Positions 1 through 42,783 of a stretch of DNA of 42,783 nt are shown in pieces. Each line of letters opens with the position of its first letter. Positions within the stretch are counted from its first letter, which is position 1. Made by a program: the position numbers and the translations under genes. The notes under the pieces are model-generated. The model made no database searches. It was not told the origin of the DNA and was given only the letters and a program-made list of their open reading frames with translations. The stretch lies in IMG/VR virus record IMGVR_UViG_2630968543_000005; one strand, written 5' to 3'. This DNA comes from a virus. Its lineage: Duplodnaviria; Heunggongvirae; Uroviricota; Caudoviricetes.

Positions 1-2946
1 TTAGTGCTTCCCTTCTATTAAGTCTAACCTAGCTTTTATCTTATCCATTTCTCTGCGCTGCCATGCCGCCTCGATATAGAATAAGAGATCAGGTCTGACC
101 CCCCATCTAGATCCTGCTGGCGTTATTTCAACGCGCTCAATGATGTCTTCCATTACCATCACTGGATTATCATCCTCATCAACAATGATGCTCCCGTCAT
201 TATCAGTCAGCGGCATTTCCCTTTGGCCAGTAATGACGTCATCATATACTGCGGGATAATCGTCATAGCAAAGAAAGGCATAGCAGCATGTTGTGCTTTC
301 TTCTTCCATGAGTCCGTGAGAAATAAGAACATCACGAAGTTGCTGCGCGATTACACCATGATGTATCCTCGCCCCTTCTTCCCCCTTTATAGCGACAGCG
401 TTCAGCCATTTATAAGCGATATACCTGACGTCACCCCAGGCATCCAGCAATGCTTCGTCAGGAGAGACCGGCTCTGTCTTTAATGTTCCGTCACTGGTAA
501 CCACAGGATTGGAGCCAAGATAAACTATCGAGAACCTGTTTCCCGGACCACCAAGAGCATTTACATTATCAAGATAAGGTTTAACATCTCCGTTCTCAAA
601 AAGATGTTCGAGTGCGTTATATACCGCGCGACGTGGAGTACTGCTTCTGGAACCATGCAACGTTATCATTGCACCATCTGCTGAAGACGTTGTTTCACCG
701 CCGCTAACGATTAATCTCTGAGCGGTAACATCATCAGACGGTACTTTCTTCGCAATAATGGCGTAATTACCCTCAAGTTTGACTTCCGCGCGAACTTGTC
801 CTGATGTACCTGCATGGACAGTCAGTGACTGGACGGCAACATCATCTGTGAAATCAACGGGTACAGGAACCGTCCTCACGCCTGACGTCGACATAAAAGT
901 AGGAAGCGTTCTGTTAGGAGTGGCTCCGTAGACAAAATCCCTTGAAACAAATTCTTCCTGTTTAATTTTCACCCTGAAACAATACAAATCAGCCGGGTGA
1001 CCATCGTGAACATAAGGATATTTTCTGTTGTTATCCCCTATGCTCCATGGGTTTAGAAAATCTTCCCCACCGAAAATGTAGTACAGCCAGTTGTCTTTGA
1101 TACAAACTGAACCAACACCAACCGCAGAGTTAACTATTCCGCCCTGATAAATCTGATCAGTAACATTAACCCACTCTACATTATCCAGACTCCACTCATT
1201 GACGTTAACTCTGGTCATAAATGTTCTTGGATAATTTCCTGCATAACGGTTATCAGGTTCTCCTCCTTCCCACTCACCAAATGCGCGCTCACTGCCAAAA
1301 ATAACCAGCTCATCGCCAACTTTGGCAAAAGGAAGGTTTGAGTGATGAACATTATTTGGGAAGCGAAGAGAATTCCATGATGTACCTAAATCAGAGCTTC
1401 TGTGCAATGAACTACCGGGTTGAGTACTTAATGTCCCCCTGGTCGTCAGATACAGAATGCCATCATAATATTTTACACATGGCTCAGATGCATTCGCCTC
1501 ATATTCTGCAGGTATGCGTCTGCGAACAAAGCTACCAGGAGAACCGAAAGCATCAGAGAAATAGAGTATCCCAAGCTCGCGTGGACCAATATCACCATTA
1601 TGGTAGCCAACAGCAAAACTGTTATCGCTAATCGTCGCAAAACTGTGAATCTCAGTAACAGGAGTGCTTCCGTCAACAAAAGAAGGAATAGTTCCAAGAC
1701 TGGTTTTTCTCCATGGTGACGAGTGAAATGATGTGCCAAAACTCCAGTATCTACCCTCGTTATTCTGATCCACATCCTGGGTATTTTGCGTCGTAACTGT
1801 AAAGGTATTTTTATCAATAACAGTAGTCACCGTCATATTCCCGGTAACATCTGTAACACCAGAGTTTGAGAAGTTGACAAAATCACCAGCAAATAATCCG
1901 TGATCAGTAATGCGAATATAAGCGACTTGCTGATTTGCTGCTTTCGTTATACCACCATAAACGCGAAGGCTGCGACTCATTGGGCGATCCCACAACTCTG
2001 CAACCTGCAGTTTATTTCCTCTCACGGTCCGCGTCTCAATTACAGCAAAAAGGCGATTTCTGACAACCCCCATACTCATGCAGTGATAGTTAACTGTGGG
2101 ATAGTTTTCATGTAAATCTGTAAGCCATTCCGGCGTTGTCCAGGTCTTCCCGTCATCTCCTGAGCGAACCCATGCAACATGGAGGTTATTTACACCATGG
2201 CGGTCTCCAGCCATAAAAGGCGCATAGATGACATTGTCATATACAAACGTTTTATCCTGCGTCCAAGCGTTGTACCACGGTGTATCTGTAATTTTAAATA
2301 ACTCTCCCTGGATAAAATCTTCAGAAGCATAAAAAAGAGGCTGACCCGGTATTCTCTCAAATAAAAAACGAGCATTTTTAAATCGACTGACATCTGGAAG
2401 AGTTGATACTTTAAAAGTAAGCCCTCGCCCATCTATCTTTTCACCACCTGTTGCAACAGAAAGTAATTCTGATAGAGCTGATGTATCATCATGAACACCA
2501 TCACCAATAGCCCCCCAACCTCTTACATCATAACTGTCTCTCCATCTTGCTATCTGAAGTTTTGGGTATTTATTCGCTCCATCTGGGTCTTCTAATTGCT
2601 GCCGTAGTTGATCAGGGTCATACTTCAGCACATTAGGAAAATAGAACTGCTGCGCACCATACGCATCATAAACAGCCATAGAATGGCCTTGCACGGTAAC
2701 GAACTTGGCAATCTGTCCGTTATATACCGGATATCCAGCAGCGTTAATGATGATTGGTTGCGAAACAGGAACGTGAGAGCCGTCTTCGTTCTCCACATAA
2801 GCCTGAATCTGGTTTTCAGGATTTACCGGGTCAGTGTCAATTTTACCGATATAAATTTTGCCATTGGCTACAGCTTTAAAAGAACGCGCCATAGTGAAGA
2901 GTTGCGAAGGCATGCTTACCACAACATTTGCGGTGATATCTGTCAT
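1..2946 (-). CDS. Tailspike protein: P22 gp9-type head-binding N-terminal domain, putative endosialidase catalytic region, C-terminal intramolecular chaperone domain
   Basis: 981-aa ORF; N-terminus [10 protein letters not shown]...[21 protein letters not shown] resembles P22 tailspike head-binding domain; two Asp-box motifs ([16 protein letters not shown]) typical of sialidase beta-propellers; C-terminal ~150 aa ([11 protein letters not shown]...) resembles autocleaving chaperone domain of endosialidases/tail fibres; TAA stop at 1-3; GGAG RBS upstream of ATG at 2946. Confidence 0.8.
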
Positions 2947-3004
2947 TTAATTTGCTCCAGATACAAGGAATCGCCGCAGCGTAGCTACGGTGAATTTTGG
3001 GCAT

Positions 3005-3027
3005 AAAAAAACCCAGCCGAAGCTGGG
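3005..3027 (-). terminator. Rho-independent terminator candidate downstream of ant
   Basis: Minus-strand hairpin CCCAGC-TTCG-GCTGGG followed by 7 T. Confidence 0.5.
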
Positions 3028-3046
3028 TCGTTGCGTTGGTTATCTG

Positions 3047-3949
3047 TCAGTAGTTATGTACTGAAGGAGGTAATTTTTTATTCTTAAGTCTCATCCATGC
3101 GGAAAGATTCGTTGGTCCGTCTGGCTCATTGATATCAACATCTCGTGAGTGATTGATTAAAACGTCTCTCGCTATATCGATAATACGGGAGAACTCATAA
3201 CCGCAATCATGACATCTGCCGGAATAGTTCGATTGAATTTGTTTCAGCGCCGGATACAGTTCGCGGAATAATGCCTGTGAACGGTTGGCATAATCCCATA
3301 GCCATACAAGGCTGTTTGCTTCTTTTGCAGAAAGCTCGTTGGTTTTCTTCTCTTGTTTGCCGATGAACTCACCTTCAAGCACTACCCTGTGGATGTACTC
3401 TACGGCTTGCGGTATCTGAGATGCATCAAGCTCTTCAATACTTTCCACATTGAAACGCTGATGAATCATTGCATAAGCTTCTGGGTACATTAGATGCTTT
3501 TTGCTGACTAGCATATTTACAGCATCACGAAGCGGAGTCCTGTCATCAACAGATGTTTTCTTACGTGCATTTTCTGCCTTTCCCTTTGTCCAGTAGTCAT
3601 GCAGTACAGTAAAGCATTCTTCCTGGTACTGAATCAGTTTATCGCGGATGTCAGCTCGAACTTTCTCAGGGTTGATGCTGAACAGCCATCCATTTAACTT
3701 CTTCAAAGGAAGGCAGAGTAGCTTACGAAGCTTCCCATCAGCGGCAACCATATTCATATGAATACAGTTGAACTTATCTAGTTGTTTCATAAGTTTTTGT
3801 TGCTGAGTACCCCAACTCATTCCAAGGTTTTCAACGATTGGCTTCATCGCAACGTATGCAACTCCGGCAGCCATGGCGGTGATAATTTGCTGACCGTTGA
3901 ATGGTACGTAAGAGGTGTTCACTGCTTCTAAAATTGCTATACTATTCAT
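3047..3949 (-). CDS. ant: Antirepressor Ant (P22 immI type)
   Basis: ORF 3047-4015 trimmed to ATG at 3949 ([21 protein letters not shown]..., 300 aa) with GGAG RBS; position downstream of arc-like gene and upstream of tailspike as in P22. Confidence 0.7.
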
Positions 3950-4011
3950 GTTGGTTTTTCTCCACGGATTTACTGACAACCGAAGCCCTGACTGTTCCCG
4001 CAGTTGGGGCT

Positions 4012-4233
4012 TCACTGTTTTTGTAAGTCACTGTAGCTATAAAGCCACTGACCACTCATTTTTGATTTGATTGACTCTACTGAATCACGGCAAGGAATAA
4101 TTCCACCTGACATCATTCTGATCTCCGTAAATTCACCACTCCTTATCGACTCAATGCCATTAACGTTAACTAAAGATTTACCTCTACCAAGTGCATTCTC
4201 ATAGCCAATCTCATCAACCTCGATAAACTTCAT
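4012..4233 (-). CDS. Hypothetical small protein between arc and ant
   Basis: 73-aa ORF, ATG overlaps arc stop (ATGA), GAGGGGA RBS; no recognisable family. Confidence 0.35.
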
Positions 4234-4382
4234 ACCGTTATCCCCTCTCTCTTCAGGCTGTCCAGCAATCGCTTAATCACTTCCGAGTTAAACGACCGGC
4301 ATTCTTCTTTGGCCTTTCCTGTAATCGCATCTTTTAGCGACTGAGGCATTCTCACCAAAATTCTGCTAACTTCTTTTTCCAT
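4230..4382 (-). CDS. arc: Arc-like ribbon-helix-helix repressor
   Basis: MEKEVSRILVRMPQSLKDAITGKAKEECRSFNSEVIKRLLDSLKREG resembles P22 Arc RHH fold (..GRSVNSEIYQRVMESFKKEG); alternative upstream ATG at 4418. Confidence 0.6.
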   Translation of the reverse strand: MEKEVSRILVRMPQSLKDAITGKAKEECRSFNSEVIKRLLDSLKREGITV

Positions 4383-4491
4383 ATCGCCACCACGTGAGTT
4401 ATTGTGAATCACAAACATATCACCGTGACTATATCAAGTCAAAATTTTTTTGAATACACTGTGATATCAATGTGATTATCACGGTGTAAGT
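4383..4491. promoter_or_regulatory. immI divergent promoter/operator region (Pant/Pmnt-like)
   Basis: Palindromes TGTGAATCACA (4404-4414), TATCACCGTGA (4418-4428), ACACTGTGATA..TATCACGGTGT (4456-4487) between divergent arc and mnt starts. Confidence 0.5.
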
Positions 4492-4746
4492 ATGACGAAG
4501 GTTAGAGACATAGCCCCATATAGCGTAAGAATGCCAGATAGCCTCAAGCGCGACCTGACCATAAGAGCATCGAAAAACGGACGCTCATTAAATTCAGAAA
4601 TAGTTATGATCTTGCAAGCTGCTATTGATGAAGAAAAATCACCAAGATCAATAGAAGGTTTTGCTCAACAAGAATCTGAAAAATTTAGGGAGGCTCTTCT
4701 TAAGACTCTCAGCAGCATGTACGGAGAAGATAAAAAACCCACCTGA
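4492..4746 (+). CDS. mnt: Mnt-like ribbon-helix-helix repressor
   Basis: 84 aa; ..RMPDSLKRDLTIRASKNGRSLNSEIVMILQAAI.. resembles P22 Mnt N-terminal RHH; divergent from arc as in P22. Confidence 0.6.
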   Translation: MTKVRDIAPYSVRMPDSLKRDLTIRASKNGRSLNSEIVMILQAAIDEEKSPRSIEGFAQQESEKFREALLKTLSSMYGEDKKPT

Positions 4747-4756
4747 CGGTGGGTTT
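4735..4756. terminator. Bidirectional rho-independent terminator between mnt and the 322-aa gene
   Basis: AAACCCACC-TGAC-GGTGGGTTT hairpin flanked by A-run upstream and T-rich tract downstream; mnt stop codon lies in the loop. Confidence 0.5.
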
Positions 4757-4761
4757 CATAA

Positions 4762-5730
4762 TTAGATTTCTGGTTTCATTCTTCCAAAAACCTTTTCTAT
4801 TCCTTTTTCGTATTCTTCTCTTGTCTCACTCATCGCTGCGACCCCAAGAAGCTTACCGATATGCTGACGCAAAGCCTTGACACCAATTTCAGAAAGGAAC
4901 AGATGCAACTTATCAGATTGTTTTCCGTTCTCGTCTCGGCTGGCTCGAATCTGTTCAAGGATTTTACCTTTACTCTTTGCTAGCGGGGTGTATATCTGCA
5001 TGTTGGTTAGCTGCCCAAAACGAATAGGCCGTCCTTTCTCTGGCCTATTCAGGCCGTACAATCGATACCACTCCTCGTATAACTCATCTGGAAATTCCTT
5101 TTCATATTGACGAGCCTCTTCACGAACAAACGCTTTGAACTCGTCAATGACAGCCTGAACTTCTGGACGATAACCAGCAAGCGCATACGCAACCCCCTTA
5201 ATTCCCGCCTTAGCGGAGGCATTAATAAGTCTCTGCGCTGCAGCCGCGGCCTTTAACCGTGATTGTGGTAGGTCGTCATTATCTTTTGCTTCTATTAGTG
5301 CCCTACCAATATCAACAATTGCTGTAATGTCATAACCTAACGCTTGATGAACGGTTTTAGACTTCGAAGTAAGTTGAAATTTATAGGGATTTTCCATTTT
5401 TCGCTGCAATTCTAGATCTCGGTATTTGCTCATATACTGAGCGCCAAGCAGTTGATCTAAATCCCTGGCATGTTCACCAATCCCTAACAACTGAGATAAT
5501 CCAGTTTTCGTAACAACAACAGTTTTCGACTCGTCATCCAGTACATAACATTCAGCATCAATGCCAAAATCATCTAAAAAGTTACCACGATGAGTTGCCC
5601 TGAGAATCTTACTTTTCCATCTTGCAGCCGCTGCTTTCTTTGCTATTTCAGAACGCTGCTCTTTAGTCAGCGACTTTGCGCGAGCGATCCCGCCCTTAGC
5701 TTTCCCTTCGCCACTTTTCTTTTCAGTCAT
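4762..5730 (-). CDS. Hypothetical 322-aa protein with basic N-terminal motif; accessory gene at the P22 sieA-equivalent position
   Basis: ORF 4762-5793 trimmed to ATG 5730 (MTEKKSGEGKAKGGIARAKSLTKEQRSEIAKKAAAARW...) with AAGGTG RBS; no transmembrane segment; not a recognisable virion protein. Confidence 0.55.
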   Translation of the reverse strand: MTEKKSGEGKAKGGIARAKSLTKEQRSEIAKKAAAARWKSKILRATHRGNFLDDFGIDAECYVLDDESKTVVVTKTGLSQLLGIGEHARDLDQLLGAQYMSKYRDLELQRKMENPYKFQLTSKSKTVHQALGYDITAIVDIGRALIEAKDNDDLPQSRLKAAAAAQRLINASAKAGIKGVAYALAGYRPEVQAVIDEFKAFVREEARQYEKEFPDELYEEWYRLYGLNRPEKGRPIRFGQLTNMQIYTPLAKSKGKILEQIRASRDENGKQSDKLHLFLSEIGVKALRQHIGKLLGVAAMSETREEYEKGIEKVFGRMKPEI

Positions 5731-5886
5731 AATGCAAGCACCTTTATTGTGTTGTATGCTTGCATTATATACACTGTACACACATACAAGCAAGCATAAA
5801 ACTAAAACAAAATGCTTGCATTACAACCGCGCTACTCCAACTACACATTATCATCTGGTATCCTGCTCAAAACTAAGGAGGTTGGT
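5731..5886. promoter_or_regulatory. Divergent intergenic region with four ATGC-N2-GCAT type palindromic repeats
   Basis: ATGCAAGCA 5732-5740, ATGCTTGCAT 5756-5765, AAGCAAGCAT 5788-5797, ATGCTTGCAT 5812-5821; RBS TAAGGAGG at 5874-5881. Confidence 0.4.
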
Positions 5887-6216
5887 GTGCTTGAATGGTT
5901 TCTGTTGGCTGCATTAGTCGTTTCTGGTTTGGTGTATGAGTATCGAATGCACTCTCTAACAAAAAAAATAGGAATTCTAGAAAACGAATATTGTGCTCTC
6001 AAATCCTCACTGGAACGTGAGCAAGGGGACTTAAAAATCTCTCTGTCTAGCATTGAGCGTTCTATAGAGAGCTTAGAGGATAAGGTTGATCGTATAAAGA
6101 ATGAGGATATTCATGATATTAAGGACGACATATCCTTCTTAAAATCTTGGTTGAAAAATGTTGGGAAAATTGCCACATCAACACGAGATAAGCTCAATCC
6201 ATCCATGGATGACTAA
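5887..6216 (+). CDS. Hypothetical membrane-anchored coiled-coil protein (109 aa)
   Basis: In-frame GTG at 5887 five nt after TAAGGAGG; N-terminal hydrophobic helix LEWFLLAALVVSGLVY then heptad-like charged region; stop abuts gp16-like stop back to back (TAATTA). Confidence 0.5.
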   Translation: MLEWFLLAALVVSGLVYEYRMHSLTKKIGILENEYCALKSSLEREQGDLKISLSSIERSIESLEDKVDRIKNEDIHDIKDDISFLKSWLKNVGKIATSTRDKLNPSMDD

Positions 6217-8385
6217 TTACTCCTGTGCCATTCCGCTTAGCGATGCCACAATTCCAGCTCTTGCTAAACGCTGGAACTCTTCGTTTCCTAGTGCCTCGCG
6301 TATTGCTTTTACGGCGGCCTTATTTGCCATAAATCTGCGTTCCGCCGCCGCTAATGCGCCATCACTTGCCCCAACCTTAACTGCCTTTGTTGCCTCTTGA
6401 ACAGCCTTTTCAATAGCGTAACGACCGCTTCTAGTTGCGGATAATTTCGCTATCGCTCCTTTTGCCATTGCATCAATTGCCCCACCTGCAGCGCCACCCG
6501 CTATTGCTCCAATAACGCCTCCTCCAGAGAACCCTGCGATAGTGCCAGTAGTTCTAAAAGCGCCAGACAATGCGCTCTCTAAAACTGGATGAAGGCCATT
6601 CTCAAGAGTGCTAATGGCTGGCATAGATCGCCCTGTCTGTTCAACATATCGAAGTGGCTTTGTTGCTGCTCGTGCAAGTTCTCCGTATGAACTTGTAATC
6701 CTGCCAAGTTCTGGAGAATATCGACTAATTGCCTTCACGTTTTGTGGGGTAAGAATAGTCGCGATATGCTTAATTCCAGCCTCTTCAGACTTACCTCCGC
6801 GTACCCCTTGCGACATTGCATCTTGTAATATTGATGCAATTGCTGGCGCGCGTTCCGACTCAGGTAGGGCGCTTATTATTTTATGGAACTGACCTGTTCC
6901 ACTTTTTGCTGAACCCTGTAACGCCTTAGATCCATTAGTTACCAACTGATCAGTTGCAAGGTCTCTACCAAACGCTGCTTCAGCCTGTTCTTGTGCTGTA
7001 AATCTTGCCTTTGACAGATCATTAGCTTTTTGCCAGTCATCAAGAAAACCGCCATTTTGAGCCATTATGCGCATATCTTCCGTTGCTGCATCACGAAGCT
7101 CAGCCATGCGCCTTGCCGTATTTGCCTCACCAGACCTTATATACTTCTGCTCTGCGTCAGCAAGTTTACTTCGCCATGCCTTCATGGCATCAAACGTGAT
7201 TCCTTTTTTACCAGTTTTAGCATAAGCAGATGCGAATTGTTTCATCTCAGGAGTTAGCGGCATGCCAGCCAAAATATCACCCTGAATTGTAGCGTTCAGG
7301 TTTGACATTCTGGCCTTTGCGTCAGGCATCGTGGAGCGGACGCTATCCCATGCGGCCTTTTCTGAATTTTTCATTTTATCAATACTTGCCAAAACCCTTT
7401 GTTTTATGGCTGCACTTTTTTCTGATGCAGTTCCTGCTTCAGCCCCAAATTCATCCAATGCTGAGTTAAATTTCGACTCTATTTCACTGAATGCTTTGGT
7501 GTGTGCATCCTGTGTAATTCCGGGCTTTGACGCCAGAATCCCCTCCGCCTGAGCAAGACCACGACTACCTGATCTCATGCCAGGAGTTAATGCGTTGATA
7601 TCTATTCCAGCAGTATCTGCTGCTTTTGCTATTTCGTCTGACACATTAGCTGACTGTCTGGCAATAATCTCTCTTCCTGTACCAGACTTTGCCATTTTCG
7701 AAACATCAGCAGCGGAATTTATTGCCCCGCCACCAAGAACTTGAGGTGATTTAGAGGTTAAGATCCTTCCAGCCCCAGAAAGTATCCCCTGAGCACCAAT
7801 ATTGATACCACCGTTAATGGCAGCATTTTGTGCAAAGTCGCCCTCCTGATTTGCAGCATCAGCAAGAGAACCTGCAATCATGTTTCCTGCGGAACCGATA
7901 TCTCCAGCGAGCTTTGCTGGCGCTCCAGCAGCTTTTGCCGCTGTGCCAATTGGCAGGAGATACCCACCAATTGTTTCACCGGCTTGCGCGTAAGGGTCTG
8001 TCGGTCGATCGACTGGACGATAGACATCATCCAAAACCTTGGGGCCACCAAGCCCCTGGCTGATTGCATTAATCAGACTTGCGCCACCCTGCAATACGTC
8101 AAATGGTATGTTTACCAGACCACGACCAGCCTGCTCTGCAATTTGCCCTGCACTTTGACCACCAGTGAGCCAATCGCCAGCTTGTTGCATCAATGATGGT
8201 TCTTCTTTCTGCTGCTGAGGTGGAGGGTATGCTGCATAAAACTGATCTCTTGCTTCAGCCCATTTGTCACCAGCCTTAGGGGCAACAACCTCATCAAAAT
8301 ATTGCGCTTGAGCCTGTGCTTTCTGTTCTTCAGTTAACGCCTGATACTGTGGAGAGGCGATAACATCTTTCCATGCTTTAGCCAT
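6217..8385 (-). CDS. Ejection/injection protein (P22 gp16-like, positional)
   Basis: 722-aa Ala/Gly/Gln-rich ORF last in the gp7-gp20-gp16 ejection-protein series. Confidence 0.6.
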
Positions 8386-9734
8386 TAATCACCCCATAAA
8401 GACGAGAAACCGGACTTATTGCTGTCGCTTCCTGATTTTCGCTCACTAACATATGTGTCATAACCTGATGAACTATATCCCATTGATTCAGCCTCCCTTG
8501 CTGCAACCTTTTGAAATACAGAATATTGCGATCGGATTTCAGATAACTGTTTTCTGACGACCTCTTCAGGCTGTGTTATATCGAGTTTCGCGATCAGGTT
8601 TTCCAGTTTTTGGCCTTCAGCATTGGAGAGGCTACCCATACCTCGCATAGTCTGCACGTTCTGGACAAACGCCCCCGACTTTAATTCTTCTATCGCATTA
8701 CGGTTTGCAAGCCCTTCAGCACTTGTGAAGCCATCTATATTTCTTCCTTCGAAGCGACCAATACCTTCAAGCTCCTTCTTACCAAGCAAAGAATCAATTT
8801 TCTCTATCCCTCGCTCACCAGTAATTAACGCATTGTTGTAATTATTGTTGCCATCAAGCCATCTCTTAGCCTGAGACATTCTGGCTGACGTTGCAGCTTT
8901 ACCGGTTAGCGGATCAATTCCCGTCGCTGCTATCTGTGAGTTAAGAGACAAAACATCCATATCCTGAAGTTGTCCTGCTCTTTCAAGGGCCGCCTGTGAC
9001 TGCTTAAACACATACTTGTCGTGATTCAGTCTTGCCATTTGAGCCTTATAGGAAAGATCCTGACCCCTAATAGCCCTCGCATTCGTCATGTCATTATTGC
9101 GAATGGTTTCGTTAATTCTTTGCTGCTCCTGCTGGCGACCAACCATCTTGTCCTGAACAGCAAACGCCTTTTCTGGCCCAAGCGCACCGAGAGACATCGT
9201 AGTCAGCATGTGTGATAGCTGCTCTGGATTCTGGATACCTGTCTGAATCATCCAGTCAGCATTCGTCCCCACGCGATTTAACCTGTCCTTGTTGTCAGTA
9301 ATGAATTTACTGTAGGCTTCCGGTCCCTGAGAAAGAGCGACGTTAGCCCTCATGGCTAAATCGCCCATATCGTTGCGTTGCTGCTCATTAAGACCGGAAA
9401 ACGCCTGTTGTGCCTGTGCAACAAACGCTGGATTTTCCTGGGCAAACTTAAATAGTCCCGATGGATCACCAGAAGCCCATGCATCAGCGTGAACCTTATT
9501 GAACGCACTAATCGCTTTCTGTTGCTGCTCCTGCTTATAAATATCAGCAACTCCAGCCAGACCACGTAACGCGGTCAGACCAACGTTATTTGCACCTGAT
9601 CGAGCCAGTTCATTGTTTTCGCGGATCAGACCAAGCGTTGCGTTAATGTCGCTTGCCTTTGGCGCATTCTCATTTTGCGTACCGATGCCAGCCAGAAAAC
9701 CACCAGAATTAATACCCTGTTGCCAAGTAGCCAT
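8385..9734 (-). CDS. Ejection protein (P22 gp20-like)
   Basis: 449-aa ORF, position and size consistent with P22 gene 20. Confidence 0.6.
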
Positions 9735-9744
9735 TGATTACCCC

Positions 9745-10434
9745 TTAAAACAGTGAACCAAGCAGACCAAGACCAGCACCAATACCAGCCCCCCACGGAG
9801 TTGATAGCTCGAGAGCACTGGCTATGCCACCACCCAAAAGCGCACCGGATGCAGCACCACTAACACCCTGCCGCAATGCTGACGGTCGGTTGGCGTTTGC
9901 CGCTGCAAGAGCCGCGCTTTGCTGTGAAATCTGGCTCATGTTGTTGGCATATGTCTGCCCGGCGTTTGCCTGCCCCTGAAGAGCGCCAAGACCGATATTT
10001 GCCAGGTTGTTGTAATTGTTCATTTGTCCAGATAGCCATTGCTGACCAAGCGTTGGTGCGATTGTTGCTAACTGATTACTGGTTGCGGTGGAACCCAATC
10101 CACCTGTTGCTTCCGCTGCCGCCAGACTCTGATAGCGAGCCTGACCAGCAAGATCTTTGTACTGCTGAGAGTTGTAATACTGGTTAAGTGCCTGACCTTG
10201 CCCTTCCAGAGACGATAAGTTCTCAAGGCTGCCGACATACTTCCCAGCCAGAGGAGTAAACGGCTTCAGGTTGTTCATGATGGTATTGAACTGCTGATTT
10301 TGCAGGTCTGCGGCATACTTCTGAGCTTCTGCGGCATACTTTGCACTTTTATCAGAGCCACCTTTCCCGCCTTTTTCAGGGCAATAAGGTTCCTCGCCGC
10401 GCAGTTTTCTGCCCAGCTTAAATGCATATAACAT
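9745..10434 (-). CDS. Ejection protein (P22 gp7-like)
   Basis: 229 aa, same length as P22 gp7, Gly/Ala-rich hydrophobic C-terminus, position. Confidence 0.6.
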   Translation of the reverse strand: MLYAFKLGRKLRGEEPYCPEKGGKGGSDKSAKYAAEAQKYAADLQNQQFNTIMNNLKPFTPLAGKYVGSLENLSSLEGQGQALNQYYNSQQYKDLAGQARYQSLAAAEATGGLGSTATSNQLATIAPTLGQQWLSGQMNNYNNLANIGLGALQGQANAGQTYANNMSQISQQSAALAAANANRPSALRQGVSGAASGALLGGGIASALELSTPWGAGIGAGLGLLGSLF

Positions 10435-10436
10435 GG

Positions 10437-10892
10437 CTATCTCCCGTGATTCAGGAAGTCGATTAGTTCTTCGCGTGTGGCGCTGTAAAAAGTCACGTCA
10501 TCCACGCCTTTGAAGTATTTCTTGATGGTTCCTACACGCTTAAGGCCAATAATTGCGCAGTACATCTGCCCGTGGCGGAATTTGCGTGCAGCGAACGATG
10601 TGACGCACTGAACGGTGGTGTTAGTCAGAATGTATCGCCAGAACGCCAGCCCGATTTCCTTGCTGAAGCCGCGAATCTCTGGCAGGTACATGGCGTGGCA
10701 ATCGAATGTCAGCGGCTGAATTTCCTGATAGTAAACAATGCCGCCGAACTGCCCGTGCACGTTCACCTCAAAGTAACGGCAATCATGTTTATAGTCGTAT
10801 CCATCACCGTTGTTGCTTCCGGCAATAATGTCAGGGTGATTTCCGACAGCTTCTATCAGGTCGATGTTTCGCGTTGGTTTGAATGTAATCAT
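10437..10892 (-). CDS. Virion-associated protein (P22 gp14-like, positional)
   Basis: 151-aa ORF between tail needle and gp7-like genes. Confidence 0.45.
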   Translation of the reverse strand: MITFKPTRNIDLIEAVGNHPDIIAGSNNGDGYDYKHDCRYFEVNVHGQFGGIVYYQEIQPLTFDCHAMYLPEIRGFSKEIGLAFWRYILTNTTVQCVTSFAARKFRHGQMYCAIIGLKRVGTIKKYFKGVDDVTFYSATREELIDFLNHGR

Positions 10893-11593
10893 CAGTCAAT
10901 CAGCCCATGTAATCTAAGTGCTGTTTCAAGCGCCAGAATACGCTGCCGCGCCTGCTCCAAACCTGTAGCGATAGCTGCGACTTCGGATTGTGTGTACGTA
11001 GTGCCGACCGTGTATGACTGGTTAGCGTTGAATGAGCCAAGAAGAGGTGTACCTGTGGCTGCAGTCCATCCGGTATTTCTTGCTCCAACAACCTGAATTC
11101 CATCAACTGAATATGATGTTTTTACATCCAGTGGTGACGCAAGAGACTGCGATTCTGTTACGGTTTTCGATACGTAATCACTCTTAATGTCAGATACATC
11201 GCTTTCTACGCCATCCAGTCTTTGGTCAACAGTGACCAGATGCGCCTGAATATCGATAACCTCATCCAGCAAGTAATCAACATCGCTACGCAGTACGACT
11301 ATCTTCCCTTCGGCGGTTGTTAACCTGACCTCAAGGAGATTTATCGCTTTTGTGTTTGCGGTGATTCTTGCATCGTGGTCAGCCAGTTCGACATCCTGTT
11401 CATCGTTTTTCACCTGAGCATCGTAAGCGCCCTGACCAGCCTGATTTGCCTTCCCGGCAATTGCGCCGACATCAGCCCCCTGATTAATGACATACAGCAG
11501 GTAAGACTGGCTGAATATATTGCGTGGAAGGATTGATGTATCGAGCCGCGTCGCCTGCACAATAACAGGGGTGTTGAGATTCGAATCAGCCAT
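10892..11593 (-). CDS. Tail needle / portal plug protein (P22 gp26-like)
   Basis: Trimmed to ATG 11593 ([25 protein letters not shown]..., 233 aa); N- and C-termini (..[13 protein letters not shown]) match P22 gp26; ATGA overlap with gp10 stop. Confidence 0.8.
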
Positions 11594-13011
11594 TACTCGA
11601 TCCTTATCTGAGCGCCAGACAGAGTGACAGGTGACTTCGTGATAACGCGCAATTTGAAGCCGACATTTTTCCTGATGCGCCCTACTCGCTTCCACAAAAC
11701 GCGTTTGTCGTAAACGAACGGTTCATTCTGCTCAATCATCTGCTCTTTTCCCCAATTGATGCCGTCAGTGGTTGCAGAGAGGAACAGGCGGTCAGCGTAC
11801 TGAGCGACACCAGTCGATGATTCAACTTCCAGATCAAAACATCTGGCGTTCTCAGCTTTGAAGAGTGGTGTAAACAACAGGTGTTCTTGCTGTAGCCCAT
11901 ACTGGCTGCTGATATCGAACTGCAATTTGCCGATAACCGATTCCAGCTTATCTCCGCACGTTATCTGATTGCCTTCGTAAATGAAGTCGATAGCGCGGTA
12001 CACATCGTCATACAAGCCTGTTTTCAGCACACACCATTGCGGACCATTAGCGCTTGAAGATGCGTCATATACTAGGACGTGGCGCGGAAGGTGGATAATC
12101 AGCAACTCATGAGCATCAAAGCGCAACGATTCCATCACGCCATCAGCCAGTTCATCAGCAGTGTAGGAGCGGAGGATTTTCTCAATGCTCGCGCTGGCGA
12201 TTGGTGACACCTGACCGGAACCGATGATGTACACAGACGGCGCACCCGTTGCCGGATTGCTGATGAACGCATACGAATCAGCAAACGGCGTTTTGCAGTA
12301 GGTTCCGGCAATTCCTTTCTGCACCATCAGTGATGGCTGTGCGACATACAACGCGGCACCAACGGTGGTTGCGCCAGTCAGGGAGAAATATTCAATCGTT
12401 GATGAACCAAAGCATACGATGAAGTCTCGCCATGTTCCGATGCCGATGATGCCGTCAGGCTGCGATTCTGCGCGATATTGTGCGCTGTAGCGGTCAGGAT
12501 GAGATTCGTCTTCAAGGTCAGTGATAAACCATGAATCAGTACCGTCTTTTGACCACGCATAACGCCCACGTAATCGCGTAATGTCGCGGACTGAGCCTAA
12601 CTCATACTGCGTGAATCCGCTGTCTGTAGGCCAGTTTGAGACGGTTTTAACCGTACCATCATAGCGATACTCGACCAGTTGACCATTAACGCCTACAGCC
12701 TGAGATGTTCGACCATGCGCCATTGATACGCGACCACTTCCGGCGACGTCACCGACTTCACTTTCTCCTTTGTACAGCTTACCACCACATACGCGATAAA
12801 CAGCATTCTGCGCCATGTTGTACTCGACGCCCCGCGATACGCCGTTCACATCAGAACGTTTGGCAATGCCCGGGAATGAGCGAAGATATCCGCTGCTGTT
12901 GAGTATTTCTTTGGGCGTAGCCAGCATATTCACTGGCAGATAGTCGATATAGTCGGCGTTTCGAAAGTCTTTGCCGACACCTTTCATAAGCGGAAGTTGC
13001 TGAATCGGCAT
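11593..13011 (-). CDS. Tail accessory factor (P22 gp10-like)
   Basis: 472 aa, same size and position as P22 gp10. Confidence 0.7.
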
Positions 13012-13020
13012 TTATTCACC

Positions 13021-13482
13021 TCACGTACTCGGTTCATCTTTCTCGATGTAAAACCGATTCCACGTAAACGCGCTTTTGTTACCACTACCGCGAGGCATGT
13101 CATTTCGCCGCTCAAGTGGTGGTATTTTGGTTAAAGCGATGCAGATTGTCTGATATGCGCTGTCAGCAGCGGTAAGGAGAGCATCCGACGGCTGAATGAC
13201 GTTATCCATGCACACTTGCACAGCGAGTTTCAAAGCGACGCCATCATTTGCCCATGCAGGGATACCTGAATCATCGTCAGGTAACGGCATGATGCCGTTT
13301 TCTGTATCAGCAAACTGATATCCAAGCTCGATACCTTTCGCCTGCCATGCTGCCATCATGTCTTCGAGGTCATTAATGGCATCTTCAATTGCCTGAGGGT
13401 CGGCATCTGTCAACGTGGCATTGGAATACAGCCCGGCTTTTCGTAAAGCCTTTAGAACGAGATCACCCTTCGTTTTCGCCAT
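13021..13482 (-). CDS. Head completion / tail accessory factor (P22 gp4-like)
   Basis: 153 aa, position after coat and before gp10. Confidence 0.65.
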   Translation of the reverse strand: MAKTKGDLVLKALRKAGLYSNATLTDADPQAIEDAINDLEDMMAAWQAKGIELGYQFADTENGIMPLPDDDSGIPAWANDGVALKLAVQVCMDNVIQPSDALLTAADSAYQTICIALTKIPPLERRNDMPRGSGNKSAFTWNRFYIEKDEPST

Positions 13483-13651
13483 CTTCTTCCGCCTTAGCCA
13501 CTTTTTGCTTCGTTGCGGTTTCTTCAGGAGTTTTTACCCAGCCTTTTTTCAGGTGAGATTTAACTTCTTCGTCATCAACGATGATGTAATCCAGCGAGTG
13601 GGGGCCGCAGGTGATCATCGATCCCGGCTTATAAAGCATGATTTGAGACAT
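13463..13651 (-). CDS. Hypothetical small protein between coat and gp4
   Basis: 62-aa ORF (MSQIMLYKPGSMITCGPHS...) with GGAG RBS immediately after the coat terminator. Confidence 0.35.
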   Translation of the reverse strand: MSQIMLYKPGSMITCGPHSLDYIIVDDEEVKSHLKKGWVKTPEETATKQKVAKAEEDGENEG

Positions 13652-13661
13652 TTCGATCTCC

Positions 13662-13687
13662 AAAAAAAAAGAGGGGCCGAAGCCCCT
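13662..13687 (-). terminator. Rho-independent terminator after coat gene
   Basis: Minus-strand AGGGGC-TTCG-GCCCCT hairpin followed by 9 T. Confidence 0.6.
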
Positions 13688-13691
13688 TGGA

Positions 13692-14951
13692 TTACTGGTT
13701 AGCCAATACCAGGCCGGTGAATTCCGGGACCAGTACGCTTGCGCCAGCCAGCGTGGTGAAGCGAGTCCACGTTTTGCCAGATTTAGCGTCGAATTGGTAA
13801 GCCATGATGATGGTCGCACCCTGCTCGGTCGTTGCGGTCATAACCTGCGGACCCTGGCCGGTAGGGAATGCCAACTTGCCATACATCAGCTCAACAGAAC
13901 CCTCAGCGAAGAAGATGTTGGAAGCCGCAGCCTTCTTGTTGAGGATGTTGATCTTCGCGCTATTCTTCGGATTGGCGGTAACGTTCTGGTAAGGAATAGA
14001 CGCCTTATCCGCGTTGTCTGGTGGCAGAATTTTCGGGCTGATGGTAACGGTAGTGCCTTTTACATCCAGGACGCGGAATACCTGCGGCTGACCTGTATCC
14101 ACCTTCTTGATCATGTGGACACTGTTAACGCCTTCGATAGTGAATGCATCACCGACAGCCAGTACGTTCTCAGCGGATACGGTGATATCACCCTGGCGGT
14201 TATCGGTAGGCGCTCCGTTGGAATCCATCGCGGTAACTTTATGTGCTACTGCGCCGCCGAGAGTTACAGCGGTAGCTGAACCAGCCTTCATTGCGCCAGC
14301 ATAATCAACGCGGAAACTGTCGAAGGATGCCACAGGTGGAATCTGAGCTTTCTCATAGGCTGTCAGAGTTGCACCGACCGCATATGCGCGAGAGCCAAGC
14401 TCCTTAGCCAGGTCTTTGTAGTTGAACGGGTTGTAGAACGCCTTGCGCTGACCACCCTGAGGCACACCAATGGACAGCATCATTGCATCAACGTCAGCCG
14501 ATGCGTTCCAGAGTTCTTCGCCGAGAGTGCTACCGGTGGACGCCGATTTAATGGTGACCACGTTGGTGGAGCGAGCGACCACCTCATCGACGATCATGTT
14601 ATCAACCCACGCCGCCAACTGGCGACCCGCCGCCTTGCCAGCCTGCTCTTTGTGCCACGGATCGCGCATTTCTTTTGCGTCCAGTTCGTAGATGACGTTC
14701 TCTGGCTCGCGGAAGCGAGCAGGCACCTGACGCTGAACGAGTGAGTTTGCAGTGGCCGAAGTCAGATCAAGTCCGCTCACGGTTTTCAGGTGGTAGCCCT
14801 GAGGGCGATAAACAACGTCGCCAGCGCGCTGCATTTCAATGTCGCCCGGTCGGAACTTGCTGCACTCGCGGGAAACGACATTGGACGCCTCAAAACTATC
14901 AATGACGCTCTCAAAGAGGATTTCGAGGTCTTTTGTTAACTGGTTAGACAT
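13692..14951 (-). CDS. Major capsid (coat) protein
   Basis: 419-aa ORF downstream of scaffold, size close to P22 coat (430 aa), followed by strong terminator. Confidence 0.7.
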   Translation of the reverse strand: MSNQLTKDLEILFESVIDSFEASNVVSRECSKFRPGDIEMQRAGDVVYRPQGYHLKTVSGLDLTSATANSLVQRQVPARFREPENVIYELDAKEMRDPWHKEQAGKAAGRQLAAWVDNMIVDEVVARSTNVVTIKSASTGSTLGEELWNASADVDAMMLSIGVPQGGQRKAFYNPFNYKDLAKELGSRAYAVGATLTAYEKAQIPPVASFDSFRVDYAGAMKAGSATAVTLGGAVAHKVTAMDSNGAPTDNRQGDITVSAENVLAVGDAFTIEGVNSVHMIKKVDTGQPQVFRVLDVKGTTVTISPKILPPDNADKASIPYQNVTANPKNSAKINILNKKAAASNIFFAEGSVELMYGKLAFPTGQGPQVMTATTEQGATIIMAYQFDAKSGKTWTRFTTLAGASVLVPEFTGLVLANQ

Positions 14952-14971
14952 AGGTATTTAGCTCCGATGGA

Positions 14972-15868
14972 TTATTTTTTAGCTTTGTTCTTCGCCGCCC
15001 GGTATTCGGTGTAATCACCGGTGTCGCGCGCTTTTTCGAGAAGTTTGTCGAGGTTATTGATTACTGCGCCGTTGCTCCCCTTAACTGTCGGGGTTGTGGC
15101 TGCCGTGGTTTTTGCTTTTGGCATGATTCTGGCCTTCGATTCGATACGTTCCAGCAGACGACCAATTGCTACGGGGTTGGTAGCTTCTGCCAGTTGCTTG
15201 CGCAGTTCAGCGTTGCGACCGAGTGCCAGAACAACGATTTCCGGCTTCTCTGACTCAAGAAGGATCATGTCCTGAATGTGAACAGGAACATCTTCGCGTA
15301 CAGCCTGCTCTGCATCCTGGTAACCAGCCACTTTCAGTGCTTTTACTCTATGCATGTAATTGGCTGCTTTCTGCTGAAGCGTTGCGGTACGCGCCTCTTC
15401 CTCTCGTTTCCGCTCTCGTACTTGCTCCTGGTATTTGCCGTTGTCCTCCGCCCACTTAGCCATGCGTTGCTGGTAGATTTCTTCATCGAAACCGATGTCC
15501 TCATCATCCAGTTTTGGCATTCGCGGTGGTTGAGTGATTACCGGCTGCTGCTCGACGGGTTTCTGGGACTGACGCATCAGCTCTTTCAGCTCGCGGTCTT
15601 TCTCTTTAATCGTCTTGCGCAGGTGTTTTACCAGTCCATGCTCAGCGCCATCTTCGCTGGTTGGCGAATCCAGCTTTTCGTCACCAAAGTAGAATTCCTG
15701 TTCTGATTCGTCGTCATCAGTTTCAGTAGCTTCCTCTGCATCATTGCCGGAGGACTCACTGCCATCTTCTGTTTCGACTTCTTCAGCCAGTTCGACATCA
15801 TCAGGAATCTGCTCTGATGTATCGGTTTCTATTTCAACTTCTGGTGTGTTTTCTGCCATCTGGTCCAT
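14972..15868 (-). CDS. Scaffolding protein
   Basis: 298-aa acidic, charged, helix-rich ORF between portal and coat; N-terminal acidic tract. Confidence 0.65.
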   Translation of the reverse strand: MDQMAENTPEVEIETDTSEQIPDDVELAEEVETEDGSESSGNDAEEATETDDDESEQEFYFGDEKLDSPTSEDGAEHGLVKHLRKTIKEKDRELKELMRQSQKPVEQQPVITQPPRMPKLDDEDIGFDEEIYQQRMAKWAEDNGKYQEQVRERKREEEARTATLQQKAANYMHRVKALKVAGYQDAEQAVREDVPVHIQDMILLESEKPEIVVLALGRNAELRKQLAEATNPVAIGRLLERIESKARIMPKAKTTAATTPTVKGSNGAVINNLDKLLEKARDTGDYTEYRAAKNKAKK

Positions 15869-15958
15869 TTGTTACCCCTGTTTACTCGATGTTCAGCCCA
15901 TCGGAAGGCAATAGGGTGCCAGGCCTCATAAAGACAGCCATTGCACGTTATTGGTTAA

Positions 15959-18175
15959 TTACTGCTGTGATTGTTGCTGGGTTGATTTTTGCAGGATGCT
16001 GCTGATGTCCATTCGTTGTGCATGGCCCTGTGCCTGACTTTTCAGGACAAGCTCTGCATCAGCACGGGCGTTATCTCCTTGCTGTTGCTGGAACTGTCCG
16101 AGCAGTTTCAGAGCCTCGCGGATATCAGATTTCTGCTGGCTATCGGCAGATGCGAGGATTTTCACAACATTTGCCGCAGCAACCTGAGCATCCGTCTGTG
16201 CCTGGAATGCTTTAACCTGAATAGCTGCCTGTTCGTTCTGCGCTTTCTGCAATTCAGCCTGACCAGCAAGAAGTTGACCTTGCGCTGCAACCATAGCCGG
16301 ATCTGGCTGACTGGCCTGTTGTTGTTTCGCCTGTTCAACCATCTGCTGTTCTTCAGGCGTTCTCGGCTTGATAACGCCAGACAGAAGCAACTGATTGCGG
16401 TTGTATTCTTTAAGGTCGTCCATCCCTTCGCCGTCCATATTGTCGAGAATCATCGACGATACAAGGTCGTGCTTCTGCGTTCCTGGTGGGATAAGTGCCA
16501 GCATGGAAAGTAACGACTTAACCGTTGCATCACGACGAGTAGCGAACGACTGACCGACATCGACAGTCACTTCATAGTTGCCCTGCGAAAGGTCATTAAG
16601 CGCGATAACCTGCCCTGTCTGACGGTCAACCACTTCACCAGTCATCAGCGCCACGTCATCGCTGCCGTCCTCATTAACGATACGCATCGGCGTATCACTG
16701 CCATAGACCTCACGCGCCATAGAAAGCCACACAACGCCAGCGCGACGCATGGATTTAGCCATGTTGTCCATGTAGATATAGGACTGCGTGTCCATCCGGT
16801 TAAAGATGCTATCAACGGTATCGGTGGCGACGTTGCTCGGCATGTTCTCAAGCTGCGACGCACCTGTAATTTGCTGAATAGCAGTTCCGGTGTACTGCAA
16901 TAGCCCGGCAAGAGCAGGAGGCATTTGTGTTGTAGGTGTATAACTGCTGACCTGAGCCTGCGCAGTAATATCTCCGTTTTTGTTTTTCAGACTGACCATC
17001 GGCAGGAACGCCGGGCGCTTTTTGTTGCGCTCCGCCCAATGAGTGGCAAGAGGACCAGGAATCATGTCAACATCAACTACAGGAATGCCATCGCCGCCAG
17101 CCTGAGTAGCGTTATCTGCAATCATGGAAACCATCAGGTTCTCAAGACGCTGTGCATCCATCGCTTTTGCTGCGTGGCCTTCGATTCGCTCCTGATTATC
17201 AACAAATGAACGACGCCCATATACCGGGATGAGAGGAATATGTTCGCCCGGAATACGCTTCGGTTCTTCCAGCCATTCAGCGCCAGACAGAAGACCGCAA
17301 TAAACTCGGCGTTTCTTCACTGTCCGCTCACCAATCAGTTCGAATGCGCCATCGGTCAGCTCGTCGACAATATCTTTGATTTGATCTTCATCATAGATTG
17401 CCGTTTCTCCGCTAACAGGGTTACGCCATGCTGTGAGCTTCACCTTCTCTACGCGAACTTCGTAGTAGCGTCCAACATAGATGGCGTCAGGCGTTGACCA
17501 GTCATACTGAGTACCAGTGTCATCACGAGAAAGGCTTGCCGCGATGGAATCAGGGTATTCAGCCTCGAACGCTTTAGGCGTCATGGAGAACATTTCCATA
17601 GCCCACATAGCATCAGAGCGGTCATATTGCTTGCTGTCCTGATCGAAGAAAACGCATGTCGCTGGGTCGTAAACAGGAAGAAGGCTGATGCGTCGCTGCT
17701 CGTTACTTGGGTCCATTTCATCTTCGTAATCGGCACACATGCGGAAACAACCGAATCCGCCCGTTACAGCATCATCAAATGCGTTATCACACGCTTCGCC
17801 ACCGGATGTTTCCTGATAGTCAGCGCGGAATTTGCCGTTCATCTTTTCGGCTAACGCTTCCGATGCCTTGTCATCCTTCGGCCTGAATTTAACGCTGATG
17901 CGATTCTGTCGATACTCGCCAATGATGCGATCACATTCACGGGCAATCTTATTCAGTTCAAAGCGCGGGTAATGCTCAAACCTGCCTTCATCAAATGAGT
18001 AACCAGCGTTTGTGCTGCCTTCCCACTGTGCGCCGGACACCCGGACGAAACGTTGAGCCTCAATAATCTGCTCTCGCATATCCTGCGTTGCTGACCAGGC
18101 ATTATCAAAGTTGCACAGCACCTTGCGATGCCAGTCAGTCATCTTTCTATCATCAGCCATCATCCAACTCCGCAA
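15959..18175 (-). CDS. Portal protein (P22 gp1-like)
   Basis: 738 aa; Gln/Ala-rich C-terminal helical region (PEEQQMVEQAKQQQ..AMVAAQGQLLAGQAELQKAQ) resembles P22 portal barrel; 16-nt overlap with terL. Confidence 0.85.
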   Translation of the reverse strand: MRSWMMADDRKMTDWHRKVLCNFDNAWSATQDMREQIIEAQRFVRVSGAQWEGSTNAGYSFDEGRFEHYPRFELNKIARECDRIIGEYRQNRISVKFRPKDDKASEALAEKMNGKFRADYQETSGGEACDNAFDDAVTGGFGCFRMCADYEDEMDPSNEQRRISLLPVYDPATCVFFDQDSKQYDRSDAMWAMEMFSMTPKAFEAEYPDSIAASLSRDDTGTQYDWSTPDAIYVGRYYEVRVEKVKLTAWRNPVSGETAIYDEDQIKDIVDELTDGAFELIGERTVKKRRVYCGLLSGAEWLEEPKRIPGEHIPLIPVYGRRSFVDNQERIEGHAAKAMDAQRLENLMVSMIADNATQAGGDGIPVVDVDMIPGPLATHWAERNKKRPAFLPMVSLKNKNGDITAQAQVSSYTPTTQMPPALAGLLQYTGTAIQQITGASQLENMPSNVATDTVDSIFNRMDTQSYIYMDNMAKSMRRAGVVWLSMAREVYGSDTPMRIVNEDGSDDVALMTGEVVDRQTGQVIALNDLSQGNYEVTVDVGQSFATRRDATVKSLLSMLALIPPGTQKHDLVSSMILDNMDGEGMDDLKEYNRNQLLLSGVIKPRTPEEQQMVEQAKQQQASQPDPAMVAAQGQLLAGQAELQKAQNEQAAIQVKAFQAQTDAQVAAANVVKILASADSQQKSDIREALKLLGQFQQQQGDNARADAELVLKSQAQGHAQRMDISSILQKSTQQQSQQ

Positions 18176-19656
18176 GGTATGTTGTAGCTTGAGTAATCAA
18201 TCTCTTTAGGATCTTTGATGTCTCGCATCTGTATTGCAAAACGCCTCATCATGTAGCCATAGCGAACAGCAGAAAGGATGTCGTCATTTAGCTTGACGAT
18301 CTTCCCGTTCTCATCGCGGTGATACAGGCGAAACTCTTCAAAGAATGGCTCGCAGGTGTTAAATACCTTGAAACGACCGTCGAGCATCATGTCGCGTATC
18401 TCTGCTATCCCGGGTTCGACCGCATTACCTCCATCAGGCCATGTTGCATGATCTGGCAACATGTCGAACCCAGCGTCGGCGTATTGTTCCTTGAGCTGAG
18501 CGCCGCCTCCCTTTTCGTGCTGATGCCCGTCATGAGGCCAAGCCGTAGGGGTGTTTTTGCTCCATGCTTTAACAGCACTCCATGCCTCTGTCGCCTTCTT
18601 CTGTTTGGCCTTCCAGACGCGAGAAAGATAAATCACGTCCTCGTCTTTATCCCACCAAAGCTGGATATGTGCCTGTGGGTGATCCCATCCGAAGTCCATT
18701 GCATTGATGACGTAGAAGTGATCAGGACACTCGAACGGCTGACACTTAATCGTCTCTTCCGGTATCTGGAAGATTCGACCGCTACCCATCGTAGGAATAC
18801 CGCGAGCACGCGCCTCTCTCTCATGCTCAGGATAAGATGCGATGATTTGCTCTTTCTGCTCGTCGGTGTAGTGCTCAGCGTCATAGATGGTCATGTTGAC
18901 CACTTTCTGCGACTTGCTGGGATTCTTCAGGAACTTGGTAACAACGTCAGACATCCCCATCAGCGGGGTAAACGTCAGAATTGAGAATTGCCCGTATTTG
19001 TTGGTACGGGTAAGCCCTTCGCCATAAATGCTGTATGGTGGCTCTTCGTCAAACCACACGCCGTGGATTGTGTCACCCTGCCAGCGAGCGCGTCCTTGCG
19101 AGTATGGTTTGAAGTAGCAGATTGAAATGCCATCTTCAACGCCATCAGCCGTGTGATGCTTAACCAGAAGATGATCAACAAGGTTCGGAAAGAAAGGAGA
19201 CTTCTTCCAGCTAATGATGTCTTCTTTCGGTATGGAACCGTAGCCTGGCTCGTCATTCTCTTCAATACGACCGCACAGGATGCGTTGAGTCGTTTTGGTT
19301 ACAGTCTCGTTTGTCTCGCCGCCAATCCAGAAGACAACAGGCTCATAGAAACGCTTACCTTTCCACTCACCGCCATATTTACCATCAGCAGGATAGCCTT
19401 TTGTGCCCGGATAACGCCCGGTAAGGTGAAACGCGACTTCAGCAGCACCAGTAAATGACTTACCAAGCTGGTTACCAGCCATAAAACAGCGCTCTGGATA
19501 GTCATGCCCGGCGTCGATGAACTCACGCTGTTTGCTGTATGGCGTAAATTCATATAGCAGGTGTGTGTTCCGGTAGTTCTCTTCTTCTTCGAGTAGCTCG
19601 AGCAACTCGATTTGCTCTTCGTCGCTCAGGTTATCAAGAATCGCGTCCAGTTCCAC
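18160..19656 (-). CDS. terL: Terminase large subunit (P22 gp2-like)
   Basis: 498 aa; Walker A-like MAGNQLGKS; size equals P22 gp2. Confidence 0.9.
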
Positions 19657-20128
19657 GGTTGAATAGCTCCTTGATACGAGAGCGTCGCTTATCGCGATCT
19701 CCCTTATCAGGTGTCACGTCTTCAACTTGCGACTGCTCTTTGAGGCCCAAATCACGGGCGATGATGTTAGCGTTGAGAAGGTCAGCGGCTGCGCCAGAGA
19801 ATTTCTGGTCGTAGATGATGTCTTCCGCTCGTGATGTGACGTCAGAAAAACCTTCCATTGACCGGAAGGTTCCCCATGTTTGCCTGGTGATATCAAGGAA
19901 GGTACACAATCCTGAAATAGTCATGGCTCGCATCTTAGGAAGATTAGCCTTAATTATTTCTCCCTGATATGAAAATACCTTACCCTCCCATAGCGGGTTA
20001 TCATCAGCCCACTCGAAGTATTCACAACAAGCAGCCCACAGCGCCTCAGGCGATTCGAATTTAGGGTTTCGCCCATGACTACTGCGGGCCTCCCAGAATC
20101 GGTTGCCCTTTGGTGCTGCCATATTCAT
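19634..20128 (-). CDS. terS: Terminase small subunit (P22 gp3-like)
   Basis: 164 aa; ..[63 protein letters not shown].. matches P22 gp3. Confidence 0.85.
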
Positions 20129-20157
20129 CTCACTTAATCGTTATTTCAGGTTGAGCA

Positions 20158-20400
20158 TCATGCTCCGGTGGTGAACAGGTCTAACGCTTCCTTCGATTTA
20201 CGCACCGCTTCGATAGTGCGGGTCGTGATATCTGAATTAGCGCCACCTGACTGGAAGTGAATTTTGAATAGCTCAAGCTTCAGCTCGTCAGTGCCAATGA
20301 ACTGAAATGCTTCTTCTGCGGCTGCGTTCTGGTTCATGACCAGCTTGTAAATCTCTAACTGGAATTTCTGTTCTTCAGTCATGGGAATAATCTCTGCCAT
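20158..20400 (-). CDS. Hypothetical protein (moron upstream of terS)
   Basis: 80-aa ORF with GGAG RBS. Confidence 0.45.
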   Translation of the reverse strand: MAEIIPMTEEQKFQLEIYKLVMNQNAAAEEAFQFIGTDELKLELFKIHFQSGGANSDITTRTIEAVRKSKEALDLFTTGA

Positions 20401-20752
20401 TGTTGGCTCCGTTTATCCGTTAAAAGGGATATCAGTTAAGTTATCCCGTGTAGGGTATAAGTCATTGTCGAGACCACTCATTGAATGGTCTCTGCAATAA
20501 CCGATGTCTTTCCATCAGTCCGCCACCACAAAGAATCTTTTTTGCCATAAGGCAGGAGGTTCATCTTTCAGTGGCTGCCAGTGTTATTTCCCCACTTTCT
20601 GGCTTGGGTTGTTTCGCTGTATTGCCGCAACTGGTGGTGCACAGATTTAGTTAAATCTGTTCTCGCCTGAACTATCTTTTACATACCCGGATTGTGGGGA
20701 TGTAAATCACGGTTTCATTATCAAGCCCACCCGTAGATGGGCTTTGGAATGG

Positions 20753-21010
20753 CTACTTCGCTTTTGCTTCCGCTCGCTTACGCCGGCGCTCTTCTTTCCT
20801 CTCGGCTTTTGCCATGTCCATGAATGCCTGCATGATCGAGTTCCGCATCATGTAGCTAACAAAGTGATGATTGACACAGCCGTTGAGGCGCAGCTGCTCG
20901 CCAAACTCATCCACCGAGGCCAATGCTTCCATCATGCCCTTCTCGCCTTTCATGAACTCTGAGAAGTCGCGCCCCGCTCTGGAGGCGCATTCAATAACAC
21001 GATCACTCAT
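20753..21010 (-). CDS. Hypothetical protein
   Basis: 85-aa ORF, Lys/Arg/Glu-rich C-terminus, 4-nt overlap with upstream KilA-N gene. Confidence 0.4.
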   Translation of the reverse strand: MSDRVIECASRAGRDFSEFMKGEKGMMEALASVDEFGEQLRLNGCVNHHFVSYMMRNSIMQAFMDMAKAERKEERRRKRAEAKAK

Positions 21011-21504
21011 CCCGGAAGCCCGGGGATCGTAATCTGCAGCTGGTTAGCCAGGGAGTTAATCTCAGCGACCAACACTGGCTTCGTATAGCGCCATGCTGCC
21101 AGCCCTTGTCCGCAGAAGCTCGCCATGTCTTTCTTCTGGTCAAACTCATGACATTTCATGTTGAGCTGCGCACTTAAGCTGTTGCGATGCTGAAGTTCTC
21201 CGGTGAAGTAGTCATCGAGGACTTTATAGGCCGCGTACTTGAACCCGGGGTTTAACCAAGCCGCATAATCGTAAGCAACAAACTTCCCGCCATATGTTCC
21301 ACCGTGTACACCGCGCTCAGTAAAAACCACAGATTCGTGGTTTTTCTCCAGCTCGGCTAAGAACTCTTTGGTCTGCTTGTTTCGCAGGTAGTGGTAAGGC
21401 GATTCAGATTCACTTTTACCACTGGCTTTCCACATATCAGTGAGGCAGATCATGCCATCTTCACCGATACGAATTGGTTGATTGAAGAGGGTTAATGATT
21501 TCAT
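21007..21504 (-). CDS. KilA-N domain protein
   Basis: 165 aa; N-terminal ..IRIGEDGMICLTDMWKASGKS...KEFL.. typical of KilA-N DNA-binding domain. Confidence 0.5.
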   Translation of the reverse strand: MKSLTLFNQPIRIGEDGMICLTDMWKASGKSESESPYHYLRNKQTKEFLAELEKNHESVVFTERGVHGGTYGGKFVAYDYAAWLNPGFKYAAYKVLDDYFTGELQHRNSLSAQLNMKCHEFDQKKDMASFCGQGLAAWRYTKPVLVAEINSLANQLQITIPGLPG

Positions 21505-21620
21505 AGCGTGTACCTACTCTTTGAAATGAACCTTTGCCGCACAGGAAACCAGCCCACCGAGGCTCGCCAGCACTAACTGGTATCCTCAAAGGCCCATTCC
21601 AAAGGGGCAGGTTCGGTGTA

Positions 21621-21673
21621 AAAAACATGCGTTGCGGTACGCATTTATTGCAAAAAGCCCCGCATCGCGAGGC
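21621..21673 (-). terminator. Tandem hairpin/U-run terminator candidates downstream of Rz
   Basis: Minus strand GCCUCGC-GAU-GCGGGGC + UUUUU (21652-21673) and AUGCGU-ACCGCA-ACGCAU + GUUUUUU (21621-21645). Confidence 0.4.
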
Positions 21674-21705
21674 TCATTAAATGGACTTTGTGATTTGCAA
21701 AAAAA

Positions 21706-22155
21706 TTATTTCAGGCATTGCGTCCTGATGTATTCCTGCAGGTAGTTAACCTGCGCGGTTATCCTGTCGATTCCACTTCGGAGACGGTAATAATTGAGTT
21801 CAGCATCTGCTGTAAGTCTTGGGCTTTCTCCATCGCCCATGCTGCTGGCTCCGGTCGTTGACTTTGCACAGGTGGCGGCGACTTGCAGGCGCTTACGACC
21901 AGCAGAAACATCAGCACGGAGACTTTCGATAGTCGCGTTAGCATCAGCAAGCTCCTTTGTGTATCTGGCGTCAAGTTCTGCTACATCACGTTGACGCTTC
22001 TGCATGTCAGCAATTGTGGATGCGGCCTTATCGCGCTGCTCTTTGTAGGCGATTGCGTTATCACGGTAATGATTAACAGCCCATGACAGGCAGACGATGA
22101 TGCAGATAACCAGAGCGGAGATAATCGCAGTTACTCTGCTCATTGCTGCCCCCAC
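21706..22155 (-). CDS. i-spanin Rz
   Basis: 149 aa, N-terminal TM helix then coiled-coil periplasmic domain; immediately after endolysin. Confidence 0.75.
21759..21944 (-). CDS. o-spanin Rz1 (embedded in Rz in another frame)
   Basis: ATG 21944 with AAAGGAG RBS; signal sequence ending lipobox LVVSAC, Pro-rich mature part ([14 protein letters not shown]). Confidence 0.6.
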
Positions 22156-22643
22156 AAACAGACTTCACGCTCAATCTCACGGCGAGTCATCAGCCCTTTC
22201 CATTGCTTACCGCCAGCGTATGTCCAGCGACGTAGCTGGTCACATGCGCCCTTGATATCGCCCTGGTTGATTTTGCGAAGAAGCGTCGATGTTCTGAAAT
22301 TGCCTGCGCCCACGTTATAGACGAACGAATAAAGAGCGCCGCGCGTTGTTTCCGGTATATCGACTTTGATGTACGGGTTAATTTGTCTGGCGACCGTGGC
22401 AAGGTCTTTATTCAGGAGGGCTTTGCATTCTGCTTCGGTATACGTTTTACCGAGCATGATGTCTTTTCCGGTGTGTCCGTGGCATACAGTCCATACACCA
22501 ACAATATCTTTGTATGGTATGTAGCTGACACCTTCCAGGCCATCGTTACCACTTGGTCCAGTGATTAACACAGATGCTATAGCAATAGCCCCGCCACTTA
22601 TCGCCGCTATTACGCTATTTCGTAGTGCCGGTGACATTGCCAT
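22140..22643 (-). CDS. SAR endolysin (phage 21 R-type lysozyme)
   Basis: 167 aa; Gly/Ala-rich SAR domain [19 protein letters not shown] then catalytic ..[24 protein letters not shown].. (Glu-Asp-Thr triad). Confidence 0.85.
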
Positions 22644-22818
22644 TCAATCTGTCCTCGCGCTCTTTGCGCTTGTAGTACCAGTTGATGCCAAATGTGCCGA
22701 CAGTACAAAGAATACCAATGATGACAGCCCAGTCATTCAGGGAGAGAATGCCACCCATCGCAGTCAGTCCTCCGAAGCTGTAACTGAACCATTCTCTGAT
22801 TTTGTCCATACGGTACAT
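22615..22818 (-). CDS. Class II holin / pinholin with dual-start motif
   Basis: 67 aa, two predicted TM segments; N-terminus MYRMDK gives Met1/Met4 dual start like S21 holin-antiholin. Confidence 0.7.
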
Positions 22819-22945
22819 GCTCTACCCCTTCATTGAGGGGATTTGCTCTATTTAATTAGGAATAAGGTCGATTACTGATAGAACAAATCCAGGCTACTGT
22901 GTTTAGTAATCAGATTTGTTCGTGACCGATATGCACGGGCAAAAC

Positions 22946-22975
22946 GGCAGGAGGTTGTTAGCGCAACCTCTTGCC
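22946..22975. other. Strong 12-bp stem-loop in the non-coding leader upstream of the lysis genes
   Basis: GGCAGGAGGTTG-TTAGCG-CAACCTCTTGCC. Confidence 0.4.
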
Positions 22976-23224
22976 ACCCGCTTTCACGAAGGTCATGTGT
23001 AGAAGGCCGCAGCGTAACTATCACTGATGAATTCAGGATAGCCAGTGGCTACGGCTCAGTTTGGGTTGTGCTGTTGCTGGGCGGCGATGACGCCTGTACG
23101 CATTTGGTGATCCGGTTCTGCTTCCGGTATTCGCTTAATTCAGCACAACGGAAAGAGCACTGGCTAACCAGGCGCGCCGACTCTTCACGATTATCGACTC
23201 AATGCTCTTACCTGTTGTGCAAAT

Positions 23225-23267
23225 AAAAAAAGCCACCGTTGCAACTTAAGAGTCACTAACGGCAGCT
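23225..23267 (-). terminator. Terminator candidate downstream of HNH-AP2 gene
   Basis: Minus strand GCUGCCGUU...AACGGUGGC stem (two G-U pairs, 17-nt loop) followed by 7 U. Confidence 0.35.
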
Positions 23268-23274
23268 TACATCT

Positions 23275-23787
23275 TTAAACGGTATGATATTTCATTCTGG
23301 CTGCCTCAAAAGCCGCAGCGGCAAGTTCGGCAGTGTCATGGTATCCAAGGTTAATACACTTTCCAGACGCATTAATTCTTGCTCTCCATTTCCCGTACTT
23401 AGCATCCCAAGACACGCCACGGTATCCAGATTTATTATTCTTCTGAATTTTCCTGTTTTGCATATTTTCGGAATGAGTGACAAGACGAAGATTTGATATC
23501 CGGTTATCTGTTCTTACCCTGTTGATGTGATCAATAAAACCATCGGGCATGGTGCCATAAACAATCAACCATGCCAGTCTGTGAGCAGGGCATGCTTTAC
23601 CATTAATCATAATCATTAAATACCCATCAGAATTTATTGATGAGCATTTCTTGAAAGCAAAACGAGAGTTCCATGTCAAAGTGGTCCTCTCTCTCCCCTG
23701 CCTCCATCTCCAGTGAAAGTCGCCTGATGATGGATTGTAATCAACAACAGAAAGCACCATTTCTGGCGTTAATTTTATTTCTTTCAT
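23275..23787 (-). CDS. HNH homing endonuclease with AP2 DNA-binding domain
   Basis: 170 aa; HRLAWLIVYG..DHINRVRTDNRISNLRLVTHSENMQN (HNH) and GYRGVSWDAKYGKWRARI..LGYHDTAELAAAAFEAA (AP2); paralog of 27543-28154. Confidence 0.7.
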   Translation of the reverse strand: MKEIKLTPEMVLSVVDYNPSSGDFHWRWRQGRERTTLTWNSRFAFKKCSSINSDGYLMIMINGKACPAHRLAWLIVYGTMPDGFIDHINRVRTDNRISNLRLVTHSENMQNRKIQKNNKSGYRGVSWDAKYGKWRARINASGKCINLGYHDTAELAAAAFEAARMKYHTV

Positions 23788-23909
23788 CGCTTTACCTTAG
23801 GGATAGAGCCTGTTCGCGTAGATATGACAGCCAAGAGCGGAGCGATGTTTCCACCACCATATCTCAGGCCCATATCACTAAGACTCTTGTTTTGATTGCA
23901 CGCGAATGC

Positions 23910-23933
23910 AAAAAAGCCCACAGGAGGTGGGCT
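23910..23933 (-). terminator. tR'-like terminator of short late leader RNA
   Basis: Minus strand AGCCCAC-CUCCU-GUGGGCU followed by 6 U, about 60 nt downstream of PR' candidate. Confidence 0.6.
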
Positions 23934-23974
23934 TGTGATGGTTGCTGAATGCAAAAGCAGCAGCATATGTGAAT

Positions 23975-24004
23975 ATTATGACTAAATGGCTAATTGCATG
24001 TCAA
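23975..24004 (-). promoter_or_regulatory. PR'-like late promoter candidate (qut region expected here)
   Basis: Minus strand TTGACA (23999-24004), 18-nt spacer, CATAAT (23975-23980) at the 3' end of Q. Confidence 0.45.
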
Positions 24005-24500
24005 GACTTTTAACAGCAACATGCTTAACTTTCTCAACACGTTTACGCATTTTGAAAGCATTTTGCATTGGTTGGTACAAAACAAATAACGACGCTTTCA
24101 GGATGTCGTCAATTTCGTTTCTACAGGTTGCCATTGAAGGTTTTCTCCATCCCTCGCCACCACGTCCACACATCTTGCGTGGCTTTGCAGTCGCGTGATA
24201 GTAGGATGCAATTGCTCGCTTAGATGAACCATGAGCGTAGTAGCTGAGGAGGATGCCAAAGGCTTTCTTGTCAATGTACATGACGGAATCGACGACCTGA
24301 GAAATCAACATTCCATCATCATCATTACACATTGGCCTTGTCATAACTCTTCCCGGCTCTACGCTCTCCATGAACTTCGCTATTACGCTGCTCATGCGCT
24401 TTTCCAGACGACCTGAATAAACCCATGCGCCCCACAGTTCAAGCCAGCCATTCAGCCACTCGTGCTGCTCTTTGGTGAGGTTTAGTTCTCTTATGCCCAT
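23982..24500 (-). CDS. Q: Late antiterminator Q
   Basis: 172 aa, position between nin region and PR'/tR'; Cys/His-containing region. Confidence 0.65.
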
Positions 24501-25162
24501 GCGCCTTCTCCCTGTACCTGAATCAATGTGAGGTTTCCGCAGAACACTGCGCCGGTATCGATATACATCTGGTTGGCAAATTTAAGTGGTTTCACTGCTG
24601 GCGTATGACCAAAGATGAACGTGTCCGCGCCTTTGATTTCTTTCACGATCCCGTCTTGTGAGTTGCTGATTCGTTCGCGGTTCCAGATTACCTGCTGATG
24701 ATCAACTGGCTTTCCAAACTCGTATTCGTCACAAGGATAATCGGCGTGGCAGATGACATATTTTTTTCCTTTACTCACCAGTTCGATGATTAACGGAAGT
24801 TCATCTGCTTTATGGGAAAGAGCTTTAGCCAGAATTTCTTTGTCGTAATCGAGATTAAAGAACCAGCCACCGCCATTAAGTAGCCAGTGATTGACATTTC
24901 CACGCTCTGATAAGCCATCAATCATCATTTGCTCATGGTTTCCACGTACAGCTCTGAACCAGGGGAATGTGATTAATTCCAGGCATTCGACGTTCTCTGC
25001 ACCGCGATCGACCAAATCGCCAACCGAGATAAGCAGGTCTTTTTGGGTGTCGAATCCTATCGTCTCCAGTTTTTTCATCAGGTTCGTGTAGCATCCGTGC
25101 AGATCGCCAACTACCCAAATATTTCGGTATTTGCTGCCATCAATTCTTTCGTAATAGCGCAT
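24491..25162 (-). CDS. ninI: Ser/Thr protein phosphatase NinI (lambda PPase-like)
   Basis: [51 protein letters not shown] metallophosphatase motifs; near-identical to lambda PPase as recalled. Confidence 0.85.
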
Positions 25163-25346
25163 CTCTTTCACTCCATCCGCGATGAACCATGAGAACGTCG
25201 TTGACGATGGCGTGCATTTTCCCGTCTTTATCATCAACGTATTTTCTGACCGTACCGCGACTACATTTCAGTCTGCGTGCTACTTCTGTCTGGTTTCCGT
25301 ATGCTTCAACAAGCATGTCTGGAATGGTTTTTACTGAGAACGTCAT
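25140..25346 (-). CDS. ninH: NinH
   Basis: 68 aa, [37 protein letters not shown].. matches lambda NinH. Confidence 0.8.
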
Positions 25347-25954
25347 GCGGCCTCACTTCTGCTATTTCGCAGGTCTTTGAGTTTCTGCTGATACTCCGCC
25401 TTGATGGCCCTGCACTCTTCGACAGTCCAGCGATGGCGGTTATGGTTTGATTCGATTTCGTCTACTGCTTCCTGCCCGATGCGGATAATCAGTTCGACGC
25501 GATACGGAACGAGATTTCCGCTTTTGTGCTGGTTGCACACCACGCATTGCTTGTGAATATTGCGTTCATCAAATCGGAGTTGAGGTGCCGCAGCAGTTGT
25601 CCGGTAATGGCCGGCATCCCACTGAGCAGACGTGAGCGTTCCGCACGAGATACATGGTAAGTCGCGGTCTCTTTCTCTGATGAAGGCGTTTACGGCTTGT
25701 TGGGCTTGTTTAATCCAGTAACTGCGGGGCTTTAAGGCGAGTTTTCGAATCTTCAGTTTATCTTTCTGTTTCTGCTCCTCTCGTCGTCGTTTCTTCTCTG
25801 CTGCTTTTTCCGCTTTTTCGCGTTCTTTACTTCGTCGTTCGAGTGCTATCTTGGTTCCACACTCTGGAGAGCACCACCACTGATTAGCGAATGCAGGGTG
25901 AAACCATTCCCGACATTCATCGTTTTTACATCGTCTTCGCGCTGGTTTAGCCAT
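25343..25954 (-). CDS. ninG: NinG (Rap/recombination-associated endonuclease family)
   Basis: 203 aa, Cys-rich N-terminus [18 protein letters not shown].., lambda NinG-like. Confidence 0.8.
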
Positions 25955-26123
25955 CGTCTTCTTCCTCGTACATTGAGCTATTCGGATCGCTCATCAGTTC
26001 TGCGCAGCAATCGGAGCACACGTGAACTTCCAGCACATGCAGCTTCTGACCGCAGTTAGCGCACGTTAAAGCTCGCTCGACGCTTTCTTTCTGGTATTGA
26101 AGGGATTGGGATGGGCTAAGCAT
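25947..26123 (-). CDS. ninF: NinF
   Basis: 58 aa, [36 protein letters not shown]..; below the 60-aa ORF track cutoff; overlaps ninG start. Confidence 0.7.
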
Positions 26124-26488
26124 TATTGGATTCTCTGCATCATGAGAAAGACAATCATGGCGGCGCGGAGGGGATTTTCATGTATAGCTCGCTTAGATTT
26201 ACAGTAGGCCACACCGCGTGCACCCCACTCGTCTTCATCGAGATTGATAATGCTAATCCTGTATTTTTCAATAATCGGCCATGCGTCTGCTGGGTTTGCG
26301 CATGGGTTAAAGGAACCGCGCTCAACTTCTACTTCAACTGCGTCTCCGTTTACAATGTCTCCCTCAAATGAGACAAACACCATATCGCCATTCTCACCTT
26401 CTTTGTAATCCGGTGATCCGTTATGAATGGCTTCGAATACCGCCACGTTAATTTCAAAATCACTTAACTGTGAATAATCCATTGTCAT
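26123..26488 (-). CDS. Nin-region hypothetical protein (NinX/DUF2591-like)
   Basis: 121 aa, [21 protein letters not shown].., position in nin region. Confidence 0.45.
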
Positions 26489-26661
26489 TTCCTCGCACGT
26501 TCTCTAAGCCACCGGATATCCCACAGGTGAGCCGTGTAGTTGAAGGTTTTTACGTCAGATTCTTTTGGGATTGGCTTGCGTTTATTTCTGGAGCGTTTCG
26601 TTGGAAGGTATTTGCAGTTTTCGCAGATGATGTCGGTGATACTTCGTCGCTGTCGTCTCAT
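26485..26661 (-). CDS. ninE: NinE
   Basis: Trimmed to ATG 26661; [52 protein letters not shown] matches lambda NinE. Confidence 0.75.
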
Positions 26662-27068
26662 TCGTACCTCCTGTCGGTAAATCTGACACCCTGACCAATA
26701 GCCCATGCTGTCGTGTACTCGATCAGACTTGCCATGCGCTTCACGCTCATCTGCGCACTGCTTTCGCGAATGTTGACGTATTCGCCTTCAAGGCCGGGCA
26801 AAACATCAGCTTCCTGCTTTGTTGCCACTGCATGACCGCTAATCAACAAAACCTTCCATTGTTCTGGTTTTAACCACTTATCGCACCATTGAACCTGACG
26901 TGCGATATCCGCCAGCATCGCGTGAAATTTTGCGTTCTGGTCAAGGTTGCGCTTGTAGTCAGTAATGCGGATGGTGACTGGCTTGTCTTTATCGAGTGGT
27001 GTTGCGAGGATGGCATTTATTGCAGCTTGCTGTTGTTGCTTAGTTCGGAGGAAGATTGTTTGCTTCAT
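26658..27068 (-). CDS. ninB: NinB-like recombination protein
   Basis: Trimmed to ATG 27068 with GAGGTGA RBS; ~136 aa; ..[22 protein letters not shown].. NinB family pattern. Confidence 0.6.
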
Positions 27069-27100
27069 TGTCACCTCAACTAACAAAACGCCACGCCATT

Positions 27101-27256
27101 TTATAGGCTCCATCCATCCCATTTTCTCTCACCAAAAATATGCCTGTGCCATTCTTCCCGCTGCCGTCTCCATAGTTCCATCATGTCTGGCTGGTTCTTT
27201 TCTCGCATTTTTCGAATCTGCTCAAGGATGAACTCTATTTGCTGCTGATTTGTCAT
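27101..27256 (-). CDS. Hypothetical small protein
   Basis: 51-aa ORF with AAGGAG RBS, below ORF track cutoff. Confidence 0.3.
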   Translation of the reverse strand: MTNQQQIEFILEQIRKMREKNQPDMMELWRRQREEWHRHIFGERKWDGWSL

Positions 27257-27266
27257 GCTCACTCCT

Positions 27267-27482
27267 TTACTTTAAATCCAGACTCCGAATAATTCTGTTG
27301 CGCTGAAACTCATTGTTGAGTTTGGACAACCGTCGAAGAACACGGTCACGCGGATAGCGTCGTGCGGCAGGTGAATGCTCATACAACTCATCAAGCGGCA
27401 AACTGGACGATGAACGATACCGATACCAACGCGCCAACTCTTCACGAAAATTAGCCCTGACAAGCTCAGCTATCGTACTCAT
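27267..27482 (-). CDS. Hypothetical protein
   Basis: 71-aa Arg-rich ORF. Confidence 0.4.
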   Translation of the reverse strand: MSTIAELVRANFREELARWYRYRSSSSLPLDELYEHSPAARRYPRDRVLRRLSKLNNEFQRNRIIRSLDLK

Positions 27483-27519
27483 TTCTTAAATCCTCCAATT
27501 ACTCTCCCCCAAATAAAAA

Positions 27520-27554
27520 GGCCTGCGATTACCAGCAGGCCTTTATCTTTTTTT
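27520..27554. terminator. Bidirectional terminator (tR2-like) after HNH-AP2 gene
   Basis: GGCCTGC-GATTACCA-GCAGGCC hairpin flanked by A-run and T-run. Confidence 0.55.
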
Positions 27555-28154
27555 AACACGCTTTCGAGTCCTTTTAGATTTTTCCTTAAGATATTCCGCA
27601 AGTTTATCCTCATCATTATTAAATTGAGATAAAAGCTCATGCTCGCAATTAAGTGCTTTACTCGCATAAGTTCCATATAGTTTCTTTCTTGCTAGTGCTG
27701 CTATGAATGCTGCATCTTCTTTGCTATCGAAATACCCTAACGATATTGTCTTATTTTTATAACCAACATAAGACTTCCACCTGCCAGTTGTCTTATCCCA
27801 AGACACTCCAATCGCACCGGATGTGTTTAACCTATTCCCTACAATGTTTCTTGCATTCTGCTCCTCTGTTGCCAGTCTTAGATTTGAAATCCTATTGTCA
27901 AGTCTGTTCCCATTTACATGATCAATAAACTTAGGAGGCCATTTTTTGTATACATAGAACCAAGCAAGTCTATGCGCATAATACAAAACATTATTTATGC
28001 TAATGCATATATAACCACCACTAACACCTCCAGCAATACTACCTTTTACTCTTACTACTGAATTTGTTTTTAGCCATTTAAATATTCCTGTTTCTGAGTC
28101 ATATGATAATGTTGACAGAAGCTCATCGTGATCAATTAGTTTTTTTATTCGCAT
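27543..28154 (-). CDS. HNH homing endonuclease with AP2 domain (paralog of 23275-23787)
   Basis: 203 aa; HRLAWFYVYKKWPPKFIDHVNGNRLDNRISNLRLATEEQN and GVSWDKTTGRWKSYV..LGYFDSKEDAAFIAALA. Confidence 0.7.
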   Translation of the reverse strand: MRIKKLIDHDELLSTLSYDSETGIFKWLKTNSVVRVKGSIAGGVSGGYICISINNVLYYAHRLAWFYVYKKWPPKFIDHVNGNRLDNRISNLRLATEEQNARNIVGNRLNTSGAIGVSWDKTTGRWKSYVGYKNKTISLGYFDSKEDAAFIAALARKKLYGTYASKALNCEHELLSQFNNDEDKLAEYLKEKSKRTRKRVKKR

Positions 28155-28215
28155 AAAGAATATACTTAATAATATATACAGTAAGAACCATTAGTAACGA
28201 TAACTGGATTTGCCC

Positions 28216-29121
28216 CTATATTTCCAGACACCTGTTATCACTTAACCCATTACTGGCTTGCTGCCGTAGATATTCCCGTGGCGAGCGATAACCCAGTGCA
28301 CTATGCGGATGCCATTCGTTATAATGCTCGAACGCCTCTGCAAGGTTCTTTGCTGCCGTTAACCCGTCTGGTTTGGGCATGACACTGATGTAGTCACGCT
28401 TTATCGTTTTCACGAAGCTCTCTGCTATGCCGTTACTCTCCGGACTCCGCACCGCCGTGCTCTTCGGTTCAAGCCCCAACATCCGGGCAAACTGCCGTGT
28501 TTCATTAGCCCGGTAGCATGAACCATTATCCGTCAGCCACTCTACTGGAGACGCCGGAAGCTCGTTGCCGAAGCGGCGTTCCACCGCTCCCAGCATGACG
28601 TCCTGTACTGTTTCACTGTTGAAGCCGCCCGTAGTGACCGCCCAGTGCAGTGCCTCACGGTCACAGCAGTCCAGCGCGAACGTGACTCGCAGTTTTTCTC
28701 CGTTATCACAGCGGAACTCGAACCCGTCAGAGCACCATCGCTGATTACTTTCTTTCACAGCCACTCTGCCTGTATGTGCCCGTTTCGATGGCGGTACAGC
28801 AGGTTTTCGCTCAAGCAACAGCGCATTCTGGCGCATGATCCGGTAAACACGTTTGGCATTGATCGCAGGCATACCATCAAGTTCTGCCTGTCTGCGAAGC
28901 AGCGCCCATACCCGACGATAACCATACGTGGGCAGCTCTCCGATAACATGGTGTATACGGAGAAGCACATCCGTATCATCAGTGTGACGACTGCGGCGGC
29001 CATCCATCCAGTCATCGGTTCGTCTGAGAATGACGTGCAACTGCGCACGCGACACCCGGAGACAACGGCTGACTAAGCTTACTCCCCATCCCCGGGCAAT
29101 AAGGGCGCGTGCGCTATCCAC
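28216..29121 (-). CDS. insD: IS2 transposase OrfB (InsD)
   Basis: 301 aa, DDE integrase core, matches IS2 InsD. Confidence 0.9.
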
Positions 29122-29444
29122 TTTTTTGCCCGTCCATATTCAACGGCTTCTTTGAGGAGTTCATTTTCCATCGTTTTCTTGCCGAGCAGGCGCTGGAGTT
29201 CTTTAATCTGCTTCATGGCGGCAGCAAGTTCAGAGGCAGGAACAACCTGTTCTCCGGCGGCGACAGCAGTAAGACTTCCTTCCTGGTATTGCTTACGCCA
29301 GAGAAATAACTGGCTGGCTGCTACACCATGTTGCCGGGCAACGAGGGAGACCGTCATCCCTGGTTCAAAGCTCTGCTGAACAATTGCGATCTTTTCCTGT
29401 GTGGTACGCCGTCTGCGTTTCTCCGGTCCTAAGACATCAATCAT
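29079..29444 (-). CDS. insC: IS2 transposase OrfA (InsC)
   Basis: Trimmed to ATG 29444; [47 protein letters not shown]..; overlaps insD for -1 frameshift. Confidence 0.85.
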
Positions 29445-29572
29445 CTGCTCTCCAATGACTAGTCTAAAAACTAGTATTAAGACTATCACTTAAATAAGTG
29501 ATATTGGTTGTCTGGTGATTCAGGGGGCCAGTCTAATAACCCTGCTATCAGCTCAGTGATGTAGATGGCCAT

Positions 29573-31453
29573 TTAATACTCCGTCACGTTTTCCTGTCGC
29601 CACGCCTCGTCATATTCCGATTTCGGCATATTGGCGATGTAGCTATATGGCGATCCTGATTCAAGTTGCAGGAACTGGTGCGATTGCTCGTCAAGGAACA
29701 ACGGGATACCACCTTCCCAACCTTCACCGTTACGTTGTTTTTCAAGCAACAAAACAGATGCCGGAGACACCAGTAGCTGTTCGTCCTTCTCTGACATCTG
29801 TTCACCGCTTTGAACTCTCTGTAACGCTCTCTCGCGAGCCTTGTTACGCCAGATGATAAAAAGGTTGTCTGTCAGGTCTGTTATCGCTCCAGAGCCTTTT
29901 ACGTCCATTTTCCCGGTTGGTTTTTCTTCGCTGTCTCCTTTTCGCGAGTGAGTAACGAGAATGACGTGGGAGTTTGTTTTGTTTTTGAAGTCGCAAATCG
30001 AGTCAACAAACGCCTTCTGCCCGTTATAGTCATCGTCGCCTATGCCACATTTCATCAGGCTGTCGATGATGAATAACTGGATCCCGTATCGGCGGCGAGC
30101 GTAGTCGAATATTTCGATCAGCCTGTCGGCTTTCGCCGTTCCGGTCAGGCCAAACACCCAAAGTCTTTCGTCATAAAATTTAAATGCAGAGTCAATTTCC
30201 AGCACTGGCGGCATCTTGCAGCACGTCGCCTGACGGGTAAGTCGCTTAAGGAGAATGCCTGGCTTCAGCTCAAGTGACGCGATGCACGTCTTCACACCCT
30301 GACGCATTGCCTCAAGTGCCATATGCCCGACAACCTCCGTTTTTCCGTGACCGTTCACACCATTGACCAGCGTAAACTCTGCCTCACGGAACTGGAATTT
30401 ATCTGCCAGAGATTCCCACGGTGGATTAAACAGATACTGCTGCTTGCCGTAGAAAGCGTTGATAGTGTCCTGGTAAAACTCGCGCGCGCTGTAGAGTTCT
30501 TCAGGATCGAAGTAGGATGCCGTGCCGATGTACTGCCAGATTTCATCCTCGGTAACACCGTTCATCAGGCATTCGTTGATGTCTTTGTACGGCAGAGTAA
30601 CAAGACGGCAACGATGTTCACCGAGTCGGCTTGCGATTTCCCTTGCGGCTTCACGACCAACATCATCAACATCCATCGAGATGAATATTTCCTCAAACCT
30701 GTCGAGGTTGTGATACTCAAACTCAATCCACTGTTGCTTAGCGCCTTTCCCGCCACCAAACGGCACGGATAACGCCGAGATGCCGTATTGCGCATAGCTC
30801 ATACAATCAATTTCGCCTTCGCAAAGTACAACCGCCCTCACGCCAGCGTCCAGAGCCTGCCATCCGAACAGACAAGGTTCGCAATCACCTTCTGCCATAA
30901 TGACTTTCTTCCCGTCCGGGCGCTCAGTGCTGATTCGCTTGACCTGCAACAACTCACCATCGCGTTTGTACGGAATCACCAGAGCATCCAGTTCCCGTTC
31001 TCCATTCCACACCTTGCCGCTGACAACCTCGTAGCGCTTTACGACTTCTGGCGATATGCCACGCGATTGCAGGTACTCAAGATGGGATTCTGTTCTGGTA
31101 ACGTAGCGGGCGATTTTCTTGCGGTCAGGTCTGGAGAATTTCTTCTCACGTTTGGCATCGAAATGGTGATCGTCATCCTTGATTCCGAGAAAGGCTTTCG
31201 CTTCCTGCATAGCCTGATGCAGGTTAATTCCACGACATGCCATCCACAAATCAAGCATGTCACCGCCGTCTCCCTCAGCGAAATCAGCCCATTTTTTCTT
31301 GCCGCTAAGGTTGACCTTAAGGCTGTTTCCCTTGTCACCGTTGACGTTACCGGCAACCCACTCATGCCCCTCTTTTTTGCCGTTTGGCAACAGGTGCGGA
31401 GCCACCCTGTCAACCTGCGACCAAAGCAGGTCACTGAGTTCACTTGGCGTCAT
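29573..31453 (-). CDS. Replicative primase-helicase (primase-like N-terminal region + DnaB/RepA-like ATPase)
   Basis: 626 aa downstream of O-like gene; Walker A VNGVNGHGKT, Walker B LFIIDSLMK. Confidence 0.65.
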   Translation of the reverse strand: MTPSELSDLLWSQVDRVAPHLLPNGKKEGHEWVAGNVNGDKGNSLKVNLSGKKKWADFAEGDGGDMLDLWMACRGINLHQAMQEAKAFLGIKDDDHHFDAKREKKFSRPDRKKIARYVTRTESHLEYLQSRGISPEVVKRYEVVSGKVWNGERELDALVIPYKRDGELLQVKRISTERPDGKKVIMAEGDCEPCLFGWQALDAGVRAVVLCEGEIDCMSYAQYGISALSVPFGGGKGAKQQWIEFEYHNLDRFEEIFISMDVDDVGREAAREIASRLGEHRCRLVTLPYKDINECLMNGVTEDEIWQYIGTASYFDPEELYSAREFYQDTINAFYGKQQYLFNPPWESLADKFQFREAEFTLVNGVNGHGKTEVVGHMALEAMRQGVKTCIASLELKPGILLKRLTRQATCCKMPPVLEIDSAFKFYDERLWVFGLTGTAKADRLIEIFDYARRRYGIQLFIIDSLMKCGIGDDDYNGQKAFVDSICDFKNKTNSHVILVTHSRKGDSEEKPTGKMDVKGSGAITDLTDNLFIIWRNKARERALQRVQSGEQMSEKDEQLLVSPASVLLLEKQRNGEGWEGGIPLFLDEQSHQFLQLESGSPYSYIANMPKSEYDEAWRQENVTEY

Positions 31454-31560
31454 GATTCCCTCAGATTGAGATTTTTAAACCAGAAATCGACAAACGAAAT
31501 ACTTAACCAGCCGTGGTTATAACCAGCGACCAGTAGCGATTTGATTTTTGATTTCATGGT

Positions 31561-32421
31561 TCACCTGTCGAAAAACACGTAGCCAGTTTTCGATACGGTG
31601 ATTGCGGATGATGGTTTGGATTGTGGTTGAATAGTTTCTGGCTTCTCGTCGTTCCAGCGCTGACCGTTCAGGTAGCTCGATGGTAACAACCTGTCGAATC
31701 CGAACTGCTTACCATTCCTGCATGCGATGTCTTCTGCCAGCATCGTGGCAAACTCGCTTGCCGTACCCCTGGTAGTTTTACGCCATTCCCTGAACTGTGT
31801 TCTGAATGCCGAAGCTGCGTTTTTCTTCCCGGCTTTCCGCATGCCTGCACACCAGAATATTTCCTCGAATGCCTTGTCGGTTTCTTCGTGACGGTCAGGT
31901 GATTTTTCACACTCCGTCCGAACACTTTCGGACATAGTGTTTTTATTATTTCTTTTTTCTTTTGTAATAGTTTCTTTTGTGTGTCCCTGTTTTGGTGACA
32001 GCGCTGTCACCGTTTTGGTGACACTTTTTGTCACCAATGCAGTGACATTATCACCAGAGTAGTGACACCCTTCGATTTGCCATTCCTCGATGTTCTTGTT
32101 AGGCCCGATTTGCTGGCCTTCGCGAAGGATAACCTTCATCGCGATAAGCTCATTCTTGGCCTTGTTTACCTTCTGTCTTGGCAGCCTGGTAATTTGAGCT
32201 AACTGACTATCAGAGATGCGATCCATCTTTTTACCGTAGCCGTATGTTTTACGGCATATGGCGTGGGCAACCTTGCTCTGATTTTTCGTTAAATCTGCGC
32301 CGATAAGCTCTTCATACAGGGCATTTGCAAGACGGGTATAACCATCTTCAACTTCTGCCACACGACGCTCCACAGGCCGTTGTGAAGGCCTTAAATGTGT
32401 TACGGTTGCAATATTACTCAT
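31561..32421 (-). CDS. O: Replication initiator, lambda O-like N-terminal domain
   Basis: 286 aa; ..[65 protein letters not shown] resembles lambda O N-terminal domain; C-terminal part differs. Confidence 0.8.
31941..32070. repeat. Replication origin candidate: AT-rich tract plus GGTGACA/TGTCACC iterons inside O gene
   Basis: AT-rich 31941-31980; GGTGACAGCGCTGTCACC (31994-32011), GGTGACACTTTTTGTCACC (32017-32035), GTGACATTATCAC (32042-32054), GTGACA (32062-32067) at ~23-bp spacing. Confidence 0.55.
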
Positions 32422-32560
32422 GACCTTTCTCCTTCTGCATCAGCTTCACTTTTTCCAACTCAGCCCGGAATCGACCAGGCTGCTTGAAGCTGGACAGGAA
32501 GCGATCACGTAGTATGTGTTTGTGAATTTTGTCCTGGTAAGGACTGAGTTGTTTTGTCAT
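32414..32560 (-). CDS. Hypothetical small protein between cII and O
   Basis: 48-aa ORF with AGGAG RBS, stop overlaps O start. Confidence 0.3.
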
Positions 32561-32592
32561 AATTACTCCTGTGGATTGATCCAGTAATGACC

Positions 32593-32889
32593 TCAGAATT
32601 CCATCTGGATTTGTTCAGAACGCTCGGTTGCCGCCGGGCGTTTTTTATTGGTGAGTCCATCAAGCGCATACTTAAAAGCCCTGCTAATCGGACTGATGTC
32701 TGATGCCATTCCGAAAGCACACAAGACCGAAGCAATAAATCTCCAGTCCGTTCTGCTTATCTTCGATTCATGACAGCCAATCATCTTTGCCAGACCGCGC
32801 TGGGTAAGCGTTGACAGGTTGATGAGTAAATCTGTTTCTGCGCGATCAACGTCGCGCTGTGATAGTTTGCTGTAACTTGTTTGTTCCAT
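32593..32889 (-). CDS. cII: CII transcriptional activator
   Basis: 98 aa; C-terminus ..[20 protein letters not shown] as in lambda CII; HTH ..[14 protein letters not shown].. Confidence 0.85.
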
Positions 32890-32923
32890 TTCTTACTATT
32901 TCCATAGGTAAATAATCACTAAT

Positions 32924-32941
32924 ACTCATCTTTCGATGAGT
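32924..32941 (-). terminator. tR1-like hairpin between nutR and cII (weak)
   Basis: ACTCATC-N4-GATGAGT hairpin, only a weak U tract. Confidence 0.3.
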
Positions 32942-32953
32942 GATTAATTAGTT

Positions 32954-32990
32954 ACCGCGTTGTCGGCGGTGCAGATTGATAAAGAGCTGA
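32954..32990 (-). promoter_or_regulatory. nutR (boxA + boxB)
   Basis: Minus strand boxA-like GCTCTTTAT (32981-32989) and boxB hairpin ACCGCCGACAACGCGGT (32954-32970), P22-type, just after cro stop. Confidence 0.65.
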
Positions 32991-32998
32991 TCCGCTTA

Positions 32999-33214
32999 TT
33001 AAGCGGCTTTGTGTTCCGGCGGGAACACGTCATCAAGACTGACTTTTGCGCCTAACTTGTTTAGGCACGCAACAAGAGCACGGCATGTTTTAAGGTCTGG
33101 GAAGCGACGACCAGATTCCCAATGTCCGATAGCTCCCTGTGTGCATCCAACCGCCTTAGCAAGTGTTGTTTGAGAGATATTCAGTGACTCTCGATATTTT
33201 CGTAGGTTGCTCAT
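32999..33214 (-). CDS. cro: Cro-like repressor
   Basis: ORF 32999-33385 trimmed to ATG 33214 (GGAGGG RBS), 71 aa; HTH ..ISQTTLAKAVGCTQGAIGHWESGRR.. resembles cI HTH in same region. Confidence 0.75.
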   Translation of the reverse strand: MSNLRKYRESLNISQTTLAKAVGCTQGAIGHWESGRRFPDLKTCRALVACLNKLGAKVSLDDVFPPEHKAA

Positions 33215-33325
33215 ATGCCCTCCATAGTAACCATGAAACAATAATACGATATGTACTTTTGGAATGCAAACAAAAAATACATCTTGTGCATGGATGGTTT
33301 TAGTACAGAGCGTAATAATAAGGAT
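33215..33325. promoter_or_regulatory. OR/PR/PRM region between cro and cI
   Basis: Operator-like AAAAGTACATATCGTATTAT (minus strand of 33241-33260) nearly identical to a site in PL; second AGTACA at 33302-33307; PR candidate -35 TTTGCA / -10 TATTAT on minus strand. Confidence 0.5.
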
Positions 33326-33985
33326 ATGAAGATGAAATGGTATGAACTGGCTAGATCCAGAATGAAAGAACTCGGCATAACTCAAGAGAAGTTAGCTGAA
33401 GAGCTTGGTATGACGCAGGGTGGAATTGGTCACTGGTTGCGCGGATCTCGTCATCCATCTCTTGACGAGATTGGTGTGGTGTTTAAATACCTTGGTATTG
33501 ATAACGTCTCATTCAACCACGACGGTACATTTTCACCTGTTGGCGAATACTCATCTGCCCCCGTTAAAAAACAATATGAGTACCCTGTTTTTTCTCATGT
33601 TCAGGCCGGGATGTTCTCGCCTGAGCTTAGAACCTTTACCAAAGGTGATGCGGAGAGATGGGTCAGCACAACCAAAAAAGCCAGTGATTGTGCGTTTTGG
33701 CTTGAAGTTGAAGGTAATTCCATGACCGCACCAACAGGTTCCAAGCCAAGCTTTCCTGACGGGATGTTAATTCTCGTTGACCCTGAGCAGGCTGTTGAGC
33801 CAGGTGATTTCTGCATAGCCAGACTTGGTGGTGACGAGTTTACCTTCAAGAAACTGATCAGGGATAGCGGTCAGGTGTTCCTACAACCACTAAACCCGCA
33901 ATATCCAATGATCCCATGCAATGATAGCTGTTCCGTAGTAGGGAAAGTTATCGCCAGCCAGTGGCCTGAAGAGACATTTAGTTAA
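33326..33985 (+). CDS. cI: CI repressor (HTH N-terminal domain, S24 LexA-like C-terminal domain near-identical to lambda CI)
   Basis: ORF 33251-33985 trimmed to ATG 33326 (alternative 33332); C-terminal ..[93 protein letters not shown] matches lambda CI. Confidence 0.85.
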
Positions 33986-34015
33986 CAGCCTCACCACTCT
34001 AAAACACACAACAAT

Positions 34016-34045
34016 AACCCGACCTTAGCGTCGGGTTTTCTTTTT
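34016..34045 (+). terminator. Rho-independent terminator after cI
   Basis: AACCCGAC-CTTAGC-GTCGGGTT followed by TTCTTTTT. Confidence 0.55.
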
Positions 34046-34110
34046 CCAAAATATAAATCAATAAAATACAAAGTGTTATAAAAAACTAACCACATTTAGA
34101 ACATTTTGTA

Positions 34111-34139
34111 TTGACTCAATAAAGTACACATCGTACTAT
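34111..34139 (+). promoter_or_regulatory. PL promoter with overlapping operator
   Basis: -35 TTGACT (34111-34116), 17-nt spacer, -10 TACTAT (34134-34139); operator AAAGTACACATCGTACTATT (34121-34140) shared with OR. Confidence 0.55.
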
Positions 34140-34185
34140 TTAGCCATCAGCAGGAAGCTGGAAGCCAAACGGAACAGATTGGCAG

Positions 34186-34219
34186 GCTCTTTAACTTCGA
34201 TGGGGCGCTGACAAAGCGC
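34186..34219 (+). promoter_or_regulatory. nutL (boxA + boxB)
   Basis: boxA-like GCTCTTTAA (34186-34194) and boxB hairpin GCGCTGACAAAGCGC (34205-34219), P22-type. Confidence 0.7.
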
Positions 34220-34338
34220 AAACAGATACCAAACGAGATGGGTTTGGCGGTGATGTGAATTGCAGCTGCAACGACAGCAACCAGAAGATCAGCACCTGGC
34301 GCATCACCACCAAAGCCATTTCACATGAGGAAAATATC

Positions 34339-34647
34339 ATGACGGTAATCGTGTACGGGAAATCAACATTTGCAGGAAATGCCAAAACTCGCCGTCATGA
34401 GCGGCGCAGAAAGCTGGCTATCGAGCGTGATGCTATATGCAACATCATCGATTCGATCTTCGGCACAGACAGTGAGGAACCTGTTCAGGAAGCCCCGAGA
34501 AAACGTTTAATCCTTTCTGAAAAAGCAATATCACTCGGCAACATTCGTAACCAAAATACCGACGAATGCAGTGGAAGTATTTGCCTGCCAAACGTAGCCA
34601 TTTACGCGGCAGGCTACCGGAAATCAAAACAACTGACAGCCAGGTAA
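34339..34647 (+). CDS. N: Antiterminator N (P22 gene 24 type)
   Basis: ORF 34255-34647 trimmed to ATG 34339; arginine-rich motif GNAKTRRHERRRKLAIERD matches P22 N. Confidence 0.85.
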   Translation: MTVIVYGKSTFAGNAKTRRHERRRKLAIERDAICNIIDSIFGTDSEEPVQEAPRKRLILSEKAISLGNIRNQNTDECSGSICLPNVAIYAAGYRKSKQLTAR

Positions 34648-34650
34648 GTG

Positions 34651-34875
34651 ATGAATCAGACATACATTCCATCATGCTTGAGAAATCTGCCAAAGCAGAA
34701 AGCAAAGCCCCGCAAGCAAGCCATAAAGGACGCTAAGGCAGAGGTTATTGATCAAGCAATACAATTGCTCAGGGAGGAGTTAAGAAGTGGCAAGCTCGAA
34801 GGAATGATGATGCCTTATCAGCGCGGATATCTATCGGCGATTAGTAAGTTGGAAGTATTGAAGAGTGAATTATGA
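34651..34875 (+). CDS. Hypothetical basic protein directly downstream of N
   Basis: 74 aa, ATG 4 nt after N stop; Lys-rich N-terminus, predicted helical. Confidence 0.4.
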   Translation: MNQTYIPSCLRNLPKQKAKPRKQAIKDAKAEVIDQAIQLLREELRSGKLEGMMMPYQRGYLSAISKLEVLKSEL

Positions 34876-34937
34876 ACTATCTGGAATTTCCGGATGGTTC
34901 ATTGTTTTGGCAGCAAGCCACTTATTTGAGGTGAGAT

Positions 34938-35408
34938 ATGACAAAATCATGGAGCGTACCTTTTCCTGAATCAGAAACTGAACATGATGGAATGCCTGTT
35001 TTCTGGAGATTCCAGGCGACAGTTGAAGAAGATGGAATCAAAATATTCGCACTTCAATATATAGCTTTTCATCAGACAGAGCATTATGCATGGTTGGTTC
35101 CTGCGCATTGGATTGTTAATTTTAAACCAGCACCAAATCAGTGGTTACAGGAATGGAAACAAAAGAGAAATAGATATGCAATTAAGAAAGTAGCAAAAAA
35201 TGCAGAAAGATCTTTTGCATTCCCAACGAAGAAACTTGCCATTGAAAGTTTATTGCGCCGAAAGAAATACCATTTAATGAGAATCAAACAAGATTTGGCT
35301 GTTGTATCAACTCTTGTTGATGGGATGAAGAATATTGATACATCAACACCAGATATTGAATATAACTTTGGGCACAACCAAGAAACAGAAAATTGGGTAT
35401 TTTATTAG
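34938..35408 (+). CDS. Hypothetical 156-aa protein (accessory gene at sieB-equivalent position)
   Basis: GAGGTGAG RBS; no TM segment; no recognisable motif. Confidence 0.5.
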   Translation: MTKSWSVPFPESETEHDGMPVFWRFQATVEEDGIKIFALQYIAFHQTEHYAWLVPAHWIVNFKPAPNQWLQEWKQKRNRYAIKKVAKNAERSFAFPTKKLAIESLLRRKKYHLMRIKQDLAVVSTLVDGMKNIDTSTPDIEYNFGHNQETENWVFY

Positions 35409-35422
35409 TACGAGTAAGCACT

Positions 35423-35450
35423 GTGTATTCATTCCAACGAGTGAATACAC
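35423..35450 (+). other. Perfect 9-bp inverted repeat
   Basis: GTGTATTCA-N10-TGAATACAC with no U tract. Confidence 0.35.
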
Positions 35451-35512
35451 GGAGCAATGTCGCTCGTAACTAAACAGGAGCCGACTTGTTCTGATTATTG
35501 GAAATCTTCTTT

Positions 35513-35537
35513 GCCCTCCAGTGTGAGGGCTTTTTTA
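35513..35537 (+). terminator. Rho-independent terminator (tL1-like) ending the N-proximal cassette
   Basis: GCCCTC-CAGTGT-GAGGGC followed by 6 T. Confidence 0.55.
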
Positions 35538-35602
35538 TATGCATACCAATAACGCTTAACTAGAGGCGTTTTCGTTATGCAATCAAACAGAAGGAGCATC
35601 CT

Positions 35603-35773
35603 ATGCAACAGTTCGCTATTGCAGGGGCGGCATCGGTTCGCCCTTTCAACCCGATTTTATCGGTACAGCATTCACGAAAAAATATTTTAACCGGAGCAGA
35701 CTTTAAACAACCAAGAATGAAAAGTTTGCTCGAAAAGCTTTGGGATATTTTGAAACAACAAGGCCGCCCATGA
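35603..35773 (+). CDS. cIII: CIII-like protease inhibitor
   Basis: 56 aa MQQFAIAGAASVRPF...SLLEKLWDILKQQGRP; resembles lambda CIII (MQYAIAG...WKRLIDIL); AAGGAG RBS; below ORF track cutoff. Confidence 0.65.
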   Translation: MQQFAIAGAASVRPFNPILSVQHSRKNILTGADFKQPRMKSLLEKLWDILKQQGRP

Positions 35774-35928
35774 GTTTTACAGATAACTGGTCAGACGAAG
35801 AATTCATTCGTCAGATGAAAGAATTAATCGGTAACGAAGGAGATATTCATGTCACTTGCAACCACAGTGAAGGAGAGCAAGTTACAGAGGCGCATGTACA
35901 CGCAGAAAGCTCTCTGGTATCGCCATAA
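35770..35928 (+). CDS. Hypothetical small acidic protein at the kil position
   Basis: 52 aa, ATG overlaps cIII stop (ATGA). Confidence 0.3.
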   Translation: MSFTDNWSDEEFIRQMKELIGNEGDIHVTCNHSEGEQVTEAHVHAESSLVSP

Positions 35929-36027
35929 TGGTGACCGCGAAGGAATGCGGGTATGCCTTAATTTGTCCAGAGTCGAAGTATTAAATCAGCGTTATTTCCT
36001 TGGTCCATGTCCATTCTGAGGTGAATT

Positions 36028-36735
36028 ATGGATTTAAATAAATTCGATGAGCCATTCAGCCCTGAAGATATTGAATGGCGAATACAGCAAAGCGGTAAAA
36101 CACGCGATGGCAAGGTGCGGGCTATGGTGCTGGCTTATGTCACGAACCGGGCAATCATGAAACGCCTGGACGATGTTTGCGGCAAAGCAGGATGGCGCAA
36201 TGAATACCGCGATATTCCCAACAACGGCGGCGTTGAATGCGGCATATCAATAAAGATTGATTCCGAATGGGTAACCAAATGGGATGCTGCTGAAAACACG
36301 CAGGTAGAAGCCGTCAAAGGTGGTCGTTCCGGTGCAATGAAGCGTGCTGCCGTTCAGTGGGGAATCGGTCGGTATCTGTATAACCTTGAGGGAGGTTTCG
36401 CACAAACATCTCTCGATAAAAAGCAGGGGTGGCACAGGGCAAAACTGAAGGATGGAACAGGATTTTACTGGCTCCCTCCATCGCTGCCGGGATGGGCAAT
36501 CCCAGCATCAGATAACAAACCATCACCAGAAAATACCAACCAGAAATCTCCATCGGTTGACTGCGAACAAATCCTGAAAGACTTCAGCGATTATGCAGCG
36601 ACAGAAACTGACAAGAAAAAACTCATCGAGCGTTATCAGCGTGACTGGCAATTAATGGCTGGCAACGAGGAGGCGCAGGCTAAATGCGTTCAGGTAATGA
36701 ACATCAGAGTTAACGAACTAAAACAGGCGGCATAA
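36028..36735 (+). CDS. Single-strand annealing recombinase with P22 Erf-type C-terminal domain
   Basis: 235 aa; C-terminal ..ILKDFSDYAATETDKKKLIERYQRDWQLMAGNEEAQAKCVQVMNIRVNELKQAA matches P22 Erf C-terminus as recalled; N-terminal two-thirds differs; GAGGTGA RBS. Confidence 0.65.
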   Translation: MDLNKFDEPFSPEDIEWRIQQSGKTRDGKVRAMVLAYVTNRAIMKRLDDVCGKAGWRNEYRDIPNNGGVECGISIKIDSEWVTKWDAAENTQVEAVKGGRSGAMKRAAVQWGIGRYLYNLEGGFAQTSLDKKQGWHRAKLKDGTGFYWLPPSLPGWAIPASDNKPSPENTNQKSPSVDCEQILKDFSDYAATETDKKKLIERYQRDWQLMAGNEEAQAKCVQVMNIRVNELKQAA

Positions 36736-37203
36736 ATGTCTCACTTGGACGGAATTATTAAAAGATTCGAGTCCAGCTACAAAGTTAATGAAACAACAGG
36801 ATGCTGGGAGTCTACCTATTCAAAAAACAAAGGAGGATACACAAAATTTGTAGCCTTTGGCGTAACAATGCTTTCTCATCGGGTTGCTTTTGAGCTTTAT
36901 CACTCCCCCATTCCATCTGGGAAGATGGTTTGCCACAAATGCGATAACCCATGCTGCGTTAATCCTGAACATCTCTTTTTAGGTAGCGCGCAAGAAAACA
37001 TGGACGACAAGATAGCAAAAGGAAGGCATCGTGGAGCCAAGAAAGGTCATGCTCATCATGGTGCAAAATTAACAGAGTGGCAGGTTATAGAAATTAGGAA
37101 AAGACTCTCTGAAAAAGAGAGTCAGTACAAGATAGCAAAAGACATGGGTGTATCTCAATCAATTATAAGCAACATAAAAACTGGCAAGAGGTGGAGCAAA
37201 TGA
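36736..37203 (+). CDS. HNH endonuclease
   Basis: 155 aa; [30 protein letters not shown] motif; inserted between recombinase and ssb. Confidence 0.7.
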
Positions 37204-37706
37204 GTTCTCGCGGGATAAATAAGGTGATTATCCTTGGTCGGGTAGGACAAGACCCGGAAGTTCGATACTCACCATCAGGAACAGCGTTCGCTAACCTGAC
37301 AATAGCAACGTCAGAACAATGGCGAGATAAAAATACTGGCGAGCAAAAGGAATTGACTGAATGGCATCGTGTTGCTGTATCCGGGAAACTGGCTGAGGTC
37401 GTGGGGCAGTATGTGAAAAAAGGTGATCAGATTTATTTCGAGGGAATGCTGAGAACCAGAAAGTGGAAAGACCAGTCAGGGCAAGACCGTTACACAACCG
37501 AGGTTCATGTCGGAATTAATGGCGTGATGCAAATGCTTGGCGGCATTGGCGACAGCAAACAACAAGCAGCCAGCAGGCAATCACAGAAGCCACAGCAGCA
37601 ATCATCACCAGCACAACACAACGAACCTCCGATGGATTTTGACGACGATATACCCTTTGCGCCAGTAACTCTCCCCTTCCCTCGTCACGCTATTCACGCA
37701 ATTTAA
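37200..37706 (+). CDS. ssb: Single-stranded DNA-binding protein
   Basis: [41 protein letters not shown].. OB-fold and acidic C-terminal tail [11 protein letters not shown] 37200 overlaps HNH stop. Confidence 0.85.
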
Positions 37707-37714
37707 GGACTTAC

Positions 37715-38263
37715 ATGAATCACTTAATGGTTGACCTTGAAACAATGGGCAACGGGCCATACGCGCCAGTTATTTCTATTGGGGCGGTATTCTTTGACCC
37801 GAATACCGGAGAAACAGGAGAAGAGTTCTCGGTAAATATCTCGCTTGAGTCATCAATGCGATATCGGGCGCGTCCTGACGCTTCAACGATTTTATGGTGG
37901 CTGGAACAGAGTGAAGAAGCCAGAAAATCGCTAACCAGCAACACTCAGGAGCTTTCAACGGCTCTTTCATGGTTATCTGAATTCATCATAAAGAACGCTA
38001 ACCACAAATTCGTTCAGGTTTGGGGGAATGGAGCATCATTTGACTGCGTTATTCTCCGCAACAGTTATTCGCTGACAGGGCAGCCAGTTCCGTGGCAGTG
38101 GTGGAATGACCGCGACGTAAGAACAATCGTCGAACTTGGGAAGGTAATAGGATTCGACCCTAAGCGAGATATGCCATTCAAAGGAACTCGCCACAACGCG
38201 CTTGATGATGCCATTCACCAAGCCAAATACGTTTCAGCGATCTGGAAAAAGTTAGCTAAATAA
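37715..38263 (+). CDS. DEDDh-type 3'-5' exonuclease-like protein
   Basis: 182 aa; MVDLETMG.. and ..HNALDDAIHQA.. motifs. Confidence 0.55.
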   Translation: MNHLMVDLETMGNGPYAPVISIGAVFFDPNTGETGEEFSVNISLESSMRYRARPDASTILWWLEQSEEARKSLTSNTQELSTALSWLSEFIIKNANHKFVQVWGNGASFDCVILRNSYSLTGQPVPWQWWNDRDVRTIVELGKVIGFDPKRDMPFKGTRHNALDDAIHQAKYVSAIWKKLAK

Positions 38264-38279
38264 TCAACAGGAGAAAACC

Positions 38280-38576
38280 ATGCCAGCGCCTCTGTATGGT
38301 GCGGATGACGCGCGCCGCTGTTCCGGCAATTCCGTATCGGAGGTGCTGGATAAGTTCAGAAAAAACTACGATCGGATAATGTCGCTACCGCAGGAAACGA
38401 AAGAGGAAAAGGAATTTCGCCACTGTATATGGCTTGCAGAGAAAGAAGAACGAGAGCGAATTTACCAGACATCAATCCGACCATTCCGCAAAGCCACATA
38501 TACCCACTTCCCTGAACATATCGACCCGCGCCTGCGTAATTACCGCTCACGTTATGGTGCTATCAGTAATGACTGA
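38280..38576 (+). CDS. Hypothetical protein
   Basis: 98 aa, AGGAG RBS. Confidence 0.4.
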   Translation: MPAPLYGADDARRCSGNSVSEVLDKFRKNYDRIMSLPQETKEEKEFRHCIWLAEKEERERIYQTSIRPFRKATYTHFPEHIDPRLRNYRSRYGAISND

Positions 38577-38747
38577 GGAATTTACCATGAGAGGACTTGC
38601 ATACAATCCCGGCATTCTTCCGGCATAAATGATTATTCGCCAACGCGTAAAGCCAATGCCATCGAGAGAGGAATTGCTTAAGAGAAATTCTTTTCCGTCA
38701 GTGAATCAAAACAAATATCTGAATGCGATGTTGCGGAGTGGGAAGAA

Positions 38748-39293
38748 ATGAAACAAATGTCACTAATTGAGATGGATGGATTCCTGAAAGGTAAATGCAT
38801 CCCAAGCGATTTAAAGGTTAACGAAACAAACGCTGAATATCTGGTGCGTAAATTTGCTGAAGCGGAGGCCAAGTGCGCGGCGCTGGCGGCGGAGAGTGCG
38901 CTGGCTCGTAAGGCAGTTCAGGCATTCTGCGATGTTGTTGGCGACAACACCGAGGTTATCTGTGAGGCGGTTGGGAGAGATGGCGTTCTGGTTATTTTGG
39001 AGGCCATGAAGGCAACAGGAAATATGTCAGCCACCGACGCTTTCCTGGCTGAAATACGTGCGGAGGCACGCAACGAGGGGATTAACTACACCGCAAGCCG
39101 TCTTGCTGCTGCGTTCAATCACGGATTTATCAATAAGTCTTTGCGTGAAGTTTTCGACGTTACACGCATGATTTTGTCAGCGAAAGAAGAGTTGGCTAAT
39201 GAACCGCATCCGATTGATGGCCTGTCCGGTGAATATGCGGAGAAATCCCTTGAAGAATGGGCGGAACAGATTCGCAAAGGAGGCAACCAGTGA
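38748..39293 (+). CDS. Hypothetical protein
   Basis: 181 aa, Ala-rich helical. Confidence 0.4.
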
Positions 39294-39925
39294 GCAAGAT
39301 TGACTATCAGGCACTGCGTGAGTTAGCAAAACAGGCAACACAGGGCGAATGGGTCGCATTTATTTCGTCTGGTACTGGTACGTATGCGGTGCATACGCCC
39401 GGTGATGAACGATGTGAAGACGTTATCAAATGGACCGGCTTTGATGGACAGAAAAACGCAGAGAACAACGCCCATTATATCGCAGCTTTCAACCCTGAAG
39501 TAGTGCAGGCATTACTGGATGAACTGGAAGCCAAAGACAAAGCATGGTCCGCTCAGGACAACCATATCAACCAGCTGGCTGAACGAATTGAATCGCTGGA
39601 GAAGAAGAATGGCGAGATGGGAAGATCGCTGGAAGCCGCAGAGAAGCGCATAGCAGAACTGGAAGCACGGGAAATAAAACCAGCCAAAGGCGAAGTTCTT
39701 GTCGTTGTATCTGGTTTTACTGGTTGCGGGAAAAGCGCCATTGCCGGGGAAATAGAAATTGCGATGAAAGCTATTGGTGTGCCGGTTCAGTGGACTAATG
39801 GCGATGCGGAAAAGCGCATGACAGGAGCTGACTGGCTGACAGCGATTGAGATGTACAAACCAACTGTGCGCATCGTGGAAGTTAATGTGCCACGCGCCGC
39901 AGGCATTCGCATCAAAGGAGAGTGA
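39290..39925 (+). CDS. Ead/Ea22-like protein
   Basis: GTG start after [31 protein letters not shown].. typical Ea22-family N-terminus; coiled-coil middle. Confidence 0.6.
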   Translation: MSKIDYQALRELAKQATQGEWVAFISSGTGTYAVHTPGDERCEDVIKWTGFDGQKNAENNAHYIAAFNPEVVQALLDELEAKDKAWSAQDNHINQLAERIESLEKKNGEMGRSLEAAEKRIAELEAREIKPAKGEVLVVVSGFTGCGKSAIAGEIEIAMKAIGVPVQWTNGDAEKRMTGADWLTAIEMYKPTVRIVEVNVPRAAGIRIKGE

Positions 39926-39926
39926 T

Positions 39927-40463
39927 ATGACCACTATTACCAAAGAGCGACTGCTGACAATCAGGCAGTGGCGCGAAACATACGGACCTGGTAGCAACGT
40001 TGTACTGCCAGCAGAAGAAGCGGAAGAACTGGCACGAATTGCTCTGGCATCGCTGACAGCAGAGCCGGTGGTTTACATGTGGGATAGCGAAAGAAAAGAT
40101 ATTGATGCCCCTGGGTATTATCGGACTGAGCATTTAGTGTTCGCTGAGAGTAGTGTTAAGCAATGGGGAGGGCGAGTTGTTCCGCTTTACACCGCCCAGC
40201 CAGTGCCGGTAACTCCGGATAGTTGGATAAGCTGTAGTGAGCGAATGCCAGAAATGGGAGAGCGACAATGCTATGTGTTAGCTGCTGACTTTAAAAACAA
40301 CTACCCACCAAGCATCCCCAACACTCAGGTCGGCGTATATGGCGACTGGTTTAATGATGGCAAGCCCACTTGGGATGACGGTGGTGGCGAAGACCTGTAT
40401 CTCAAGGAGGTAACCCACTGGATGCCGCTGCCAGAACCGCCGCAGGAAGTTAACCGTGGCTAA
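39927..40463 (+). CDS. DUF551-type protein
   Basis: 178 aa; C-terminal ..VTHWMPLPEPP typical of DUF551. Confidence 0.55.
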   Translation: MTTITKERLLTIRQWRETYGPGSNVVLPAEEAEELARIALASLTAEPVVYMWDSERKDIDAPGYYRTEHLVFAESSVKQWGGRVVPLYTAQPVPVTPDSWISCSERMPEMGERQCYVLAADFKNNYPPSIPNTQVGVYGDWFNDGKPTWDDGGGEDLYLKEVTHWMPLPEPPQEVNRG

Positions 40464-40622
40464 CCTGCAACTTGCCGTCAAAGGTGAATACTTCGCAGAT
40501 AGTTTTCCCCAAATATGGGGAAAATCCCGAATGGCGCGGCTTACAGCAGGATAAAGGCTACATGATTTGACAAATCCGCCAGAGCTATCGCATACTGACC
40601 GCACTACAACGTCAGCGGTCAA

Positions 40623-40652
40623 CCGCACCCGATAGCTTTGCGGCTTTTTTAT
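40623..40652 (+). terminator. Terminator candidate at end of early-left operon
   Basis: CCGCA-N11-TGCGG followed by CTTTTTT. Confidence 0.4.
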
Positions 40653-40804
40653 GCCTGTTTACAGGTATCGCCATATCTATGGCGGGTCGAGAGAGCCTAA
40701 TAGAACACCCTTTCGGGAAATAAGCTCCGCCGTCTGACGCGGTAGTTGAAGCCCGCCACCCCACTAAGGTGGCAGTCAATACTAAAACGTCAGGAGTCAT
40801 GATT

Positions 40805-41428
40805 ATGGCTATTCAACTCATCCCCGTATTCAACGGCACTATCGCCAACGAAACCACTCTTCTCGTTAATGCTCGCGATTTACATACTTTTCTTGGGGTA
40901 GGTAAACGCTTTGCATCGTGGATTACAGAACGCATTGCTGAATATGGTTTCGTTGAAAATCAGGACTATATTTTGGTTTCCCCAAATCGGGAAATCAAAG
41001 GTCGAGGAGGCGATCGCCGTAGCAAAGACTATCACCTCACCCTCGATACGGCCAAAGAAACTGCGATGGTCGAGCGCAACGAAAAAGGCCGCCAGATACG
41101 CCGATACTTCATCGAGTGCGAAAAGAAACTTCGCAGCATGCAACCAGCGCAGCAATTCACAGACGAGGAAATCATCCTCCTCTGCTACATGCAGGTACAG
41201 ATGGAGAATGCACAGGACATCTGCAAACGCCTGTACCCGATAATGAAGGAACTTAACTCATCATACGCGAGTAAGCTGTATGACATTGCGTTTGAAACCT
41301 TCTATGCGGTGACGAAAAACAGAGATGTACTGCTCAGGGAGGCGACACGACTTGACCAGGCAAGCGCCGTTTTCGAACGGGCAAGACCAATGTTGAAAAG
41401 CCTTCGGGCGAGACAATTCGAATTTTAA
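40805..41428 (+). CDS. AntA/AntB-domain antirepressor-like protein
   Basis: ..LLVNARDLHTFLGVGKRFASWITERIAEYGFVENQDYIL.. AntA-type N-terminal domain; AGGAG RBS; alternative ATG 40799. Confidence 0.55.
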   Translation: MAIQLIPVFNGTIANETTLLVNARDLHTFLGVGKRFASWITERIAEYGFVENQDYILVSPNREIKGRGGDRRSKDYHLTLDTAKETAMVERNEKGRQIRRYFIECEKKLRSMQPAQQFTDEEIILLCYMQVQMENAQDICKRLYPIMKELNSSYASKLYDIAFETFYAVTKNRDVLLREATRLDQASAVFERARPMLKSLRARQFEF

Positions 41429-41433
41429 TCATC

Positions 41434-41457
41434 AAAGGAGCTTCGGCTCCTTTTTTG
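41434..41457 (+). terminator. Rho-independent terminator after antA-like gene
   Basis: AAAGGAGC-TTCG-GCTCCTTT followed by TTTTGTT. Confidence 0.6.
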
Positions 41458-41513
41458 TTGGAGAAAAATCAACCACTACTCGTTCCCTTGCGAGTAATTG
41501 CGGAGACTTTGCG

Positions 41514-41732
41514 ATGTACTTGACACTTCAGGAGTGGAACGCTCGCCAGCGACGCCCAAGAAGCCTTGAAACAGTTCGTCGATGGGTGCGCGAATGCAGG
41601 ATATTCCCTCCTCCGGTTAAGGATGGAAGAGAGTATCTGTTCCACGAATCAGCGGTAAAGGTTGACTTAAATCGACCAGTAACAGGTAGCCTTTTGAAGA
41701 GGATCAGAAATGGGAAGAAGGCGAAGTCATGA
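41514..41732 (+). CDS. xis: Excisionase (lambda Xis-like)
   Basis: 72 aa MYLTLQEWNARQRRPRSLETVRRWVRECRIFPPPVKDGREYLFHESAVKVDL.. essentially lambda Xis as recalled; overlaps int start. Confidence 0.9.
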   Translation: MYLTLQEWNARQRRPRSLETVRRWVRECRIFPPPVKDGREYLFHESAVKVDLNRPVTGSLLKRIRNGKKAKS

Positions 41733-42783
41733 GCGCCGGGATTTACCCCCTAACCTTTATATAAGAAACAATGGATATTACTGCTACAGGGACCCAAGGA
41801 CGGGTAAAGAGTTTGGATTAGGCCGAGACAGGAGGATAGCAATCACTGAAGCAATACAGGCCAATATTGAGTTACTCTCAGACAGCGGACGCAAATCACT
41901 GATAGACAGAATTAAAGGCGGTGACGCAATCACTCTTCATGTGTGGCTTGACCGATATGAAAGAATCCTCACCGAAAGGGGGATCAGGCCGAAAACTCTA
42001 CTCGACTACGCCAGCAAAATCAGGGCAATCCGAAGAAAATTGCCGGACAAACCGCTCACTGACATATCAACGAAAGATGTGGCAGCAATGCTAAACACCT
42101 ACGTAGCGGAAGGTAAAGCAGCTTCCGCAAAATTAATCAGGTCAACCCTTGTTGACGTTTTTCGTGAAGCAATAGCCGAGGGGCATGTGGCAACGAATCC
42201 GGTAACAGCAACCCGTACAGCAAAGTCAGAAGTAAGGCGCTCAAGGCTGACAGCTAATGAGTATGTCGAGATTTACCATGCAGCCGAACCTCTCCCTATC
42301 TGGCTAAGGCTGGCGATGGATTTGGCCGTCGTTACAGGGCAGAGAGTCGGCGATTTGTGCAGAATGAAATGGTCAGACATAAACGACAACCATCTTCACA
42401 TTGAACAGAGTAAAACAGGGGCTAAACTCGCCATTCCGCTAACGCTAACGATTGACGCGCTCAATATCTCATTGGCTGATACACTACAGAAATGCAGGGA
42501 GGCCAGCAGCAGTGAAACTATAATCGCATCAAAGCATCACGATCCGCTTTCCCCGAAAACAGTATCAAAGTATTTTACAAAGGCGAGAAATGCATCTGGA
42601 CTCTCATTTGATGGAAACCCGCCAACATTCCATGAACTGCGTAGCCTGTCAGCGAGGCTATACCGGAACCAGATTGGCGATAAGTTTGCTCAACGTCTTC
42701 TCGGGCATAAATCAGATTCAATGGCGGCGCGGTATAGGGACAGCCGTGGACGGGAATGGGACAAAATTGAAATCGACAAATGA
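41710..42783 (+). CDS. int: Tyrosine integrase (lambda Int family)
   Basis: 357 aa; MGRRRSHERRDLPPNLYIRNNGYYCYRDPRTGKEFGLGRDRRIAITEAIQANIEL.. and C-terminal ..HELRSLSARLY..LLGHKSDSMAARYRDSRGREWDKIEI match lambda Int; divergent segment at aa ~55-135; TGA stop at window end. Confidence 0.9.
   Translation: MGRRRSHERRDLPPNLYIRNNGYYCYRDPRTGKEFGLGRDRRIAITEAIQANIELLSDSGRKSLIDRIKGGDAITLHVWLDRYERILTERGIRPKTLLDYASKIRAIRRKLPDKPLTDISTKDVAAMLNTYVAEGKAASAKLIRSTLVDVFREAIAEGHVATNPVTATRTAKSEVRRSRLTANEYVEIYHAAEPLPIWLRLAMDLAVVTGQRVGDLCRMKWSDINDNHLHIEQSKTGAKLAIPLTLTIDALNISLADTLQKCREASSSETIIASKHHDPLSPKTVSKYFTKARNASGLSFDGNPPTFHELRSLSARLYRNQIGDKFAQRLLGHKSDSMAARYRDSRGREWDKIEIDK

Follow-up and report, generated by a model that had tools for sequence, protein, structure and literature searches.

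A P22-like Escherichia coli prophage combines a VT2-Sakai-type immunity core with lambda- and P22-type modules

Results

Layout of the control region

Positions 32593-34647 of the window, the whole 42,783-nucleotide stretch of DNA analysed here, form the lysis/lysogeny control region (immC) of a P22-like, CUS-3-related E. coli prophage. The region encodes CII, Cro, CI and N (Table 1) and has the layout of a lambdoid switch: cI and cro diverge from a tripartite OR (33242-33317) lying over PR and PRM, and a tripartite OL (34064-34138) overlaps PL upstream of N. The prophage is intact, and the region is inverted relative to the lambda map. A 64-aa ORF at 34191-34385 (-) was treated as spurious; it is antisense to nutL and the N leader, and its counterpart in E. 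coli N39 carries the annotation hypothetical. An earlier, sequence-only reading had described the region as a mosaic in which the C-terminal parts of CI and CII are lambda-like, N and the nut sites are of the P22 type, and the helix-turn-helix (HTH) and operators are separate. That description is right, and the sequence features on which it drew were all found in place when checked against reference records.

Table 1. Genes, sites and transcription signals of the control region, in window coordinates.
Feature	Position	Strand	Description
oop antisense RNA region (putative)	32553-32655	+	lambda-type; overlaps cII 3' end
cII	32593-32889	-	98 aa, transcriptional activator of lysogeny; Pfam Phage_CII 7.8e-35
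CII binding site and predicted PRE	32867-32899	+	TTGCTGTAACTTGT 32867-32880; PRE -10 TACTAT, directed towards cI
nutR	32954-32988	-	boxA GCTCTTTA 32980-32987; P22-type boxB ACCGCCGACAACGCGGT 32954-32970
cro	32999-33214	-	71 aa; Pfam HTH_3 4e-12
PR	33241-33269	-	-35 TTGCAT 33264-33269, 17-bp spacer, -10 TATTAT 33241-33246
OR1	33242-33258	.	TAATACGATATGTACTT; core of PR 19-mer; matrix rank 2
OR2	33275-33291	.	AAATACATCTTGTGCAT; matrix rank 7
PRM			-35 TGGATG 33291-33296, -10 AATAAT 33314-33319; overlapped by OR3
OR3	33301-33317	.	TAGTACAGAGCGTAATA; matrix rank 5; 16/17 identical to Sakai operator
cI	33332-33985	+	217 aa; Pfam HTH_3 and Peptidase_S24
Intrinsic terminator after cI	34016-34046	+	terminator scan; -12 kcal/mol, z = -4.0
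OL3	34064-34080	.	AAATACAAAGTGTTATA; matrix rank 4
OL2	34097-34113	.	TAGAACATTTTGTATTG; overlaps PL -35; matrix rank 3
PL	34111-34139	+	-35 TTGACT, 17-bp spacer, -10 TACTAT; consensus scan
OL1	34122-34138	.	AAGTACACATCGTACTA; core of PL 19-mer; matrix rank 1
nutL	34186-34219	+	boxA GCTCTTTA 34186-34193; P22-type boxB GCGCTGACAAAGCGC 34205-34219
N antiterminator	34339-34647	+	102 aa; Pfam N_peptide 1.6e-39

The repressor and Cro

CI has a two-part architecture, with a VT2-Sakai-type HTH N-terminal domain (residues 1-81) and a lambda-type S24 C-terminal domain (residues 82-217). The C-terminal domain is identical to that of lambda CI at 133 of 136 residues, as its lambda-like appearance had suggested; at the DNA level, positions 33575-33979 match lambda cI with 94.3% identity. 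The best solved-structure match of the protein is lambda repressor (3bdn, E=2e-96). Features of self-cleavage are kept and align with lambda residues (Ala92-Gly93, Ser130 and Lys173), as are the helix-2 acidic residues that align to lambda Glu34 and Asp38 (a 10-residue stretch compared with SQESVADKMG). The HTH region, in contrast, is identical to lambda CI at only 12 of 32 residues, and the identity of CI to P22 C2 is about 38% (37.7%). VT2-Sakai CI shares 209 of 217 residues with the window protein, including 78 of 81 in the N-terminal domain; three of the eight differences (D45S, E46D and V59I) lie in this domain and none in the HTH. CI of phage vB_EcoP-720R6 is identical throughout (217/217), with only 6 synonymous differences between the genes.

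The start of cI is ambiguous. ATG 33332 is preceded by a Shine-Dalgarno sequence, and starting at ATG 33326 would yield a leaderless PRM mRNA. The RefSeq start at 33290, which gives a 231-aa CI, was rejected: it lies inside OR2, upstream of the predicted PRM start.

Cro is identical to VT2-Sakai Cro (71/71 aa; the 4 nucleotide differences are synonymous) and to RefSeq WP_000067727, and a comparison with P22 Cro returned nothing beyond a 20-residue local match. CI and Cro both match Pfam HTH_3, and the similarity proposed for their HTH motifs holds: a 13-residue motif of CI corresponds to GCTQGAIGHWESG in Cro, with 22 of 62 residues identical. Substitutions are all synonymous in cro and mostly synonymous in cI, a bias that argues for function under selection. 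It also speaks against decay of a cryptic prophage, in which the region would be a remnant without a working switch; we consider this reading very improbable. In favor of decay, the window is a prophage-sized segment, and boxA of nutR starts with A, where C stands in P22 and in the N39 and OkiPb01715 prophages of E. coli. However, the four genes are all intact, with sequences the same or almost the same as in the isolated plaque-forming phages 720R6, Louie and phi458, and the window carries a full P22-like set of structural, replication, recombination and integrase genes. An ant/arc/mnt region is also present in the prophage.

Operators and promoters

A near-identical 19-bp site had been noticed at PL and PR. 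The site exists, as AAAGTACACATCGTACTAT at 34121-34139 (+) and AAAGTACATATCGTATTAT at 33241-33259 (-), and it overlaps the -10 hexamers of PL (34134-34139) and PR as described; by our own arithmetic, the expectation for the degenerate 19-mer to match twice by chance in 2 x 42.8 kb is about 1e-6. Rather than one operator per side, however, there is a 3+3 set, in which the two copies are OR1 and OL1. We scanned the window with a matrix built solely from the six operators annotated in the VT2-Sakai record (AP000422), where they are labelled 'putative'. The six sites form clusters exactly at PR/PRM and PL, and rank 1-5 and 7 among all 17-mer positions in the window. The matrix replaced a 15-mer operator consensus, which at 3 mismatches found 5 sites against 1.98 expected, a number not above chance.

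Each operator is collinear with an annotated VT2-Sakai operator and differs from it at 1-2 bases, mostly central bases 8-11. There are two mismatches in OR2, both central, two in OL3 and one, central, in OL1; the non-central differences are single outer bases in OR1, OR3 and OL3. The centers of OR1 and OR2 are 33 bp apart, compared with 32 bp in VT2-Sakai and about 24 bp in lambda. Neither the lambda nor the P22 immunity region contains a sequence that matches one of the six operators with 3 or fewer mismatches. Operators of the lambda type (TATCACCGCCGGTGATA) and the lambda CI N-terminal domain, which would define imm-lambda, are absent from the region, as are the C2-type repressor and operators of the P22 c2/cro immC.

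A generic sigma-70 promoter scan showed no enrichment (4 found versus 3.9 expected in shuffles), and our promoter calls therefore rest on position, homology and collinearity with annotated records. PR is collinear with the 'major rightward promoter' of AP000422, PRM with its 'maintenance promoter for cI' and PL with its 'major leftward promoter'. The consensus scan reads PR as TTTGCA/18 bp/TATTAT; the TTGCAT/17 bp form in Table 1 is a reading by eye.

cII, oop and terminators

The C-terminus of CII had been described as lambda-like. This is true of the last 20 residues, which are identical to lambda CII; the rest of the protein is of the VT2-Sakai/HK022 type. Overall, 87 of 98 residues are identical to VT2-Sakai CII, and 39 are identical to lambda CII across 88 aligned columns. 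The lambda-like end can be attributed to a putative oop antisense RNA gene of the lambda type, which lies on the other strand. This predicted oop region is 96.1% identical to lambda over 103 bp, terminator included, and its intrinsic terminator, picked up by the terminator scan, comprises a hairpin at 32618-32643 (-16.7 kcal/mol, z = -3.6) followed by a T run. An Rfam scan of 31500-36000 at E<=1 gave no match to oop or to nutL or nutR; its sole match, to Mu-gpT-DE, was sub-threshold. The CII site has the same sequence as the 'CII protein binding site' of AP000422, and the region around it is collinear with the promoter annotated there. The terminator 3' of cI is 89% identical over 36 bp to lambda sequence just downstream of rexB.

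N and the nut sites

The assignment of N and its sites to the P22 type is well founded. About 40 of the first 42 residues of N match P22 gp24, with the whole arginine-rich motif GNAKTRRHERRRKLAIER identical, and boxA lies ahead of boxB on both the PL and the PR side. The two boxB hairpins find exact matches inside the annotated nutL and nutR of P22 (NC_002371), with folding energies of -8.5 kcal/mol (z = -3.1) for nutL and -6.7 kcal/mol for nutR; nutR is 94.4% identical to P22 over 36 bp. Across its full length, N is 68% identical to gp24 (69/102). Its last 21 aa are closer to VT2-Sakai N, which is annotated as 933W/H-19B-like, and the 3' end of the gene (34581-34643) is 87% identical to VT2-Sakai N.

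Relatives and the immunity type

Judged by sequence, the CI/Cro/operator set is of the VT2-Sakai (Sp5) immunity type; GenBank AP000422 carries annotations for the operators and promoters of this type. Nil2, 2851, 1717, the Stx1 phage AP005153 and PA-series Stx2a phages have the same type. It has already been treated in the literature by Fattah et al. (2000), as cited in PMC4587872 and PMC10742460. The likeness to VT2-Sakai includes three sites each at OR and OL with the same positions and half-sites, the layout of PR, PRM, PL and PRE, the CII site, and the body of cII. VT2-Sakai differs in having two extra ORFs between cI and OL, such that OR1 and OL1 are about 2.3 kb apart versus 880 bp here. 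It also has its own N, nutL and nutR, of a third type that is neither P22 nor lambda, and a diverged oop/cII tail. It is a Stx-converting phage of the Sepvirinae (Traversvirus), not a P22-like prophage.

The closest isolated phages are vB_EcoP-720R6 (ON470605), which like the window belongs to Lederbergvirus, and Louie, Dewey, 683R2 and phi458. OR1-3 and OL2 of 720R6 and Louie are identical to those of the window, and OL1 and OL3 are one base off each; these two phages differ in having lambda-type N, nutL, nutR and cII, where the window has N/nut of the P22 type and cII of the Sakai type. Two E. coli prophages, in N39 (NZ_CM165893) and OkiPb01715 (NZ_AP042695), have CI, Cro and all six operators identical to the window. 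They have the whole 2-kb arrangement in common with it at 97.5-98.5% identity, including P22-type N and boxB. N, nutL and nutR are likewise P22-type in phiKp_30, which shares the immunity core. The two prophages differ from the window at 5-6 aa in N and at least one in cII, and the neighboring replication genes differ in N39.

These relatives bear directly on the claim, implied in the sequence-only reading, of a new immunity specificity that matches no described lambdoid type. We give this claim almost no credence. The operators and HTH are indeed unlike those of lambda and P22. Relative to VT2-Sakai, moreover, the N-terminal domain has its three substitutions, each operator has 1-2 base changes and the OR1-OR2 spacer is 1 bp longer. 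Yet VT2-Sakai has the identical HTH and a 100% identical Cro, the operator differences are mostly central, CI finds an exact match in the isolated phage 720R6, and CI, Cro and all six operators find exact matches in N39 and OkiPb01715. Nor is the core rare: the CI N-terminal domain occurs at 95% identity or more in 63 phage records, with the next relatives at about 54%, and 775 of 5426 complete E. coli genomes carry the cro/OR/cI N-terminal core. Novelty is thus refuted by the exact matches, of CI in a known phage and of CI, Cro and the six operators in known prophages.

Discussion

We conclude that the region is probably a lambda-style bistable switch built from known modules of VT2-Sakai, lambda and P22, and put the probability of this reading at about 0.9. 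The same patchwork is present in other sequenced E. coli genomes, so the arrangement is ordinary and already known, and exchange of N/nut sets on one immunity core is normal lambdoid mosaicism. Lambda is matched in the CI C-terminal domain, oop, the terminator found downstream of rexB and the logic of the switch, but not in the DNA-binding domain, the operators, Cro, N or the nut sites, and the window has no rexAB. P22 gene 24 and its sites are matched in the arginine-rich motif, both boxB hairpins and the boxA core GCTCTTTA; the c2, cro and operators of P22 are unrelated in specificity to those of the window.

What we observe directly is homology, sites that match exactly, and where the sites lie with respect to consensus promoters; binding order, cooperativity, activation and induction are inferred. 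CI dimers with the VT2-Sakai-type HTH would bind 17-bp pseudo-palindromes (approximately wARTACA-N4-GTAyTw), three each at OR and OL. PR is covered by OR1 and OR2, and PL by OL1 and OL2; bound CI would shut off N, cro and the replication genes. At PRM, OR2 adjoins the -35 and OR3 lies over the promoter, an arrangement in which CI is expected to activate its own synthesis and, at high level, to limit it. Because its C-terminal domain is that of lambda, CI should dimerize, show pairwise and long-range cooperativity, and undergo RecA-stimulated self-cleavage at Ala-Gly, which would make the prophage SOS-inducible. Lambda-like pairwise cooperativity is an assumption here, given that the OR1-OR2 spacing is unlike that of lambda. 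Cro, with its CI-like HTH, presumably acts on the same operators and favors lytic growth. When PL and PR fire, P22-type N would bind the P22-type boxB hairpins of nutL and nutR and allow RNA polymerase to read through terminators. CII would activate PRE at TTGC-N6-TTGT, within the 5' end of cII, and lambda-type oop antisense RNA may oppose cII.

How far this immunity is distinct from that of lambda is less certain. The HTH and operators differ in sequence from those of both lambda and P22, but a functional difference from lambda is uncertain in view of a reported cross-immunity between VT2-Sakai and lambda. The core could be cross-immune with lambda, either by weak mutual recognition of operators or by mixed oligomers formed via the common C-terminal domain, although we consider this rather unlikely. 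The report is that of Fattah et al. (2000) as stated in PMC10742460, and is therefore second-hand. The same source gives apparent KD values for lambda CI of 3.7-6.4 uM on the six Sakai operators, against 0.21-3.07 uM on lambda's own. The near-identity of the C-terminal domain to lambda's is consistent with cross-immunity, as are the bases A2, A5 and C6 / G12, T13 and T16, which, read from the sequences, the 17-mers share with the lambda consensus. However, micromolar EMSA affinities are near the non-specific range, and the portion of PMC10742460 that presents them mentions no non-operator control. The sparse identity of the HTH regions and the absence of any lambda site within 3 mismatches of the operators also weigh against cross-immunity.

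A heteroimmune sub-specificity may have split from the VT2-Sakai allele, or CI, by way of its lambda-identical C-terminal domain, may oligomerize with the repressor of lambda or of co-resident Sakai-type Stx prophages; both proposals seem improbable to us. A sub-specificity would be marked by the three N-terminal-domain substitutions, the altered operator centers and the 1-bp longer OR1-OR2 spacer. The window-type allele also occurs, at 95% identity or more, in 720R6, in phi458 and in some 200 genomes of E. coli. Were mixed oligomers to form, a harmless P22-like prophage could alter the induction of Stx phages or block Stx conversion.

As a discovery, the switch described here, assembled from known modules, is of small value, but it offers a clean example of module exchange among lambdoid phages. 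A single immunity core is combined with three N/nutL/nutR sets whose members always switch together, and the joints between modules fall at conserved sequences, the PL transcript start and the oop terminator. The Stx2 phage of E. coli O157:H7 Sakai has an identical Cro and the same repressor recognition motif, and strains with this prophage are therefore predicted to show superinfection immunity towards the common Stx phages of the VT2-Sakai class.

The immunity core belongs to a known and common type

The segment 32593-34647 is a lambdoid early-control region whose orientation is inverted relative to the lambda map. We checked claims about it against the records of lambda (NC_001416), P22 (NC_002371) and VT2-Sakai (AP000422), an Stx2 phage with annotated operators and promoters, and mapped its mosaic joints by blastn against these three references (see table).

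Features of the early-control region, the second immunity region and the recombination module, with mosaic blocks and their blastn references
Feature	Coordinates	Strand	Evidence
cII	32593-32889	-	Pfam Phage_CII
nutR	32954-32988	-	
cro	32999-33214	-	Pfam HTH_3
Control region with OR1-3			117 bp, between cro and cI
OR1	33242-33258		Sakai-matrix match
OR2	33275-33291		Sakai-matrix match
OR3	33301-33317		Sakai-matrix match
cI	33332-33985	+	Pfam HTH_3, Peptidase_S24
Intrinsic terminator after cI	34016-34046		
OL and PL	34064-34139		
OL3	34064-34080		Sakai-matrix match
OL2	34097-34113		Sakai-matrix match
OL1	34122-34138		Sakai-matrix match
nutL	34186-34219		
N	34339-34647	+	Pfam N_peptide
Block, overall	32411-33985		VT2-Sakai, ~90%
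Block, oop	32553-32655	+	lambda, 96%
Block, nutR	32952-32987		P22, 94%
Block, CI C-terminal domain	33575-33979		lambda, 94%
Block, downstream of rexB	34008-34043		lambda, 89%
Block, OL/PL	34048-34194		VT2-Sakai, 82%
Block, nutL and 5' part of N	34139-34464		P22, 74%
Block, 3' end of N	34581-34643		VT2-Sakai, 87%
Antirepressor Ant	3047-3952	-	phrog_245, 1.5e-93
Small ORF without assigned function	4012-4233	-	
Arc-like ribbon-helix-helix protein	4230-4382	-	
Mnt/Arc-like protein, divergent	4492-4746	+	
HNH endonuclease ORF	36736-37203	+	phrog_59, 1.8e-33

The sequence-only reading had described a hybrid immunity region and suggested a specificity distinct from both lambda and P22. Its observation is confirmed; its interpretation is partly supported. 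The E. coli prophages of N39 (NZ_CM165893) and OkiPb01715 (NZ_AP042695) share CI (WP_014532159), Cro (WP_000067727) and the whole set of six operators with the window, with no differences, and also carry P22-type nutL, nutR and N; CI is identical over 217/217 residues in Escherichia phage vB_EcoP-720R6 (ON470605). VT2-Sakai has the same Cro (71/71 residues, with four synonymous differences) and shares 209 of 217 CI residues; of the eight differences, three fall within the N-terminal domain, and the helix-turn-helix (HTH) is unchanged. In a megablast of cro, OR and the N-terminal part of cI against a phage collection, 64 records matched, each with at least 90% identity: Louie, 683R2, 720R6, Dewey and phi458 at 98.4-98.8%, and VT2-Sakai, Nil2, 2851, 1717, Stx1 phage AP005153 and PA-series Stx2a phages at ~94%. 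The CI N-terminal domain defines a discrete group by tblastn (63 phage records at ≥95%); its next relatives, Salmonella phages epsilon34, g341c and L, stand at ~54%. Because of these exact and near-exact matches, the core is of a known type rather than a new one. It is also common: 775 of 5426 complete E. coli genomes carry it at ≥90%, and 49 contain 80% or more of the 2-kb region, the best-scoring 15 of them at 97.5-98.5% identity.

Repressor, operators and promoters

The lambda-like C-terminal domain of CI is borne out (residues 82-217 match lambda CI at 133/136 positions), with the Ala-Gly cleavage site and Ser/Lys catalytic dyad kept. CI and Cro have a common HTH motif, TQG(G/A)IGHW. The VT2-Sakai record annotates six 17-bp operators, three each at OR and OL, and a symmetrised weight matrix built from these alone was run over all 42.8 kb. 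The six window sites ranked 1-5 and 7, and the five best scores exceeded the mean best score from 200 shuffles. The proposed shared 19-bp site does occur at 34121-34139 (+) and 33241-33259 (-), overlapping the PL and PR -10 hexamers, but it represents only two of the six operators, OL1 and OR1, each extended by one base per side. The operator consensus is approximately wARTACA-N4-GTAyTw; at OR the centres of neighbouring sites lie 33 and 26 bp apart, at OL 25 and 33 bp. OR1 and OR2 cover PR, OL1 and OL2 cover PL, OR2 adjoins the PRM -35 (TGGATG) and OR3 overlaps PRM, a layout shared with the annotated Sakai promoters. OR1 and OL1 are 880 bp apart here, whereas the distance in Sakai is ~2.3 kb.

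The PRM -10 (AATAAT, 33314-33319) predicts a transcript start near ATG 33326; with initiation there, the cI mRNA, like that of lambda, would be leaderless. A Shine-Dalgarno sequence precedes ATG 33332, and the Sakai record uses the 217-aa start. The RefSeq entry for the identical protein (231 aa, WP_014532159) begins at ATG 33290, a codon that falls within OR2 and ahead of the transcript start predicted for PRM, and is probably over-extended.

Antitermination, cII and oop

The P22 arginine-rich motif of N is complete (~40 of the first 42 residues as in P22 gp24), and both boxB elements fold as hairpins and exactly match those inside the annotated P22 nut sites, as had been proposed. N is itself mosaic, with a P22-type N-terminal RNA-binding part and a 3' end (34581-34647) closer to VT2-Sakai; its last 21 residues (CLPNVAIYAAGYRKSKQLTAR) agree at 20/21 positions with Sakai N and ~16/21 with P22 gp24. 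At position 32988 in nutR boxA, A precedes GCTCTTTA in the window, whereas P22, N39 and OkiPb01715 have C, giving canonical CGCTCTTTA.

Among the core-sharing phages compared, N, nutL and nutR are always exchanged as one set: lambda-type in 720R6 and Louie, a third type in VT2-Sakai (annotated 933W/H-19B-like), and P22-type in N39, OkiPb01715 and Klebsiella phage phiKp_30, as in the window. Such joint exchange on one core is standard lambdoid modular exchange. phiKp_30 (LC768498, 917-1378) has the same cro/OR, P22-type nutL and N, with a deletion that starts at about codon 24 of cI, stops shortly before OL1 and takes OL3 and most of OL2 with it; the phage has the appearance of a clear-plaque or virulent derivative that arose by deletion from the same hybrid region.

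The lambda likeness claimed for the CII C-terminus holds for the last 20 residues, which are identical; the rest is Sakai-type (87/98 identities with Sakai CII, against 39 over 88 aligned columns with lambda). The likeness is confined to these residues because the lambda block there consists of the gene for the oop antisense RNA and its terminator, at which the mosaic joint lies. oop is flanked by Sakai-type cII on one side and by P22/Sakai-type orf48 (DUF2740, 32414-32560) on the other.

A predicted lambda-style switch within a probably bipartite immunity system

By homology, the region would act as a lambda-style switch. CI would repress PR and PL and regulate PRM, its C-terminal domain mediating oligomerisation and RecA-dependent self-cleavage; Cro presumably acts on the same operators. 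N would pair with its cognate P22 boxB hairpins, CII would act at a site identical to that annotated in Sakai (TTGCTGTAACTTGT, 32867-32880), and oop would counter cII.

At the sequence level, the core is distinct from lambda; functional distinctness is not assured. PMC4587872 treats Sakai OL1-3 and OR1-3 with reference to Fattah et al., 2000, and PMC10742460 credits Fattah et al. with observing VT2-Sakai/lambda cross-immunity, and gives 3.7-6.4 uM for lambda CI binding to Sakai operators versus 0.21-3.07 uM to its own.

The window holds a complete prophage, P22-like (Lederbergvirus) and related to CUS-3, and the window ends coincide exactly with the tailspike and integrase stops. The 981-aa tailspike (1-2946, -) and virion module (1-18146) have counterparts in CUS-3, a K1-capsule phage of E. 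coli RS218, with 93% identity and 72% coverage of the first 20 kb; the corresponding CUS-3 region carries the annotation endosialidase tailspike. N39, which is among the two best whole-region matches, was isolated from CSF. The HNH ORF, flanked by an Erf-like annealing protein (36028-36735) and SSB (37191-37706), appears to be a mobile element inserted into the recombination module. At 3047-4746 there is a second immunity region of P22 style (immI). Immunity of this prophage is probably bipartite, as in P22, and since Ant, Arc-like and Mnt-like genes are present, its behaviour in vivo would depend on both regions.

Follow-up and report, generated by a model that had tools for sequence, protein, structure and literature searches.

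The window (the whole stretch of 42,783 nucleotides analysed here) contains, at 34651–35537, an interval for which a first-pass annotation had described two genes (here ORF-A and ORF-B), a terminator and an inverted repeat. All four were recovered at the same positions, downstream of an N gene of P22 type and upstream of cIII. The features of the region are as follows.

34111–34139, + strand: PL-like promoter (TTGACT, 17-nt spacer, TACTAT), located by promoter scan between the repressor gene and N
34186–34219, + strand: nutL, with boxA GCTCTTTAAC (34186–34195) and boxB GCGCTGACAAAGCGC (34205–34219), from sequence inspection
34339–34647, + strand: N antiterminator of P22 gp24 type with the C-terminus ...AAGYRKSKQLTAR (PF25694, 1.6e-39; phrog_271, 1e-39)
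34651–34875, + strand: ORF-A, a 74-aa basic protein predicted to form a helical hairpin (phrog_5305), translationally coupled to N (homologues, profile match, AF2 model)
34872–34910, + strand: conserved hairpin (14-bp stem) overlapping the ORF-A stop codon; its U-rich tail is UGUUUUGG; candidate tL1-like partial terminator or RNA element (folding, terminator scan, conservation)
34909–34937, + strand: mosaic linker; GGCAGCAAGCCACTTATTTGA derives from the 3' end of a lambda/611R6-type N gene as a relic of its final codons (GSKPLI*), and the ORF-B Shine-Dalgarno GAGGTGA comes next (comparison with 611R6 N, HK97 and lambda orf28)
34938–35408, + strand: ORF-B, a 156-aa early protein (phrog_1636; HK97 gp45, 933W ST933Wp19, H-19B ORF), from profile match and identity
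35421–35452, + strand: 5' hairpin of the PreS region, identical to lambda, corresponding to the inverted repeat first described (folding)
35449–35536, + strand: PreS/LPR1 sRNA homologue ending at tL2a (stem 35513–35530, T-run 35531–35536), from identity to lambda and alignment with lambda, HK97, 933W and phi367
35551–35570, + strand: second, weak hairpin and T-run between tL2a and cIII (−6.7 kcal/mol, z −1.2)
35603–35773, + strand: cIII (phrog_550, 1e-22)

The PL-like promoter occupies the same position as annotated P22 PL, between the repressor gene and N. The N gene ends with a TAA stop codon at 34645–34647, and comparison with P22 gp24 placed both the ARM of N (GNAKTRRHERRRKLAIERD) and boxB in the P22 type. 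No promoter-like site was detected on the plus strand between PL and position 35776 by a promoter scan using the sigma-70 consensus only, and ORF-A and ORF-B, for which no separate promoter was found, are thus dependent on PL. Conservation identifies both ORFs as genuine genes and not chance ORFs, since each has dozens of full-length homologues at 55–100% identity in which many residues are invariant. The initial statement that neither protein belongs to a recognisable family held for Pfam, NCBIfam and PADLOC, where scans returned nothing significant, and for the PDB, where neither the single proteins nor a 63-member profile found a match in sequence searches. It did not hold for the PHROGs, in which both proteins have full-length matches: ORF-A to phrog_5305 (E 4.6e-38, residues 1–74 against profile positions 1–71 of 71) and ORF-B to phrog_1636 (E 5.4e-112 over residues 1–156 of 156).

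ORF-A runs from an ATG at 34651 to a TGA ending at 34875 and encodes a protein with a pI of 9.7. Because its start lies 4 nt past the N stop codon and its Shine-Dalgarno sequence (AGGT) is located within the last codons of N, ORF-A would be produced together with N as an immediate-early product. The AF2 model (pLDDT 85) has helices at residues 21–45 and 54–73, preceded by an N-terminal tail rich in Lys, Arg and Pro. In nearly all of the 78 loci examined ORF-A is preceded by an N gene with the P22-type C-terminus, and the coupling is retained from 100% down to 55% identity, the 4-nt junction itself being kept in Pantoea homologues at 55–58% identity. The homologue in HK225 is the first annotated ORF after PL. 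Homologues also occur in siphophages of the Sasha, swi2 and SeSz-2 types, in clusters of small genes beside the terminase genes, where no N is annotated nearby.

The hairpin that overlaps the ORF-A stop codon has a predicted stability of −20.3 kcal/mol (z −5.2) and was picked up by a terminator scan. Its tail has 5 U in the first 8 bases and a tail score of 3.64, compared with 5.2–5.5 for clear terminators. The hairpin is retained after ORF-A in homologues from Erwinia, Pantoea, Citrobacter and Leclercia, and in those of Pantoea and Citrobacter a canonical GC stem and T-run follow directly 3' of it (tail scores of 5.5 and 5.2, respectively); it is absent 3' of ORF-A in HK225 and in a metagenomic locus (L221). 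The element would most likely end or attenuate the unmodified PL transcript in the manner of tL1 and, if so, everything 3' of it needs N. Both genes had been placed before the first terminator, a description at odds with this conserved hairpin and its U-rich tail between them. As a canonical terminator accompanies the hairpin in the Pantoea and Citrobacter homologues, the first terminator probably does not lie beyond ORF-B. A micro-ORF at this site (MNYLEFPDGS..., with an ATGA overlap with the ORF-A stop) was considered as a conserved unit and rejected: its length (9–25 aa), sequence and start codon (ATG, GTG or TTG) vary, and the variants alter the peptide while keeping the stem.

Together with P22-type N genes, ORF-A and its hairpin make up a conserved immediate-early unit, which makes ORF-A a well-defined candidate for a function required before antitermination. 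In an alternative reading, ORF-A would help to regulate N or the PL transcript, as a basic nucleic-acid-binding peptide that binds the adjacent hairpin, or modulates N, Nus factors or RNA polymerase, and so tunes termination and antitermination or the stability of the N mRNA. The tightness and age of the linkage to N (the 4-nt junction at 55% identity), the presence of the hairpin next to ORF-A in most homologues, the basic tail and high pI and the location of the HK225 homologue are all in keeping with this role. However, the same N C-terminus is found in P22, HK97 and 933W in phages lacking ORF-A, so N does not need ORF-A; the siphophage homologues by the terminase genes stand apart from any annotated N, and the core of the hairpin is present in many contexts from which ORF-A is absent. 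On balance such a partnership is regarded as rather unlikely.

The 25-nt core of the hairpin (34875–34899) was found to be a palindrome, the "RhuM-box", which matches DNA encoding TIR[KN]FRIV in RhuM genes across bacterial phyla. In the RhuM family (PF13310) the DNA of the motif TIRKFRIVQxEG, or its reverse complement, equals the core, and a single base differs between the core and the reverse complement of rhuM from E. coli ATCC 11775. In RhuM genes the palindrome lies within coding sequence, whereas here it is non-coding and its overlap is limited to the ORF-A stop codon. No ORF in the window contains a RhuM domain and no frame continues as RhuM, the 25-nt motif being shared as DNA only; RhuM enters the analysis solely as a possible origin or target of the palindrome. 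Explaining the wide spread of the 25-mer by a mobile element or adapter artefact was considered and discarded, as RhuM coding sequence, on one or other strand, accounts for most of its matches in bacterial genomes. The same 25-mer is also non-coding in unrelated phages, for example those of Proteus and Providencia, where it follows a gene annotated as DNA adenine methylase and stands ahead of a terminator; Rfam gave no family around the palindrome in the Proteus-type phage loci. An ORF-A/RhuM fusion was observed on a contig of 503 nt (P0156), possibly as a chimera formed during assembly at the 25-mer that both have.

Among 18 distinct versions of RhuM, 95.8% of the pairing of the palindrome is kept and 6 of the 12 pairs change on both sides (33 cells compared with 11.8 ± 2.6 in shuffles; 0/500), with some of the changes involving paired amino-acid swaps. 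For rhuM of ATCC 11775, the type strain of E. coli, a pairing of 25 nt with the RNA of the window is computed (24 Watson-Crick pairs and one G-U, −41.3 kcal/mol), and among 5426 complete E. coli genomes at least 843 have such a rhuM gene. RhuM has been predicted to be a toxin domain of defence loci linked to R-M (PMC3710099). Taken together, the match across phyla, the conserved pairing with two-sided changes, the near-perfect antisense pairing, the frequency of the target gene and the predicted toxin role allow the hairpin to be viewed as more than a terminator, namely as an RNA (or DNA) countermeasure or mimic directed at host RhuM-family toxin/defence genes which, as RNA, would be antisense to rhuM mRNA. 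Against this, stable hairpins on both partners disfavour intermolecular pairing, a stable hairpin closed by A/U could be re-used for unrelated reasons, the P0156 fusion is possibly chimeric, and the defence role of RhuM is itself a prediction. A countermeasure of this kind is considered improbable. The same low expectation applies to the fuller proposal that the hairpin produced at the end of the immediate-early transcript of N and ORF-A is the RhuM-gene palindrome in a copy carried by the phage, serving as an antisense RNA or decoy site that neutralises or exploits RhuM. With a palindromic element, the resemblance may matter at the level of DNA or of RNA. If the proposal were true, RhuM genes would contain an undescribed cis element; were the link functional, RhuM, a widespread predicted toxin with no known mechanism, would gain a testable cis element together with a phage counterpart.

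The hairpin is followed by the mosaic linker, a sequence found again at module joints; the N relic that it contains is retained in a longer form in HK97 (CVGRQKMKLGSKPLI*). ORF-B (pI 9.05) is 98.7–100% identical to annotated genes of HK97 (gp45, 98.7%), 933W, H-19B, BP-4795 and Min27. A profile search against 1.84 billion representatives yielded a family of 87 clusters, all of them unannotated, and two long matches (P0100 and P0121) were put aside as they look spurious. The model of ORF-B, which is of moderate confidence (pLDDT 73, and 54–59 for the other four models), has a three-stranded N-terminal sheet and a long basic helix at residues 98–131. In Salmonella phage NX263 and in a Vibrio phage, homologues of ORF-B are the first gene, or among the early genes, of an early operon. 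ORF-B belongs to the HK97 gp45 family, with a predicted phage-only fold of a beta-sheet and a long basic helix, whose relatives appear as the first gene of the early operon in other phages.

The remainder of the interval closely resembles lambda. The sequence at 35418–35530 is identical (113/113) to lambda 34045–33933, an identity that extends over the 5' hairpin, seed region and GC stem, and alignment showed the same module in HK97, 933W and phi367. LPR1/PreS is an Hfq-dependent sRNA of lambda, encoded in the ral–ea10 interval and with its poly-U 3' end at tL2a, which up-regulates host dnaN and supports lytic growth (bioRxiv 10.1101/2024.10.31.621285). On the basis of this identity, the terminator and the inverted repeat of the interval are assigned to a PreS/LPR1 homologue, and the terminator, which had been given to the two genes as their own, is to be transferred to the PreS module. 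The inverted repeat is perfect over 9 bp as first described (GTGTATTCA/TGAATACAC) and forms the core of a longer 14-bp stem at 35421–35452 (−22.3 kcal/mol, z −5.35; 0/200 shuffles fold as well). The tL2a terminator consists of GCCCTC(N6)GAGGGC followed by T6 (−11.1 kcal/mol), with a tail score of 5.38 out of a maximum of 7.15. Extrapolation from published band sizes gives approximate 5' ends near 35449 for a form of ~88 nt and near 35469 for a form of 68 nt. No Rfam family was found at 33900–36100. The weak hairpin between tL2a and cIII is kept in HK97, phi367 and 611R6. The last module would then be a PreS/LPR1 Hfq-dependent sRNA with the lambda tL2a terminator, Hfq binding, lytic expression and dnaN activation being properties known for lambda only. 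Among the 66 loci carrying the PreS module, at least 20 different genes are found immediately 5' of it. PreS and its 5' hairpin are a self-contained module behind many different genes and should be annotated so, not as the terminator of the preceding gene.

The characterisation of the space between N and cIII as a variable accessory slot was borne out. It holds sieB, orf28, ral and ea10 in lambda and sieB/esc, ral, orf78, orf87 and 17 in P22, and more than 15 different kinds of gene follow ORF-A among 80 related IMG/VR loci. HK97, 933W and 611R6 have ORF-B directly 3' of N and lack ORF-A; in phi367 orf28 and ral sit between the homologues of the two; in mEp213 ORF-A is followed by a different gene; and in the metagenomic locus L221 the order is N, ORF-B, ORF-A. 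Judged by this distribution, ORF-A and ORF-B are independent modules and not one unit. The first-pass annotation had joined them in a single immediate-early accessory cassette for superinfection exclusion, abortive infection or anti-restriction, with its own terminator and expressed without antitermination. In its favour, the slot does carry sieB, esc, ral and gene 17 in lambda and P22, a strong terminator (35513–35537) lies 3' of both genes, and a ral-like anti-restriction role is conceivable; ORF-B is directly 5' of PreS in the place that ral has in lambda. Nevertheless, a single cassette is considered very unlikely given that the two genes are inherited separately, that the terminator is part of the PreS module, that a hairpin and candidate terminator separates ORF-A from ORF-B, that both genes run with PL without promoters of their own and encode soluble proteins, unlike SieB, and that neither has a PADLOC match.

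In place of a single cassette, the interval 34651–35537 is probably a mosaic of four separately inherited modules in the PL (early-left) operon of a P22-like/lambdoid phage, in the order ORF-A, conserved hairpin, ORF-B and PreS/LPR1 sRNA. Taken as established are its anatomy and homologies, the joints of the mosaic, the sequence identity to PreS and the dependence on PL. Most of what was first described is ordinary, comprising two hypothetical early genes in the well-known N–cIII accessory slot followed by a recently described sRNA, PreS, and both genes are already present in classic phages (HK97, 933W, H-19B and mEp213).

The remote-homology searches and structure predictions proposed for the two proteins did provide families and folds, but no match that gives a function for either. 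Foldseek against BFVD returned uncharacterised phage proteins only, ORF-B had no significant profile or fold match to known DNA-binding folds (AP2, wHTH), and literature searches for HK97 gp45 and by accession number, like the accessory-gene screen of Silas et al., gave no functional data. With regard to exclusion or abortive infection, sieB of lambda and P22 is on the strand opposite to PL and has its own promoter, while ral and gene 17 are co-directional with PL. ORF-A and ORF-B likewise run with PL, the sigma-70 consensus scan gave no promoter-like site ahead of either, and neither has SieB homology in Pfam, PHROG, NCBIfam or PADLOC. Hydrophobic segments, as expected of the membrane protein SieB, were absent (maximum 19-residue Kyte-Doolittle values of 0.32 for ORF-A and 0.56 for ORF-B). 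ORF-A and ORF-B are probably not prophage-expressed exclusion proteins. Neither ORF matched Ral, and ral of phi367 is a gene separate from both homologues. By position, orientation and analogy, we infer that both proteins may have a host or nucleic-acid target early in the lytic phase, in host takeover or counter-defence, like ral, gene 17, gam and abc.

The interval can be compared with three known arrangements. In HK97, 933W and H-19B, the counterparts of ORF-B have the same PreS and terminator on the 3' side and the same linker and Shine-Dalgarno on the 5' side. There the phrog_1636 gene comes directly after N, behind the relic of another N 3' end, whereas here ORF-A and its hairpin are inserted between N and the relic. 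The P22 region (24, sieB/esc, ral, orf78, orf87, 17, terminator, c3) has the same type of N (ARM, boxB and C-terminus) and likewise a variable block between N and a terminator ahead of c3, as here ahead of cIII. However, the P22 accessory genes include no homologue of ORF-A or ORF-B, and sieB/esc lies on the opposite strand and has a promoter of its own. In lambda (ral, PreS/LPR1 with tL2a, ea10), PreS is on the same strand relative to PL and has the same placement between N and cIII as here. The two differ in the gene 5' of PreS (ORF-B of the gp45 family here, ral in lambda), in what lies 3' of it (a short spacer and then cIII here, ea10 in lambda) and in the U-tract after the PreS stem, which is GGGCTTTTTTAT here and GGGCGATTTTTT in lambda.

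The window comes from a P22-like/lambdoid phage and includes its immunity and early-left region, in which PL reads on the + strand and the N protein matches P22 gp24 in its ARM and C-terminus. A first-pass annotation had described two genes between N and cIII (ORF-A and ORF-B) as an immediate-early accessory cassette closed by its own terminator. These observations were found to be correct as placed; the interpretation, in contrast, is in need of three revisions, namely that the genes are independent modules, that the terminator is that of PreS/tL2a, and that a terminator is probably present between the two genes, which were previously both set before the first one.

Features of the immunity and early-left region
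End at 33985: cI-like repressor gene
34111-34139, + strand: PL-like promoter, from promoter scan
nutL: boxA GCTCTTTAAC and P22-type boxB GCGCTGACAAAGCGC, read from the sequence
34339-34647, + strand: N (PF25694 at 1.6e-39)
34651-34875, + strand: ORF-A, 74 aa, ATG 4 nt past the N stop
34872-34902: hairpin ATGAACTATCTGGAATTTCCGGATGGTTCAT, overlapping the ORF-A stop codon, then UGUUUUGG
34938-35408, + strand: ORF-B, 156 aa, preceded by GAGGTGA
35513-35530: terminator stem, then T6
35551-35570: second, weak hairpin and T-run, between tL2a and cIII
35603-35773: cIII (phrog_550)
Downstream of the N region: two small proteins (phrog_2123, phrog_1723), labelled 'recombinase' in PHROGs
36028-36735: putative Rad52-type recombinase, 235-aa ORF, judged from its own sequence
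36736-37203: putative HNH-endonuclease-like 155-aa ORF, from sequence features, between the Rad52-type and SSB-like genes
37191-37706: putative SSB-like gene, judged from sequence

Just 3' of the repressor gene, at 34003-34045, lies AACACACAACAAT, which includes CACAACA, the GcvB R1 target consensus, and is directly followed by an intrinsic terminator (34016-34037; terminator U-tract, or tail, score 4.41). This element had no match in Rfam and was likened to an AgvB-type prophage anti-sRNA (PMC4104026). An Enterobacter prophage (L099/L100) has an HNH_3 gene directly upstream of a short N-peptide ORF, with the two overlapping.

ORF-A and ORF-B were found to occur apart, with genes between them or in reverse order. 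ORF-B follows N without ORF-A in HK97, 933W and 611R6, orf28 and ral separate the two homologues in phi367, and a gene other than ORF-B comes next after ORF-A in mEp213. Among 80 IMG/VR loci (ORF-A identity 96–100%), more than 15 different genes occupy that next position. The order of the window is reversed in the metagenomic phage locus L221 375-1500 (JGI 3300024582), where N with a lambda-type C-terminus is followed by the ORF-B homologue, the ORF-A homologue and a PreS-like hairpin. In front of ORF-B, the linker (34909-34929, GGCAGCAAGCCACTTATTTGA) preserves as a relic the final codons (GSKPLI*) of an N gene of lambda/611R6 type; HK97 has a longer N relic directly behind the stop of its P22-type N (relics in comparison loci: L004 1943-1992; L002 2480-2523). 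This relic and GAGGTGAnATATG are found again at many module joints and look like a recombination linker. The G+C content of ORF-B is 35.7% (AT-rich) compared with 47.5% for the window.

The supposed own terminator is, judged by sequence, PreS: window 35418-35530 is identical at all 113 positions to the complementary strand of lambda 34045-33933, the ral-ea10 intergenic region. LPR1/PreS from this lambda region is an Hfq-dependent sRNA (~88 and 68 nt) with its 3' end at tL2a, expressed in the lytic cycle, which activates dnaN translation and represses alaS (bioRxiv 10.1101/2024.10.31.621285). The perfect 9-bp inverted repeat noted previously is real; it forms the core of a 14-bp stem (35421-35452; -22.3 kcal/mol, z -5.35) and is the hairpin immediately 5' of the 88-nt form. 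By extrapolation, 5' ends would lie near 35449 (88-nt) and 35469 (68-nt). Of the 80 ORF-A loci, 66 have the module, which follows at least 20 different genes there and is thus independent of ORF-B. The weak hairpin at 35551-35570 is kept in HK97, phi367 and 611R6 but absent in lambda and 933W, which have ea10/ssb there instead.

The hairpin at the ORF-A stop (-20.3 kcal/mol, z -5.2) has a tail score of 3.64, between those of a non-terminator control (1.59) and the PreS terminator (5.38). It is invariably joined to ORF-A in E. coli loci and is also kept, with varying loops (AAUUU, UAAUU, UGAUU), next to the homologues from Erwinia, Pantoea, Citrobacter and Leclercia; in Pantoea and Citrobacter a canonical GC stem and T-run stand directly 3' of it (tail scores 5.5 and 5.2). 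This persistence, with the added terminators, suggests an immediate-early unit of PL, nutL, N, ORF-A and hairpin, in which the hairpin, with or without an added terminator, would be the tL1 analogue, Rho-dependent events being invisible in sequence. ORF-B would then be a delayed-early gene.

Both ORFs are genuine genes: ORF-A has 41–62 cluster matches (Escherichia, Enterobacter, Citrobacter, Leclercia, Pantoea, Erwinia) and ORF-B has 33, with 40 invariant residues common to 21 full-length homologues. The earlier statement that neither belongs to a recognisable family holds for Pfam, NCBIfam, PADLOC and PDB, where no match was obtained, but not for PHROGs, of which they are full-length members (phrog_5305 and phrog_1636, respectively), nor for ORF-B in that it is the same gene as HK97 gp45. 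ORF-B is also present in 933W (ST933Wp19), H-19B, BP-4795, Min27 and others. Its AF2 model (pLDDT 73) has three long beta-strands (21–55), short helices and a long basic helix (98–131), a fold that in BFVD is confined to uncharacterised proteins; the phages that carry these are very diverse and include those of Erwinia, Sinorhizobium, Delftia, Rhizobium, Tenacibaculum and Cellulophaga. A profile search gave 87 representative clusters; with hardly an exception these are stand-alone proteins 130–160 aa long. A Pfam scan of eight of these matches gave nothing relevant, and the PHROGs matches of 63 aligned family members are all of unknown function. A homologue heads an early operon in Salmonella phage NX263, and the one in a Vibrio phage is surrounded by early genes for replication/recombination.

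The strongest feature of ORF-A is its position. In nearly all of 78 loci it is preceded by the N C-terminus ...YRKSKQLTAR or the close ...HRTSKQVTAR, while the N-terminal parts of these N proteins are of several specificity types, and the 4-nt junction, with GAGGT within the last N codons, is retained in Pantoea homologues at 55–58% identity. The main rival to the function favoured below is that ORF-A regulates N or acts on the hairpin; however, ORF-A is not obligatory for N, as P22, HK97 and 933W have N without it, and distant homologues are carried by non-lambdoid siphophages. In phage HK225 (L007 1176-1713), where N is not annotated, the annotated ORFs past a PL-like promoter begin with an ORF-A homologue (49% identity), behind a ~300-nt leader with a boxA-like TGCTTTTTAACAA. 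Phage mEp213 (L006 240-1997) has two annotated N antiterminators in one operon, of HK244 and HK620/P22 type, and ORF-A only behind the latter, the second of the two.

At least 120 viral contigs, and at least 120 bacterial ones, contain AACNNTCYGGAATTTCCGGATRGTT, which the 25-nt core of the hairpin (34875-34899) matches. Among the matches listed, the bacterial ones come from all major phyla, and most are DNA for the RhuM (PF13310) signature TIR[KN]FRIVQxEG, on either strand. RhuM genes (L344-L420) were gathered via other peptide patterns, so that the sample is unbiased toward the palindrome DNA. They hold 18 distinct DNA versions of the motif over the TIRKFRIV codons, which is the single best 25-nt palindrome in each locus. 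All 18 keep 11–12 of 12 pairs, and both-sided changes occur in 6 of the 12, with paired amino-acid swaps (T...V to V...T; Arg(AGA)...Leu(CTA)) and no single-sided (G-U) states among the 18. Doubly changed cells number 33 compared with 11.8 ± 2.6 in shuffles (0/500), and pairing is 95.8% against 18–48% with the partner slid. The both-sided changes and high pairing suggest that RhuM genes are under selection to keep a palindrome at the nucleic-acid level. The same 25-mer is found in non-coding elements of Proteus, Providencia and Morganella phages and prophages; in Proteus/Providencia phages it stands after an annotated DNA adenine methylase gene and before another hairpin and terminator, in some loci with a tRNA gene next. 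The window transcript is antisense to rhuM of E. coli ATCC 11775 (L421; 24 Watson-Crick pairs and one G-U over 25 nt), which sits at the tRNA-Sec locus, and such a gene is present in at least 843 of 5426 complete E. coli genomes. RhuM is a predicted toxin domain of R-M-linked defence loci (PMC3710099). A functional link between the phage hairpin core and RhuM is considered unlikely; the phage copy might act as antisense RNA, serve as a decoy or a shared protein-binding site, or simply be a hairpin of convenience. In P0156 (ENA, 503-nt contig), ORF-A runs into the C-terminal part of a RhuM protein (TIWNFRIVQQEGSRQV...), with the junction exactly on the palindrome; the contig is either a recombinant or an assembly chimera formed where the two share the 25-mer.

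As first described, the region is a further instance of already known kinds, and only the RhuM palindrome could be new among its elements. ORF-A and ORF-B run in the same direction as PL, no sigma-70-like site was found before either in the promoter scan, and their products are soluble and basic. By analogy with ral and gene 17, early host-takeover or counter-defence functions are therefore favoured, and the exclusion role proposed earlier is not. In model phages, co-directional genes of this slot (ral, gene 17; further on gam, kil, abc) are lytic-phase modifiers of host and defence, whereas sieB, the exclusion gene of lambda and P22, lies on the opposite strand and has a promoter of its own.

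Follow-up and report, generated by a model that had tools for sequence, protein, structure and literature searches.

The window, by which we mean the whole stretch of 42,783 nucleotides that was analysed, comes from an E. coli (pro)phage resembling P22 and contains its early-left module for recombination (Table 1). The earlier note had placed an HNH endonuclease gene directly after the gene for the single-strand annealing protein (SSAP), with its stop overlapping the start of ssb, and the junctions are of exactly this kind: the HNH ORF begins directly past the SSAP stop (TAAATG), and the ssb ATG at 37200 overlaps the HNH stop TGA at 37201-37203 (ATGA, 37200-37203). The ORF list offers a GTG at 37191 as ssb start; this was rejected, as homologous ssb genes begin at ATG 37200. 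The encoded SSB matches the OB-fold family PF00436 with 124.8 bits and contains the DDDIPF motif, which is followed by 15 further residues. A homolog of P22 Arf upstream was considered and rejected, the sole shared stretch being the 7-residue motif (F/W)SDEEFI. Three observations go beyond the earlier note: the SSAP belongs to a common family, the HNH gene is tied to ssb, and the first ssb codons are rewritten.

Table 1. Genes and features of the recombination module (positions in the window)
Feature	Position	Strand	Evidence
SSAP (single-strand annealing protein), 235 aa, Sf6 gp28 type	36028..36735	+	ORF list; homology
SSAP Rad52-type annealing core, residues 1-150	36028..36477	+	Pfam PF04098; AlphaFold2/Foldseek
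SSAP low-complexity disordered linker, residues ~157-175; probable shuffling joint	36496..36552	+	pLDDT; alignment edges
SSAP C-terminal domain of three helices, residues 176-235; also present in P22 Erf	36553..36735	+	identity; model
HNH endonuclease gene, 155 aa	36736..37203	+	Pfam PF13392
HNH_3 domain, HNH residues 48-89	36877-37002	+	Pfam PF13392
HTH-like region, HNH residues 111-146	37066-37173	+	profile score below threshold
Inferred mobile cassette: HNH ORF downstream of the shared ATG, with new ssb start ATGAGTTCTCGCGGGATA	36739..37217	+	occupied/empty alignment
Phage ssb, 168 aa, N-terminus MSSRGINKV	37200..37706	+	Pfam SSB PF00436, E 1.7e-36
ssb 3' tail beyond the DDDIPF acidic tip; unoccupied form of second HNH insertion point	37662..37706	+	identity to Sf6/Huey HNH ends
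DnaQ/Rv2179c-like 3'-5' exonuclease, recombination module	37715..38263	+	Pfam PF16473, E 2.9e-73
Abc2 anti-RecBCD protein	38280..38576	+	Pfam PF11043, E 3.1e-61

The HNH protein is a member of the HNH_3 family (PF13392; 51 bits in Pfam, where the cutoff is 24.8), and its catalytic and zinc-binding residues are conserved: the 100%, 74% and 62% clades all have the same H48, C66, H67, C69, N71, C74, N76, H79 and N88; a sequence search of the PDB returned no relative. Copies in E. coli keep an intact ORF with 99-100% conservation, and the gene has a GC-content of 40.8%, compared to 46-50% in the neighboring genes. No promoter-like site above chance was found for the HNH gene within the module, and no Rfam family, intron or other RNA, was detected in the region at the gathering threshold. 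An HNH encoded by an intron or intein was rejected, given that there is no Rfam intron and that HNH and ssb are separate ORFs, each with its own stop and start.

In mEp235, HK75, Huey and Sf6 the site between SSAP and ssb holds no HNH gene. Because the SSAP stop directly precedes ssb in these phages we consider the HNH gene an insertion, as the earlier note had suggested; empty sites are present in hundreds of genomes. The empty junction of mEp235, HK75 or Sf6 reads …AAACAGGCGGCATAAATGGCAAGCAGAGGCGTAAATAAGGTGAT…, and when occupied and empty junctions are aligned the cassette is the only difference between otherwise near-identical flanks. It swaps 15 nt of the empty site (GCAAGCAGAGGCGTA) for the HNH ORF and a recoded ssb start: codons 2-6 of ssb are replaced, the occupied gene beginning ATGAGT TCT CGC GGG ATA, which reads MSSRGI instead of MASRGV and includes the ATGA overlap. 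Apart from its first 16 nt, the ssb gene in the window is 99% identical to that of mEp235, and mismatches to the empty allele are concentrated accordingly (10 in nt 4-16, as opposed to 4 over the other 489 nt; binomial P ~4e-18). In the occupied gene the ATGA overlap dictates codon 2 (AGT); the remaining recoded codons may simply derive from the first donor, rather than reflect selection for immunity.

The SSAP–ssb junction was found in some form in ~387 E. coli genomes; 39 of the 5426 complete genomes carry it occupied. Among IMG/VR loci picked regardless of HNH, 9 of 73 are occupied, and occupancy thus stands at ~10-12% of otherwise near-identical junctions. At the DNA level the cassette matched none of 50,697 phage records. 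The sequence of the empty site is identical in 60 of 64 loci, which span two ssb alleles. Occupied sites mostly lie in one ssb background (30 of 34), and much of their spread may be vertical.

HNH relatives at 51% identity or more were sampled from Enterobacteriaceae, Vibrio, Shewanella and metagenomes. In all seven sampled lineages (51-100% identity) the HNH gene lies directly at the ssb 5' end, its stop overlapping the ssb start. The gene upstream is a Rad52-type SSAP with tail, an Erf with tail, a plain Erf, a 143-aa protein of unknown function, an RdgC-like protein, a 334-aa unknown beside YqaJ, or Sipho_Gp157. Among homologs of 47% identity or less, ssb lies within ~1.2 kb in only 3 of 54 (tblastn table), and four further contexts of such homologs showed no linkage to ssb; a scan of the genome collection with the HNH alignment gave no relative above 45% identity, and those that it gave are not ssb-linked. 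As judged from gene neighborhoods, the HNH gene is tied to ssb and not to the recombinase. We found no paper describing an ssb-linked HNH cassette.

Comparisons among close relatives show, at the level of sequence, that the HNH gene moves independently of both flanking genes. Identical HNH copies stand beside ssb alleles that are just 71-78% identical; in one pair of loci (L032 and L033) the HNH proteins are 100% identical and the SSB proteins 77.5%, and the upstream SSAP is Erf-type in one and Rad52-type in the other. Both mEp235-type and Sf6-type alleles of ssb carry the same cassette; the switch falls within nt 17-29 of ssb. One occupied locus (L016) carries ~80 nt of donor-type ssb before the allele switches. 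This hybrid was considered as a footprint of co-conversion and downgraded: since mEp235-to-Sf6 hybrids also occur at empty sites (L120, L154), it is consistent with co-conversion, and is not evidence for it. In a Vibrio phage a remnant of the ssb start, ATGGCATCACGCGGA (MASRG), lies upstream of HNH and the copy retains AGA for Arg; the HNH N-terminus at a further locus (L094) reads MASKGN.

These data are most readily understood if the HNH gene is, as is probable from its distribution and sequence, selfish. The cassette sits at the exact point where ssb once started, and has taken over both the start codon and the translational coupling to the upstream gene; ssb would still be made, by ATGA-coupled reinitiation, because the 3' end of the cassette carries a replacement ssb start. 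The enzyme would nick or cut relatives that lack the HNH gene, within or close to the conserved junction …ATGGCAAGCAGAGGCGTAAATAAGGT…, recombinational repair would then copy the cassette into the cut allele, and the rewritten first codons of ssb would make occupied alleles resistant. The putative target is deduced solely from where the cassette is inserted; in phages, the cuts made by free-standing endonucleases often lie hundreds of bases away from the gene that encodes the enzyme (PMC2988022). A broader proposal, that the HNH lineage of Enterobacteriaceae, Vibrio and Shewanella phages recognizes the near-universal 5' coding end of ssb genes of the bacterial type (MASRGVNKV), and that the recoded N-terminus with its ATGA restart confers immunity, is tentative, and our doubts about it slightly outweigh our confidence.

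It is also possible, although we think it unlikely, that the HNH protein works as one of the module's own recombination nucleases, which supplies ends or nicks for SSAP and SSB and lies beside ssb because the two act together. Translational coupling on both sides, the intact and conserved ORF, and an adjacency to ssb that is kept down to 51% identity in several genera, with a tight packing that fits functional partnership, are all compatible with such a role; in addition, 30 of 35 occupied E. coli-type modules lack any other recognizable nuclease. HNH genes of lambdoid recombination modules were counted as possible module nucleases in a recent survey, which regards the tightly packed ones as probably legitimate members, but also notes that position is a weak guide to function, HNH genes being mobile (PMC12315714). 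However, a module nuclease would hardly be expected in just a tenth or so of near-identical modules, both with and without the DnaQ-like exonuclease, nor to have a GC-content below that of its neighbors, a different upstream partner in every lineage, and identical copies adjoining diverged ssb genes and SSAPs of different core types. For the ssb-linked type of HNH the data point to a selfish element rather than a module nuclease.

Less probable still is that the cassette serves mainly as a weapon, cutting the 5' end of ssb in co-infecting relatives or the host, with the recoded start protecting the resident phage. The uniformity of the empty site across two ssb alleles and the difference of the occupied allele at 10 of the first 16 ssb positions would suit this role, and the start of the chromosomal ssb of E. 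coli K-12 is identical to the empty-site sequence at 27 of 30 positions; moreover, free-standing endonucleases of T4 are known to cause marker exclusion (PMC2988022). To a lysogen, however, cleavage of the essential ssb of the host would be toxic, yet 39 complete genomes have prophages that retain the HNH gene. The present data do not separate weapon from homing element, since one and the same cut would lead to both exclusion and homing.

In other phages a second HNH gene is found at the 3' end of ssb. The final 45 nt of ssb in the window recur, at 100% identity, as the final 45 nt of the HNH genes located after ssb in Sf6 (gp26) and Huey, and HNH genes of the Sf6 gp26 type occupy the 3' end of ssb in 18 of 76 loci. 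That these represent the HNH gene of the window in a new location was rejected; the two are unrelated and share no sequence similarity.

The gene upstream of the cassette is a second, separate feature of the module. The earlier note held that the N-terminal two-thirds of the SSAP differ from P22 Erf and asked whether this part has an annealing-protein fold. The difference is borne out, and the part does have such a fold. By BLASTP the N-terminal two-thirds show no detectable similarity to P22 Erf. Residues 4-136 match Rad52_Rad22 (PF04098) in Pfam with 90.2 bits (E 1.7e-25; curated cutoff 20.3 bits), and ERF (PF04404), which describes the core of P22 Erf (157 bits), does not match the SSAP of the window at E <= 0.01. 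A sequence search of the PDB returned no relative of the SSAP; an AlphaFold2 model (pLDDT 85), in which the core is modelled with high confidence, shows the Rad52-type DNA-binding fold of beta-sheet plus helix and resembles yeast Mgm101 and human RAD52 in Foldseek (probability 0.97-1.0, E 9e-5 to 1e-3). A core of this fold is predicted to form rings and to anneal single-stranded DNA. As far as its sequence goes, the protein is 'Erf-like' in the tail only. Many records say 'Erf-like', and the label needs correction to Rad52-core SSAP with an Erf-type tail. The chimera itself is not new; it belongs to a large, very common and already named family. The SSAP is identical to Sf6 gp28 at 231 of 235 residues (98%, full length), matches PHROG 1097 ('Erf-like ssDNA annealing protein') over its full length, and has 5478 homologs under the NCBI name Rad52/Rad22 family.

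P22 Erf does not align with the SSAP over its full length: only the C-terminal ~60-79 residues align, with Erf 134-205 matching SSAP 157-235 at 51 of 79 positions (BLASTP, E 6e-31). The match is far beyond chance; its description in the earlier note as almost residue for residue was, however, too strong, the identity being 73% over the last 60 residues and 43 of 56 over the last 56. Similarity of the SSAP to both P22 Erf and the L032 protein begins just past the linker stretch, in which residues 162-175 have a pLDDT below 50 (AlphaFold2). The tail beyond it comprises helices at 179-192, 196-209 and 214-234, and when modelled as a domain on its own reaches a pLDDT of 95.6; it has no Pfam family, and structural comparison of the model gave no informative relative. 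A second tail variant, ~48-50% identical to that of the window and P22, is shared at 69% identity between an Erf core (L032) and a Rad52 core (L033). Because tail variants group across the Erf and Rad52 core types, the tail tree is incongruent with the core tree. The domain shuffling proposed in the earlier note is thereby supported beyond a single pair of proteins: the sequences support repeated shuffling at the linker, with tail variants crossing core types at least twice. Recombination in or near the linker would have exchanged the tail between core types more than once.

That the shared domain is instead ancestral to Erf and Rad52-type SSAPs, which with Redβ are regarded as one structural superfamily (PMC2896510; see also PMC9870868), is very improbable, since tails are 69-77% identical while the attached cores show no BLASTP similarity, tail variants group across core types and not with them, the tail is very narrowly distributed compared to the cores, and a Vibrio phage Erf lacks it. 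Searches of sequence collections show this narrow distribution: an exhaustive search of 1.84 billion representative proteins found the tail in 14 clusters, mostly fragments, and a profile search of a 5.8-billion-protein database returned 21 short fragments only. A tail-seeded scan of viral contigs gave 80 near-identical loci, usable for occupancy counts and not for diversity. In an Erf-like SSAP whose structure was solved by cryo-EM the ring is formed by the N-terminal domain, and the C-terminal domain, of three helices, lies at the periphery and is flexible (PMC13017515). The tail may be a module for docking partners, with the Abc2/RecBCD axis, SSB or a small cofactor as candidates; of the 104 loci that carry the tail and have sufficient flanking sequence, 101 encode Abc2 downstream. 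These loci are closely related modules, and include P22, which is without ssb.

Taken together, we consider it probable that the locus combines a modular SSAP, shuffled at its linker, with a separate, free-standing and promoterless homing-endonuclease cassette for the 5' end of ssb. The tail is then a natural domain-swap experiment, a 60-residue module on two very different annealing cores, and a handle for what SSAPs dock to in vivo, the question that limits the portability of recombineering. If the proposed targeting of ssb is true, an essential gene has been invaded without an intron, a compact example of the homing-endonuclease strategy; together with the unrelated HNH at the 3' tail, phage ssb would be a doubly parasitized hotspot, and HNH genes in lambdoid recombination modules would be parasites rather than module nucleases. 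The HNH protein might also yield a new enzyme for nicking or cutting at specific sites.

Sf6 gp28 and the homologs in mEp235, mEpX2, HK75 and E. coli prophages share with the SSAP of the window the core-linker-tail architecture and the place upstream of ssb and abc2; in Sf6, mEp235 and HK75, however, ssb follows directly, whereas in the window the HNH cassette lies between. P22 Erf is likewise an SSAP of two domains with a hinge, encoded in the early-left operon upstream of abc2, but it has an ERF core without sequence similarity to that of the window; abc1 is present in P22, where no ssb follows erf. The C-terminal domain of lambda Redβ is also small, helical, carried on an annealing core and dispensable for annealing, and binds λ Exo and the C-terminal tail of SSB (as cited in PMC12315714). 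By functional analogy only, it may serve as a model for what the Erf-type tail does; comparison of the two revealed no sequence or structural match.

The HNH genes of Sf6 (gp26) and Huey (CDS0028) resemble that of the window in being grafted onto ssb codons, sporadic, and part of the same recombination module, but they lie at the opposite end of ssb and capture its old tail, whereas the HNH of the window supplies a new start. With other HNH_3 phage endonucleases the HNH protein shares the conserved His, Asn and Cys residues and an HTH-like C-terminal region. The family presumably includes the I-HmuI-like group of intron-encoded nicking enzymes; unlike these, the HNH of the window is not intron-encoded, and ssb is a separate, intact ORF. 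A parallel is offered by the free-standing homing endonucleases SegG and MobE of T4, the latter of HNH type, which like the HNH of the window are promoterless ORFs between conserved genes, read from host operons and sporadic in occurrence (PMC2988022). Both target a conserved neighboring gene; for SegG, whose own gene lies between 32 and 59, the target is gene 32, which encodes the T4 single-stranded DNA-binding protein (PMC2988022); the target of the HNH in the window is putative. SegG is, however, a GIY-YIG enzyme, and T4 gp32 is unrelated to the bacterial-type SSB. The T4 enzymes usually act at sites distant from the genes that encode them and leave the start of the neighbor unaltered, whereas the cassette in the window is grafted onto the ssb ORF and gives it a new N-terminus.

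The window belongs to a P22-like E. coli phage or prophage, the structural half of which matches CUS-3, HK620 and relatives, and the early region of which matches Sf101, Huey and others. A sar antisense RNA at 3950-4016 (Rfam RF00262, 87.7 bits) marks its P22-type immI (ant/arc/mnt) region. The recombination module comprises four close-packed ORFs with abc2 next: the single-strand annealing protein (SSAP) gene, an HNH gene, ssb and a DnaQ-like exonuclease gene. The last is another facultative module gene, found in 5 of 35 loci in which the SSAP–ssb junction is occupied by the HNH gene and 20 of 63 in which it is empty (loci with enough flanking sequence and otherwise similar modules). The two small ORFs preceding the SSAP gene are, by PHROG matches, homologs of Sf6 gp30/gp29. 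The first has the same position as Arf, the Erf cofactor, has in P22, and may be an Arf analogue; an (F/W)SDEEFI motif is their sole likeness.

Features of the recombination module in the window and HNH genes at the ssb 3' end in two comparison phages
Feature	Location	Strand	Remarks
Small ORF just 5' of SSAP	35740-35928		PHROG label 'recombinase'; overlaps the next in a different reading frame
Small ORF just 5' of SSAP	35849-36019		PHROG label 'recombinase'; overlaps the preceding in a different reading frame
SSAP ORF, 235 aa	36028-36735	+	ORF call
HNH ORF, 155 aa	36736-37203	+	begins directly past SSAP stop (TAAATG)
ssb	37200-37706	+	ATG at 37200; overlaps HNH stop (ATGA)
DnaQ/Rv2179c-like 3'-5' exonuclease	37715-38263	+	between ssb and abc2
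abc2	38280-38576	+	
3' HNH after ssb, Sf6 gp26	L003:2950-3429		
3' HNH after ssb, Huey	L002:2703-3170		

The earlier note held that the HNH gene had been inserted before ssb, its stop overlapping the ssb start. Both the overlap and the comparison with mEp235, Huey and Sf6 bear this out: in these phages the SSAP stop runs directly into ssb (TAA ATG GCA AGC AGA GGC GTA AAT AAG), and in the window the 15 bases past the ATG are swapped for the HNH ORF plus ATG AGT TCT CGC GGG ATA. Ten mismatches between the window and mEp235 ssb genes fall in nt 4-16 and only four across the rest of the gene (489 nt; P ~4e-18), which makes the first ssb codons part of the inserted DNA. The HNH gene has a GC-content of 40.8%, against 46-50% in its neighbors, and searches of the HNH region revealed neither an Rfam intron nor any promoter-like site beyond chance expectation. 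The encoded protein is of the HNH_3 type, with motif residues invariant across clades and a helix-turn-helix-like C-terminal region. Upstream of the HNH gene of Vibrio phage 1.079.O lies a 13-codon ORF beginning ATGGCATCACGCGGA (L007:2943-2981; MASRG is the canonical ssb start), and in the genome assembly L094 the HNH itself begins MASKGN (L094:2501-2530). Both look like what is left of the original ssb start after the cassette (the HNH ORF and recoded ssb start) displaced it, which suggests insertion inside the first ssb codons.

The linkage of the HNH gene is to ssb rather than to the recombinase gene. The Vibrio phage has a 62%-identical HNH directly before ssb, again with an ATGA overlap, and the gene upstream is a plain Erf lacking the tail shared by the window SSAP and P22 Erf. 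Elsewhere the upstream gene encodes Erf or Rad52 with tail (Cronobacter/Citrobacter-type, HNH 74% identical to that of the window), a 143-aa unknown protein (Shewanella, 60%), an RdgC-like protein (L094, 60%), or, in metagenomes, a 334-aa unknown protein beside YqaJ (58%) and a Sipho_Gp157 protein (51%). All sampled HNH lineages at 51-74% identity adjoin ssb with a stop/start overlap. Among homologs of 47% identity or less, placed elsewhere, ssb lies within ~1.2 kb in 3 of 54 (tblastn table), and four further such contexts, checked separately, showed no ssb linkage. HNH proteins of one clade share 97-100% identity, against 71-94% for the ssb proteins attached to them; in two IMG/VR loci from other enterobacteria (L032 and L033) the HNH proteins are identical and the SSAP core types differ. 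In E. coli an identical cassette is found on mEp235-type and Sf6-type ssb alleles, the switch falling inside ssb nt 17-29. One occupied E. coli-type locus carries a hybrid ssb with ~80 nt of mEp235-type sequence before the switch; because empty sites carry similar hybrids, this is only consistent with co-conversion.

At the DNA level the cassette is in none of 50,697 phage genome records, the best protein match being the 62% Vibrio homolog. Of 5,426 complete E. coli genomes, 39 carry it in prophages; E2348/69 is one of these, and its RefSeq annotation already reads Rad52 – HNH – ssb – anti-RecBCD. Some 387 complete E. coli genomes have the junction in either form (the count includes occupied genomes, search pieces being joined across the insertion), giving an occupancy of roughly 10%. 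Among IMG/VR loci, chosen by SSAP tail and thus blind to HNH, 9 of 73 junctions are occupied, and the empty-site sequence is identical in 60 of 64.

In other phages a second HNH gene lies at the opposite end of ssb. The window SSB has 15 extra residues past the canonical acidic DFDDDIPF tip, and a similar extension occurs in a Vibrio phage SSB. E. coli SSB ends in this motif and binds its partners through that free C-terminus; in the window SSB the tip may be masked, or the partner set different. Over its final 45 nt (37662-37706) the window ssb has 100% identity to the 3'-terminal 45 nt of the Sf6 gp26 and Huey HNH genes, which are unrelated to the window HNH; in both phages ssb ends right past the DDDIPF tip, with the HNH gene next. 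From sequence, an HNH of this type appears to have inserted past the DDDIPF codons and captured the old ssb tail. Seventy-six HNH-blind loci comprise 50 with neither HNH, 17 with the 3' HNH only, eight with the 5' HNH only and one with both. Given these 5' and 3' grafts, HNH cassettes merging with ssb codons have two insertion points in this phage ssb gene, one at each end.

The recombinase is itself a composite. Residues 4-136 match Pfam Rad52_Rad22 (90.2 bits), P22 Erf (from NC_002371) belongs to Pfam ERF, and BLASTP aligns the two only over 157-235 versus Erf 134-205 (51/79 identical), leaving no full-length alignment and upholding the claim that the N-terminal two-thirds differ. The claim that some 55 C-terminal residues match P22 Erf almost residue for residue was overstated: the match is real, with 73% identity over the last 60. 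An AlphaFold2 model (mean pLDDT 85) has three parts: a confident beta-sheet/helix core, a disordered segment (162-175) and three helices (179-234). In Foldseek searches the core matched yeast Mgm101 and human RAD52 (probability up to 1.0), so that an SSAP-like fold is present in the N-terminal region. The protein is a member of an already known mosaic family: it matches a PHROG family over its full length, has 5,478 homologs in a large protein database (often under the name 'Rad52/Rad22 family DNA repair protein'), is identical to Sf6 gp28 at 231 of 235 positions, and its gene shares ~97% DNA identity with those of mEp235, mEpX2 and HK75. Salmonella phage SPN9CC and 103203_sal5-type records hold 'erf'-annotated genes with 91-94% DNA identity to the window SSAP region, followed by abc1 and not ssb; the Rad52-core/Erf-tail gene thus occurs also in the P22-style erf–abc1 arrangement, so that the 3' end of the tail is a mosaic boundary.

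Domain shuffling, as the earlier note proposed, is supported by two tail variants, each on both core types. The SSAPs of L032 (Pfam ERF core) and L033 (Pfam Rad52_Rad22 core) have in common a second tail variant (69% identity), which has only 48-50% identity to the variant of the window and P22; the Erf cores of L032 and P22 are very distant from each other. Since tails group across core types, at least two exchanges are needed. Every comparison has tail similarity starting directly past the low-complexity linker, which is therefore the probable joint. The tail has a narrow distribution, with 14 clusters in a set of 1.84 billion representative proteins; no Pfam family was found for it, and structure searches with the tail alone returned nothing informative. 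A cryo-EM study of one Erf-like SSAP showed a ring built by the N-terminal domain, with a three-helix C-terminal domain that is flexible and lies at the periphery (PMC13017515). The authors of a 2025 survey of lambdoid recombination modules saw the shuffling of partner-interaction domains as the probable explanation of module promiscuity, and left that analysis undone (PMC12315714). Of 104 tail-bearing loci with sufficient flanking sequence, 101 have Abc2 downstream, P22 (which lacks ssb) included, although these loci are closely related and the co-occurrence is weak evidence on tail function.

The main rival explanation is that the HNH is a genuine recombination-module nuclease, a role suggested for some HNH genes (PMC12315714); however, occupancy is only 10-12%, and the cassette is found both with and without the DnaQ-like exonuclease. 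Judged from its sequence and context, the HNH is instead probably a new, well-delimited example of a free-standing homing endonuclease, with an ssb-grafting design; our literature search found no description of an ssb-linked HNH cassette. The cassette takes the old ssb start for its own ORF and provides a new one, and the essential downstream gene therefore stays expressed without an intron. The enzyme would cut HNH-less junctions, and the rewritten ssb codons (codon 2 being forced by the ATGA overlap) would protect occupied junctions from the putative cut. The chromosomal ssb start of E. coli K-12 (L184:326-355, ATGGCCAGCAGAGGCGTAAACAAGGTTATT) is identical to the phage empty site (L001:2467-2496) at 27 of 30 positions; should this stretch be what the HNH recognises, the host ssb is a near-cognate site.

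Free-standing homing endonucleases of phage T4 are promoterless ORFs between conserved genes, sporadic among relatives, independent of flanking genes and associated with a conserved target gene, and often cut far from their own gene (PMC2988022). The HNH cassette shares the lack of a promoter, the position between conserved genes, the sporadic occurrence, the independence of flanks and the conserved-gene association. T4 SegG, the target of which is gene 32 (the T4 SSB), offers a conceptual precedent; what is particular to the window cassette is its grafting onto ssb.
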